A stretch of 64,000 nucleotides of DNA from Takakia lepidozioides (Eukaryota; Plantae; Bryophyta). The notes beneath the pieces are model-generated. The model saw nothing but the letters and a program-made list of their open reading frames with translations, had not been told where the DNA came from and did not search any database. Positions within the stretch are counted from its first letter, which is position 1. Each line of letters begins with the position of its first letter. Below, piece after piece: positions 1-64,000 of the stretch. Location of the stretch: positions 11,160,001 through 11,224,000 of the forward strand of contig CM060733.1 in NCBI GenBank assembly GCA_030704615.1, read 5' to 3'. The translations under genes and the position numbers were made by a program.

Positions 1-678
1 CTTTGATGCGCGCGCCTGACTCCCAACCTAGCCGCCCGGGCCAACTTGGAGCTTCGGCTGCTCACCGAGACATAATGGTCCCCCTTCGCTTCCCTCTAAA
101 CCCTCCACCTAATTGGGACTAGGAGAATTCCCTTTGGTAGATGGCAGTCCGGAACAGCTCCCCACTCTTTGGTCGCTTTCCGGCTCGCTCGCTTACTCAC
201 TAGTTTTTGGTCACCACCGAGCTTGCACCGTTCTCGGGGTTACTACTCCCTATATATACTTCTGTAGCTGTCCGCGGGGGTTTCATAACCAGCCATGCCA
301 TTTTATGGCGAACCACCACGAAAACCCTCGACTCCCGGTGATGAGTCGCGGTGAGTCTTGGCCCACTCATCACGGCCCCTATGGACCGTGATGAGTCCCA
401 AGACTCCCCACGACTCCCACCACGAGGTCTCCACCCCCATGGTGAGTCTTATGCCACCCCCCACTAAGTCCCGCTAAGCTACCACCACCCCTTGTGGAGC
501 CACCCCCACCGCAACCCGGTGTGCGGGGCTCCACCTAGTGAGCGCCTCCGCCTCCTTGAGTGCCTTGGGCACTCAAGGGTGCTTCAGCCCCCCATACCTA
601 TCGCTGCCGATGCCCCCACTACAGGGGCAGCCCCTCATGTGTCCCGATCCCCTGCCCTCAAGGCAAAGGGCCGCGACA
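1..678. mobile_element. Probable LTR of another retrotransposon nested inside the 3' LTR of the Tcn1-like element; runs off the window
   Basis: Ends in ...CCGCGACA exactly where similarity to the 6332-6962 LTR begins (TTGAACTG at 679). Has a TATATATA box near 251 and GTGAGTC-type repeats. Confidence 0.55.
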
Positions 679-1045
679 TTGAACTGATGTTGGCGAGACT
701 GAAGAGTGTCCAGTCTCGCCTCCTATATATACTGGCTACTAAGAAGCTTCCCTAAGAAGTTTTCCCTATGGAGGTTTCTTGCTGGAGAAGTTTAATCCAA
801 GATTAAACAAATGTTTCTTGATGGAGAAGCTTCCTTAAGCAAAGGAGATATCTTGATGGAGAAGTTTCCTCCAAATGAAGCTTCCAGAGCAATTTCCCAA
901 GTTACTCTTAGTAATTTGATAAACATCCGGTAATTTGGTAAATAGTGGTAAATCATGGTAAATCATGCTAATTTTCGGTAACAGGATAACTTGGTAACTT
1001 CTGGTATTTATTCCTGGTAAGTTCCTCTTGGCTATGTCCGTGACA
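679..1045 (-). repeat. 3' LTR, partial (interrupted at 678)
   Basis: Diverged direct repeat of ~6580-6962, ending TGTCCGTGACA. Polypurine tract adjacent at 1046-1060 (minus strand TAGAGGAGAGGGTGA). Confidence 0.9.
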
Positions 1046-1214
1046 TCACCCTCTCCTCTAGCGCCGAGTTCCTCGAGGAGCGGTAAAATCTTGGACTTAC
1101 TTAGAGTTGGAGAAAATCCAAAATCCGACGAATGATACTTGCCAAGTATTCGGCTCTTCGTTCTTGACTCAAATGATTTATAGGTCTCTGCAACCATCGA
1201 TAGTGTCCAACACC

Positions 1215-1307
1215 CTAGGGCCCACCCCTGAAAAAGGGCAGTAGCCGCAAGGCGAAGTGACTCTTAGTTACGCCGGCCTCGGCCGGAGTCTTCTCTCTCT
1301 CTCTCTC
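1215..1307 (+). mobile_element. 93-bp SINE-like or LINE-3'-end insertion with (CT)n tail
   Basis: Flanked by the 11-bp direct repeat TGTCCAACACC (1204-1214 and 1308-1318); ends in (CT)n; several hairpins. Confidence 0.7.
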
Positions 1308-1752
1308 TGTCCAACACCTTGAACTTGGGACCACGCAGTGATTTGAGCATTCTGATTCTCGAAGCTGCCTTTAAACATGATTTCGTTGTCATCTGCGTCC
1401 GAAACCTCAACCTCCAACAGAATTATCAGACTTCGAGTAGGCTCCACTTGCCGTCGTACGGGGTCCAGACGAGGAAGTACGCGTCGCATTGGTGGCCCAT
1501 CATCTTGAGAGCGTCGACGTGATGTTGAAGGTCGTGAGAGTCGGAACGGCTGATATGATAGCTGGGTAAGCGACAACTCCAATGAATCTGGTTCATGTGA
1601 CTCCATACTGTCAATACAAGATGCAAGAGTGCTAGAAGTGTAGCTATATATACTGATGTGTGGTGCTCCTCCCTCATTAGCGTGTATCAGGTACATTGAA
1701 TGTTGAGTCTTCACCTTGAAGCTAACTTAGCTGACATCATCATTGTGACGTC

Positions 1753-4700
1753 TTATTGACTTGTAACTCGGGGCTTAGCTGGATATCGTTGATGAAACTC
1801 TTGGACTTTGTCAGATGCATTGGCGAGGTTGGATGAAGGTTCCCAAGTTCGTTCGCTGATGTCGTAGCCTTTCCAATGTATGAAATACTCAAGACGTTTA
1901 TACTTGATGCAAGAGTCTAAGACTTCGTCGACTTCATACTCAATTTCCTGATTGACTTCGATTAGTGGAGGTGGTACGAAGACTCTCCCTGGAATATTCG
2001 ATGGATGATACAACTCCAATAATGAAACATAAAAGACTGGATGGATGCGCATACTTCGTGGGAGTTCAAGCCGAAAACTGACTAGATTTATTTGTCGAAT
2101 AATTTTGAATGGTCCCAGGCGTTGATAATCCAACTTCTTTGATGGTCGCAAAATTTGTATGTCCCGTCGAAGAAGCCACACACGATCTCCGACCTTGAAC
2201 TGGGATTGGAGTTGACGACGTTGATCTGCATAATCCTTGTATTGTTTTTGAGCTTCTGCGAGGTGGAATATAAGCTCTTTGTGAATCATGGCAAGATGAG
2301 TAGCAAGGTTTTCTGCAGCAGGGTTTCCAACAGTCTTCATGTGGAAATGGTGTGCTCGAGGATGATGACCATAATTGGAGAAAAATGGAGTTTACTTGGT
2401 CGAAGAATGCATACTGTTGTTGTAGGCAAACTCAGCCAATGACAGAAAGTCCGTCCAATTATCTTGGTGATAATTTATCGTACAGCGAAGATACTGTTCC
2501 AAAATTTGGTTTACACATTCGGTTTGACCATCAGTCTGTGGATGATTAGCTGTAGAGAGGTCGATCTTAGTATCCAATATGTGAAATAATCCCCTCCAGA
2601 AATTTGATATGAACTATGGTCCTCGATCAAATACGATGTCTTTCGAGAGTCCATGAATGCAGTAGATATTATTGAGGAAGAGTCTTGCAGTTTCCTCGCC
2701 GGTAACCGTCTTATTACATGGAATGAAATGTGTCATCTTCGTAAAACGATCTACAATAACAAGGATTGAATCGGTGGTCTTGGAAATTGGAAGGTCCGTA
2801 ATAAAGTCCATAGACACGGACGACCATGGACCCTTGAGAATGGGTAATGGTTGAAGAAGGCCGTAAGGTCGATGTCGTGGTCCCTTTGCTCTAGCACACG
2901 TGTCGCAAGATTTTATAAATTCTTTCACGAGTTTCCACATCTGTGGCCACTAATAGTCCCTGGATATCAATTCCATTGTTTTGTTGAAGTCGAAATGTCC
3001 TACAGCCGGAAGATCATGACATGTTTGAAGAATTCAAAGTCGTATAGGTCCTGGAGGTACATAGAGAAGTCCCTTGAAATAAAGTAATTCATCTTTGAAT
3101 TCGAAGTCGTTTGTAACATGTGGGTTATCTCGAGGTCGATTTAGTTTACTTCGTAGTGTCGTGGCAAATTGGTCGTTCTTCAGTGCTTCTTGGATCTCCT
3201 TTATGATCTCTACATCGTCATAGGTGGACATGGATAGCATATTCACTTGGAGATTTGCTGGTTTCAAGATGACGGATTTCTGTTGGTCAAAAGTTGCATC
3301 CCCTTCTTTTGGCGCAAGATACGATCGTCGAGAAAGAGCATCTGGTTTTCCTTGAAGATATCTGGGACGGTAGGTAATAACAAAATCAAACCTTGCTAGT
3401 GACATACTTCATCTCGTTTGACGTCAATTCAAAACACGAGCACTCATAAAATACTCGAGGTTTTGGTGATTGGTATAGACTATGACTTGATGTTTAGCTC
3501 CCTCCAATAGATGACGCCACTCCTCAAAAGCATCAATAATCACTATAAGTTCTTTGTCATGGATTTCATAATTGATCTCCGCAGCGGAAAATTTGCGAGA
3601 ACGAAAACCAACAAGATGAAGTCGACCAGTTGTACCGTATTGAAAGAGTACCGCGCCAAATGCAAAGTTCGATGCATCTGTTTCCAAAAAGAATGGTTTA
3701 GATGGGTCTGTATGTACCAGTATTGGAGCCGTTGTGATTGTCTGCTTCAATCTTTCAAATGTTTGGTCAGCCTTCTCGTCCTATATAAATTTGTCCTTCC
3801 CTGTGAGTCGTGTCAATGGTGCAGCAATTTTGGAGTAGTCCTTGATGAAGATTCTATAGAAATTTGCAAATCCTAGAAAACATTGTACTTCTCGGACCGA
3901 AGTTCGTTTAATCCACTCGATGATGGTTTGTATTTTCTTCTGATCCATAAAGACTCATTTATCGAAAATAATATAGCCCAAAAATCCGACTTCAGATTGG
4001 TGGAAAAAACATTTTTCCAACTTGGCGTATAGTCATTTTTTTCGTCAATTTATCAAGGATAAGGCGTACATGGCGGCCATGTTCTTTTTCATTCTGTGAA
4101 AATATCAAAATGTCGTCCAAATAGATGACTACAAAGTCATCTAAGAATTCTCGAAAGATGTCATTCATCATATGTTGGAAAATTACTGGAGCATTTGTAA
4201 GACCGAAAGGCATAACACAGTATTCAAAATGTCCATACCTTGTTCGAAAAGTTGTTTTCCATTTAGCTCATTCTTTTATCCGTACAAGGTTATAAGCTCA
4301 TCTCAAGTCAATTTTGGTGAAAATCTTCGTTCGTCCCAGTTGGTCGAGAAGCCCAGAAATCAGCGGCAACGGATAACGATTCTTAATTGTGACTTTGTTA
4401 AGACCGCGATAGTCTACACACATACATAATGATCCGTCCTTCTTCTTCACAAATAAGATCAGTGCTCCCGCGGGTGATTTCGAATGTCGAATGAAATTCT
4501 TTGACAAATTTTCATCAATATATTCGGGTAAAGCAGCCAGCTCCGTCTGAGATAAATTGTAGATCGGGCCGAATGGTGGTTGAGCTCCTTCTTGCAACTC
4601 AATTGCACAATCATAAGGTCGATATTCTGGCAACATATCTGCATTTTTCTTCTCGAAGACATCATATCTTGATATTGAGTGGGTAATGTCGAAGTACCTT

Positions 4701-5280
4701 GGTCTGTTGTGGTTTTGATCGGAGTTGCATAAAGTGCAAATGTCGCGTCTTTCTTTGTAGCTCTCATGAAGGCTCTAGCTCCAAGAAATAGGGGTTGAAT
4801 ACCTTTGGTACTTTTGCATTTTTGTCTTGCCGAAATTTTTCGTGATCGCCAGTCGATGTCAGGATTATGAAATACAAACCAGGGAAGTCCAAGGATCACA
4901 GGATTCGTTGAAGACTGGATGACATTGAAAACAATCTGTGATGTTTGATTTTTAAGCTTCACTTCAAGGCGTCGAGTTTCATGGTCAATATTTCCTGATG
5001 CTAACGGTCGTCCATCGATGACTTCAACAGGGGCCGAGAATTTCTTTCTTACGAGCGTTAAATTGTGTTGCTTCGCAAAGTCTTTGTCAATAAAACACGC
5101 TAAAGCGCCCGAGTCCAAAAGTGCTTCTACGAAGATATCTCAATTTTGCATCCTGATCTTTACTGGAACTGTGAAACAACAGGGTCTGGAGGTAAAAAAA
5201 AGACTTTTTTTTAATGATGAATTTGGGGTGTCCAGCCGCATGGTCCCTACTGTGACTGAACATCTTTGTTTTCCGACCTC
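1753..5280 (-). pseudogene. pol: pol: protease, RT, RNase H, integrase, chromodomain
   Basis: [76 protein letters not shown]; broken into many ORFs. Confidence 0.95.
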
Positions 5281-6293
5281 TTTGTATCGAACACTTGAGT
5301 TGTGCCCCGAGCTTTGAATCTTCTCTTGTTGGGGCAGTTTAATGCTATGTGATCTTCTTCTCCCAAATAAAGGCATAATTCATTCGAGCGTCGTCTTTGG
5401 TTTTTTTGTGGTGTCAATGGCTTGAATCGGACAACATCAATCTGCATAGGATCATTACCGGATGTCTGATGGATCATTGTGTTTGATGTCGTAGTAACAA
5501 CGGCATGCTGCGTCGTCGACCATCCAAATCGCTTCTCTTGACGTCTTTCGAACAAACGATTATCGCATGCAATGACTTGGGTGATGAATTCGCTCAGTAT
5601 ACTCACGTTTGGCATTGTCAGCAACAAATCTTTTACATCCTCTTTTAGGCCACATCGAAACTGACTAATGAGACTCTTCTCATTCCAGTCGAGGTCGCAC
5701 GCAGGTTGTCGAAATTCGGCAGCATAAACGGAAGTTGGACGTGCTCTTTGTCAAAGATTTCGCATCTTTGTCTCTGCAACTCTCTCTCTATCATTCACTC
5801 CAAACGTTGCAGTGAACTCGGATATGAACGATTCAAAATTGTATAGTAAATGCGAATTTTTCTCTAATATCGGTGCAAACCAAGATAGGGCAGTGTCGGA
5901 TAGAAGTGTGCCCACAAATCCCACTTGAATACCTTCATCAGGGTAGCATTGTGGATGTAGTCGTAGGAACAATCGTACTTGTTGAACAAAACCGCGAAAT
6001 CTTGATCTCGTCCCATCAAATTTTTCGGGCATGCTGACCTTTGGTTCCCTTGTAATCTGTTGAAGATTTGGAAGAACCGTTGCAGTAGGATTTGTTGTAG
6101 TAGGGACTCGTAAGGTTGAAAATCCATTGTTCGACTCCTTCAACCCTGAAATTTGTTGTTGCGAATTGTTGAGAGCGTTGTCAAGATCTTGAGACTGATC
6201 AGCTTGTAGTTGGGCAATAGAGGCACGAAGTTCTTGCATCTGGAGCTGAAGACTCTGCAATGTGGCGACCATTTCCGCAAATGTGTCTTCCAT
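5247..6293 (-). pseudogene. gag: gag (retrotransposon capsid plus degenerate zinc knuckle)
   Basis: PEKFDGTRSRFRGFVQQ, DPMQID and LCLY..EDHIALNCP motifs; internal stops. Confidence 0.9.
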
Positions 6294-6331
6294 CTTAACT
6301 AACTAAGGAACAAATTTTAGTCTCGCCAAAC

Positions 6332-6962
6332 TGTCAAGGACGAGAACATGACTGAACACAAATAAGATATCAAACTAGAGGTACAAGACTAGGCAAGAAG
6401 TCAAGGTCGGCGTGGCCGTAAGCACGATGAGTAAATAAGAATCAATACGATCTTTATAACAATAAACAAGGATACAAGATATTGAAACACGACTTGAATA
6501 CTGGAATGCTGGAAACTGGACTGGAGTACCAGATACTGGAAACTGGGCTAGGGTATTGGGAACTGGAAACAAGAGTAGCTTGAACTGGTGTTGGTGAGAC
6601 TGAAGAGTGTCCAGGCTCGCCTCCTATATATATTGGCTACTAAGAAGCTTCCCTAAGAAGCTTCCCCTATGGAGGTTTCTTGTTGGAGAAGTTTCCAAGA
6701 TTAAACAAAGGTTTCTTGATGGAGAAGCTTCCTTAAACAAATGAGGTATCTTGATGGAGAAGTTTCCTCCAAAGAAAGCTTCCTGAGCAGTTTCCCAAGT
6801 TACTCTTGGTAATTTGGTAAACTCCCGGTAACTTGGTAAGTAATGGTAAATTATGGTAGATTATGGTAAATCGCCGTAAGTCATGGTAACTTCCGGTAAT
6901 ATGGTAACTTTGTAACTTCTGGTATTTACTCCTAGTAAGTCCTCTGGGCTATGTCCGTGACA
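6332..6962 (-). repeat. 5' LTR (631 bp, TG...CA)
   Basis: TGTCAAGG...CCGTGACA termini; matches 679-1045; PBS directly adjacent at 6319-6331. Confidence 0.9.
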
Positions 6963-7273
6963 GTAAGCAGCAGGATGCATCCATCATGGTGAATTTACAA
7001 GGTCGAGTAACACCAACAACAACAAGAAGCTACACATAATGTGCTTGAACAAAAAGCTATAGAGAATGGGCTTCCACCAGAAGAACACATGATCTCATTT
7101 TATTTGTGACAATTTCCATTGTGAGTAAAAGCCATTATATTATGCTTACTTTCAAATTAGTTGTCACTCCATCTTCAGTAGAATCAAGAGGTTGAATTAG
7201 TAGGAGCACAATCATTGGTAAAAAGTATAATTGTAACCTCATAAATCTATGTGAACAGTAAATTTAGGTTCAC

Positions 7274-7800
7274 ATGTGGCAACATCAGATGAGGGGAGGA
7301 AGAGGGCGTGGAAGAAGAGGGGGACAACAACAAGATTGTCAAAGGCAGCCACGAGGCCAAAATTGTTATTACCTTAAGATTATGGCTCTCATCATTGCTA
7401 AAAAAGATGAGCATGCTGCTACAATGAATGTTGCAGATGTTCGGATGTTAATGGCTTCAACTGCAAGCACATGGGATCGAATCTTTCAAAAAGTGATGTC
7501 AAGTGGAACATGGACTGCCCACAAAGATGGGAAAGCATGCAAAGAAAAGTAGAAGCCATTGTTGAAGCATTAATTTCGACAAATTTTTGATTACCATAAA
7601 GGAACATGTCATAATAGTGAATACTGAAATCTAACAGTATTAGAGAATGTGGAGTACACCTTACCAAGAACCTTCGACAATGTGATATACAAGCTAATGG
7701 AGTCTTTCCAAAAAAACCTACCCTTTAATAACACAACCCACATCTGCGACTTTATGCTAGATGAAGACAATGCTCACCACATCGGAGTACTTGAAAATCC
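7274..7800 (+). pseudogene. Myb/SANT (trihelix)-like DNA-binding protein remnant, probably DNA-transposon derived
   Basis: ALIIAKKDE...WDRIFQKVM...KDGKACKEK* followed by a LPRTFDNVIY segment, as in trihelix-type Myb domains. Confidence 0.5.
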
Positions 7801-7899
7801 ATACACGCCCAGTGGTTCATTCTTGGACTTGCTCCAAAATCACATGTTGAACACCCCTATTGCTGACTCAGAGAATGTTGCTGCAACATAAGACAACAG

Positions 7900-8645
7900 T
7901 ACACCAGATCCAAGTGTTCTCCACATCCTTAACCAAGGCAAACCCATGACTGACTATGAGGGATTCAAAGATATTTTCAAGCGGCGAAAGTAAAGAATAC
8001 TCCAAACAAACACTGGTCCGATAACAACGGCTAGTAGATGGCGGAATGCATGGATTCAGAAGTCTTGCAAACCACCAGGGAGGCTGTGAAGGCATCTATG
8101 TACATTTCAGTACTATGCGATGAGGTAACCTCAATTGATAACAAAATTGGGCATCTGATCAAGTTTATTGTATCCAAAATTGGCGAAGAATACCCATACT
8201 GGTCACATTGGAGAAACTTGGAGATGGTGCAAATGCGCCGGATGCATTGAAGAGAATTATAGTTGAAGCCCTCTTGATTGGTGGAGGTCCGACGAGAGAT
8301 AAATTGGCTTCCCAAATTTTGCCACAGATTGGTAAGAGGATTCAGCTCAATGGGCTTTTCTAGAGCCATAACACAATTGTTCTTCATCGTCATCTTAAGC
8401 AAAGAAGCTTGCAAGTCCAAATCTTGAGCATTCAAATGAGTTGGAACAGTCATATTACCAGCCCGCTTAGGAGAGCAATATGTCACTTTGATGACATTGA
8501 GATGGTGAAGATATCTCATGTCAGCATCATGGTGTGTCCAAAATTGGGGGTATGCAATACCCATATAGCCTCCATGAGATTTCGGGCTGGAAAACATCGA
8601 GCTTCCAACTTCCTTACCAGTTATGCTGTTGCATCCTTACACTGA
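7900..8645 (+). pseudogene. hAT-type (ZNF862-like) transposase remnant
   Basis: KHWSDNNG*.MAECM...YISVLCDEVTSIDN motif; frameshifted. Confidence 0.6.
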
Positions 8646-8668
8646 GTCTTGACATCAGCCAACACCCT

Positions 8669-11600
8669 TGTAACACCCAGGATCTACACAAACTAGAATA
8701 GAAGTACTTCTCAACTTTTTCCCAAAACAACTTGATGTCTTTTAGGCTTTCATTGCAGGTTTATATACCCTTCACAATATGATTATTTTAAAGGTTTGAC
8801 TTGAGAGCTTCAAGTCAAAACTTCATAAAGTCAACCTTCTTAGGTTTGACATATTCTCCACAATATGACTTTATCAAATATACTTCCTAAAGTCAACCTT
8901 CATAGGTTTGACATATTCTCCACAATATGGCTTTATCAAAGATTTGACCTACTCTCCATAATATGAATATCTTAGAGGTTTGACTTGAGAGCCTCAAGTC
9001 AAACTTCCTTAGGTCAAACTTCTTAAGAACCTTCCTAATTATTCTGGAAACTTCTAGGGAACTTTCCTCCTCCATCTAGAACCTTCTAGATTCTACCTTG
9101 TTATAATACTCCCCTCTTTCAAGAAGCAACGTCCTCGTTGTTCGAATTGTCGAAAACTTGAATTGTCAATTGAGCATTTGCGAGATTTTGCACCGGTTCC
9201 CACGTAGCTTCATGTAATGGAAATCTTTTCCATAAAACCAATTACTCCAACACCTCATGTCGCCCTCGTCTGTATGTGCGTTTTTTCAGAACACGGTCGA
9301 CCTCCCACTCTTCATTTCCGTCTGGTAAAGGTTGTGGTTCTTGATTATCTTTGAATATTGATGGTCGAGGTTCGTAACGACGTAGTAGAGAAACGTGAAA
9401 CACCGGATGGATCTTTATATGTGATGGTAACTCCAGCTTGTATGCTACTGCTCCAATATGTTTAATGATCGGAAAATGACCAATGAACCGTGCCTCTAGT
9501 TTTCGCGATCCAATGATGTGTAAGTTGGTTGTAGACAACCACACTTGATCCCCAACTGCAAACTCCTCATCCTGTCGACGTGCATTTGCATACTGCTTTT
9601 GGCGATTTTGGCCAACCATCAACTTCTCTTTAACTTGACGTACTCCTCGTCGAATTTGTTGCACAAATGCATTAGTCGCAGCTACCTTGGATAACTCCTC
9701 ATTTGGTAACTTGAACTTTGTAAGAGTTGTTGGCGCATTTGGGTGTTCGTCATACATTAAAAAGAAAGGAGTTTCTTTTGTTGACGCGTTGACCGAGTTA
9801 TTGTATGAAAATTCTACCAATGGTAATAACCAATCTCACTCTTCTTGTTCTTCTAACGTAAAGGCCTGCAACATGTCTTCAATTGTACAATTCACTCGCT
9901 ATGTCTGTCCATCTGACTCCGGATGATAGGCTGTTGACATAGCTAATTTGGTTTTAAAAATACCAAATAAGCTTTTCAAAAACAAGCTAGTAAATTGGGT
10001 ACCCCTGTCAGTAATGAGAACTTTAGATAGCCCATGATGGGAATAGACTGCTTCCAGATATAGTCGAGCTAGTTCAAGTGTAGTGACGGATTTTCTAGTG
10101 GGACGGATGTGCATCATCTTACTCAATTTGTCTACAAAGACCACTATAGTGTCGTATCCCGATGAGGTTTGAGGTAACTCACAAACTAAATCCATGCTCA
10201 TATGTTCTCATCGTCTGTTTGGTACTGGTAGTGGTTGTAAACGACCTACTTGGCTTGCGGTTTGTTGACTTGTTTTGTTGGCATTTCATGCAACTTCGAA
10301 CGTACACCTCCACCTCGTCTCGCATCCGCGGCCAATAAAATGTTCGTTTTAGTTGTTCGAATGTTTTTTCAACTCCAATATGTCATGCTATCGCCGTATC
10401 ACGAGCTTCAAACAAGACTTCTGTCTTTAATGCAGGTTCATCAGGGATCCAAAGTTTACCTTCTTTGAATACCAACCCTCGAACTTCTGTCACTTTGCCC
10501 TTCTTCTTAGCGTCCACGATCTCCCCATCATCTTTAGAAGCCGTCGCTATTTTGTTCCACCAATCGGGTTGAATGTTGATTTCTGTCAATGTGTTCATGC
10601 GCGGCATCCTTGTCATTGCATCCGCCAATTGCCGTTTTCCCTCCACATAGACGATTTTCATGTTAAATTGTTGTCGTCACTCCGCCCAACGAATCTGTCT
10701 CTTCAATAAATCTTTCAGTGTCTCCAAGTACACCAACGGTTTATGGTCTGTCTCCACTATGAACTTTTTGTCTCCAAGATAATGTTTCCAATGTTTTGTA
10801 GCCAAAACAATAGCCAATTCTTTTCGTTTGGTTGTATGGTAATTTTGTTCCGCATGTAACAATTTGCGAGAAAAATATGTCACTGGGTGCCATCCGTCTT
10901 CCCGTTCTTGTTGTAACACCCCACCTACTGCTGAGACTGACGCATCTACCGAGAGCTTGATTAGTCTTATCGGATCATACCATTTCAAGATCGGGGCATA
11001 AAGCAACGCATCTTTTAAGGCCTGAAATGCTAACTCATCTTCTATACCTCACTTCCATCTAATTCTTTTGCCCAAAAGATTTGTCAATGGTTGGGCAATC
11101 TTTGAGAATGCCCGTACAAATCGTCTGTAGAATCCGGTAAGGCCAAGAAAACTCCTTAATTGGGTAATGTCTTCAGGGGCTATCCACTGCTGAATAACTT
11201 TTATTTTCTCACTCATTACCTCAATTCCCTTCCTACTCACGCGATGCCCAAAATAATCTATTTTTTGTTGTCCAAAATCACATTTAGATGCTTTGGCATA
11301 TAACTGATTCTCACGGAGAACTTGTAATACTTGTTTGAGGTGATTTCTATGCTCGACAGGGTTGTTACTATAGATCAAAATATCATCTAAAAAGACTATC
11401 ACAAATCTATCTAAGAATGGACAGAAGATATCATTCATAAGGCCCATGAATGTGGCTGGGGCATTGGTGAGACCAAATGGCATAACCATGTATTCAAAAT
11501 ATCCATACCTAGTGCGGAAAGCGGTCTTATATACATCTTCATCAGCAACTCGAATTTGGTTGTATCCACTCCTCAAATCAAGCTTCGTAAAATATTTTGC

Positions 11601-12461
11601 TCATCCTAGTTGGTCAAATAAATCATCAATGTGTGGTAACGGATACTCTTCACAAACAATACCGGCGCTCCATACGGGGATACACTTGGTCTTATAAAGC
11701 CCTTTGATAATAGGTCCTCGACTTGAGCCTTACATTCTTCCAACTCGTTTAGTGCTAATCAATAAGGGACTTTACAAGAATGAGTACTATTTGGAACAAC
11801 CTCAATCTTATAATCTACTTTTCTCTTTGGCGGAAGCCGTACTGGTAGGTCATCTGGAAAAACATCTTTGAACTCTTTCAATACACTCTGTAATTCTATA
11901 GGAACCTCACTCATGTTTTTTTTTGGATTTTTCACGTCTCTTATTAAACCTACAAATAATACGTCTTTCTTACATATAGTTGTAGTACCTATAACAAATG
12001 ATGGTAGGTTTCGATATGGTGTCCTCACTCGATCTCCCTATATTTTCCAATTCTGGGTTTTGACTATCTTTCGACGCCAATCAACATCGGGGTTGTGAGA
12101 TTCCATCCAAGGCATGCCTAATATTACGTCATATCGAGCCAGTCTGACCACTCGTCATTCTAAGGTTTCTCTATATTTATCGATTGACAACTCTATGCTT
12201 TTAGGTAGTGTCTCAATGGCCTCTGTATGTCCATTTGGCATTTCTACTTCCTCTCTTTCATTCTTTCTAAGGGGAGTCATAGTTTCAAGGCAGCCTTTCT
12301 AGATAAGAAGTTTTGTGTTACCCCAGGGTCTATCAACACTCTCACATAAATACCTTCCAAGGTTCCATCTGCCACAATTACTGGTTCAATAGAACGTGTA
12401 TACCTTCGTCGTATCTTGATAGCGTCCCTTCAATCTTTTGGGCCAATGAAATTGCTTCGTG
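8669..12461 (-). mobile_element. Second degenerate Ty3/gypsy chromovirus (3' LTR 8669-9108 plus pol), cut off on its 5' side by a CACTA terminus
   Basis: LTR starts TGTAACACCC with PPT at 9109-9120. LIDPG protease, [24 protein letters not shown] RNase H, HPESDGQT integrase, WEVDRVL chromodomain. Confidence 0.9.
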
Positions 12462-15400
12462 CACTAGTACAAAAAACGGGTTTTATGACTTCTTTTTTTT
12501 ACTGTTTTCATGACTCTTTTGGTCATTTTGACTCATTTTTTATTCTTTTGCAAAGAATCATGCAGACCATGTCGTTATGATGACTCTAATATCCACGTCG
12601 TGAATATAACTTTGGGTGATATCCCCTTGTGAGCAAGATACATGACCCTGTATTTCGTCACGTCCGTGACTGTTTTCTAGCAACACGCGGCTCTCCCCGG
12701 ATTGCGACGTGTCAATTTCAGATGATGACAAGTGTAGGGACAACGTTATCTCGCACGCATGCCACAACGGGCCACGTATTTACGTTGAGCGATACCACGT
12801 GTTGAAATCTAGCAACTTTTAGAGAGTCATAAATCTTACTGTGGATGCGTTCGTGCCTAGACACGTGGCGCTCTTTGTATGGTATCAGGTAGGAATGGGA
12901 AATTATCCTGGTCATAAGCATGACCATCTTGGTCATGAGAATGACCATTTTATAACTTTAGGTGGTCGTGTATCTGACTCAAGTCTCATTGAATGGCTAC
13001 GTGGCGCATAATGTATGGTATGAATTTGAAATGTGAAAGGTATTTGAGTCATGAGTATGACCTCATTGGTTTGAGTTCATGAGTATGACTGGACACGTGT
13101 CACGTTTTGCATGGCTGTTGGTGCCTAGTTGAGTTATGGGCATTACCCATCTCTACTCCACATGTAGTATTCTAACTGGATGGAATTTGTAATATTTACC
13201 TTAATAATACATTTGTTTTCTGTTTATTTTTATTTTGTATTTTATTTATTTTCAAATTAGAGTGGATAGTGGTTTAATTTGTATTATATGTTTAGTGAAT
13301 TAGTATATTTATATGTATTCAAATATAATACCATTTATATGTAATTTATAATATGAGAATATATCATTTTACACAAATACACGGTGTCACGAGCCAATTG
13401 GATAAAAAAAAGATTCGATGTCCTACACGTGAATGCACACATGTATAAACAGATCAACAACACTAGCTGAGAAGAGGTTGTTGGTTTCAATCCACTGGTT
13501 CGTGTAAGTACTACATGAGATCTATTTAGCTAATCACTCAAGGGTAACCACATGTCAAAGTAAGAGCATTACCTCTAAATCACCGTTGAGGCAGCACTTT
13601 CAGCAGCTTATCACTCCACACTGTGACAGAGTCCAGAGTGTGACCAATCTCTGTGTGGGCTGGCTGTACTGAAGTATTGAAGTATGCAAGTGGGGTGCTG
13701 GCCGTGCATACTTCATCCACACGCACAGCCACGTACCCAACAGGTATAGATGGGTATCCCTCTGGGGATGTATTGCCCTGCAAACCCATCACCAAACCAC
13801 TACCTACTTTGGCTTTTGATAGGGCATCCAAAAGCCACACTCGATGGCCTTTAATCACCTGCCACAATCCACAAGCAGTGTCAGTTAAAAATGAGTCCCA
13901 TATTTCACAGGTTTGAACCGAGTCACATGCAACCAGTGCAATCATGAGAAGATGATAGGGGTGTATAGTTTTTCTCACCCCATTTTGCTCCGAGGGTGTT
14001 GGAATAACGATCTTCTCAGCTGGTGTTGTCTTCACTGGGACAGCTTGCTTTCTATATCCAACCTGCAACAACGTGGGGAAATCGCAAACATAAAGGAGAT
14101 CTGCCCATTGTCAGGTGTTTTTTGCCTTACCCGTGTCATTCTACGGGGGTTGCATCCACAATGTGCCATGCAATGCCCTTCAACCTCATGCCAACTATGT
14201 GTCAAGAAACAATTGAACTCCTACAGGTAAATGATTAGAGTCCTCATAACTGTAAGCACAAAAAAGGTAAGAGATCTTAGCACATTTTTCTCCAAGGCAG
14301 TGTTTGCTGCGCCTGAAACCCTCTCTGTCCCTGGCTTTCTGCGACCATGTGACTGATATTGCATTATACAACAACAATTATGTCAAATAGCTGTTCACAA
14401 TACTGACAATGACAAACACTATCGTCAAATGTCCACAAACCTATGACTAACATAAGATATTAACATTCACTAATGCAAGGTGAGGGCCAGAGTGTACCTC
14501 TCTGGCCACGCCTTCAGTCTCTGTAGTAATAGGTCCCTGTCCATATCCCCCTGTAGTGCATATGAATTTGGGCACATTGGGGGACTGTGCCAGTCTTTCG
14601 AGGTAGGGCCACACACTGTCCAACAGCCCAGTGTCAGCAACCCCTGTGTCATGTGTCCATGAAACTAGAGAACATCAACACAACAATCCATACAAGTCCA
14701 AAATCAATAGATGTTTGGGTGTAGGAGGTTCAAATTGTGCAGGTAACATGCCCTAACCCTTGCTCGATGAAGTAGGTGATCCACGATCACTATCAACTGG
14801 GTCTCCGTTGCCGTTGACTTCTGCCACTGGAGAAGGTGACCGCATGGACTGTGAACCCTCCACGTTTAGTACTGGTTTACTGCCAACCGCCTCAATCATG
14901 TTAAAACGTGAGTCCAGACGAGTTGACACGGTAGGGACATGTGTAGCTCCATCTACCACGATAGATGAGCCTGCACGTGTGTTGCCATCGGAACAAGGGT
15001 CAAGGTTCAGGCCAAACTTCATAGCCAAAAGCTTGTTGAACTCCTTGGCTTCAGACATGAATTTCCTCATGTCCGCCATACCTCCCTCCAACAATGACAC
15101 TTTTTCTGCGAATTTGCGGATGGTGCTTGTATTGTCCTGCCAAACAAACCGTCAAATGTCAGAAGACATACTACAAACGAAGGCATAAACAACATAATAT
15201 ACTAAAATGAACAGCCTCTCATTTCTTGAATGACTCACTCTAGGGCCAGTGGGCTGATCACCCACTTTGCTCACTGATCCCTCTTGGATCTCTTGGAAAG
15301 AAGGGGTCCTGCCAGTTGACATAGCCTGCATGCGCCAGAATATTCAAGTACTAGATTACACATGTGCACAAAAATTGCATGCATTTCCACATTTCCCATA

Positions 15401-17480
15401 TAGGCACTACATCAAAAAGGGGTCCACATCATCAATAGCGCTTCAGGTTTTGCAAGTGAGGTCCTTACCAGACGAACTTCAACCCCATTCTTTCCACCGG
15501 GTCCTGTCTTGCTTTGTTTCTTTGCAGCCTTGTTAGCAGCAGCCCCATTCTCAGAAGATTTCAGAAACTTCTCTATTTGCCAATAAGCCACTAGGCGGTC
15601 CGACTATGCAGAACTCACAGTCGCTGGTTTGCCTTCCCCTTGAGAAAATGACCCCGCAAGTTTGTGCGAATAGTTTTTAACATGACCCCTATTGTCTTCC
15701 TCACAACCACAACATCTAGCTGAACAGGAGTGTAAGTAAACATGCTCTTCATTGTCTTGAATACGAGATCCAAGTCAGACGCGCGTTGTTTTTTGAGATG
15801 TGAGGAAACATCTAGCATGCGAAGGATTTGCTCTTTAAGGGCATTCTGCCAGCGAGTTCGTGTGGCTCCAGTTGGTGCCCCTAATTCAGTCAGCTCTATC
15901 ATTAGAGGGGGTCGAATTTGCTGGTCCCCTCTCCAAGCAGCACTTGCATTCATAGCAACCTGCGTAGCTCGCCTTGCCCTCCGCTTTGCATTACGGATGT
16001 CCTGTGGATCCATAACAGGTTCTTCCTCCATGTAACCCTCCCCCTTGCCAGCAATATCATTATCAGGCCACTGCATGTCCGGCATGCCCCAGTTCTCTTC
16101 TTCCCCTACTTCATGTCCATACACATCTGCCTCCCCATACTCATCCTCATCAAGATGCACTGGTTCCTGGTATGAGTTATACAGGGGACCTGGAGGTCGG
16201 GGACGGGGCCTGCCTCCCATTTGTGATGCGCCTACTCCTCTACGGGGAGAATGGAAAACATGGCTAGCATACAATGGTTCCCCCCCCCTCTGTTGTTCCA
16301 ACCTAATTGACTGCTAGAACCACATACATCACTATACCTTTCATGGGGGTGAGGGGGTGGACGGACTGGGCGAGAACAACCTGTTGGATTTTGAGCATGT
16401 CCCCCTTCCATGGGCGCAAATGTGCCATGCGCAGGGCTACGTTGAAGGGTCCTAGCAAATTGTCCTCTCCCCCGTTTGCTTCTTGACTGCCACATTAAAC
16501 ATTACGCAGTAAGTGGACATCTACCAACATGATCCAGGCAAGACACTCCCACTGCAAATCCTGACTGATAAATCCACACATCAAGTCTGCATCTGGAATT
16601 AGCACAACTAGAGTATTTTCAATACTTTCTTGAATATGCTAGATCAATTGTTCCCTTTTTATGTTCATATCCTCACAAGCAGAAGCACATCACTTTGGTG
16701 TTTATAATTAGGTTTTTCTCATGGGATTGCACTAAATCACCAATGCCAAATGGCCAAAGCCCTTACCACCTATGAAGCAAGACAAGAGAATGCAGGTATA
16801 GTGGAATGACCCAGAATTTGGCGAAATCATCTTTGCTGAACCTCCCAAATCAAACTGGGGCTTTTTGATCTCTGCTCTGGCATATCAACACCCACAGTGT
16901 GTTGTCTACATTATGGATCCAAACCCAAATATGCACCTAATACACATGGAGATGGAGCTTAGGGTTAATGTGTGTAGGAGTAGCACTCACCACGGGTGAT
17001 ATGTACTGCTGTGGTGCAGGACGTTTGGCAGGCGGCCTTGGAGGAATTTCAACGGGTCTCTTCCCTTTCCCATCATGGAGGGGATTAGTGTTACCAGTGC
17101 CTTCATCGTCTGGAGGGCAGGTGCTGTCGTCGGTGTCTGAGTCGCCTGTAGTGTAGCATCGATCGTCGGGTTCTCCCTCTGCGGCCATGCTCCATGGTGG
17201 AAGCTGTAGTACGAACCTAGATGACTGCTCACCTTCAACCACTGGTTTGCGCAGGGCCTGCTTTCGCACTACCTTTGTGGGCAATGCTCTCTGCATACTA
17301 TCAAGCATGTTAGGACTCAAGCTAGCTGGTAAACCTCAAGATGACAAAAGAATGTGAAGTCACTTGAATTTCTTGGGTTCTTGGATTTTTGGCGCAACGA
17401 ATGCAATAAAAAGTTCCCGCGCAAAAAATCCCCATATGTAGCACTCTTCTTCCACACAAGAAACTCTCGTACATGAGTGT
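12462..17480 (-). mobile_element. CACTA (En/Spm) DNA transposon: one terminus plus TnpA-like gene; far boundary uncertain
   Basis: CACTAGTACAAAAAACGGG at 12462 interrupts the gypsy pol. ATGAC/GTCAT subterminal repeats run to ~13100. Confidence 0.75.
13580..17320 (-). pseudogene. CACTA TnpA-like (Ptta/Transposase_24-type) multi-exon gene
   Basis: Exon-like ORFs at 16937-17320, 15615-16301, 14753-15100 and 13580-~13860. The C-terminal IPVGYVAVRVDEV...IGHTLDSVTVW motif is typical of TnpA-type proteins. Confidence 0.6.
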
Positions 17481-18102
17481 GGGCCCTCATTCTCACCTGC
17501 TCGGCAGGCTCTCTGTCATTCTACCCTTCCGTAAAGGAGGTACTTCCTTCAATGACGACGTGAAGGAGAGTGAAGGGTTGAGAAGGGAGTGTGTAGGAAA
17601 TAAACCCCCTTGACATCTCTGTCTCTAATCTGTCTCTACATAGACTTGCGAGGGCCCTTCTGTCACTCCAAGGCGCTACAATCCACTTACTCAGCTTTCC
17701 TAGCTTACTTCTGCTGCCAATGTGGTTACTCAGAATCCCTAGCTTACTCTGTTGCCAATGTGGCTAGTCCCAGTTCTTTGAACTTTGCTTTCACCTCCGC
17801 TACGTTGGCTGCCCTTTCCACCTCGTAAACCGTGAGAGTTGAGCTACTTCCATTGACCATTCGGTGACGACAGTGTGCAGGTGTGCGCGGGTCAACTTAC
17901 ACGTCCAAAACCAATATTGCCACTATTCCTCGCCTACAGCTGTCAGTCATATACAGGCAACCACGTTTTTCAGGTAGAGTGTTATCAGAAGCAAGACTTA
18001 GAAGGAGAGATGCGCACTTGTGGCGGAAGGAGGATGCCCTTGCCAGACGACAGGGATGGAAAAAACTACGGTGTTGCTGCTGCGTGTGCCACGGAGGGAA
18101 GC

Positions 18103-19733
18103 TGTCATGCACCTAAGCATCGTGCCACAACATACATCGTTGTCCAACCACACTTCCTAGCATATAGTCCTAGAAAACCACGCCACAATAGATACGGAAA
18201 TGGTGAAAAGAGGAGAAACCACTCTATCACGTTATATAAGTCAAGCCAATGGCACCTTTGCTAAAGGACTCCACCATACAGACCTCACCCACTCTCCATC
18301 TCGAGAACTAGAGCTATGGCGGCGAGAGAGGCCTCGGGAGGCTCGACTAGAAGACGACAAGCCTGCCTACGTCTCACATGGAGATAACCTCTCCACGTCC
18401 CAAGTGAAGTTCGCCACCTCACTTGGCACTTGAAACCAAATGAAGTCCCAATGCCAACAAAATACAAATATAATGTATAATGTCCTAATTAACTAGAAAT
18501 AACTATTTCTAACTAATCACAAACAAAACCATGACAGCTGTCGTGCACCTAAGCATCGTGCCACAACATACATCGTTGTCCAACCACACTTCCTAGCATA
18601 TAGTCCTAGAAAACCACGCCACAATCGCCCCCCTAGCTGGTGATTAGGTCCCTCTAACACCAGATAGCTTGCAAGTATCCACCCCAATAAGATCATCGCT
18701 TGGTCTTCAATCGCACAAGTCCCAACACCTGAAGTCGATAGATCAAGAGGCCGGGTGCAAACGTAGCCCCATCGTTAGTCGCCTTTATGCAATCCATGTT
18801 CTTCAGTTGAGTATCAATGGCATTGAAGCCCCACTAGCTAGACCTTGGATCACTTGTTCGCCTCACTATTGTCATGTCCAATACCTCTGTCTAAGGCATC
18901 GTGGACACAACCATTCTCCGATAGGAAACTCCTCAAGTGGCAGTGTCAAGCATCCCATGTGCCACCCCCTTGAGCATTTGTCACACACCAACATGGTTGC
19001 GGCGCCACCAACATGCCCACATAGCATGCAACGCAACCCTGCAGGTACCACTGCAAGGTTGGGATCTATCCTCCCATCCACATGTGGAAGGTGACATAAT
19101 TGCGCACATGGTCCTTCCATACCATGCCATCTCGACCCTCCAGAATCAACACTCCTGAAGGCAACACCTCCCTGACCCTTAGAATCACATATCCTGCTAT
19201 GACATCCAAGGTCATAGGTGTTGTCTGCTGCAGATACACATAGGCCCCAGGGTGGAAACGCCGAACACTTGGCCGATATCCCCCTCCACGTATAGTGACG
19301 TACCTCAATGTGTCTCGGTATTGGGCAATAGCAAGGTTCTCAAAAGCCATAGGCATGACTCTCTTGAACAACTCTGCCCGCTGGGCACATGCTTGTGTCC
19401 ACACATCCGGATCATCAAGGTTGAGAACTACTGCAGCCTCCGTGCGAATAGATACAAGAAAATCCGGCTCTCGGCTGAAGAGAAGAAAGTAAGGTGAGAA
19501 GGAGGCAAGTGAAGCTTGTTTGCTGAACCTATAGCCCATAGCTAGCCGAAGGTCCCAATCTCCTAGGTGTCCCTTCTGCAAACCGTACTTGTGCAAACCT
19601 CTCTTGACTGTTTGAACAACTCTCTCCGCCAAGCCATCAGCCTTGGGATGATCCCGAGAAGTAATGCGGTGATCTATCAAGGCTCGCTTACACAAAGCCT
19701 GAAACTCCCCCAAGAACTCTCTCCCCTGGTCCG
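18103..19733 (-). mobile_element. 5'-truncated Ty3/gypsy element: integrase C-terminus, PHD finger, PPT and terminal repeat 18103-18623
   Basis: Closely similar inverted counterpart of ~41936-43554. HPKADGLAERVVQT integrase motif; CMLC..MLVCDKCSRGWHMGCL..WLCPRC. Confidence 0.92.
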
Positions 19734-19879
19734 GGAAGCTAAAGCAATATCTAAGCCCATAATGCTCTCATCCCATTACTCCCCCTATCTTCACACTCAC
19801 TCTTGCTTGAGCAATAGATAAGACTATCCTTAAAGAGCCTCTCAAATAACTCTCAAGAGCCCTCAAATTATTGCCATGA

Positions 19880-20480
19880 ACTTCTGAAATCTGCCCTCAA
19901 TCAGCCCCTAACATAGACCCACCGAGGTTCAAGAAGTTCGCAAACTTGGACTCCAAACAGTCCACCAAAAAGCCCTAGGCGCCCGCCAATTAGTGGCCTC
20001 CAAGGTCTCCAACCAGCCCTCACAATGGCTCCACAAGGCTGCCCAATATGGCCTCCAAGGACCTCCAACAGTCCTCCAACAGCCCTTAAGAAGCTCCTCA
20101 AATCTGCCAAGTATTGGCCTCCAAGGACCTCCAATAGTCCCCCAAAGAGCTCTTAGAAAGTTCCATAAATCTGCCCAATATGGGCCTCCAAGGACCTCCA
20201 ATCGTCCTCCAACCAGCCCTCACAAGGCTCCACAGGCTTGCAAAACATTGGCCTCGAAGGACCTCAAATAGTCCTTCAAACAGCCCCAAGCAGGCTCCAC
20301 AAACCTGCAAGATATTGGCTTCAATAGACTCCAAATAGTCCTCAAGCAGGCCCCAATACCTGCAAAATATTGGCCTCAATAGACCCCAAACAGTCCTCAA
20401 GCAAGAACCAATATCTGTTAGATATTGGCCCCCATAGACCCCAAATAATCCTCAAACAAGCTCCCAGAAGGCTCCAAAAG
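19880..20480. repeat. Degenerate tandem minisatellite (GGCCTCCAAGGACCTCCAA...-containing units)
   Basis: Recurrent ATTGGCCTC/AAGGACCTCCAA/CAGCCC motifs. Confidence 0.8.
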
Positions 20481-20494
20481 TATCCACAGTCAGT

Positions 20495-20935
20495 CGATTT
20501 TTCATCCGTCGCTGACCAAATCTCATCCAAAACCGCGATGTCTCATCTGCAGGTCCGATAATTTATCCGCCACGATAGTTCATCCGTCGGCGCGATATTT
20601 CATCCGTTGGTGCAGTTTCATCCGTCGCCGCGATTTTTCATCCGATGGTACGATAGTTCATCCGCTGACGCAGTTTCATCCGTCGCCACAATTTTTCATC
20701 CAATAGCACGATAGTTCATCTGCTGCCACAATTTCATCCGTTGCCTCAATTTTTCATCCGATAGCGCGATAGTTCATCCGCTGATGAGATTTCATCCGCT
20801 GGTGCAGTTTCATCTGTTGCCACGATTTTTCATCCGATAGCGCGATAGTTCATCCGCTGACAAGATTTCATCCACTACAACCGATTCTCATCCAAGAGCG
20901 CCGATTTTCATCCACTGGCTCAATAGTTCATCCGA
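20495..20935. repeat. Tandem array of TTCATCCG-core units (~20 bp, with higher-order ~60 bp periodicity)
   Basis: About 20 copies of (gatag/ttt)TTCATCCG in the same orientation. Confidence 0.9.
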
Positions 20936-20949
20936 TTGGACAATGGTGG

Positions 20950-21300
20950 TGCTCCCAACTCTAGGGCAATGTGTCGACTCACTTTCGCCCCTTCGTACAA
21001 GGGAGTTCTCGCCTCCCTCTCCATGTCATTTGAGGGGGCCATTTCAGGATCATCGATTGGCCGGGTTCCCTCTTCATGGGATGCATCAGCGCCCACATGA
21101 TGCATTAAGAGATCCTCCATGGCTTGCACATCCTCCTGGTTAATTCCATGCTCATTGTTGTTGTCACTGTCACTATCAATGTCATCGTCATCATCGTCCG
21201 GTACCATGGGGGCGGCGTCTCGCCCACGGCTCCCGCCTGATGTACTTGGGTTGTTTTCGGATGGGGTGCCAAGAGAAAAGACCGGGAAGGGATGGACAAA
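20950..21300 (-). pseudogene. CACTA TnpD transposase N-terminal fragment
   Basis: EREARTPLYEGAKVSR motif after an acidic linker, as in Transposase_21-family N-termini. Confidence 0.55.
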
Positions 21301-21647
21301 GTCCTGATATGAACAAATGAACATAGGGTCATATATTATAATGTGTTCTTCCAACCATACACTTCATTATAAGCGAAATGCAAACAACAACCTTCAATGT
21401 GTGTGTGCATCAAATATGTCATTCAATAATTACATTTATGTGCGCAACGTACACGCATGCAAAGTTTCAAACCCAAACAAAATCATTTGCCCTCCCAATG
21501 ACGCATTCACCCTATCAACCAATTTTTGTTTATTAATGTGAAAGAAAATCCTCTCATGCCATTGCACCCAACAAACATATGTGGCTCAAGCTTCATTTTT
21601 TCCTACATGTGCTTAAATATATGTGCAACACCTGTACAAAGATCCAG

Positions 21648-22188
21648 CGTCTTTTAGTAAAGTACGTTTGAGAGGGATGTGATTCATACCTAGGCTGAAT
21701 AATTCTTTCAGCTTTGCGTGTTTAATAATGTTCAGGTCCATGGTACGTACGTGTTGCGTAGGTGTAGAACCAGACAGATGGAATTCTGATTTTGTATCCA
21801 CATCCCGAAAATCATGAAACCTCTTGGCACTGTCACATAGACAATCTGGTGAGTGAATCAAGTCTTGCATAAAGCAAAAATCACGGAAAACAACAGCAGG
21901 CTGATAGTATTCAGAACTGCTTTGTTTATGATATGTCCATCCAAAAACTATCTCATCGATGAGAATAGCTAAGTCATTTTGCCCAAATTCCAGAAAGGCT
22001 TCTTTTATCAGGTTCTTAGGGTGTATCCACTCCATACCACGGTTTGGGTATAACATATGAATGAATCCCAAAGGAGCAGGTTTTGCTGCCTGTTTTATGA
22101 ATTTCCTGCCATGGGCATGAGTTTCAATTTGTTTGCAACCATCCTCAAAGACATATAACGCATCTGCACATACAGAGTAGAGGAACAT
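21648..22188 (-). pseudogene. Truncated PLE reverse transcriptase N-terminus (copy 1)
   Basis: Identical to the start of 26108-28330 up to ...TLLKD, then unrelated sequence. Confidence 0.9.
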
Positions 22189-22205
22189 ACCAAAAAATGA
22201 GATTT

Positions 22206-23684
22206 TTACAGATCATTCCAAGATCCAAAGTCTCGTTTGTGTATTGGGGAGAACTCGTCAGTGATACGACGAGTCTTGTATGACTCCTGGCTGGCGATGT
22301 TGATGGTGGTACTGGAATTAGCACCCGAACCCCCAGTTGAGGACCGATTCGTTGCTCTTGAATTCTCAGAGGTGTTGGTAGAGTAATGTCCCCTGCCAGA
22401 GCGTCCTCCTCTTTGGTAGAGACCTCTTCCACGACCAGGGGTACCTCTTCCCCGGGCAGTGCTGCTCTTGCCTTGTTGAGGAGGCATCTGCCCCTCCATA
22501 CGCTGCCGTTTGTAGCTATTGAATTGTGGCCTGGGAAGGCTGTCTGAAAAAGACCCAGGTTTCACGAGTTTCTCAATGTATCTGGCCCCCTTGGATTCTC
22601 CTAACTTCGCAAGCAGCTTGGCTTGTGGGTCATTTGAGAATTCACAGGCTGCTTCCATTATGAACCCTCGGGTCATCTGGAAAGTAATTTGTGCCAGTAC
22701 AGCAGATCTGGCAGCCCGCATGATCCATACCAGAAAATTGTAATACTTGGTTTGCACCGAAGGATAGGTATCATCAGGGAAGAACACAATCAGATTGTTC
22801 AGCATATACCAAACCATATGGTCAAACCAAGCAACACTCCCAATGCAAGAAGAAGGTGCCCCTCCTTGTCCACAGTTGCATCTTATGTAGGGACGATGCC
22901 AATTGAAGAGTTGACTCTTATGGTTCTTGGATCTGGCTGATCCAGTCGGCAAATCATTTTTGGTCCTCAAGGTAAGGTTCTCACCTTTGTCACAGAGCTT
23001 GTAGTAGAAGGTCCTTAGTGGCCACGCCACGGCAATAGGTTCCTTTTTTATTCTCTGAAGACCCTCCTTAGCATCCTGTGCACATCTACTGCGTTCAGCA
23101 GGAGTTATGTTGCCCCATTTGACCCACATTTCAATGGAAATGGGTGCCAATAGGTTGATATTAGCATGTGGATGCCACATCATATGATCGTTATTGGCAA
23201 CCTCTAATTCAACTGCACGGGGAGGCAACCAAGGGACAAATTGCAGATTTCCAGGAGTGGCACCTGCTGCTCTTTCTTGTTCCACTTGTGAGAGTTCTAC
23301 TTGTTCACAGAATTCTCTCACTGCCTCTTTTTCTTCATCCGGTAAAATCATGTGCCCAAGGATTGGGTGATTACTTACAGAAGGGATGAAGTCTTTTTCA
23401 GAGGTGTTTGCAGATTTCTGCGTGGAGACAGTCTGGTCATCTTCCGGGTTCGCCATTCTAAGAGCAGCCTCAATGGCTGATCCCTTCTTTTCCCATTGTA
23501 TCAGCTCCTCGGCATCATCTTCCAGTACCTCAATCATTTTAGTATTGAACTCCTGGAGCTTCTCCAGGTACCTGCCATTCTTATTTGCCATGATGCCAAG
23601 TGCAACCCAATTTTCCAAAGCCAAAGTCTCAAGTAGTAATACGGGATTTTCATCACCTGAATTTTCCAAGGCCTCAGTGTCCAT
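22206..23684 (-). CDS. PLE ORF1, 492 aa, unknown function (copy 1)
   Basis: Intact ORF, protein identical to 28348-29826. Confidence 0.8.
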   Translation of the reverse strand: MDTEALENSGDENPVLLLETLALENWVALGIMANKNGRYLEKLQEFNTKMIEVLEDDAEELIQWEKKGSAIEAALRMANPEDDQTVSTQKSANTSEKDFIPSVSNHPILGHMILPDEEKEAVREFCEQVELSQVEQERAAGATPGNLQFVPWLPPRAVELEVANNDHMMWHPHANINLLAPISIEMWVKWGNITPAERSRCAQDAKEGLQRIKKEPIAVAWPLRTFYYKLCDKGENLTLRTKNDLPTGSARSKNHKSQLFNWHRPYIRCNCGQGGAPSSCIGSVAWFDHMVWYMLNNLIVFFPDDTYPSVQTKYYNFLVWIMRAARSAVLAQITFQMTRGFIMEAACEFSNDPQAKLLAKLGESKGARYIEKLVKPGSFSDSLPRPQFNSYKRQRMEGQMPPQQGKSSTARGRGTPGRGRGLYQRGGRSGRGHYSTNTSENSRATNRSSTGGSGANSSTTINIASQESYKTRRITDEFSPIHKRDFGSWNDL

Positions 23685-26107
23685 CTTTTGTAATGTAGCA
23701 TGGAAGTCACTTGGTGTGACTTGTGCGAGGGTTGCTTGTACAGCAGGAATTGGAGGAGGTAGAGGGGACTGATACCCCAGAGCTACGAGGTCCTCATTCC
23801 ATCTAGGGTCTCCTTTGGTGACCTTCTGTCAAAGTCCCCCCGAAAAAACTTGTCAGTGCATCATAATGAGAAGGTGAAAAGGAGATGGGTAGATGATGTG
23901 TACAAATACCACTAAGTACATTGGTCAAATAAAGAGAGAGAAGATATACATGTCATGTCAAGACATGGACAAGACCACTAAAGTCATTGTCATTGAAAGA
24001 CAAAGCAACCCTTTACAAGGCATCATCTAACAACCCCTTTTACCAACTCATTTGAACATCTTATAACTTTTCAGGGTATCTGAAAAAACAGGGTGGGAGG
24101 GCGGGATTCCTGGTCATTCATATCCTGAAAGCCCTATAAGTTGACATAAAGCATTCATTTTTTGTTGTTGACATGGGTCAAGCCTTACATAATCTAGTTC
24201 TTGAGCCATTCATCTTCCTAAAACAACATCCTGTGTAGGCGTGAAACTGATCTGTCAGTGCCAAGACACATGCAAGATTCATAAAGTAGAAGCGGGGCTA
24301 AGTTTTTATCAAGTATATGTAAGCCTGGATAATCATTCCAGGACTTCAAGATCAAAACTCTGCCATAGTATAAGGTAGGAAGCGCACAGCATCTACCAGC
24401 AAGCAGTTCTTGAAAACCAAAATACTGATGGGGTCAGGTCTGAAGGTGCTTCAGTGCCAAGTCATAAGCCAGATTTCTAACAAAACAAAACATAGGGCTG
24501 AGTACCCTTAAGTAGATATGGGCCTGAAGTGGTATTCCAGGGCCTCATAACAAGCTCTGCTAGTTAAAGAAATGAACTCAAAAACCATTGTCCCCTATCA
24601 TGCAATGAAATAGTGGTGATATAAGAGCCTTGAAGAATGTTTGTTATCACAAGGTCTATCTTCTGATCCATCAGAGCCAGGCCATGGTGTTTCATTTCAG
24701 AGCTTAGTTTCCATGCTGCCAGAGCTATAGTCGCAGCCATGTACCTTTGTTAAAAACATCCAGAGCTTTCAACAGAGATTTTGTTTTCTATGAAGTCCCT
24801 TGTGTGTCTTAACTCCAAAATGTATAAAAGTGGTTATCAAGAACCAAAAACAGGGATAAGGAGTAAGAAGGTGATCCTCATTAGAGCAGACTTGAAGCCG
24901 ATTTGAGGCAGCAAGATGGCAGATTTGAAACAACAGTTGGTATCAGCAGCTTCAGGCGGTAGCAGCAATCCCTTATGCATGAATCAGACTCTGCAAGCTT
25001 CAATAATTCAAGACAAGTGAAGACCCTCACCTGTGCCCGTCCCAAAAACCACCACATAGAGATGTGTGTTAGTGAGGATGCATCAGGTGAGTGGCAGGTT
25101 TTCACAGTTGCTATCCATGTCAGTGTTGAATTCCAAAGCATGTACAAATCGTAATCCAAGCAAGGGTACACTCAAAAGAAACCTTGAGCGTTTGCGGTAT
25201 GCCCTGCGCCATGGCGTCCAGTAGATGTCTCCAGCAGAACGCAATCAAAGTAGATAGAGATCAGCTCATACAGAAAGAGAGCAACATGTAATCTGTGGCT
25301 AAGTAGGGGTGGAGTACTTCCCAACGAGGAGTAAGAGCGCCGCTGCGAATTTAACAGAATCATAAATTTCTGAGCAGAGCGATCACTGCAATGTCGACTG
25401 CCAGAGAAGAATCTGTCTATCTGCCATTGCGCATCCCAAAAGCCAGCCATCACGAGTACCATGTAGCCGCAAGGGAGCAGGTTTACACGGCGCATCATCA
25501 AGGATCATAGAAGCACGAGTTCAGTGCTGTGAAATATGTCGGCCCGTTTAGGGCATATCTTCCCGATTTTTCATCCAGGGTGGATGAAAAATCACATTTT
25601 TAAGAGATGCACTTTGTTAATGGATGATATCCCATAAAAAGGTATCTTAGGGTTACGGTATAGGCTTAGGTTTAGTAACTGCCATCATTAATGATGGTAC
25701 ATATTACTACCTCTTGGATTTTTAGAATAGGTCACCAGTATTCATGTATTTCATCCAGTTTAGATGAAAGAAGCAAATAGTAAATATCAGGGCCAAATGA
25801 AATCCAAAAAGTTATAGAGGGAGAGGGAGAGAGGGAGAGAGAGGGACCCACCAGCCAATCCCCTGGCATGGCATAACCTTACGGAATGAGTGTGGTATGC
25901 ACTCACCCCGTAAGGGAGTGCATACCAGACCTCTTCTCATAAGGTTTCCCTCTTCCATGTAGTTCTATCATCGGATTATATTATCCAAGGGAGTAGAATC
26001 CTACATCCTCATTTCCTCGGCTCATGAATGAAACATTAGTATAAAAATGTGACATAGCAAAACTAGTATAGTATTACTAGCAAAGAACATAGAGTTCAAT
26101 GGTATAC

Positions 26108-28330
26108 TTAGCTCTGGATAGGTTTTTGGAAAATACCTTTCAGTTTCTCAATAAGCTCATGTACAGGGAAGAACAAGCCAGGGAATGAGCCTTGTTCAAG
26201 GAACCTTGTCAAGATACGAGCAAGTTTCCTGGTCTTAAAACCATTCCTCCCAAGAGTGTTAATCAGAATGCTGCATTCCTTCCAAGCCAAAACAGCATTG
26301 CTGGAAATGTATAGAATAGGCACAGCTTGTGAAATCACAATGTTGTAGGATTGATTCACAGGCCTATTGGATAAGAACTGGATATATTGAGTGTAAGAGA
26401 AAGGAAGTAGTCTTCTCTTGTCATATTTCTGGAAATAGAACTCACCTGTGTCACTGTTTGAGACTGTAATCTGGATATTCATGAAACAAGCTTCCAACCC
26501 CACGTATTGGGAATCGGTTTTGGTACGTAGTAGCTCAGGTTTGATCTCCACTACATTGAGTGGGTAGATCCACCAAGGGTTGTTGCTGCTTCTGTCTGCC
26601 TTTGGGTCCAGGAACAGCATTGCATCACCCACATTCAGCCAGCATATATCATCAATGTATCTGAAGGCAGATTTAAACAAAGGCATGAGCTGGAATTGTC
26701 CCAAAGCTGCAAGCCTTAAGATGAATTTGATCTCGTAAGAAAGGAAGTACATGTTGCACCATAATGGTGAGCATGAAAAACCCATAGGTATTCCAGAAAT
26801 CTGCTGCCACACACGGTCCCCTAAGGCAACAAAACAGTGTGACATAAGCCATTTGTGGAGCATAAGTAACTTGGCTTCAGAAAGCTCAATCCAAGTACCT
26901 GATTTCGGGGAGGACGTGCCCCACCTACTTTTCCGGAAAGTACCGTTTTTGGCTGGAATCCATAGAGTATGACGTGCCCGGGGGTGAGACATATGGTGTT
27001 GCTGGAATGCAATCTTCACCACGTATTCAATGGCGTCCCCTAGGTTATCCTGACCTGTCAAAGGTATGTTCTCATAGCATTGTGTAATGTCAGCCACAAA
27101 GATGTTATGGACTTTTGCAGGCAGGTTTAGTGTAAAGTCAGTGATGGAATCAATAATCCAATACATAGCAGTAGATACTTTGAAAAATGGCTCATAAGTA
27201 TCCAGCCTTGTTTTGGTCCATTCTTTTACCAATGGTAGAAGATCCATGGTAGCTCTTGTAAGGAGGCTAGCTAGTTCACTGAAAACACATTTGTGGGCAT
27301 TGGTAATCCATCTGTATTTTTTCTTATGTAGCTTGTAGATTCCCATAATGTAAGGTAGTCTACAGGAGGGAACAGGTATCTCCGGAATCAAACTCTGTAT
27401 TTCCACGGAAATGTTTCCTAGAACAAGGTCAGGTGGCAGCCATACCTCATCTTGCTTGCATGGTGTAAAGTCTTTACCCATCAATCTGTGGAATGCTTGG
27501 ATTCTTACGTGCTTCACACACATAAAACATACATTGTTGTTAGCCTTGTCAAGACCAGAGAAATACAGGTGATTGAGAAGCCATGAAAGTTCGTCTTTTG
27601 CCTCTTTTACAGTAAGAGGATTGCGCTCATGGTGAGTGAAGTCATACCTTCTTCTGCCGGCTTTTTGTTTCAGTCTATCCCAGCATGTGTTTTTTACCCA
27701 TTGGTTGCAGGTTGCAGCCCAAGATTCACATGGGTCTATATGCAAAATTTCACAGGTTCTGTGGAAAGCCAAAGACACTTGTTCAACAACGTCTTTTAGT
27801 AAAGTACGTTTGAGAGGGATGTGATTCATACCTAGGCTGAATAATTCTTTCAGCTTTGCGTGTTTAATAATGTTCAGGTCCATGGTACGTACGTGTTGCG
27901 TAGGTGTAGAACCAGACAGATGGAATTCTGATTTTGTATCCACATCCCGAAAATCATGAAACCTCTTGGCACTGTCACATAGACAATCTGGTGAGTGAAT
28001 CAAGTCTTGCATAAAGCAAAAATCACGGAAAACAACAGCAGGCTGATAGTATTCAGAACTGCTTTGTTTATGATATGTCCATCCAAAAACTATCTCATCG
28101 ATGAGAATAGCTAAGTCATTTTGCCCAAATTCCAGAAAGGCTTCTTTTATCAGGTTCTTAGGGTGTATCCACTCCATACCACGGTTTGGGTATAACATAT
28201 GAATGAATCCCAAAGGAGCAGGTTTTGCTGCCTGTTTTATGAATTTCCTGCCATGGGCATGAGTTTCAATTTGTTTGCAACCATCCTCAAAGACATATAA
28301 CGCATCTGCACATACAGAGTAGAGGAACAT
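26108..28330 (-). CDS. Penelope-like reverse transcriptase (Naiad/Chlamys-type motifs), 740 aa
   Basis: CLC...HVRTMDLNII..LKELFSLG, LDKANNN, KLHK..YRWI, ADITQCYENIP, QISGIPMGFSCSP, FRYIDDI, YDKRRLLPF. No GIY-YIG motif seen at either end. Confidence 0.9.
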   Translation of the reverse strand: MFLYSVCADALYVFEDGCKQIETHAHGRKFIKQAAKPAPLGFIHMLYPNRGMEWIHPKNLIKEAFLEFGQNDLAILIDEIVFGWTYHKQSSSEYYQPAVVFRDFCFMQDLIHSPDCLCDSAKRFHDFRDVDTKSEFHLSGSTPTQHVRTMDLNIIKHAKLKELFSLGMNHIPLKRTLLKDVVEQVSLAFHRTCEILHIDPCESWAATCNQWVKNTCWDRLKQKAGRRRYDFTHHERNPLTVKEAKDELSWLLNHLYFSGLDKANNNVCFMCVKHVRIQAFHRLMGKDFTPCKQDEVWLPPDLVLGNISVEIQSLIPEIPVPSCRLPYIMGIYKLHKKKYRWITNAHKCVFSELASLLTRATMDLLPLVKEWTKTRLDTYEPFFKVSTAMYWIIDSITDFTLNLPAKVHNIFVADITQCYENIPLTGQDNLGDAIEYVVKIAFQQHHMSHPRARHTLWIPAKNGTFRKSRWGTSSPKSGTWIELSEAKLLMLHKWLMSHCFVALGDRVWQQISGIPMGFSCSPLWCNMYFLSYEIKFILRLAALGQFQLMPLFKSAFRYIDDICWLNVGDAMLFLDPKADRSSNNPWWIYPLNVVEIKPELLRTKTDSQYVGLEACFMNIQITVSNSDTGEFYFQKYDKRRLLPFSYTQYIQFLSNRPVNQSYNIVISQAVPILYISSNAVLAWKECSILINTLGRNGFKTRKLARILTRFLEQGSFPGLFFPVHELIEKLKGIFQKPIQS

Positions 28331-28347
28331 ACCAAAAAATGAGATTT

Positions 28348-29826
28348 TTACAGATCATTCCAAGATCCAAAGTCTCGTTTGTGTATTGGGGAGAACTCGT
28401 CAGTGATACGACGAGTCTTGTATGACTCCTGGCTGGCGATGTTGATGGTGGTACTGGAATTAGCACCCGAACCCCCAGTTGAGGACCGATTCGTTGCTCT
28501 TGAATTCTCAGAGGTGTTGGTAGAGTAATGTCCCCTGCCAGAGCGTCCTCCTCTTTGGTAGAGACCTCTTCCACGACCAGGGGTACCTCTTCCCCGGGCA
28601 GTGCTGCTCTTGCCTTGTTGAGGAGGCATCTGCCCCTCCATACGCTGCCGTTTGTAGCTATTGAATTGTGGCCTGGGAAGGCTGTCTGAAAAAGACCCAG
28701 GTTTCACGAGTTTCTCAATGTATCTGGCCCCCTTGGATTCTCCTAACTTCGCAAGCAGCTTGGCTTGTGGGTCATTTGAGAATTCACAGGCTGCTTCCAT
28801 TATGAACCCTCGGGTCATCTGGAAAGTAATTTGTGCCAGTACAGCAGATCTGGCAGCCCGCATGATCCATACCAGAAAATTGTAATACTTGGTTTGCACC
28901 GAAGGATAGGTATCATCAGGGAAGAACACAATCAGATTGTTCAGCATATACCAAACCATATGGTCAAACCAAGCAACACTCCCAATGCAAGAAGAAGGTG
29001 CCCCTCCTTGTCCACAGTTGCATCTTATGTAGGGACGATGCCAATTGAAGAGTTGACTCTTATGGTTCTTGGATCTGGCTGATCCAGTCGGCAAATCATT
29101 TTTGGTCCTCAAGGTAAGGTTCTCACCTTTGTCACAGAGCTTGTAGTAGAAGGTCCTTAGTGGCCACGCCACGGCAATAGGTTCCTTTTTTATTCTCTGA
29201 AGACCCTCCTTAGCATCCTGTGCACATCTACTGCGTTCAGCAGGAGTTATGTTGCCCCATTTGACCCACATTTCAATGGAAATGGGTGCCAATAGGTTGA
29301 TATTAGCATGTGGATGCCACATCATATGATCGTTATTGGCAACCTCTAATTCAACTGCACGGGGAGGCAACCAAGGGACAAATTGCAGATTTCCAGGAGT
29401 GGCACCTGCTGCTCTTTCTTGTTCCACTTGTGAGAGTTCTACTTGTTCACAGAATTCTCTCACTGCCTCTTTTTCTTCATCCGGTAAAATCATGTGCCCA
29501 AGGATTGGGTGATTACTTACAGAAGGGATGAAGTCTTTTTCAGAGGTGTTTGCAGATTTCTGCGTGGAGACAGTCTGGTCATCTTCCGGGTTCGCCATTC
29601 TAAGAGCAGCCTCAATGGCTGATCCCTTCTTTTCCCATTGTATCAGCTCCTCGGCATCATCTTCCAGTACCTCAATCATTTTAGTATTGAACTCCTGGAG
29701 CTTCTCCAGGTACCTGCCATTCTTATTTGCCATGATGCCAAGTGCAACCCAATTTTCCAAAGCCAAAGTCTCAAGTAGTAATACGGGATTTTCATCACCT
29801 GAATTTTCCAAGGCCTCAGTGTCCAT
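28348..29826 (-). CDS. PLE ORF1, 492 aa, unknown function (copy 2); probably extends 5' to a splice acceptor near 29968
   Basis: Intact ORF with a coiled-coil-like acidic N-terminus, a central H..CNC..C..H cluster and a C-terminal RGRG/RGG tract. It ends 17 nt before the RT ATG. Confidence 0.8.
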   Translation of the reverse strand: MDTEALENSGDENPVLLLETLALENWVALGIMANKNGRYLEKLQEFNTKMIEVLEDDAEELIQWEKKGSAIEAALRMANPEDDQTVSTQKSANTSEKDFIPSVSNHPILGHMILPDEEKEAVREFCEQVELSQVEQERAAGATPGNLQFVPWLPPRAVELEVANNDHMMWHPHANINLLAPISIEMWVKWGNITPAERSRCAQDAKEGLQRIKKEPIAVAWPLRTFYYKLCDKGENLTLRTKNDLPTGSARSKNHKSQLFNWHRPYIRCNCGQGGAPSSCIGSVAWFDHMVWYMLNNLIVFFPDDTYPSVQTKYYNFLVWIMRAARSAVLAQITFQMTRGFIMEAACEFSNDPQAKLLAKLGESKGARYIEKLVKPGSFSDSLPRPQFNSYKRQRMEGQMPPQQGKSSTARGRGTPGRGRGLYQRGGRSGRGHYSTNTSENSRATNRSSTGGSGANSSTTINIASQESYKTRRITDEFSPIHKRDFGSWNDL

Positions 29827-32031
29827 CTTTTGTAATGTAGCATGGAAGTCACTTGGTGTGACTTGTGCGAGGGTTGCTTGTACAGCAGGAATTGGAGGAG
29901 GTAGAGGGGACTGATACCCCAGAGCTACGAGGTCCTCATTCCATCTAGGGTCTCCTTTGGTGACCTTCTGTCAAAGTCCCCCCGAAAAAACTTGTCAGTG
30001 CATCATAATGAGAAGGTGAAAAGGAGATGGGTAGATGATGTGTACAAATACCACTAAGTACATTGGTCAAATAAAGAGAGAGAAGATATACATGTCATGT
30101 CAAGACATGGACAAGACCACTAAAGTCATTGTCATTGAAAGACAAAGCAACCCTTTACAGGCATCATCTAACAACCCCTTTTACCAACTCATTTGAACAT
30201 CTTATAACTTTTCAGGGTATCTGAAAAAACAGGGTGGGAGGGCGGGATTCCTGGTCATTCATATCCTGAAAGCCCTATAAGTTGACATAAAGCATTCATT
30301 TTTTGTTGTTGACATGGGTCAAGCCTTACATAATCTAGTTCTTGAGCCATTCATCTTCCTAAAACAACATCCTGTGTAGGCGTGAAACTGATCTGTCAGT
30401 GCCAAGACACATGCAAGATTCATAAAGTAGAAGCGGGGCTAAGTTTTTATCAAGTATATGTAAGCCTGGATAATCATTCCAGGACTTCAAGATCAAAACT
30501 TTGCCATAGTATAAGGTAGGAAGCGCACAGCATCTACCAGCAAGCAGTTCTTGAAAACCAAAATACTGATGGGGTCAGGTCTGAAGGTGCTTCAGTGCCA
30601 AGTCATAAGCCAGATTTCTAACAAAACAAAACATAGGGCTGAGTACCCTTAAGTAGATATGGGCCTGAAGTGGTATTCCAGGGCCTCATAACAAGCTCTG
30701 CTAGTTAAAGAAATGAACTCAGAAACCATTGTCCCCTATCATGCAATGAAATAGTGGTGATATAAGAGCCTTGAAGAATGTTTGTTATCACAAGGTCTAT
30801 CTTCTGATCCATCAGAGCCAGGCCATGGTGTTTCATTTCAGAGCTTAGTTTCCATGCTGCCAGAGCTATAGTCGCAGCCATGTACCTTTGTTAAAAACAT
30901 CCAGAGCTTTCAACAGAGATTTTGTTTTCTATGAAGTCCCTTGTGTGTCTTAACTCCAAAATGTATAAAAGTGGTTATCAAGAACCAAAAACAGGGATAA
31001 GGAGTAAGAAGGTGATCCTCATTAGAGCAGACTTGAAGCCGATTTGAGGCAGCAAGATGGCAGATTTGAAACAACAGTTGGTATCAGCAGCTTCAGGCGG
31101 TAGCAGCAATCCCTTATGCATGAATCAGACTCTGCAAGCTTCAATAATTCAAGACAAGTGAAGACCCTCACCTGTGCCCGTCCCAAAAACCACCACATAG
31201 AGATGTGTGTTAGTGAGGATGCATCAGGTGAGTGGCAGGTTTTCACAGTTGCTATCCATGTCAGTGTTGAATTCCAAAGCATGTACAAATCGTAATCCAA
31301 GCAAGGGTACACTCAAAAGAAACCTTGAGCGTTTGCGGTATGCCCTGCGCCATGGCGTCCAGTAGATGTCTCCAGCAGAACGCAATCAAAGTAGATAGAG
31401 ATCAGCTCATACAGAAAGAGAGCAACATGTAATCTGTGGCTAAGTAGGGGTGGAGTACTTCCCAACGAGGAGTAAGAGCGCCGCTGCGAATTTAACAGAA
31501 TCATAAATTTCTGAGCAGAGCGATCACTGCAATGTCGACTGCCAGAGAAGAATCTGTCTATCTGCCATTGCGCATCCCAAAAGCCAGCCATCACGAGTAC
31601 CATGTAGCCGCAAGGGAGCAGGTTTACACGGCGCATCATCAAGGATCATAGAAGCACGAGTTCAGTGCTGTGAAATATGTCGGCCCGTTTAGGGCATATC
31701 TTCCCGATTTTTCATCCAGGGTGGATGAAAAATCACATTTTTAAGAGATGCACTTTGTTAATGGATGATATCCCATAAAAAGGTATCTTAGGGTTACGGT
31801 ATAGGCTTAGGTTTAGTAACTGCCATCATTAATGATGGTACATATTACTACCTCTTGGATTTTTAGAATAGGTCACCAGTATTCATGTATTTCATCCAGT
31901 TTAGATGAAAGAAGCAAATAGTAAATATCAGGGCCAAATGAAATCCAAAAAGTTATAGAGGGAGAGGGAGAGAGGGAGAGAGAGGGAGTGAGTGAGAGGG
32001 AGAAATCAGGAAACAAAAATAAAAAGAGGAA

Positions 32032-32087
32032 GGGGGGGGGGGGGTGACTGAGTAGCAACTGCTCAGTCACTCCCCCCCCCCCCCCCC
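32032..32087. repeat. Palindromic junction G-tract-GTGACTGAG-(9 nt)-CTCAGTCAC-T-C-tract
   Basis: Perfect 9-bp inverted repeat at 32044-32052 and 32062-32070, extended by poly-G/poly-C and by GA-rich/CT-rich flanks. Confidence 0.9.
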
Positions 32088-34406
32088 ACCTTTTTGTTTT
32101 TTCTTTGTTGCCTCCTCTCTCCCTCTGTCTCCCTCTCTACTGGGAATTGGCAGTTTGCTATCAGTGTGGATTTTTTGTTCCTCTATCAGGTTTTTTCATC
32201 CATACCGGATGAGCCACCAGGATGGACACTGAATTACCTCTAGGATGGTTCTTTTGGCCTTTTCATTCCTCCTCTATTGACTCTCATCCATACCGGATGA
32301 GTCATCATGGCAGAAAAGAATTACCTCTATGGAGGTTGCCAACAACATCCTGTTTTTCCATCCGTACCGGATGAAAAACTACCAGGGTGATAATTTTTCA
32401 TTCCTCTTTTATTGACTCTTGTTATCCATATCGGATGGTCTGGAAAGGAATGATAGAATTACCTAGATGGAGGTAAGGCGCTGCCACGGATGATATTCCC
32501 TACTTTTTCATCCTGACACATGTGAGCTGTCTATGGGTGATGTGATTATGACCTGGAATTGATCTTTACTACCCCTAATTATGATTAATTACGGTGGAAA
32601 CCCTAACCCCTACCCCAAAACCTATTTTTAACCTTGCTACGGATGAAATCCGTCAGGGTTTATGGACTCGTCCTACCATTTTTCATCCGCGAATGAATAA
32701 TCGGGGGACAACCCTATGTCGTCTCTCTCGCTATCAGAAGCACGCGATGTGCTTCTGAGCTCGCGAGGAGAATGTTCTGGCGGGCGTGCTTCGGTGGCTG
32801 CCCCGTTTGTGGTGTCGTACCCATGCTGGACGAGCACCTGGGGGGACGCAAAGGCGGCGCCTTGTCTCTCTTGCAGCAGGAAACACCGCTATGACAGCAG
32901 TGGCATCTTCCCTCCTCTGGTTTTTTCTGTGCTTAGCAAGGATGCTTATGATCTTTTTTAGTGCCTTGCGTTTGTGCCTGCTTTCCTTCATTGCTTATGT
33001 GCTTTGTGGAGGCGGCTTGCTGCGGGTGGTGATGGCGCATAACCCTCTTCCCCAATCGCTTAAGGTGCCTTTGGAGTTTAGGGATTCTCATGTTCTTATC
33101 TCTTTCTCTTGCTTTTGAGTTTCTTAGTTGACATCGATGATAAGTATGAGGGTCTGTGATTCACCTGGGGTTCCACAATCCTCACTAACCTGTTGGTTTT
33201 TGTGGGGGCTTGTGATGGGACCAGGTGAGGACCTCACCTACTTTGAACTTTCTTGAGCATGCAGATTGGGATATGGGCTGAGGAGACCTATGGGTTTGTG
33301 CACTGTGAGGTGGCTGCTGCCTGCAGCCCCGATTTCAACCCAACTGCCCCTGGCTTGACATGCTACAGCCTGCGTTTTGGCCTTTGTCGTTCTGCCACCG
33401 ATGCGCAGCTCGGCCTGACTGGCCTGTTTCCTGATGCTTGCATACAAACCATACCCTACCTTTTGATCTTTGACAGCAAAGCCTGTGGATTATTAAGCTA
33501 GGTTGTAAGTTCTTTTGGCCAAAGAGGATCTGGTTTTTGGTGGTATGTTTTTGGCGGTTTTGGGTGACTATGGACCAGGGGGCCTTGAAGTTTATGGCGG
33601 CAGCTTGGTAGGGTACTGCCCTGCTCCTTTTCAGGCCTGCTTCTGATGTGTACTGGATCATAGTAAGGTGTTCTTTGCACGTCTTAGCATGGAACTCTTG
33701 TAGGATGAGGATGGTGAGCTACAATGGGATCCTACCTATAGTTTTGGCTCTGTCATGACATCAGGCCTATGACCTGCAATCTGGTTTTTTATATACAAAA
33801 GAGGCTGGATCTCGACTGTTCATGCTGCTTGTTTGTACAAGTCTTGAACCTACAATTTGACAAGCTGCATTCACATTCCCTTGATACCTTGTATGATCAC
33901 ATGTCTCGGGGTGAATACAAATGATATGGAATCTATTTCATCTTGCTCAAGTTGGACTGCTTGGTGGCATACTGAGATTCTGACAAACTGCAGGCTGGTC
34001 CTTATGCCTTGGCTGATGCATGACCTGCCATAATTAATGGCTGAAATGGTAGGCTGCTAGTATGTGTACAGGCTGAACCAAGAGGCCTTGCAGCCTGCAC
34101 AGGGACACCAATATCTTATCTTGTCCCACACATGAACACATGATTCATTGGCCAAGATGGCCGGATCTCGGGTGTTCAAGATGCTTGCATCCCCTACATG
34201 AACAAACCCCGCCCTCCCACCATGTTTTATCATGACTGATTGGATGATGTCAATTCATGGGAAGCTATGACAAGAATGGAAATGTTAGATGGTGCCCTGT
34301 TTTGGGTTGTTTATGTCTTTAATTGACAATGACCCTAGTGGGTCTTGTCCATGTCTTGACATGACATGAATATCTTCCCTCTCCCTCTCTCTTTTTAACT
34401 TTTTCT

Positions 34407-35128
34407 TCAGAGGGGTCAACTTTGAGGTTAAGAAAACCATCCTTTGTCGCATTATTAGACCTGCCTTGGAGTACGGATCTGCAATATGGGTTGATAAATC
34501 TGACTTAGAGGCTGTAGTGTCCAAAGCCATGTCTGCTGCCATGAGATTGTCTGATTGAAAATGAAGTTAGGCAGAAAACTTCCCTGAACTTGTTTCCAGT
34601 CAGTGACATGGGGGAGGACATCTTGGATGACCTCAAGGGTCTACCCACTCTCGGCACAAGACTGAAATTTAAACTCAGGGCAAGAAGCCTACCTTTGAAC
34701 AGCAAACAGAAGTAGAGAGGAAAGAGAGAGTGCAATTGCCTGTTGTGTGGGCAATCTGAAGACTGTACACATTTTCTGATACACTGTCCAGGGTTCTCTC
34801 ACCAAAGAGACGTTCTCTTCAAATCTATCAAGGGAATTGTGCCTGTACATCTGTTTACCAACTTTGAAAGTCTCAAGGCTGAGCCAAAAGCCCAGGCCCT
34901 CCTGAGGCCTAGTTATTGGGCAAATCACACACAGCAGTTTGATGTTTGTGTGAAGGGATTTCTAGAGGATATCTGGAAAACCCAGATTAATTCTATATAT
35001 GAAGGTAAGTCTTACTACCAACGTCAGCCCTTGACAGAGGCAGGTTCTGTCCCTTTTGTTTCCGCTCAAATTGGGCGCGGGGTCAATGGCCACAAGGCTA
35101 CGGCAAACAACGTCTTATGAGTACAATC
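34407..35128 (+). mobile_element. 5'-truncated LINE (RT thumb plus C-terminal CCHC zinc finger)
   Basis: IIRPALEYGSAIW and CLLCGQSEDCTHFLIHCP motifs; 14-bp TSD TTTTAACTTTTTCT at 34393-34406 and 35129-35142. Confidence 0.88.
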
Positions 35129-35189
35129 TTTTAACTTTTTCTGCACCCTCTCTCCCTTGTGGTTTGTTTACTTTTGTGAACAACAAAAA

Positions 35190-35196
<7 letters not shown>

Positions 35197-35264
<68 letters not shown>
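35197..35264. repeat. (GA)n microsatellite
   Basis: Pure GA run, followed by GAGGGACA units and a poly-G tract. Confidence 0.98.
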
Positions 35265-35268
<4 letters not shown>

Positions 35269-35654
35269 CAGAGAGGGACAGAGAGAGGGAGAGATCAGGA
35301 AACCAAAATACAAAAAAAATGGGGGGGGGGGGGGGGGGGGATTGGGCCCGTGGTGCTCAGCAGCTGCTGGTGGTGCTCAGTCACTCCCCCCCACCTATTT
35401 CTTTTCTCTTTGTTGCCCCCTCTCGAGACCCCGAGCACTTGCTGCTCTCAGCCCCCGACATGCTTGGTTTTTTTTGTTTTTGATCTGGAATGTTCCTAAT
35501 GAGGCCAACTTGTGGGTTTGCATGACAGGTGCCAGCTTATGGGGAAAGAGAAGAAGTCACCTGCCCCAAAGAAAGGGGCGGACAATCCGTTTGCTCTGCC
35601 GGCACGTGTGACGCGCCAGGGCGTCTCACGGCTAACCGCCCGTCGACAGCCGCA

Positions 35655-36430
35655 GGCCCTGGAGAAGGGTAAAAGGTCCATGGTGCCATTGTCAAATTTG
35701 AAATTGTACCCGATGTCATTTTGAACAATACCCTTGTGGGCATGTGACAGTATTGAGATACAAAGGGAGTGTTTGAGAATATGGCTGAATGAAATGTCGT
35801 GTCCTGGAGTGTGATGATGGCGGGATATTCTCCAACATGGATGCGGGATGGAGGCATTGGAGACCTATGAACAAATGATGCGATGATGCTGGAAGGGGTA
35901 AAGCCAGACCTGGCCACGTTCGTTTGTATATGCAACGCGTGTGTGAGCCTGGCAGCCTTGGAAAAGGGCAAAGCGGTTCATGGTGACATCATTAGAGCTG
36001 GAATTGTACCCGACGTCATTATGAACAATACCCTCGTGGACATGTATGCGAAATGTGGGTGCATCGCGGATGCGAAGGGAGTTTGCAACTATGGCTGAAC
36101 GATGTTTGCGGGGTATGCACAGCAAGGCCACGGGAAGGAGGCTTTGGAGACCTATGATCAAATGATGGCGGAAGGGGTGATCATGTGCAAGGCTGGCAGC
36201 CCTGGAAAAGGGCAAAGAGGTCCATGGTGACATTGTCAGAGCTGGAATTGTACACGATATCATTCTGAATAGTACTCTCGTGGACATGTATGCAAAATGT
36301 GGGTGCATCAAGGATGCAAAGGGAGTGCTCAAAAGTATGGCTGAACGAGATGTGGTGTCGTGGAGTGCGATGATTGCAGGATATGCATAGCAAGGGCGCG
36401 AGATGGAGGCTTTGGAGACCTATGAGCACC
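35655..36430 (+). pseudogene. PLS-class PPR pseudogene fragment
   Basis: GVKPDLATFV..ACVSLAALEKGKAVHGDII..NTLVDMYAKCG repeats with frameshifts and stops. Confidence 0.9.
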
Positions 36431-36439
36431 TTCCTCAAC

Positions 36440-38275
36440 ACATTTCAGCCTGTTTTCCCTGTTATTAGAGTCGTCCCTAAATTTTCAGGTTGAATTCTGC
36501 AAGTTATGGGTGCCTGCAATTGTTACTCTTCCCCCTTCTTTACACCCGCATTTCTGTATTCATAGCCACAGCAGATGGATGTCATCAAGTCATGGTAAAG
36601 GGCTTCTTTGAGAAAGAAATGCTAGAATGCACCAGGGTTAAATTTCATTCTTGGGATTCGTGGCCCCTTCCACTATGGTAGTGGGCCTCTTTGTTTTTGC
36701 TGCTGTCCCATCTTTTAGTCTTTTCTGCTCTTTCAAAAATGGGTACAGGCATTAACTTGGCTTGAAGACTACTGGGGCAAGCAATGTCTAAATATCATTT
36801 TTTTTCTTTCTCTATCCCTGGATATAATAAGTGCCTTCTTTGTTCTTTTACTGAGTTTGTTAAGGGTTCCGTTATGTTTCCATCCTAGGTTGTCTCCCTC
36901 CGTGTTCCAACTTCAATTTGAATGTGTTTCTGAGCAGTTTTACAGAGCAGTACCACCCTACCATTCGCGAAACATTGCCTTTCAATATGTAATTCTAAAA
37001 AACATTGCCGAACCTCCTTCATCGGGAGGTCCTTCTCCCCCTATGACCGTGACACCCTAAACCCTATTCCCACGGACACTCATTTCCGGAAAATAGTCCT
37101 GCTCATGTTTTTTTTCGACACTTACGACTCTGCTCATGGCTCATGCCGCTCATGGCTCATGGCTCATGAAATAGCAGCCCCCTCAATCCCAATGGTTGTA
37201 CACTTCTTTGATCTGCCATTGTTACTGCAAATGGGGCTGGTTTCATGTTACTTAGACCAAGCTTCTGCCTTAATTGGTCGTTCATGATATTCACTCCAGA
37301 GCCTCCATCTATCAGTACATCAGTTAGTTCTGATTCCAATTCTCAATTGGATTACTGGCATAGAATCATCAAAGTCCATGACTGTTTCTCGCCCTTCCGG
37401 CTTCACATTATAACTGGTCACCTTGTTGTTCAGGTCTGTGTTCCCCGTCACATGGATAATTCGATTGATTGCTTGATACAGCCTGTGTCTACAATAAGGT
37501 GCCACAGCCAATAGCTGTCCAATGGTAATCTCCGCTTTGGACTGGCATATTACTTCAGCCAAAGTCCCTTCATTACTCTGCATTTCTGCAGCTTCTTTCT
37601 TCCCTTCATCCTCACTCACTTCCTCTTCTCTTTCAGAATCAGAGGAATCTGCCATAGGAATATCAGTACTCTTCTGCATTTCCCTTATGGTATCTGCCAC
37701 TTCCTTGTGCAATTTCTTCTCATCTCTCCAAGCCTCATCATCTTCAGGCACATCACCGCCATCTTCATTATCATCACCTTCCTCATCTACTAGAGGTATT
37801 AGTTTGGCTTTGCTTCTCGTTACTATCATTGTACTTACTTCTGGTACAACACATGGCCTAACCATATGAGCTGCCACCACTGGCCCCTCATTCACAGGAG
37901 CTCTCATCTCATTCTGGTGTCTGATCCAAAATGGACAGGCTACCTTGCGATGTCTTACCTGATTACAATAGTAACACAGTTCTTCCCCATTAGGTCCTCG
38001 CCCTTGGTCTGTTCTGGGATTGTTTCTGTAATCTTGATTCCCTGGCTGGTAATTCCCCCTTGGATTACCCTGATAGTTGCCTCTGGAATTTCCTTGGTAA
38101 TTCTCTCTTGAATTACCTCTCCCTTCCATGCCATTGTTATAACCACCAGGCCTACCATAGTGGTCCTGATCACTGTTTCTTCTTGGCTGGGGCTGCACTT
38201 GATGCACCCTCAACTGTCGGGGTTTTGAGCATTTCTTGGCCATGTGCCCGGGCTCTCCGCAATTAAAGCACACCC
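36440..38275 (-). mobile_element. Ty3/gypsy gag-protease fragment
   Basis: Zinc knuckles CFNCGEPGHMAKKC and CYYCNQVRHRKVAC, ITIGQLLAVAPYCR, protease VLIDGGSGVNIM. Confidence 0.85.
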
Positions 38276-39428
38276 CACCATTGACTGGGGTCAGAAAGTA
38301 TTCATTCCACAGCTTCACGTCGTCTCTGTTACCTGTTTCTGGATACTTTCATATTGTCACATTGGCAGTTTCATGTCAAAGTCACTCCAAACTAAATTCA
38401 CTCAATCAGCTAACTTGCAGAATGCAACATGAAAATTTAGGGCCGATTCTGATAAGAGGGAAAAACAGGGTGAACTGTGTTGAAGAAGGTGCCTTGATTA
38501 CCAATGCCTAAATTTATCAATTGTGCCGCTGCTGCTGCGGCTTCCAGTTGACCATCTACCCATGCAGGTTTCTTGTAGCTACCCTTCCACATGAAATCAT
38601 AGGTAATCTGGAGCTTGAAATCTAGCCCTCTTGGATGAATCTGGACGTACCCACACTCTATCCCTGCTCCTTCAGCTATCCATACCTCTGCACAAATCAT
38701 GAATACATCCTTGTCTTGCTGCTAGCAGCTGACAATGACAGCCTAGAATTGTTCCAGCAAACACCCCAACCCTACTTATCACACTAGTTCCTATGCTTAA
38801 TAGCATATGCTACTCTCTGTAATCCAACAGGCATTCACCTTTTTGCCTCGATTGTCCCACCATTGACTGGGGCAGAAAGTATTCATTCCACAGTTTCTCC
38901 TCGTCTTTGTTACCTGTTTGTGGATACTTTCCTGTTGTCACATTGGCAGTATCATGTCAAAGTCACTCCAAATTATCAAAGGTTCACTCAACCAGCTAAC
39001 GTGAAGAATTCAACATCTAGGGCCGATTCTGATAAGAGGGAAAAACAGGGTGAAATGTGTTGAAGAAGGTGCCTTGGTTAGCAGTGCCTGAGTTTATCAA
39101 TTGTGCCGCTGCTGCTGCTGCTTCTAGTTGACCATCTACCCGTGCTGCTTCCACAGGGAATCATAGGTAATCTTGTGCTTGAAATCCGGCCCTCTTTGAT
39201 GTTGGACCCACACTCTATCCCTACTCCTTCAGCTATCCATGCCTCTGCACAGATTATGCATACATCCTTGCCTTACTGCTAGCAGCTGACAAGGACAGCC
39301 TATATTTGTTCCAGCAAACACCCAACTCCAGTTATCACCCTATGCTCAATGGCATTTGCTACTCTCTGTAATCCAACAGGCATTCACCTTTTTGCCTCTA
39401 TTGTCCCACCATTGACTGGGGTCAGAAA
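38274..39428 (-). pseudogene. Tandemly duplicated intron-containing OSB-like PDF-motif exons (organellar ssDNA-binding motif)
   Basis: Units of ~583 and ~549 bp. LWNEYF.DPSQWWDNRGKK | GT..AG intron | .RGPDFKHKITYDSLW...WVDGQL. Confidence 0.75.
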
Positions 39429-39479
39429 GAAGCTTTTTGGACTTCCCCTCTCTATTTCTCCTCTGCATATGAGCAAGCA

Positions 39480-42400
39480 GACCAGAACATCCAAACTCAA
39501 TTGCAAGAGCCGGGTAGGCGGTTCGTTGAGCCCAACCTACACCGCAACTTGCCACGACCCCCTAGGCTAGTATGCCGTCATCCTGGCCGCGCGCGACCAG
39601 GGCTCGTCACTACTCCACAGTCAGATTGGGCGGACAAGGCCCAAGAGGTTGCTATCTAGCAACCAAAGGATTCGTCTCCTACCTCCAAGCTTGGTGTACC
39701 CAAGGTTGTAGTCACTGAAGACAATTGGGAACCAGATATTGGACCTACAGTCACCGGAGGAGAGAGACGGAGGATCCAGCGATTTCTAAGGGCTTATAGA
39801 AATTGCTTTGCCTTCGGTTTGAAGGATTTGGGGAGTTTGAAGGGTCAGGAGATTCGTATTGATTTGACAAGTGACACGCCAATCTTTCGAAGGCCCTACC
39901 GGTATAGTGACATAGAGAGGTCATTGATCCAGTCACGGACTATGGAGTTGTTCGAAGCTGGATTGATGGAGTTGTCAAGCGGGGAGTATGTCTCGGCAAC
40001 GGTGATGCCAGCTAAGAAGGATATCTATGGCAATTGGACAGAAATAAGGATGTGTGGGGACTATCGTCTTGTGAACTGTCAGACTAAGTCCGATAGATAT
40101 GCCATGCCAACTCCAGAGGAGATCTTTGATGCCATTGGGCATGCAAAGGTGTTTAGCACATTGGATTTGCGATCCGGTTACCACCAATTGCCAATCAAAG
40201 AGGCTGACAAGCAAAAGACGACATTTTGGGGGATTGACCAACATGAGAAGGATTGTTTGTACCAATGGCGGTTCTTACCGTTTGGGTTGAAGAACGCTCC
40301 TGCAGAGTTTCAGAGAGTCATGGATAGGATTCTCGCGGGGCTAGACTTCACCCGGTGCTACATTGATGACATCATCGTCTTTAGTGCTACGGTTGAGGAG
40401 CATGAAAGACACCTTCAGGTGGTGTTTGAGAGCTTGAGAGTGCACGGGTTGAAACTGCACCCCAAAAAGTGCAAGTTCTTCCACAATCAAATTGAGTATC
40501 TGGGCCACATGATATACCCTGGAGGATTGGGTGTTCAACAGACAAAGGTGGAGGCCATTGCATGCATTCCACGCCCCATGGATGTGAGCAAAATTCGTGC
40601 TTTCATGGGATTGGCAAACTACTATCGACGGTTTGACAAGGGATTTAGCAGCATTGCAAAGGTTCTTACCAAGTTGACCAAGGTGGGTCAGGAGTGGCAG
40701 TGGGAGGAGGAGCAGGAGGAAGCCTTTGAGGAACTCAAGGCTCGATTGACTTCTGCACCTATTCTGAGGTGGCCTATTCGGGGGCGGCCTTTCCAGCTAC
40801 ATACGGATTGGAGTATGTTGGGGATTGGAGCAGTGCTCACACAGGTGGATGATGAGGGAAGAGAGTTTGTAGTGGCATATGTTAGCCGCTCGAACAATGA
40901 TGTCGAGACGAAGTATAGTTCCTATGAAGGGGAGTGTCTAGCTACGGTATGGGCAGTGACACATTTCAGATGCTACCTCTATGGCAATCTCTTCACCCTT
41001 GTCACGGATCACCAACCATTGAAGTGGTTGATGGAGTCAGACAAGCTTACAGGGAAGCTTGCACGGTGGGCACTTATGCTTCAAGAGTACAACTTTCAGG
41101 TGGTGCATCGAGCCGGTATTGTCAATCGGGATGCAGATGGATTGAGTCGTAATCCATGCACGAGCAAGCATAATGATACTGGAGCTCGGTGGCATGGTGA
41201 GACGGATGAAGAGATGGTGTCAGGATGGCATGCATTGGCCTTTTTGTGCATTCTAGCAATGGGAGCTCAAGCTGGTCCATCCCATGCGATTGGTCATGTA
41301 GATGGCGTGCATGACAATCCAGAGACTAATGAGGAGTTTGGTGGTGCTAAGGATGTGCATGAAGATGCAGCCGTGTTGGCATACCTTCTTACCGGAGAGA
41401 CGGCAGCCAGTGTGACTGTTAAGGAGAGAGATCGGGTCCTACAACGAGGCAAGAGGTTCAAGTGGGAGGGGACTCATTTACTCCGGGTTTGGGAGGATGG
41501 ACGAGTGAGGATTGTGCCTCATCCAACACAACGAGCGCAATTGGTATGCCATGCCCATGAGGAGTTGGGACATTTTGGGATGCGGCGCACTCATAGTTTG
41601 CTGCAAGGGCAGTATTGGTGGCGGGGCATGCACACGGATGTGCAACAGTTAGTGGTAAGGTGCATGGTGTGTGATAGAGTGCGGGCTTCTTTCAACGCCC
41701 CTATTCCACAATTGCATCCTTTACCCATTATGGGTTTGGGCTATCGTTGGAGTCTTGACTTCGCAGGCCCATTGCCATTGACGATTCGTCATAACAAGTA
41801 TGTGCTGGTGATGGTGGAATACTTTTCCAAATGGATTGAACTGGTGGCATTGCCTGACAAGGCAAGTGGGGGGGTTGCGTATGCATTCTTAGATCGAGTG
41901 CTAAGCCATTTTGGTGCTCCAGCCGAGGTACTCACGGACCAGGGGAGAGATTTCTTGGGGGAGTTTCAGACTTTGTGTGAGCAAGCCTTGATAGATCACC
42001 GCACTACTTCTAGGGATCATCCCGAGGCTGATGGCTTGGCGGAGAGAGTTGTTCAGACAGTCAAGAGAGGTTTGCGCAAGTACGGTTTGCAGAAGGGACA
42101 CCTAGGAGATTGGGACCTTCAGCTGCCTTGGCTAGCTATGGGCTATAGGTTCAGCAAACAAGCTTCACTTGTCTCCTTCTCACCTTACTTTCTTCTCTTC
42201 GGCCGAGAGCCGGATTTGCCTGCATCTATTCGCAGGGAGGCTGTAGTAGTTCTCAACCTTGATGATCCGGATGTGTGGACACAAGCATATGCCCAACGGG
42301 CAGAGTTGTTCAAGAGAGTCATGCCTATGGCTTTTGATAACCTTGCCATTGCCCAACACCGAGACACATTGAGGTACGCCACTATACGTGGAGGGGGATA

Positions 42401-43554
42401 TCGGCCAAGTGTTCGGCGATTCCACCCTGGGGACTATGTGTATTTGTAGCAGACAGCGCCTATGACCTTGGATGTCACAGCAGGACGTGTGATTCTAAGG
42501 GTCAGGGAGGTGTTGCCTTCAGGAGTATTGATTCTGGAGGGTCGAGATGACATGGTATGGAAGGACCATGTGCGCAATTGTGCGCCATGTCACCTTCCAC
42601 ATGTGGATGGGAGGATAGATCCCAACCTTGCAGTGGTACTTGTAGGGTTGCGTTGCATGCTAGTGGCGCCGCAACCATGTTGGTGTGTGACAAATGCTCA
42701 AGGGGGTGACACATGGGATGCTTGACACCGCCACTTGAGGAGGTTCATTTCGGAGAATGGTTGTGTCCACGATGCCTTGGACAAAGGTAGTGGGCATGAC
42801 AATGGTGAGGCGGACAAGTGATCCAAGGTTTAGCCAGTGGGGCTTCAATGCCATGGATACTCAACTGAAGATCATGGATTACATGAAGGCGACTAACGAT
42901 GGGGCTACGTTTGCACCCGGCCTCTTGATCTATCGACTTTAGGTGTTGGGACTTGTGCAATTGAAGACCAAGCAATGATCTTATTGGAGCTATCCGGTGT
43001 TAGAGGGACCTAATCACCAGCTACGAGGGCGATTGTGGCGTGGCTTTCTAGGACTATATGCTAGGAAGTGTGGTTGGACAACGATATATGTTGTGGCACG
43101 ATGCTTAGGTACACGACAGCTGTCATGGTTTTTGTTTGTGATTAATTAGAAATAGTTATTTCTAGCTAATTAGGACATTATACATTTATAATTGTATTTT
43201 GTTGGCATTGGGACTTCATTTGGTTCCATGTGCCAAGTGAGGTGGCGAACCTCACTTGGGACGTGGAGAGGTTATCTCCACGTGAGACGTAGGCAGGCTC
43301 GTCTTCTTCTAGTCGAGCCTCCCGAGGCCTCTCTCGCCGCCATAGCTCTAGTACTTGAGATGGAGAGTGGGTAAGGTCTGTATGGTGGAGTCCTTTAGCA
43401 AAGGTGCCATTGGCTTGATTTATATAACGTGATAGAGTGGTTTCTCCTCTTTTCACCATTTCTGTATCATTGTGGCATGACTTCTAGGACTATATGCTAG
43501 GAAGTGTGGTTGGACAACGATGTATGTTGTGGCACGATGCTTAGGTGCACGACA
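39480..43554 (+). mobile_element. Ty3/gypsy element with integrase-PHD tail; no gag or 5' LTR visible; terminal repeat 43034-43554
   Basis: Long pol ORF, PPT GAGGGCGAT before TGTGGCG, terminus ...CACGACA. The left boundary is approximate. Confidence 0.92.
39819..42790 (+). pseudogene. pol: pol: RT, RNase H, integrase (876-aa ORF to a premature TAG at 42447-42449), then frameshifted PHD finger
   Basis: LDLRSGYHQ, PFGLKNAP, YIDDIIV, HTDWS, HEELGHFG..CMVC, SLDFAGP, HPEADGLAER. The sister copy reads YVYLQQ through the stop position. Confidence 0.95.
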
Positions 43555-43619
43555 ACAAGCTAAACCATAAAGAAAAACAAACACCCTACCCCAGTACCAT
43601 ATGAAAAAAAAAAAAAAAA

Positions 43620-44266
43620 CTAAGAACCCCCAAAGGCCCTAAACCTAAACCTAGAAAGCCCTGCAGTCACTGCCTGCGACCCCCACGCGTCACAACCTGC
43701 GAGTTTTTTGGATTTATGAGGCCGGGGGTCGCAAACGGCGACAGCCAACCGTTGCCAACTGCAACCTGTTTTTTTGTTTTGAAAGAATGGATTTATGAGG
43801 CCGGGGGTCGCAATTGGCGACGACATGCCGTCGCAAAATGTGACATGTTTTTTGTTTTGAAATAATAGGGCAGCCGGGCTGTTTGCGACACCCGGCCGTC
43901 GCAGGGGCCTTTTGCCCTTCATGCCACCATGCGACGGCTGGGCGTCGCAAAAAAGGGCTGCGATGAAAGAAAGGGCAAGAAAGGGTTTTTTTTTTGGGAT
44001 TGTGACGACCGGCCGTCGCCAGAAAGGGCTGGCTTCTCCCCTTCGCTGGGGGCGACACTTGGGCGTCGCACAGAAAGGCTGCCTGCTGCCCTTCATCCAC
44101 CCGTGCGACGGCCAGGCCCTGGCGCCAGGTGGCGACCCGCGGGGTTTGGTTCCGACGGCCCGACGTCGCAAACACGCTCCGCGGGGTTGGCGTCGCACGC
44201 TCAGAGCCGCGCGGGGCGTGGGGGTGCGGCTGGCATCGCAACCCCAACCCCCCCCCCCCCCCCCCA
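43620..44266. repeat. GC-rich array of GCGAC/GTCGC motifs in both orientations; probable DNA-transposon subterminal region or MITE
   Basis: Many GTCGC(A) and (T)GCGAC motifs; duplicated GGATTTATGAGGCCGGGGGTCGCAA; CCCTAAACCTAAACC at the left end and poly-C at the right end. Confidence 0.6.
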
Positions 44267-44269
44267 TTT

Positions 44270-46970
44270 GCTATAGTGAGTCATGCTCTCGTCCTTGACA
44301 ATTTGCAATGCGTGTGCAAGTCTGGCAGCTCTGGAGAAGGGCAAAGAGGTCCATGGCGACATTGTTAGAGCTGCAATTGAACCACATGTCATTTTGAACA
44401 ATACCCTCGTGGACATGTATGAAGGGAGTGTTCGACAGTAGGGCTGAACAAGATGTGGGTGTCGTGGAGTGCGATGATTGCAGGATATGCACAGTAAGGG
44501 CATGGGATAGAGGCTTTTGAGAACTATATGAGCAAATGATGTGTGAAGGGGTGAAGCCCAACCACTTCACATTTGTTTGTGTTTGCAATGCGTGTGCAAG
44601 CCTAGGAGCTCTGGGAAAGGGGAAAGAGGTCCATGGTGACATCGTCAAGCTGGAATTGTACCGGATGTCATCTTGAACATAGCCTGGTGGACATGTTTGC
44701 CAAATGTGGGTGCATTCAGGATGCGAAGCGAGTTTTCCACACTCTGGCTAAACGAGATGTGGTGTCATGGAACGCAATGCTTGCAGGGTATGCACAGCAG
44801 GGGCACAAGATGGAGGCTTTGGAGACCTATGAGCAAATGATTGGGGAAGGGTGAAGCCCGACCACATAAGGTTTGTGTGCATTTGCAGAAGTGTGCAAGC
44901 CTGGGCATGGCTCTGGAAAAGGGCAAAGAGGTGCATGGTTGCATTGCCAAAGCTGGAATTGTACTAGATGTGATTCCCTGTGGATCAATAGCTACAAGAA
45001 ACTTGCATGGGTAGATGGTCAACTAAAGGCTGTAGCTACAGTGGCACAGTTCATAAAACCAGGCACCTCAACCATGACCACAACTTCTGAAAGAGGATCA
45101 AGAAAGCGAGTCCATAATGCCTCTTCTGGCACTTCTGGGCATGTGAAGGTGCTTTGCGGCAGACAAACTGATAGCGGCTCTACAGACTTTAAACCAATGA
45201 GGCATTTCAGTAGATTCAGGTGCGTATGTTTGTCCCTTGCTTAAGTGCATCAAGATGGAAGGTCTGGACGCTGGAAAGCAGGTGCACACTCACATTATCC
45301 AAAGTGGATGGATGCCAAATGTTTTTCTACTCAACACCCTTGTCTCCATGTATGTCAAGTGCGGGAGCATCATGGATGCTCACCAAGAGTTCAACATAAT
45401 GCCTCAACGATCTTGATCACGTGGAATATAATGTTGGCAGGAGTTACCAAGCATGGGTGTGGTAGGAATGCTTTGGAGACCTATGAGCAACTGCTCGTGC
45501 GAAGGGGTGAAGCCCAACCACATCATGTTTGTTTGTGTTTGCAATGCGTGTGCAAGCTTGGGAGCTCTGGAAAAGGGGAAAGAGGTCTATTGTGACATCA
45601 TCAAAGCTCGATTTGTACCTCATTCTGAACACTGCCCTGGTGGACATGTATGCCAAATGTGGGTGCAACAAGCTTGATGCGAAGGGAGGGTTCGACAATA
45701 TGGCTGAACGAGATGTGGTGTTTTGGAGTGCCATGATTGCAAGGTATGTGCAGCATGGGTATGGGATTAAGGCTTTGGAAACCTAAGAGCAAATGATGTG
45801 GGAAGGGATGAAGCCAGACCAGGTCATGTCATTTGTGTTTATAATATGCATGTGCGAGCTTAGCAGCCCTGGGAATGGTCAAAGAGGTTCATGGTGACAT
45901 TACCTACGCTGGAATTGTACCAGATGTCATTATGAACATTCCCATGGTGGACATCTATGCCTTATCTATGCTCGCCAAGTATTCAACAGAATCCCTCAAT
46001 GATCTTTGATCACGTGAAATATAATGTTGGCAAGAGTTACCAAGCATGGGTGTGGTAGGAATGCTTTGGAGACCTATGAGCGCCAACTGCTGCGCGAAGG
46101 GTGAAGCCCAACCACATCACGTTTGTTTGTGTTTGCAATGCGTGTGCAAGCTTGGGTGCTCTGAAAAAGGGGAAAGAGGTCCATGGTGACATCATCAAAG
46201 CTGGATTTGTACCAAATGTCATTCTGACCATTGCCCTGGTGGACACGTATGCCAAATGTGGGTGCAGTAAGCCTGATGCGAAGGGAGAGTTCGACAATAT
46301 AGCTGAACGAGATGTGGTGTTTTGGAGTGCCATGATTGCAAGGTATGTGCAGCATGGGTATGGGATTAAGGCTTTGGAAACCTAAGAGCAAATGATGTGG
46401 GAAGGGATCTGAAGCCAGACCAGGTCATGTTCATTTGTGTTTATAATATACATATGCGAGCCTAGCAGCCCTGGGAATGGTCAAAGAGGTTCATGGTAAC
46501 ATTATCAAAGCTGGAATTGTATCAGATGTCATTCTGAACATTCCCCTGGTGTACATCTATGCTCACCAAGTGTTCAACATAATCTCTCACCGATCTTTGA
46601 TCACGTGGAATATAATGATGGCAGGATTTACCAAGCATGGGTGTGGTAGGAATGCTTTGGAGACCTATGAGCAAATGTTGCGCGAAGGAGTAAAGCCCAA
46701 CCGCATCATATTTGTTTGTGTTTGCAATGCGTGTGCAAGCCTGAGAGCTCTGGAAAAGGGGAAAGAGGTCCATGGTGACATCGTCAAAGCCGGAATTGTA
46801 CCGGATGTCAATCTGAACACTGCCCTGGTGGACATCTATGCCAAATGTGGGTGCATGAAGGATGTGAAGGGAGTTTTCAACACTATGGCTGAACGAGATG
46901 TGGTGTCGTGGAACGCGATGCTTGCAGGGTATGCACAACAAAGATGTGGTATGGAGACTTTGGAGACCTA
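44270..46970 (+). pseudogene. Cluster of decayed PLS-class PPR repeats, including an internal ~600-bp tandem duplication
   Basis: Repeated ALEKGKEVHGDI.KAG..NTALVDMYAKCG..RDVVSWNAM motifs; ~45420-45910 repeated at ~46010-46500. No E/DYW domain seen. Confidence 0.92.
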
Positions 46971-46974
46971 CGCC

Positions 46975-47340
46975 GTATCCATTGCTACTCTGTAAAACAA
47001 GTCCTTGACAAATATGCTCTTGAACTTGGTGTGGTGGATCATAGAGTTCCTGACACCTCTGCTGCCTGACACCTCATACAACTTCTTATCATTTGTTCTC
47101 TCTGTTTGGTACAATTATGCTAGATGTCCCATTTTTTCATGCACCTGTTGTATTATTCCTTCCATTTCTCTCTTGTTTGGGACCATCAACCCTTTGTAAA
47201 GCAATTTTCCTTGACTCCATAGGTAGTTCTTGGTTCGTCTTTGAACCCTCTTTCCTTCTTCCTTTGTCAGATAGTCATTCATGACACCAAAAGTTAGATA
47301 GTGCATAGCCTGCACGTCATTTAGTATGTCAGGCTACTGT
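46975..47340 (-). mobile_element. Ty3/gypsy integrase zinc-binding region fragment
   Basis: RVQRRTKNYLW..LLYKGLMVP..IIQQVHEKMGHL. Confidence 0.7.
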
Positions 47341-47694
47341 TCTTATCTACTTGCCATTAGATGAGAGCTCCTATTCTGTCAGTTACCAACGCAATTCCAT
47401 CAATGATGAAGGTCAACGAAGGTGAACAAGAACATTTCAATCTGCCCAACGAACATGTTTGAAATTGAATAAAAGATCACATTCCAAAAAACGAAAAGTA
47501 CCTTATACAAGGACAGAAGAGGTACCTTCGTTCAACTTAGGTCCAACAAATATATATATTTTTGGACATTTCCGTAGCATACGATAATCCAAGCTAGAGA
47601 TTAAAACGGCTAAAAAACATGCAGAATTCTTCCACATTAGAAGTCCATATATCATATTGGTTTGTTTTTTTTTGCTTTTTTTGTTTTTTGGTCC

Positions 47695-47895
47695 CAACAT
47701 CCATTTATTTCGGTTTTACCTTTATGTTCTCCCGCTCAGCCTCCACCTTCGGCAGCCAAAGGTGCATGTCAGTACAATGTTGGTTTTTTTATTTTTTTTT
47801 ATTTTTTTTTCGACATCCATTTATTTCGTTTTTACCTTTATGTTCTCCTGCTCAGCCTCCATCTTCGGCAGCCAAAGGTGGCATGTCAGTACAAT
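47695..47895. repeat. Two-copy ~85-bp direct repeat
   Basis: ACATCCATTTATTTCG...GCATGTCAGTACAAT at ~47697 and ~47813. Confidence 0.9.
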
Positions 47896-48539
47896 CCCGT
47901 GTCATTTTTCATTATTGTTTCTCACAAATCCAAGCATACAATTACGGGCAGTCCGAGAAAAAATATTATATTGCCATGTGGCCGCCGTTTGCGCATCCAC
48001 GTCACACTGATGGCTGATAGCTGATAGAATAGCAAACCCCCCATTGGATCTTGCGAAAACATCTCTGCATTTACTTCACATTCTTCTGCCACAACATGTA
48101 ACAATTATAGTTGTATCTCCGTCGTTGTGGCTTCTGTCCATACATTCCTTCTGTCATTTGCTAAACTGCTTGGGTCTGAATTGCTCTCATGTCCAGCCCT
48201 AGTGCACTGTCAGAGCTATCTCTTCTTTCACCTTTGTGTGTTGTGTCATTGCTTGCAGAGTCTTGTTGCACCCCCCTTTGCTGGTGTTCCAGGAGATTAC
48301 CATCACTTTGTTCATCTGTCGGTGAATTTTTCCCTGAACTCTCCCCTTTGTTCATTTGCTCTTTCTCCTTGCATTTTTCTGCCCTAGTCTACACCATGTT
48401 GATACTCGATACCTGGGAATTCACAAAACTAGGTACCTTCTTCTTCAACCCATGTGAGTCTGATATTAATGTCCTCTTATCAGACCAATAGAGAGTAGGA
48501 AGAGAGGGCACGACAGAGAGCATTTTTCCAATGTGTTTC

Positions 48540-48719
48540 CAGCCTCATGACGATTGGTTTGTTTGACTTTTGTAGGTCAATTTCATCCATGACCGACCAT
48601 ACTGTACTCATTGTATTCACTTGGTTTGCACGACTTAAAAGTCATTGCAGTCATATGTACGGTTTATGACTATGGGATAGTCATATATACAGTCATATAT
48701 ACCGCGATTTGTTGTAGTG
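48540..48719. mobile_element. CACTA-type right terminus
   Basis: Ends ...CCGCGATTTGTTGTAGTG (reverse complement CACTACAACAAATC), preceded by ATGAC/GTCAT subterminal motifs. Confidence 0.6.
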
Positions 48720-49795
48720 GATAGTCGTGGTTGGTTTAGAGATTCCGTCACATAGCCAATAGGCTCATCTCTCATCTGTGGTTCATACGCAGCCTCCACT
48801 ATGTTCCCATGATTGTAACGCCTGGCCACTTAGAGGCACATCGTACAATTTGTTGAGGGTCTTTGGCCATTTGCGGGCCAACTAATCAAGGGTCTTCAAG
48901 CCTTTGCGCCCACCAAGACTAAGATACCTCAGCTTTCTAGTGTCCGTACCCCCAAACCACAAGGGGTATGTTCCAAAGTATATTCAACGTACTCATATAA
49001 TTTTCTATTTTTGTGTACCCATATCCTTGTGGGATAATGTATGTATAAGATCAACTTATGTATTCCTATACCTCTAGAAATATACTTAGACACCTTTATA
49101 TGAGATAATGCGTTGAACAAAGAGTCAGGGTAAGGGGCTTGTTCAACTATACTGTTCCATTAAATAATATAGCTATCGTTCATGACCGGTTTTCAATTTT
49201 TTTTGGGGCCCTGCGGTCAAAGCCCGCTAAGTAGTAAGTAAAGTACTTACAAATAGATGCTAAGGAGGAGGGCCTTCACCTCCCTTGAGGGCAGTGGGCC
49301 TGACCCTGTCAAGCGACGGTGTTACTTTTAGAAGTGATGGACTTATTGAAAGTTCGTAGCTTCTGTTATAGTCCATAAAATGTAGTGTTATGGACTCATT
49401 ATTTCCTAGATTTTTCAACATAATTGGAATAAGGGACTTAAGCCTCCATTGCTCTTATGATGGAGAAGCTAGAATGAGAGTTTTTAAACATTTTCATTCT
49501 TTAAATTGAGTTTTATATACTTTATCGAATTACTAATAACACTCAATTTTTCATAAAGTCCTTTACAATATGAAAACCAAAGTACTCCATGAACTGTCTT
49601 CATTAACTACAATTATTTAGTGTAGATGAATGGTGGGCCAAGGTTAAATTTGTAAAAAGATGTATTTTTATGATTATATAGTCAATTTGGGATCACGCTA
49701 TCAATGGCACGTGGCGGCATATATCATCGATAACATCTTTCCCTCTCCTATTTGAAATGACAATATCTCACCAATAGATGTTCCACATGATATAA

Positions 49796-52700
49796 TGCAA
49801 GTGAATCCATGATTTTTATTTTTTTATCTTATATACTTTTATGTAGGCTACATCTTCAACTTTTTGGTCCACTCTTCATTGCAACTATCCTAGGAAAGTT
49901 GATATCCGTGGTAGCGTACGAAAGATGCCAGCTGCATGTCTTCTTGAAGTAGGATACGAATCAGCGTTTTTTGTTTTTTGTTTTGTTTTTTCTAGAAAAC
50001 AGCAGGAAATAGCCGTATATTCTGTTCATTCATTGAAATTTGGATAGGGTCATCCTCATACATACTTTCATCCATTGGTATCATCCACATTGCACAAATT
50101 CATCCATTTCTTGTTTTTTATTTGGAAAAGTTTGGCGATTAATTCATCCTTGAAATAACAGCATTTGTGACAAAACAATTTATTTATGTATTCTTTGTTT
50201 TGATGTGGATTAGTATATTTTTTTGTATTTTTAGATCAATAAATTTAGATTTTTAGAAGGTTGTTGATCTATGTGAACATCAAAGTCCTCCACCGGCAAC
50301 TTTACTACCAACTACTACAACCTGATCTCAAATATATATATGTCTGATACACTGGATGGTTACTGCTGGCATTGACGTGACTGTGGAAATATTGCCTTAA
50401 TTATGTTCCTTACGAGTTTGACTTACTAATTTTCGGGAATGGCAGACTCTATTTTGTTTGCTCCGGAAGCACCTATAGCGCTGCGACTTCTTCAAAGTAG
50501 GTTTCTTCAAAAGATGTCTTCCAAGGGACCAGGTCTTGAAATATGTTTTGCAGATTCTTAGTATAACGGTAAGCTTAATTTTGAATGCTAATGTACAATT
50601 CTTTACAAGATTACAAATTCATTTCAAGATCATCGAGCATGTTTGAAGGCTCTATGGGAGTGGTGCTGCTAGTCAACATCCGAGGTGAACCATTTATGAC
50701 GGATAGAAAAGTTGATCTTAAATTTTTTGTGGCATTTGATTCTTGGCGGACATGTAGAGCCTCATGTTACAACTCGCGAGCAAATCACACCGCGTGAACT
50801 CTGTGAACCGGAAAGAGCTACTTCAGTTGATTCTTTAAATAACTTCTCTGGGAAGTTCAACCTTGACATCGAAATTGTTCTTCAAACGCACAAATTTTGG
50901 TGCAGCTGAGCAGCCATTTGCCATAGAAACTCAGCCTCCTAAGACCAAGTTGACTCTCCCAAGAATCTTGTAAACACCAAGAAAAATATCAAACCATGAT
51001 ACAGGATCAAGAGCCCACATTTGCAAGATGGACAAGTTGTCTTCTACTCCAAAGCACTGCCCCTTTCGCCTCGCCGTATTCTCATCAACCCGCGACCAAA
51101 CATAGTCACTCCACCATTATCCACCAACTCTCAAAATCTACAAAACCCTAGTTATGTTGCGGTGAGTGACAACATACTCTTCTATGCTTGAGAAAAGCTA
51201 GCTCAACCATCTTCAAAGATCACACACACAATACAGACCACACATTTTAGGACTTAGCTCCTACACATAATCACGCAAGCTCGCACATGTAGGACTTCGC
51301 TAAACTAAAGACGAAGAGATTGAGTCAAAAAGTGTCCATGACTGTATATCTCACGTAGGTACCACGCATTTTTCAGCCACTCATATTGTGCCACGTGTAT
51401 AGGTGAGTTATGTTCCCTAGCTATAGTGAAAGATTTTACTAATCAGTCAATTATATGCTTCTAAGCCAAAATTTCAAATTATTGTAATTGATGCGGAATT
51501 AACATTTATTGTTTAAAAATTAGAAATTTATATGGTCAAATTTTGTAGGTTTGGTCATATGAAACCTCTTTGACGTAGTTTTCTGGGGAATAGCCAGAGG
51601 GCTCACAATTATGTAGACCCATCCACACATGGTTTTCATTTTTGGCCTTCTACCCAAAATCTATGGATTTTCCCAAAGTAAATTGGTTTCTTCCTTGATA
51701 TATTGTCACTTCAAATGTATGAACTGCTTAAGTATTATTTAAGCCATAGATGGTCTTCAGTTGAAAATATTCAAATGTTCATATACATTTGAATTGTTGT
51801 ACACATTGCTTTGAAACATTTGCCACTACAATTAGCTATTGAAATATCATACATATCAGTTCCAGCGTAATTATTACGTAGTGAGTTTAGTGTCTTGTCA
51901 ACAATTCTTAACTATATAGTGAAAATGATAGTGAAATGTGTCAATAGTGAAAATGACAGTGAAACCTCGCTGGTTGGAAATCCCATGGGGTGTTATAGTG
52001 TTCGCTTTCCGCTCACTCGATCAAGACCTTGATTCGACAACTTACAAATCACGGTTGTAAGGTCTGTGGGAGTATTCCACTTTTCTATCCACGAGACAGC
52101 AATGTTGCCGATGGGAAGCTGACTGTCAACGCATAGCATTGGCAATATTGTTGTCCTCTGGATAAAAAAATGGAATACTCCCACAGGTCTCGCAACCTAC
52201 AAGTTGTTGAATCAAGCTCTTGCTCAAGTAGCCAGGGGCGCCACCGGAATTTTGACAAAATACACAAAAGTTTTGTCCTTAAAAAAACCCGCAAACAATC
52301 TGTTCTTCATTGTTGTAAAAGCGATTGGGGTCGATATGATCATTGATGACGGTCACCAACGTTTGTAGTAGTAGTCCATAGTGCCACATTTTTCAGCAAT
52401 ACATGCTGTCGTGACAGTTGATGCCGAGTGCTGCAACACCACCTTAAGGCTATGAGAATGAGAACGGTGAGCACAATTGATGAATGTAGTGCCATGATTT
52501 AAATGCAATGGTAGGACGAGGAAATATTATGAGGAGGTTGCTTGTGTTTGCTTGGTTGCGAGACATATATATACTTGAGATCAGGTTGTAGTAGTTGGTA
52601 GTAAAGTTGTCAGTGGACGACTTTGATGTCCGCATAAATCAACAACCTTCTGAAAATCTAAATTTATTGATCTAAAAATACAAAAAAATAATCGAATCCA

Positions 52701-52875
52701 CAATAAAACAAAGAATATGTAATTAAAATGTTTTGTCCCAAATGTTGTTATTTCAAGGGTGGGGTAGTTGCAACGAAGAGTGGACCAAAAAGTTGAAGAT
52801 GTGGCCTACATAACAGTACATAAGATAAAAATAAATAAAAATCGTAAAAAATAACTAAAAAATGGATTCACTTGC
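49796..52875. mobile_element. Long inverted-repeat (foldback/Mutator-like) structure
   Basis: 49796-49890 plus 50147-50344 are the diverged reverse complement of 52562-52875. The left arm carries an extra ~255 bp. Confidence 0.65.
52021..52222. repeat. ~200-bp imperfect hairpin (MITE or miRNA-precursor-like)
   Basis: CTGTGGGAGTATTCCA pairs with TGGAATACTCCCACAG; arms of ~90 nt and a ~25-nt loop. Confidence 0.8.
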
Positions 52876-52899
52876 ACTTGCACTTATTAGGATACTGTC

Positions 52900-53196
52900 A
52901 TTTCAAATGGGAAAAAGAAAGATGTTACGGACATTAAGACTTTGACAGCCAAGATCCCTGAGTACATGAAGATCGTTGAAATAGCTATAGCACAAGTTAT
53001 AGGCATTGTGGAAGACCAGCGCACATTTAGCACTCTTGCTTTTGTCAAGTCAAAGCTCAGGAATCGGTTAACAAAGCATTTGCCACTTGTAGTGCGCATG
53101 TTTGCAGAGAAGTTCTTTACCATTGACATTTTCTCTTTCGGAGAATGTATTGTGCAATGGAAATATGCCAAGAATTACTATGCTTTCAGTACATAG
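52900..53196 (+). pseudogene. hAT-type transposase C-terminal (dimerisation) fragment
   Basis: IAIAQVIGIVEDQRTFSTLAFVKSKLRNRLTKHL. Confidence 0.8.
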
Positions 53197-54765
53197 GGGC
53201 TGCCACAAAGAGTAATGACAACCTGGCAGAAATGTTTATTTTTGCTCTCATATTTCAAATTATATTCTTTTTTTCTTTGGGCATGGTCGTTCTTGTTCTA
53301 TTGCAGGTGAAGATCAACATTATTATTTGGAGTCTAGCAGGCAGGAGCTGGATTTTATTTGGTTCATTGCGTTTGTGATTTTGTGTGTATGTGTAGGTTG
53401 GGTTGGGTTGGGTTGTGGGTGCAGGTCACTCATGTCCGATTGGCCGAAGTCCTTACGGACTCGGTTCAAATCCCCCGTGAATGTATGTTATTGTTCATGT
53501 TATTTGGTGTGCTCTGATTGTATTCTGGTTTCTGAAATTGACTTGGACACGTAAGCTTGAGTGTGTATTATTTCTTTGGGTGGGGTCTGCATGATTCATG
53601 AATGAATGTACTCTGCCTCACACTAGCACAATTTCGCCAGTATGATTATAACAACCATATGACTCACATCGCCAAAACTGCTATAGGAAAAATTGAATAA
53701 TAGCCGAGATAATTCGACACAAGACAATTCACAATCGGCTTCTTCACTTACACAAGAGCAGTAAAAATCGCCTTCATTTTCAATGATCAGTCCTGCCTTA
53801 TAGCCACAACTGCCCAATTCACTGCTCAGTTCAGTTTGTTGCCAGTAGAGCAACATGCATAAGACCAAACAGACATCCTACTGACTCCTTCATCCCCTTG
53901 GCTGTGGAGAGATTTGGTTGTCTCTATCGCCAGTTTGACGACCTACTCCGTTCATGTGCTCATCAAGCGGCTCAAAACAAGACCACAGGCATTCCATATG
54001 CCTCTGCTCTTGTGGCTATTTACGGAAAAAAAATAAAAATAAAAATAATGTTGTTACAGTATAGAGAGCTCAGGCAATGGCCATTTTACATCGGGCAGAT
54101 GTAGCTGGATCGGTTTCATCCCACCTCCCAACTCTCCCGGACGTTACACTATGGCGTCCTCCGACCTACTTCAGGCACTAGGTTGGGATGATTGATCAAC
54201 TTGAATAGCTTAGTTTAGCTTGCTTCTCCTCCCTTCTTTGCTTCCAGGTTTTGGGGTTTTTTTTATCCTATGTTCAAATACCTCATGTTTTCTATAAATA
54301 AAGTTGCATAGGATTTCATCATCCTCAATGTTTGTGGGGTAGCATTAAGTTAATCGGGCAACGGTTAAAAACAAATGAACGAGTTGAGGGCATCATATGA
54401 GGGCATGGATGACGCATGGCCGATAGGTTCACTATGCATGCTTCCAGAATAACCACAGAAGCAAATGTCTGTTGTGAAGGCCTCAACGCAGAGGTGACAA
54501 AGAGAATGGCGCCCTTGATTAAATTAAGGCCACAGCCAGGCAAAAAGGCACGCAGAGGGGACATTGAATCGAGAGAAAAAGAAACTCAAGGAAGTGGCAA
54601 AGAAATAGGGGAGGGACAAAGAAACCATTAAAGCAGGAAAAAAAACAACAAATGGAGAAAGAGAGCATAATAATAATATTATTATTATTATTATCCTATT
54701 CCTAATAGGAAGACAATAGGAATAATGTAAGAACTTAATGGATACGTGTGATCTGATAGTACTTT

Positions 54766-55245
54766 CGCCGGTTCCGGCGGGCCCCCTGTCAAATGCTCCC
54801 CACCCCCTCTTACCTCGGTTTCACTATCAAATACTTAAGAATCCAAGTGGGTTGCAAGCTGTGGTGGGTAGCATGGTCGTAAGGTGGTAGTGTTGTAGGT
54901 GGCGAGGTTCAGGGATTGATTCTTGATGGAAGGCGCTTGTAGTGTAACCCTGGTCGGTGTAACCCCGGTAGTGTAACCCTCCAATCGGAGTCACCCTCTG
55001 TAACCCCGGTTTCTCGTGTAACTCTGGTAAGTCCATTTTATACTTAACCAAATTTGGACTTAGTCAAATTTTGAGACCAAGTGTGAGTTACACCAAGAGG
55101 AGTTACACTCCATTCTGTGTAACCCCGATTGGAGTTACACACCTCGTCGTGTACCCAGTGTAACCCCGACTCGAGTTTACACTCTTTCAGTTCCATGTCA
55201 CTCTCAAGAGCGGGTGGGGAAGATATGACATGTCGGAAACCGGCG
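54766..55245. mobile_element. MITE-like element with imperfect TIRs and internal GTGTAACC/GTTACAC repeats
   Basis: CGCCGGTTCCG..TGTCA..CCCCACCC.CTCTT versus AAGAG.GGGTGGGG..TGACA..CGGAAACCGGCG. Confidence 0.65.
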
Positions 55246-58200
55246 CACCATCCTGTTCAGAGGTTGCACGTGTGCATTAAGTTCTTACATTATTCCTATT
55301 ATCTTTTATAATAATATATGATGCCTCCCCGAAGGAAGTGTAAATTATGGTGTCTCTTGATCCCAAAAGATTATTGCCTTCCGGCGGAAAGGTGGACACA
55401 TTTGTGACACCAATCGGGTGGATTGAACCCACAACCACTTCTAAGGTGGATTTGCCCATTACCACTGGCAAACTTGGAGAAAACAAGCGTCAAATGGCAA
55501 TTGGCTCTCTTGCTTTGATTTGGCACAACATAAAAGGAAGGTAAGACTAGGGAGCATGACTCAGCACAACACACCAATTAGCGCCTTGACATGGTGTAAG
55601 GTGACCACATTTTCTCCATTCACTTGCATGTCTTCGCTAAGTCTCTCTCTCCAAGAGAGCCAACAAATGATTGGAACTGGCCAATCCTATGTCAATCCCA
55701 ACTACTTGTCAAAAATGGAGGACTACTTATATGCATCTACAATTTCAATAGTGGTTGTGGGTTGAAAACCACATATGTGTTGTATGTAATACAAGTGTCC
55801 ACCTTCCCATAAGTGGTGCTCAAAGTGATACCATAAGTTACAGAGTCAATAGTTTTTACTTATTTTTCCCACACCCTCGCAGGATTTTTGGAGGCCCATA
55901 TCATCTAGGTGGCACACCGTGAAAGGGACATCCAGAAATATTAGATACAGTATATTCGTATATTCCCTCATCGCCATGGCTAGTTGGGCAGATCTTACTT
56001 CTGCTCGAGCGACATCATTTTTCTTGAGCTACCGCGACTTATGTATCTTATTTCCATGGCTTCTCACTGAACCTTGAAGCTTTTGCAGTTCCACCGAAAA
56101 CAGTATTGCTTCAACTCTCTCCTCGCGAGTAGTTTATGGTACTAACTAGCTACTAACCTCAAAGCTTGCTTACGTGAACCTGAAAACACTCCGTCGCCCG
56201 AGGGTTTAGGGGTATCAATCGGAACGAGCTTTTTGCGACTGATGTGAATCCTGTTGAGAGACCCTCGGCCGGTCAGAGATACTGCTGTGTTCCAGGCTAT
56301 TGTTGATCAGAAATCTTACTGCTAATTTTGAGGAATGCAATCTGTGACTTTCAGCGACTTCAAATCGACTATGACAGCTGATCAATTCGCAGTTCCACCG
56401 CTTGTGTTGGACTGTCTTTTCTTTGCAGCTCCTCACTGGACTCAACTGTGAGTGAACTCCTTCCATTCTTGCAGTTTTGGTAAGTGTAAACTTAAAACGT
56501 CTTTGTTAAGGATATGGAACCCGTCAAATGCTTGGCAGCAGTTTCATCCTTCACCTTCACCGTCACTTAGTTGCGACGAACGTTATGTTTTCCCAAGGAG
56601 AGGTCATCCTTCAAACTCATGTGTAACAGGAGGAGTAGAAGTGATCCTTGTGCCAGGATTGTCACCCTTGAAAGAGGGCTCTTCCAACCCACATTAACAA
56701 CTAACTTTCTTCATACTTCATTGCATTTGGTGTAGTCTGGAGTGAGGGCAAGCGAGCGTAACAGGCTGCCTGTTGTCGCCATGCTTTATATGCAGCCTCA
56801 GGATCTGCGATCTGAAGTTAGAGATCACTGTAGGCACTTGGTGGCCGGCTGTCCAGATATAAATCCAGCAAACTTTGTGCAATCCTCTAATAAGAACTCT
56901 AACTAGTGATAATTGTTAACGTCCAACGATTTGAAGAACATAGAGCTCCACGTTGCACTGGCCTTTGAGGGGCCAAAGGGAATGGCTTCCGATCGATACT
57001 GACCTGCTGCTTCATTACAAGAAGATCACACTGCTAATCTAAGATCGTTGGGAACGGCTACTACGTACACATTCTCCACGAATGTGAAGCCACTTTTAGG
57101 GTAAAAGAATGTCAGGTAACCGACGATGTGTGATGGAGTTGCATCACTCATTACTGCCGCAATGTTAACAATCAAATCTGATCAGAACTGGATCTCTTAC
57201 TATCATCATGCACAGCTTGCGCAAGGCTTTCGGAATCTATTTTCATTTGGCAAAGAACTCAAAGAAGCGTACCTGTAATAACGTCTTAATAATGTAGTAG
57301 GGCCTTCATGCACGGCCGGCACCTTCCACACTTCAAAACCTTTAGGTGTCCTATCCTTGCGGGATTGGGACGCCAGTAACTCTGTGGGCTCCATACGATT
57401 ACAAAGCTTTGTCACGAATCTCTCGTTTCTTGAAGCTTGAGAGGCAGCAAAGGTCCACTCATAGTTTCCGTAATACTTACTCGGATGATAGCAGTCGTAC
57501 ATAGTCTTAGAAACAAACAGCGAAACTAACTACAAAGCACCATGTACATAGGGAAGAAATGGCTCACACGGAACACACAAACAACTCTCTTCACAAAACT
57601 CTCTTCACAAAACATACCTTCGCTTGAAGTCTGTCAGACTCTATACTGCCTAACACCATACAAACCCTTTTTTCAGTAGTTTTATTTCATTTTGCTCCCA
57701 GCAACAGGAAGTTAAATCAACAACACAAATTACGAGGGTGCAGTTCAGCAAATTGAAGGAAGCTGGGCCTCGAGGTCCTCGGGCTAGTCCACCCTACCCA
57801 GATTGTAGTCCATAGACCCAAGGATTCCTGTAATGTACAAGACTCGCATGTACCAGACATCCCTGGTACAATAGCACCACCTCATTAAGCATCTACCAAT
57901 ACCCACTCCCAGAAAATTGCACATGGCTGAATCTCTTTCCCCATATCACACTGGCAGTCAACTACCTCATGATGGAAGGCTCCACATCACTACGCCTGAT
58001 GCTACCCTTTTTTTTCCTAATTCATAAAACAGCAAGACATTCTCTCGAGCGAAGTTGCTCTTCAATAATTCATGACAACAAGGGGGCAAGAACACGCCTA
58101 GAGTTATACACATGCCTATAGCCAAAGAAATGAAAGAGTCTATTTGAATTCATCCTAGACCTGCTCAATTAAGTACGGCCACCAAACCTCAGGCCAGTAA

Positions 58201-58633
58201 ATGTTCACCTCGCCACTGGCAATTTGTCCAGGATTCATGTCGGTTGCGCACAATTTCTATTAAAGGCACCAAAACTGACACAAAATTGGTGACTGTCTTC
58301 TATATACCATTTCATCGAAGTAGACACTTCCTCCCTCCTCTTGCTAGTCAGTCTAATGAGAATATCCCCGGGGGCATGCACTCCACTGTAGTCTTGCTTG
58401 CAATGTTGCTCATCTGAAACCATGATGGCTTGGTGTGTTGTGCCTCCCACACCATGTCCAAGCCCAAAACCCAGCCAGGTTACCATTTCTCCAAGAGCGG
58501 AGAAGAACTACATCCAGGTGATAGGTTCAAACTGATGGACACAACTCCCCCATCGTCTCTGTGAAACTCCACATATCACAACTTTCATCTGTATAACATA
58601 CTTCATAACCATTACAATCCAATTGTTACTCAG

Positions 58634-61600
58634 TCAACGAACCTTCCGTTTCCGACTTCTCCAGGTATCCTGCATTCAACCCAGATAGGCTGTTAACTTG
58701 CCTGAAATCCTCTCCTTCCCTCGTGATCTCCAGTAATGGGGTCCACTGCTAGAACTCTACAGTCAGCAGACTAACACTATCAGGTCATAGTATGGTACGG
58801 GTTACATCCTGCCACGCAGCAATGCAACAGCAAGCCCCTCTCTGTCCCAAGGACCAATGGCCTTCAACTGCATCTTCTTTCTGTCACTCTTATGGAAGCA
58901 TACCAAACAAAGTTTTTACGCCAACCAAATATCTGCACAAAAAATGCTGATTCCAAGTCCTATCTAACTGGCAAAATTGACTGGCTACAGGTGCTGGCAC
59001 TGACCAAGGGCTCATCATCATCTTCTTTTGTGGCTGCAACTGGAGATGTGCTCCTTGCCTTAGATGGTTGGTCTGCTGAGTGAATGGGACCATCATTTAC
59101 CCAATCAGCTACATGGGGTTTCCTTAAGTCTCTGCCAATCCTAACTTTACTGACCTTCCCATTCGAACCTGTTCCAATCACACAAGAACAGCATTAATTA
59201 AAGGACTTGCTTTGTGTGTAGATAAATTAAGGGAAAAAAGCATTCAGACTGGTCAATATGTTGTTAGTTGCAAAACCAAGGCCCTACTCACCCCTTTGAG
59301 ATAAGGAACTCTGGCCTTGCTTCCCTCCACCCTTGTCAACAGTAGGTAAGTCGAAGTCTTCATCACTATACTCAAAAGGACTTGCTGTGCTCTTTGCACT
59401 AGCTGCAGCACTTTTAACCGGGGTAGCCCCTTTCCCTGTCCCGTGGGAAGCGCCTTCCTTCCCTGCTTTTGCTGAAGAGGGCCCTTTCCTAATGTCAACC
59501 CAAGCATCAGCAGTGAGGGCATTGTTTGTGCTCGTGACCTTATGAATCTACTAACAGCTGGATGGAACAAGATCCTCTTAATTGAGCACCCTGGCCAGAC
59601 CACATAACAATGTGGAAGAGGGCAGCTGCTTAAACAATGACAATGACAATGACAACTTGGATCCATTAAGCTTGACAATACAAGACATAAACACTTCTCA
59701 GAGAAAATGACACGACTATGTAGCAGTGCTTGAGAAAAGCTTATAAGAAAAAACCATGGGCACATAGAAGAAGCGCATACGATTCATCAGATGGTCCAGG
59801 CATATCATCTTGGGTTGCTGATGCCTTACTTCCAGCCATACGCTTCTTGTTTTCCACACTGACAAGAAGTAACAGATGTGGTAAATCAACGCGCCAAATA
59901 AGCCCCCATGAGAAAGCATGCCAAGTCACATTTGACACATAATCAATGTCAAGCCAGGAATTGAGCACCGAGTATGCATGCTCGCAGGATTATGTTACTC
60001 CCCTTCAAGTAAAACTTCCATTTCCTTGGCGAGCCCTCCGAGTTTAAGTCTGCCTCCGGTAGCTAGCTTGATCATTTAAAAGTAAGGACCAACATAATGA
60101 AGCACAACCCCAATTAGAAGTGCTTCCCATTTCATTATACTAGACTCCTTTTTGGAACAAATTCAGAGACCATAAACAAGCATGTCTCAATGACCCCAAT
60201 AGGTCAAATACCAGACCCCAACTCCATGCAAAACATGGACTGCAACAAAAGGTGATCTTCAATAGAGTTTTACACAAACCCTGATGAGAACAGAAACAAA
60301 ACGAAGCTTAGAAGTAGTTTAGCACCTCATAGCGTAGATAATAAGTACATAACATGACAAACCAGTATATCCAATCGATAGATCTGATCCACACATAAGT
60401 CCTAAATGTCAAAAGGTCGAAGGAACCTACATATCAGACGGAGATGCTGTAGGTGTTGCAGGTGTAGTCGACACAGCCTGTAAAAAGGGAGACACCCCCA
60501 GGAAACTTCTTGTAATAATGCATGTGACTTTAAAAACACAGGCTCTTTCATCCTCTATGGAGCAACATACATACATACATACATACATACCATAATTAGT
60601 AAACCTAATGTAGTATCAGTCCTAAGCACACCTAACAAAAATAGATAATAACCCCAAAGTTGTACCTTTCTTGGAACTTTATTCTTGCTTACTGATTCCC
60701 ACCGCTCCTTGACCAGATTGAGTTTTTCCCTTTCTCCATCATCATAGAGTACCTTGAGAACCAAGCGATCAAATCAGCAAGATTGAGGGAAGAGGGAAAG
60801 CTCAAACAGTCATGGACCAAAGCATGATTGGGCTCAGAGACTGAACAAACAGAGAGATTCCTAAACTCAAACAAATCATTTTCTTTCACCAAGGATATTT
60901 GAAGCTTGCTAGATCACGTAGTCTTTGGATTTCCAAGATGAGAAGGGTTGACTTTTCTAGATAGGACATCCATGCAAAAACCTAGGATAGTGGAAGGAAA
61001 ATTGTCGCCTCATCACCTACTGATGGTACAAGTAGCTCCAGATACTTGGGGAAGAATCAATATAACGTAAGCCCTAGACTATTCGCAAACACAAAATAGT
61101 CCAGGATTAAACTATCTGGAAAAAAATGTGACCGTGAGGTCACCCATTGCTTAAGCTCCCATGAAATCAGTGCAACTGGTCTGACATGTACCAGTTGGGG
61201 AAAGCCAGAAGGCAGTAAGTAGAGACAACAGTAGTAGGGGCTGACCAGGCATAAAGAGGGGTGATTCCAGATAAGTAACTTGAAATCTGTAAATGACACT
61301 ACACGAATTATACCTGATGCTTTTTCTTTTTAGAGTCGTAAGCCACAATCTCTCCCAGGTAGAACCTGAAAGCACAGCCCAACAACAAGAGAATTTGTAA
61401 GCTTAAAGTCACTACCAACCTAACAAGGAAAGATCATAAAAGTGCGCCAATAGGAAGGAGGAAACACAAACAACCACATTCCATTATACTGCCATCTCCC
61501 AGGTGGGTGCCAGAGGCCAGACCACAACTGATCTGTTTCAGCTTCTCTAACAAGTGCATGTGTTACCAAAGCTTGCGTTACCAATATATATACATATATG

Positions 61601-63827
61601 ATTTCACTAATAGCCCTGGTCTTCGGAATGACACATCAATCGAAGGAGAGGATGAACCCAACTCAAGAGCTCACAGTTAGAAAACTATATGAGAATATTT
61701 TTTAAGAGATTCCCTGACATTTGTGAGGTACACCCACAGGTAATGACAGCATGGTACAACTCTTCAGAAGTCCATGATCAACAGGCAACCATATTTTTCT
61801 GTTTATGTTGGCAATTAGGAAAAGCTCCAGGTATTTCTCAAGTGATCCGGTAGGCGTGGGGCTTATGAAGAGTAACCTCTTAGTAATCTTTTCACGTATG
61901 AATCTTCTGTTCTCAACCCTGCAGTACACAATTGTTGAGATACATCCATAACTTGCTTCAAACAACCCTACTCTTATTAATTTTTAATCTGTTACTCAGG
62001 GAATCTTTGCCAGCCTTGCATACTCCAGCACTTGTCCTTACGAATAAGCCTGGAGAAGAAGGGCCTGAAGGAAATGACAGATACTATAAAACCTGAACCC
62101 CATCTGCAAGAAAGTTTACATTCTTAAGCAGTTTATGCGTGCAGATTGGAGTACACATGCATTAAAAAAGAACATTTAAGTGAATCTCGTACTAGAACTG
62201 ACTGCACCCGGCCAAAAAGAGAGCTTACACTGAATCAAACAAGTTCAGTGTCCTATTACAAAAAAATCAACCCTAGTTGCACACATCAGCATGATACAGT
62301 CAATCAGCTTGCAGTCAAGAGGTATCAACACGAGAACTACTGTTAAGCAGTTACGTTCAGATAAAGAGTGAAGATTCATCTGATGAACTTCAAACCGAAA
62401 ACGTGTCAGGAAGAACCGGCAACCTGCTTTAAGTTCAATCAAATCCAACCTAAAGACCATTCGAGTACCTACTGCAGGGGCAGGTCCTCACCGTTGATCA
62501 AGTGGCCACCAAACCTTAATCCTGCATCCCACAAGGCTCTCGTCTGCTCCCCTGTCATCTTCATTTTTCCAAGCAGGGCTCTGTCCAGATGTGGAAGGCG
62601 GAAATACCATGTATGGATCAGATTTGAGACATAGCAATAGAAGAATGGCCACAACTACTGACTTTCCAGGTGGGGATGAAAAATACTGAGAAAAATAAAT
62701 GAACCAGATTGCACAATCCTGTAAGTATCTGAGAGGAATCATGTAAAGAAATCTGACAATCATCAGTACCAGGCCAAAGAATGCCACAGGTACCAATGTC
62801 CAACATCAATCCACCTCCTATCCAAAATGTGAAAAATCCAAAGCACGTGGGATTCATGCACCTTCTCAACAGCCAATAAGTTGGCTTTCTTCAAAGCCTT
62901 TGCAGGAGTGCCAAGAGGGCTTTGGATGGCTTCCACAGATTCCTGGCATAATTATAACTGTCAAATATAATTACAATTACCAAAACCATCACAATCTGAA
63001 GACACATGTCCTCCTGACCACACATTCTCAATACCATTTGATCTTACTCTAGTCACATTGTTCAACACTAGACCACCCTTAAAAGGACCTGCCAGAAGAA
63101 TTCAATTTCGAATTTGCTGTTGAGCCTCAAACAAACAATAAGAAAACCAAAGAACACAACCAGAATTCCACCTCACAAGTGAACAGCCTGCAGAGATAGT
63201 GTCACGGACAGTAGTCCACATGCCTGCGTTACTTTGTAAGCTCAATAGCACAAATGCAGCAATGACAGTAGCATTCCTTCAAAAGGATAGCACCTTATGT
63301 TTGCTAGGAGAACCTCCATTTTGCCTATATCCCTCAGAAAGCACCAATGGCTTGACCTTGGCTGGGCGGCCAGGTTTCTTCGGAACAGAGTTGAGCAATA
63401 ACCGTTGGTTATCAGCAGCTGTCATCCCTGTCTTGGCTGTGCTCATACGTGATTTATCAGGAGTAGGTCCAGCCAGCTCAGTAGCATCCGGTGACTCCTT
63501 TTCTCCCTTGGTGCCAGAGCCCTTGGGACGTCCACGTTTGCGCTTAGTAGGGGGGGTCTCCTCTTGCTTCTCTTTGTCAAATTCCCCATCCCCCTTAGTG
63601 TCTGAGTTTCGGATTTTGTTCCCTGGTTTCACATGCTCATTCTTGTCACGAAACTTGTTCCATCCACGGGACCCCTTCGAAGTCGATTTCTCTGTACCCA
63701 CAGCACTTTTCTCTCTTTCAGGGTCATGCCTACTCCTCTTGTTGTTTGGCTCATTGTTCTCTCCTTTATCAGCATCCTCTCCATCCATATGTCGTTTTGA
63801 CCGTTTCTGGCCTTGTGGGCTGGATGG
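58634..63827 (-). CDS. PDS5: 3' part of a PDS5-like cohesin-associated/Tudor-domain gene. Exons 63294-63827, 62492-62580, 61314-61365, 60666-60752, 60431-60477, 59781-59858, 59292-59488, 59005-59168, 58634-58669; continues beyond the window
   Basis: GT-AG exons splice in phase to give an AT-hook (KRKRGRPKGS), a Tudor domain (LVGCRIKVWWPLDQRFYLGEIVAYDSKKKKHQVLYDDGEREKLNLVKERWE) and the terminus EDDDEPLDTWRSRKRKVR*. Confidence 0.8.
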
Positions 63828-64000
63828 CTGAAAGACAACATAGCCACAAAGTAAGTACCATGGCAACAATTACTTGCTCTTCTAAATTCCACTTCCCTAC
63901 TGACATTGAGATACCAAAAATCCCTTTTGGCGGACAAAAAAGACCTGGAAATCACAATTTGGTCCAGACACTTAGATAGACAAGCTTCCCGTGATACCTC

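Follow-up and report, generated by a model that had tools for sequence, protein, structure and literature searches.

How a Penelope-like retroelement (PLE) devoid of an endonuclease finds its way into a genome is the question raised by one locus of the bryophyte Takakia lepidozioides. The original prediction, made on the stretch of 64,000 nucleotides that we call the window, placed here a young, intact element with two open reading frames (ORFs), a Naiad/Chlamys-type reverse transcriptase (RT), an unrelated ORF1 and a long RNA leader, all belonging to a poorly described lineage. We compared the window with 16 related loci fetched for this purpose. In our opinion the element is quite probably one copy of a bryophyte family from the endonuclease-less PLE-X branch of the Chlamys-type PLEs, amplified recently and apparently still able to encode its proteins.

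The tandem array and the limits of its unit

Both ORFs were found uninterrupted on the minus strand, as predicted: an RT of 740 aa with an ATG start and an ORF1 of 492 aa, separated by a gap of 17 nt, with the RT in frame -1 relative to ORF1. The probability that a frame of 740 codons stays open by chance is about 4e-16 (computed with about 3 stops per 64 codons). The description of the element as intact holds for the openness of both frames and is not wholly certain for the start of ORF1, because its frame continues upstream of the ATG, at positions 29827-29970, for 48 further open codons with family-conserved residues (PRWNEDLVALGYQSPLPPP..QAT) and no ATG. The element is part of an array of 1.68 units arranged head-to-tail with 99.9% identity, the unit being 6141/6142 nt long. 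Over a length of 4202 nt, positions 21645-25846 differ from 27787-31987 by 3 substitutions and 1 indel, which is in accordance with the young age proposed, and the predicted span 25847-32057 is a rotated view of this tandem unit. The features of the array, named according to the layout that we favour, are as follows.

21645..23933, minus strand: further tandem unit, start only, with 5' UTR, another ORF1 copy identical to the first (22206-23684, 492 aa) and RT codons up to ~181
23934..25815, minus strand: downstream pseudo-LTR, which forms the distal 3' UTR when the unit is complete; the 3' end, 23934, corresponds to the point where the inverted solo copy ends
25816..25846, minus strand: CT-rich tract of AGAGGG type inside the array, where two units join head-to-tail
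25847..26107, minus strand: proximal 3' UTR, ending ...GGCTGGTGGGT right before the CT tract
26108..28330, minus strand: ORF2, Penelope-like RT of 740 aa, from motifs and alignment
28348..29826, minus strand: ORF1, 492 aa counted from the first ATG, homologue of the PLE-X N-terminal extension by sequence alignment
29827..30075, minus strand: putative start of the full-length unit with its 5' UTR
30076..31987, minus strand: upstream pseudo-LTR of 1.9 kb (the predicted leader), equal to 23934-25846 save for 2 substitutions and 1 indel
31167..31230, minus strand: conserved core of the pseudo-LTR, CACCTG..TCACTAAC..ATG..GGGCACAG/GTGAGG, repeated at 25026-25089
31968..32141, no strand: palindrome (GA-rich, A-rich, poly-G / poly-C, T-rich, CT-rich) that joins the array head-to-head to the inverted copy
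32060..34387, plus strand: diverged solo pseudo-LTR from a related family, in inverted orientation and without ORFs, colinear with minus strand 32054-30072

The further unit stops at 21645, inside the RT, against unrelated DNA, and this break is explained by neither of the two layouts considered below. Together with the near identity of the units and the conserved ORF1 N-terminus that has no ATG ahead of it, such an abrupt end could suggest that the array is an assembly error or a plain segmental duplication of one dead insertion, whose open frames would then reflect young age and not activity. We regard this as highly improbable: the units differ at four places, which speaks against one sequence having been collapsed or duplicated in the assembly, and the same tandem or pseudo-LTR design is seen again in diverged relatives on independent metagenome contigs (L001, L010 and L014). 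Pseudo-LTRs and tandem or inverted arrangement are features by which PLEs are recognized.

What had been taken for a long RNA leader is most likely a 1.9-kb pseudo-LTR that represents the 3' UTR of the tandem copy before it, because the block has a fixed end, 100-255 nt upstream of ORF1, beyond which L001, L015, L010 and the inverted copy of the window continue with unrelated DNA. In the array it begins at a CT-rich tract and ends ...CATGACATGTATATCTTCTCTCTC, and the inverted solo copy has its 3' end at the same conserved terminus of 43 nt. The true unit would thus run on the minus strand from 30075 to 23934 and consist of a short 5' UTR, ORF1, RT and a 2.2-kb 3' UTR, while the block in front of ORF1 would be contributed by the preceding copy and would probably be the source of the promoter. 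The distance from 31987 to 23934 is 8054 nt. Every relative whose flank is long enough has the core of the pseudo-LTR. This core lies within 30990-31389, the zone in which the contigs of two public runs were deepest, and depth in these runs was far higher over the 1.9-kb block than over the ORFs; these are assembled contigs of presumed RNA origin, matching mostly at 90-95% identity.

In the layout of the original prediction the unit would instead begin with a true 5' leader of 2.1 kb, starting from the CT tract, and close at a hairpin, GGTGGGT and a (CT)n tail, new copies being primed on a resident (CT)n tail and the downstream 1.9-kb block being an incomplete next unit. A conserved and very stable structured RNA element is indeed present at 25840-25960 (-61.9 kcal/mol, z -5.95). 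In six family members such a structure stands directly before a variable (CT)n, relatives having a pure (CT)12-28 run at the position of the tract 25816..25846, an arrangement that recalls non-LTR elements, with their 3' recognition structure and tail of simple repeats; a hairpin and then GGTGGGTC(CT)n directly after the RT look like a classic 3' end with its tail. It also fits this layout that the left ends of both the array and the inverted solo copy are at a CT tract, and that the contig of L006 spans from (CT)n to (CT)n. However, the trailing unit would have to break at one and the same point before ORF1 in the independent loci L001, L015, L010 and the inverted copy, each time followed by unrelated DNA, and target-primed copies are usually truncated at their 5' end, not at the 3' end. 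This layout is therefore rather unlikely in our view, and the pseudo-LTR layout is used in what follows.

The two proteins and the search for an endonuclease

ORF2 is a PLE reverse transcriptase that has all the catalytic residues and no GIY-YIG nuclease. All of the RT motifs quoted in the original prediction are present, namely PDCLCDSAKRF (CxC), HVRTMDLNII, GLDKANN (DKA) and QKYDKRR (YDKR). The two cysteines of the CxC motif, C116 and C118, are invariant in 26 relatives and are followed by H146 (HV.T) and GLNHIP. This zf-CDGSH-like motif upstream of the RT is typical of Naiad and Chlamys elements and, along with DKA, bears out the RT type proposed. In the alignment with the same relatives, DKA (261-263), D414 of motif A, QxxGIPMG, D560-D561 of motif C and the YDKR/SNRP thumb are invariant or near-invariant, the catalytic D414 and D560-D561 falling in invariant columns, so the protein combines the N-terminal DKG/DKA motif, the YDKR-type thumb and the catalytic motifs A, B and C of PLEs. 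The Pfam RVT_1 match is weak, and a PDB profile search put telomerase RT at the top with a value that is not significant (E 0.05). That weak match covers the part between D414 and Q510, ~95 residues apart, where an insertion-in-fingers domain between RT motifs A and B would be expected in the Naiad/Chlamys clade.

The predicted lack of an endonuclease was borne out by a search in all frames. GIY-YIG was not found by Pfam in the RT, in the first 115 aa of the RT, in ORF1 or in ten other open pieces of 57-138 aa, although Pfam picks it up in the relative P0242 at 1.3e-6, which served as a positive control. Two real PLE GIY-YIG domains run with phmmer against 345 stop-free pieces (at least 20 aa) of 21600-32200 gave a best E-value of 1.6, and a GIY..YIG expression had no hit among the matches listed for the stop-free pieces of the same region. 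The N-terminal GIY-YIG endonuclease of Naiad and Chlamys elements is hence missing from this one.

ORF1 was predicted to be unrelated, and this did not hold. Its conserved core contains CxCX8C (C269, C271, C280) and WFDH and matches the N-terminal parts of two proteins, GBG83558 from Chara braunii (E 2e-12) and EFJ12422 from Selaginella moellendorffii (E 2e-6), whose C-terminal parts are relatives of the element's RT. The segment RCNCGQGGAPSSC of ORF1 aligns with KCACLGC in the Chara protein and with CVCSCFNERPGC in the Selaginella one. [quoted passage not shown] Judged by alignment, ORF1 is shown to be a homologue of that extension, which here forms a cistron of its own ahead of the RT and has an RGG-rich tail. 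A conserved motif SP..(G/K)R...W(D/N) is found at the C-terminus, conservation among relatives reaches the final residues, and the N-terminal segments are helical in a structure model of low confidence. The model of the core (pLDDT 75, pTM 0.77) has no match among solved or Atlas folds. ORF1 may be a zinc-binding, RNA-binding chaperone or targeting protein.

Because its fold has no match, no function is excluded for ORF1, and one could imagine that a new DNA-nicking or DNA-targeting module, formed by its Cys/His core or by a domain that splicing conceals, steers insertion to CT microsatellites in place of GIY-YIG. ORF1 sits where PLEs with an N-terminal endonuclease such as P0242 have GIY-YIG, its core is conserved from Chara to bryophytes, and the insertions are dispersed and interstitial. 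Nevertheless, no nuclease family or fold was detected for the element's proteins by Pfam, PDB sequence profiles, Foldseek, VIA-align or Atlas, the invariant columns of ORF1 show no evident acidic/His catalytic constellation, the ORF1-like protein of the related L008 clade has no Cys motif, and the RGG tail points to RNA binding. A nuclease of this kind seems very unlikely to us.

The two-ORF layout is found in the relatives as well. ORF1 closes with its conserved motif and a stop in the element and in L001, L005 and L006, while the frame of the RT relative to ORF1 varies among relatives (-1, +1, 0 or overlap) and an ATG/CTG position 21 nt past the ORF1 stop is conserved. The RT would accordingly be translated as a second cistron, by reinitiation or from a non-AUG start near the ORF1 stop, not by one fixed frameshift.

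Among named sequences, those closest to the RT are EFJ12422 of S. moellendorffii and many proteins of C. braunii. In a quick RT tree with several long branches, rooted on a PLE with a C-terminal GIY-YIG, the window RT falls in a 100% clade of 9 rows of plant-like metagenome sequences. This clade is sister (93% SH-aLRT) to the Selaginella and Chara rows, whose PLE-X labels rest on organism names, not on curated consensus sequences. P0242, with its N-terminal GIY-YIG, stands outside a 99% clade of 40 rows that contains both of these groups, and no endonuclease was found in any row of that clade that was checked. The phylogeny suggested by the original prediction thus places the RT next to Selaginella and Chara, in a tree whose endonuclease-bearing outgroups are single metagenome proteins in place of curated Naiad, Chlamys, Athena, Coprina and TERT references. 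The homology of the ORF1 core to the Chara and Selaginella extension leads us to assign the element to the PLE-X branch of Chlamys. The lineage can hardly be called poorly described, as the lineage and its domain content are in Craig et al. 2021 (PMC8557442), who already mention BLASTP hits in mosses. Much of the present layout is therefore that of a described family, from which the separate ORF1 cistron differs. Since the lineage, the lack of a nuclease and the extra N-terminal protein are already published, the discovery is incremental.

Element boundaries and a proposed integration route

The boundaries observed are CT-rich tracts, and the flanks consist of CT/GA microsatellite and poly-C/G. 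No CCCTAAA dimer was found in the 64 kb with one mismatch allowed, so this is not the telomere-associated situation of Athena and Coprina, as foreseen, and no rRNA match, which would indicate a 28S rDNA insertion, appeared in the Rfam scan of 19-34 kb. No canonical hammerhead was detected by Rfam E-value-mode scans of window positions 19-34 kb, L001, L002 and L005 (two distinct elements among the three loci). The pattern CTGANGA..GAAAC also had no match, and minimal or dimeric hammerheads could escape these models.

It was claimed that the element must integrate by a non-standard route. This is plausible, and the literature has drawn the same inference before. Integration could use pre-existing DNA 3'-OH ends within (GA/CT)n microsatellites: the CU-rich 3' end of the element RNA would pair with a GA-rich DNA end and prime reverse transcription, and the 5' junction would be made by microhomology at the internal (CT)n tract of the element. 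Solo 1.9-kb, 8.05-kb and longer tandem forms would all be expected from such a process. As neither an empty site nor a target-site duplication was seen, we only infer this priming mechanism. In its boldest form the proposal is that ORF1 is a new integration factor which replaces GIY-YIG and, together with a telomerase-related RT, primes on and joins free (GA/CT)n microsatellite DNA ends through the CU-rich ends of the element's own RNA, the pseudo-LTR in addition supplying a promoter as well as the first exon that codes for ORF1. We consider it unlikely that all of this is correct.

Comparison with known systems

In bicistronic non-LTR retrotransposons (L1-type ORF1p and ORF2p), as in the element, the ORF upstream is helical in its N-terminal part and has a basic RNA-binding tail, a very short spacer precedes the RT cistron and the 3' end is a simple repeat. 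Their RT class, however, is unrelated, the element has no APE or RLE nuclease, and its ORF1 is not homologous to theirs. Closer are the Chlamys/Naiad PLEs with N-terminal endonuclease, which have the CxC linker, DK(A), pseudo-LTRs, a microsatellite target bias that includes (C)n and mostly no hammerheads, and whose long stretch separating RT motifs A and B the element may share; the GIY-YIG that defines them is absent here and ORF1 takes its place. Athena and Coprina are endonuclease-less as well, some of them have an accessory ORF1, and the likely logic of a 3' end complementary to the priming DNA end is the same. Yet they are telomere-associated, carry reverse-complement telomeric repeats and lack CxC, whereas the RT of the element groups with Chara and Selaginella. 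If the proposal for ORF1 is true, ORF1-aided priming would be the interstitial counterpart of their priming at telomere ends.

The best match is PLE-X (PLE-X1_sTam and PLE-X1_cBra), with a CxC RT, no GIY-YIG, a homologous CxCX1-8C extension, tandem and inverted arrangements and, in Selaginella and Chara, the nearest named relatives. According to Craig et al. 2021 (PMC8557442) the Chara PLE-X occur genome-wide, and the interstitial spread of our element is like theirs, while the Selaginella families are specific to a precise site in 28S rDNA, unlike our element, which is associated with CT/GA microsatellites. The same authors inferred from Selaginella gene models that an intron joins the extension to the RT in a single protein, whereas in our element the extension is a separate ORF1 with its own stop and RGG-rich tail. 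Further differences are the canonical hammerheads of the published families, of which Rfam finds none in the element, the bryophyte host, represented in that paper by BLASTP hits only, and the 1.9-kb pseudo-LTRs with their conserved core. The PLE-X ORF1 family is now also documented in liverwort-type sequences. How nuclease-less PLE-X reach genome-wide or rDNA sites was left open by Craig et al. 2021 (PMC8557442). The window and the 16 related loci represent a young, apparently intact multi-copy land-plant family, and its clear anatomy, with ORF1, RT, a structured 3' element, boundary CT tracts and core-bearing 1.9-kb pseudo-LTRs, makes the question of PLE-X insertion testable.

Reading frames and the search for an endonuclease

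Both open reading frames of the original prediction were found at the predicted lengths, on the minus strand of the window, and together they form a two-ORF Penelope-like element (PLE):

28348-29826, minus strand: ORF1, 492 aa, 17 nt ahead of the RT ORF
26108-28330, minus strand: RT ORF (ORF2), 740 aa, ATG start

All of the RT motifs named beforehand are present (CLC at residues 116-118, HVRTMDLNII, DKA and YDKR). When 26 relatives are aligned, no variation is seen in the CxC cysteines, H146, DKA, D414 of motif A, the Q/G of motif B and the DD of motif C (560-561), and with these catalytic motifs maintained the RT looks catalytically competent. The Pfam RVT_1 match to the RT is below threshold, and phmmer with the RT as query found no match in PDB.

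The expectation that no GIY-YIG endonuclease (EN) would be detectable was borne out. Pfam did not find this domain in the RT, in RT residues 1-115, in ORF1 or in 10 other open pieces of the unit. When GIY-YIG domains taken from two genuine PLEs were compared by phmmer with all stop-free pieces of at least 20 aa from both strands of 21600-32200 (345 pieces), the best E value was 1.6, and a GIY..YIG pattern was absent among the matches listed for the pieces of the same interval. The method is able to detect GIY-YIG, since the N-terminal domain of the related RT protein P0242, our positive control, was detected at 1.3e-6 and that of another relative, P0238, at the C-terminus. Close relatives of the RT are mostly ~590-790 aa long, so they have no space for a nuclease.

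Tandem array and ends of the element

The stretch 21645-25846 is the same as 27787-31987 apart from 3 substitutions and 1 indel in 4202 nt, which gives a head-to-tail array of 1.68 units with a period of 6141/6142 nt. The interval first proposed for the element, 25847-32057, contains both ORFs and is a rotated view of this tandem unit. The array breaks off at 21645, within the RT of its last unit, and beyond the break there are satellite arrays of 55-67 nt and 58 nt (19997-20938).

Evidence on where the unit begins comes from related loci on public contigs. The repeat in locus L001 (1-1255 = 6347-7601) ends 116 nt ahead of ORF1, with unrelated DNA from 7601; in L015 it ends likewise at ~6480, and in the distant L010 it ends 255 nt ahead of ORF1. 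The window itself contains a further case:

32060-34387, plus strand: inverted, diverged, ORF-less copy, colinear with 32054-30072 (nhmmer 3e-33)

This copy halts at a 43-nt block which is 95% conserved, ...CATGACATG(T/A)ATATCTTC(T/C)CTCTC. By these four independent observations the real terminus is 100-255 nt upstream of ORF1, and we therefore read the unit as running from 30075 to 23934, with a 5' UTR, ORF1, the RT and a 2.2-kb 3' UTR. The 1.9 kb upstream of ORF1 (31987-30076), originally taken for a long RNA leader, is read instead as a pseudo-LTR, a block that ends at a fixed terminus before ORF1 in all four cases. Pseudo-LTRs are usual for PLEs. From 31987 to 23934 the sequence spans 8054 nt. 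Summed contig depth in two public runs is 400-700 over the pseudo-LTR with the ORFs barely covered, and this pattern, which comes from contigs of uncertain type and is not a copy number, fits a surplus of pseudo-LTR-only copies.

We keep alive the layout in which the unit opens at the CT tract with a true 5' leader and closes at a hairpin and (CT)n. It is favored by a conserved element 3' of the RT in the window and in L001, L005, L006, L014 and L015, where a very stable structure (in the window 25840-25960, -61.9 kcal/mol, z -5.95) is followed by GGTGGG(T/A)C and then by (CT)n of 12-28 repeats, degenerate in the window. RNAalifold gave 28 pairs, five of them with compensatory changes that count as a single contrast, because all set the window against the other five sequences. 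The four termini ahead of ORF1 point to the unit with a pseudo-LTR, which we follow below.

Several other features were observed around the array. A module consisting of a CTGCTCAGTCAC-like sequence, C13-20, a T-rich and then a CT-rich part is present three times (31968-32141 and 35272-35400), each time adjoining its own inverted, poly-G partner to make a palindrome. Two of the three are situated at left ends of pseudo-LTR copies, and the third adjoins an (AG)51 microsatellite and G20 and is not followed by a pseudo-LTR; these palindromes could be a preferred target or a sequence made by insertion. The region is bracketed by a 1.65-kb inverted repeat pair (18103-19736 and 41932-43554, 92% identity, 22 kb apart), probably two copies of another transposon. 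Self-BLASTN also revealed arrays of diverged repeat units, ~72-88% identical, at 35652-36428 and 44302-46970; by eye, one unit resembles in frame a pentatricopeptide (PPR) repeat (MIAGYAQ..G...EAL), which is in agreement with a land-plant host. In L001 a fragment of a Replitron-type HUH endonuclease (9000-9230) is found 1.4 kb past the element end.

Expression and possible role of ORF1

Relative to ORF1, the RT is in frame -1 in the window, +1 in L001, L005 and L010 (the latter with a 44-nt overlap) and 0 in L006. The conserved RT start (VCTD...GR) has no ATG in L001 and L005, which carry CTG where L006 has ATG, 21 nt past the ORF1 stop. The varying frame and this CTG/ATG position speak against one fixed frameshift and argue, as far as sequence comparison goes, for reinitiation or a non-AUG start of the RT, splicing being also possible. 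We rejected a single programmed frameshift because close relatives differ in relative frame and because L001, after its ORF1 stop, has a stop in the RT frame ahead of the conserved start of the RT. We also rejected a simple intron between ORF1 and RT as the main route: the distance from the GT that immediately follows the stop to the AG preceding GAT GCG would be 46 nt, and the junction would be out of frame. In-frame alternatives would remove the C-terminus of ORF1, which is conserved to its final residues, SP..(G/K)R...W(D/N)-stop.

Upstream of its ATG the ORF1 frame stays open for 48 codons with conserved residues and no ATG, and the same open frame without ATG is present in L012 and L013. 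Further upstream, the pseudo-LTR contains a conserved core of ~65 nt:

31167-31230 and 25026-25089 (window): CACCTG..ACTAAC..ATG..GGGCACAG/GTGAGG
28-90 and 6374-6436 (L001): core in relative
608-670 (L005): core in relative
624-685 (L006): core in relative
5170-5232 (L014): core in relative
5198-5260 (L015): core in relative

The core, with its branch-point-like ACTAAC and splice-signal-like CAG/GTGAGG, lies inside the zone of greatest contig depth in the public runs and could be a promoter, first exon or RNA signal. A 1.2-kb intron from CAG/GT (31172/31171) to AG (29969-29968) is a possible lead, which would bring a candidate ATG (31198-31196, 27 nt ahead of the GT) in phase with ORF1; this phase does not fit L001 or L006. 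The two small public runs, contig sets whose type was guessed, say nothing about splicing or about where the RNA ends: their contigs mostly match the pseudo-LTR at 90-95% identity, and the joints listed are few, single-contig and without consistent pattern.

ORF1 had been described as an unrelated ORF, which it is not. Its core (RCNCGQGGAPSSC...WFDH) aligns with the N-terminal parts of a Chara protein (E 2e-12) and a Selaginella protein (E 2e-6). Homologues with 33-37% identity are situated beside the RT in L001-L003, L006/L007 and L015, a 5'-cut ORF accompanying the RT in L014 is a putative one, and one homologue comes from the liverwort Calypogeia fissa. The full-length ORF1 model was unusable (pLDDT 44) and that of the core domain usable (pLDDT 75, pTM 0.77). 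For the core fold there was no match in PDB by Foldseek, no credible wide match by VIA-align (best Z 3.6) and none in the ESM Atlas by shape (TM below 0.3) or by features; profile searches with the sequence, including PDB profiles, likewise gave no credible match. Helical N-terminal segments (in a low-confidence model), together with the Cys/His core and an RGG tail, lead us to infer that ORF1 may be a chaperone or targeting protein that binds zinc and RNA; a role as a nuclease is conceivable but gains no support.

In a sister clade (RT P0074, 36% identical) the loci L008 (1780-5689) and L009 (1909-5818) encode a 518-aa ORF1-like protein with an RGG tail, without CxC..C, which is situated 4 nt downstream of the RT and not upstream. 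Gene order appears, from these sequences, to be permuted within the group. The two ends of the L008 contig share a repeat of 119 nt, the length of the k-mer used in assembly, which makes the assembled unit either tandem or circular. The distant EN-less relative L010 (108-9963, 26% identity), whose two ORFs overlap by 44 nt in frame +1, forms a 1.8-unit tandem, 100% identical.

Possible route of integration and relationship to known elements

CT-rich sequence is found at the 3' end of the unit, in its internal tract and at the outer junctions, and in L010 another microsatellite, of (TGC/ATC) type, is common to the 3' end and the flank. In the simplest mechanism, the CU-rich RNA end would anneal to a GA-rich 3'-OH of genomic DNA, located at a break or in a replication intermediate, and this DNA end would prime reverse transcription by the telomerase-related RT; microhomology at the internal (CT)n would then create the 5' junction. 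Solo, 8-kb and longer tandem forms would result from templates exceeding one unit. Such priming would be an interstitial analogue of telomere-end priming by Athena and Coprina, and would agree with the remark of Craig et al. 2021 that EN-minus PLEs must obtain 3'-OH groups by other means (PMC8557442).

An exhaustive representative search gave 1875 RT relatives. About 54 are close (43-50% identity), on short ENA, JGI and Logan contigs. Those with names among the highest-ranking relatives are S. moellendorffii EFJ12422 and several proteins of C. braunii; a word-indexed search of proteins by RT profile recovered no named Chlamys or Naiad protein. In a quick maximum-likelihood RT tree rooted on a C-terminal-EN PLE, the N-terminal-EN protein falls outside a 99% clade of 40 rows, with no nuclease found in any row checked. 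The window RT is inside a 100% clade of nine, sister (93%) to Selaginella and Chara, a placement which rests on organism names and single EN-plus outgroups because curated Naiad, Chlamys, Athena, Coprina and TERT references are not in the tree. EN-minus PLE-X families of the Chlamys group were described in Selaginella and Chara, with a few strong BLASTP matches in mosses also mentioned (PMC8557442).

The observation behind the original prediction is thus confirmed and its interpretation supported only in part: the element adds a bryophyte member to the PLE-X group, which had been described before, and shows some variant features; it is useful as a test system and not a new category. In comparison with published PLE-X, its ORF1 is separate and has an RGG tail, a canonical hammerhead was found neither by Rfam scan nor by pattern search, and its boundaries lie in CT microsatellites.
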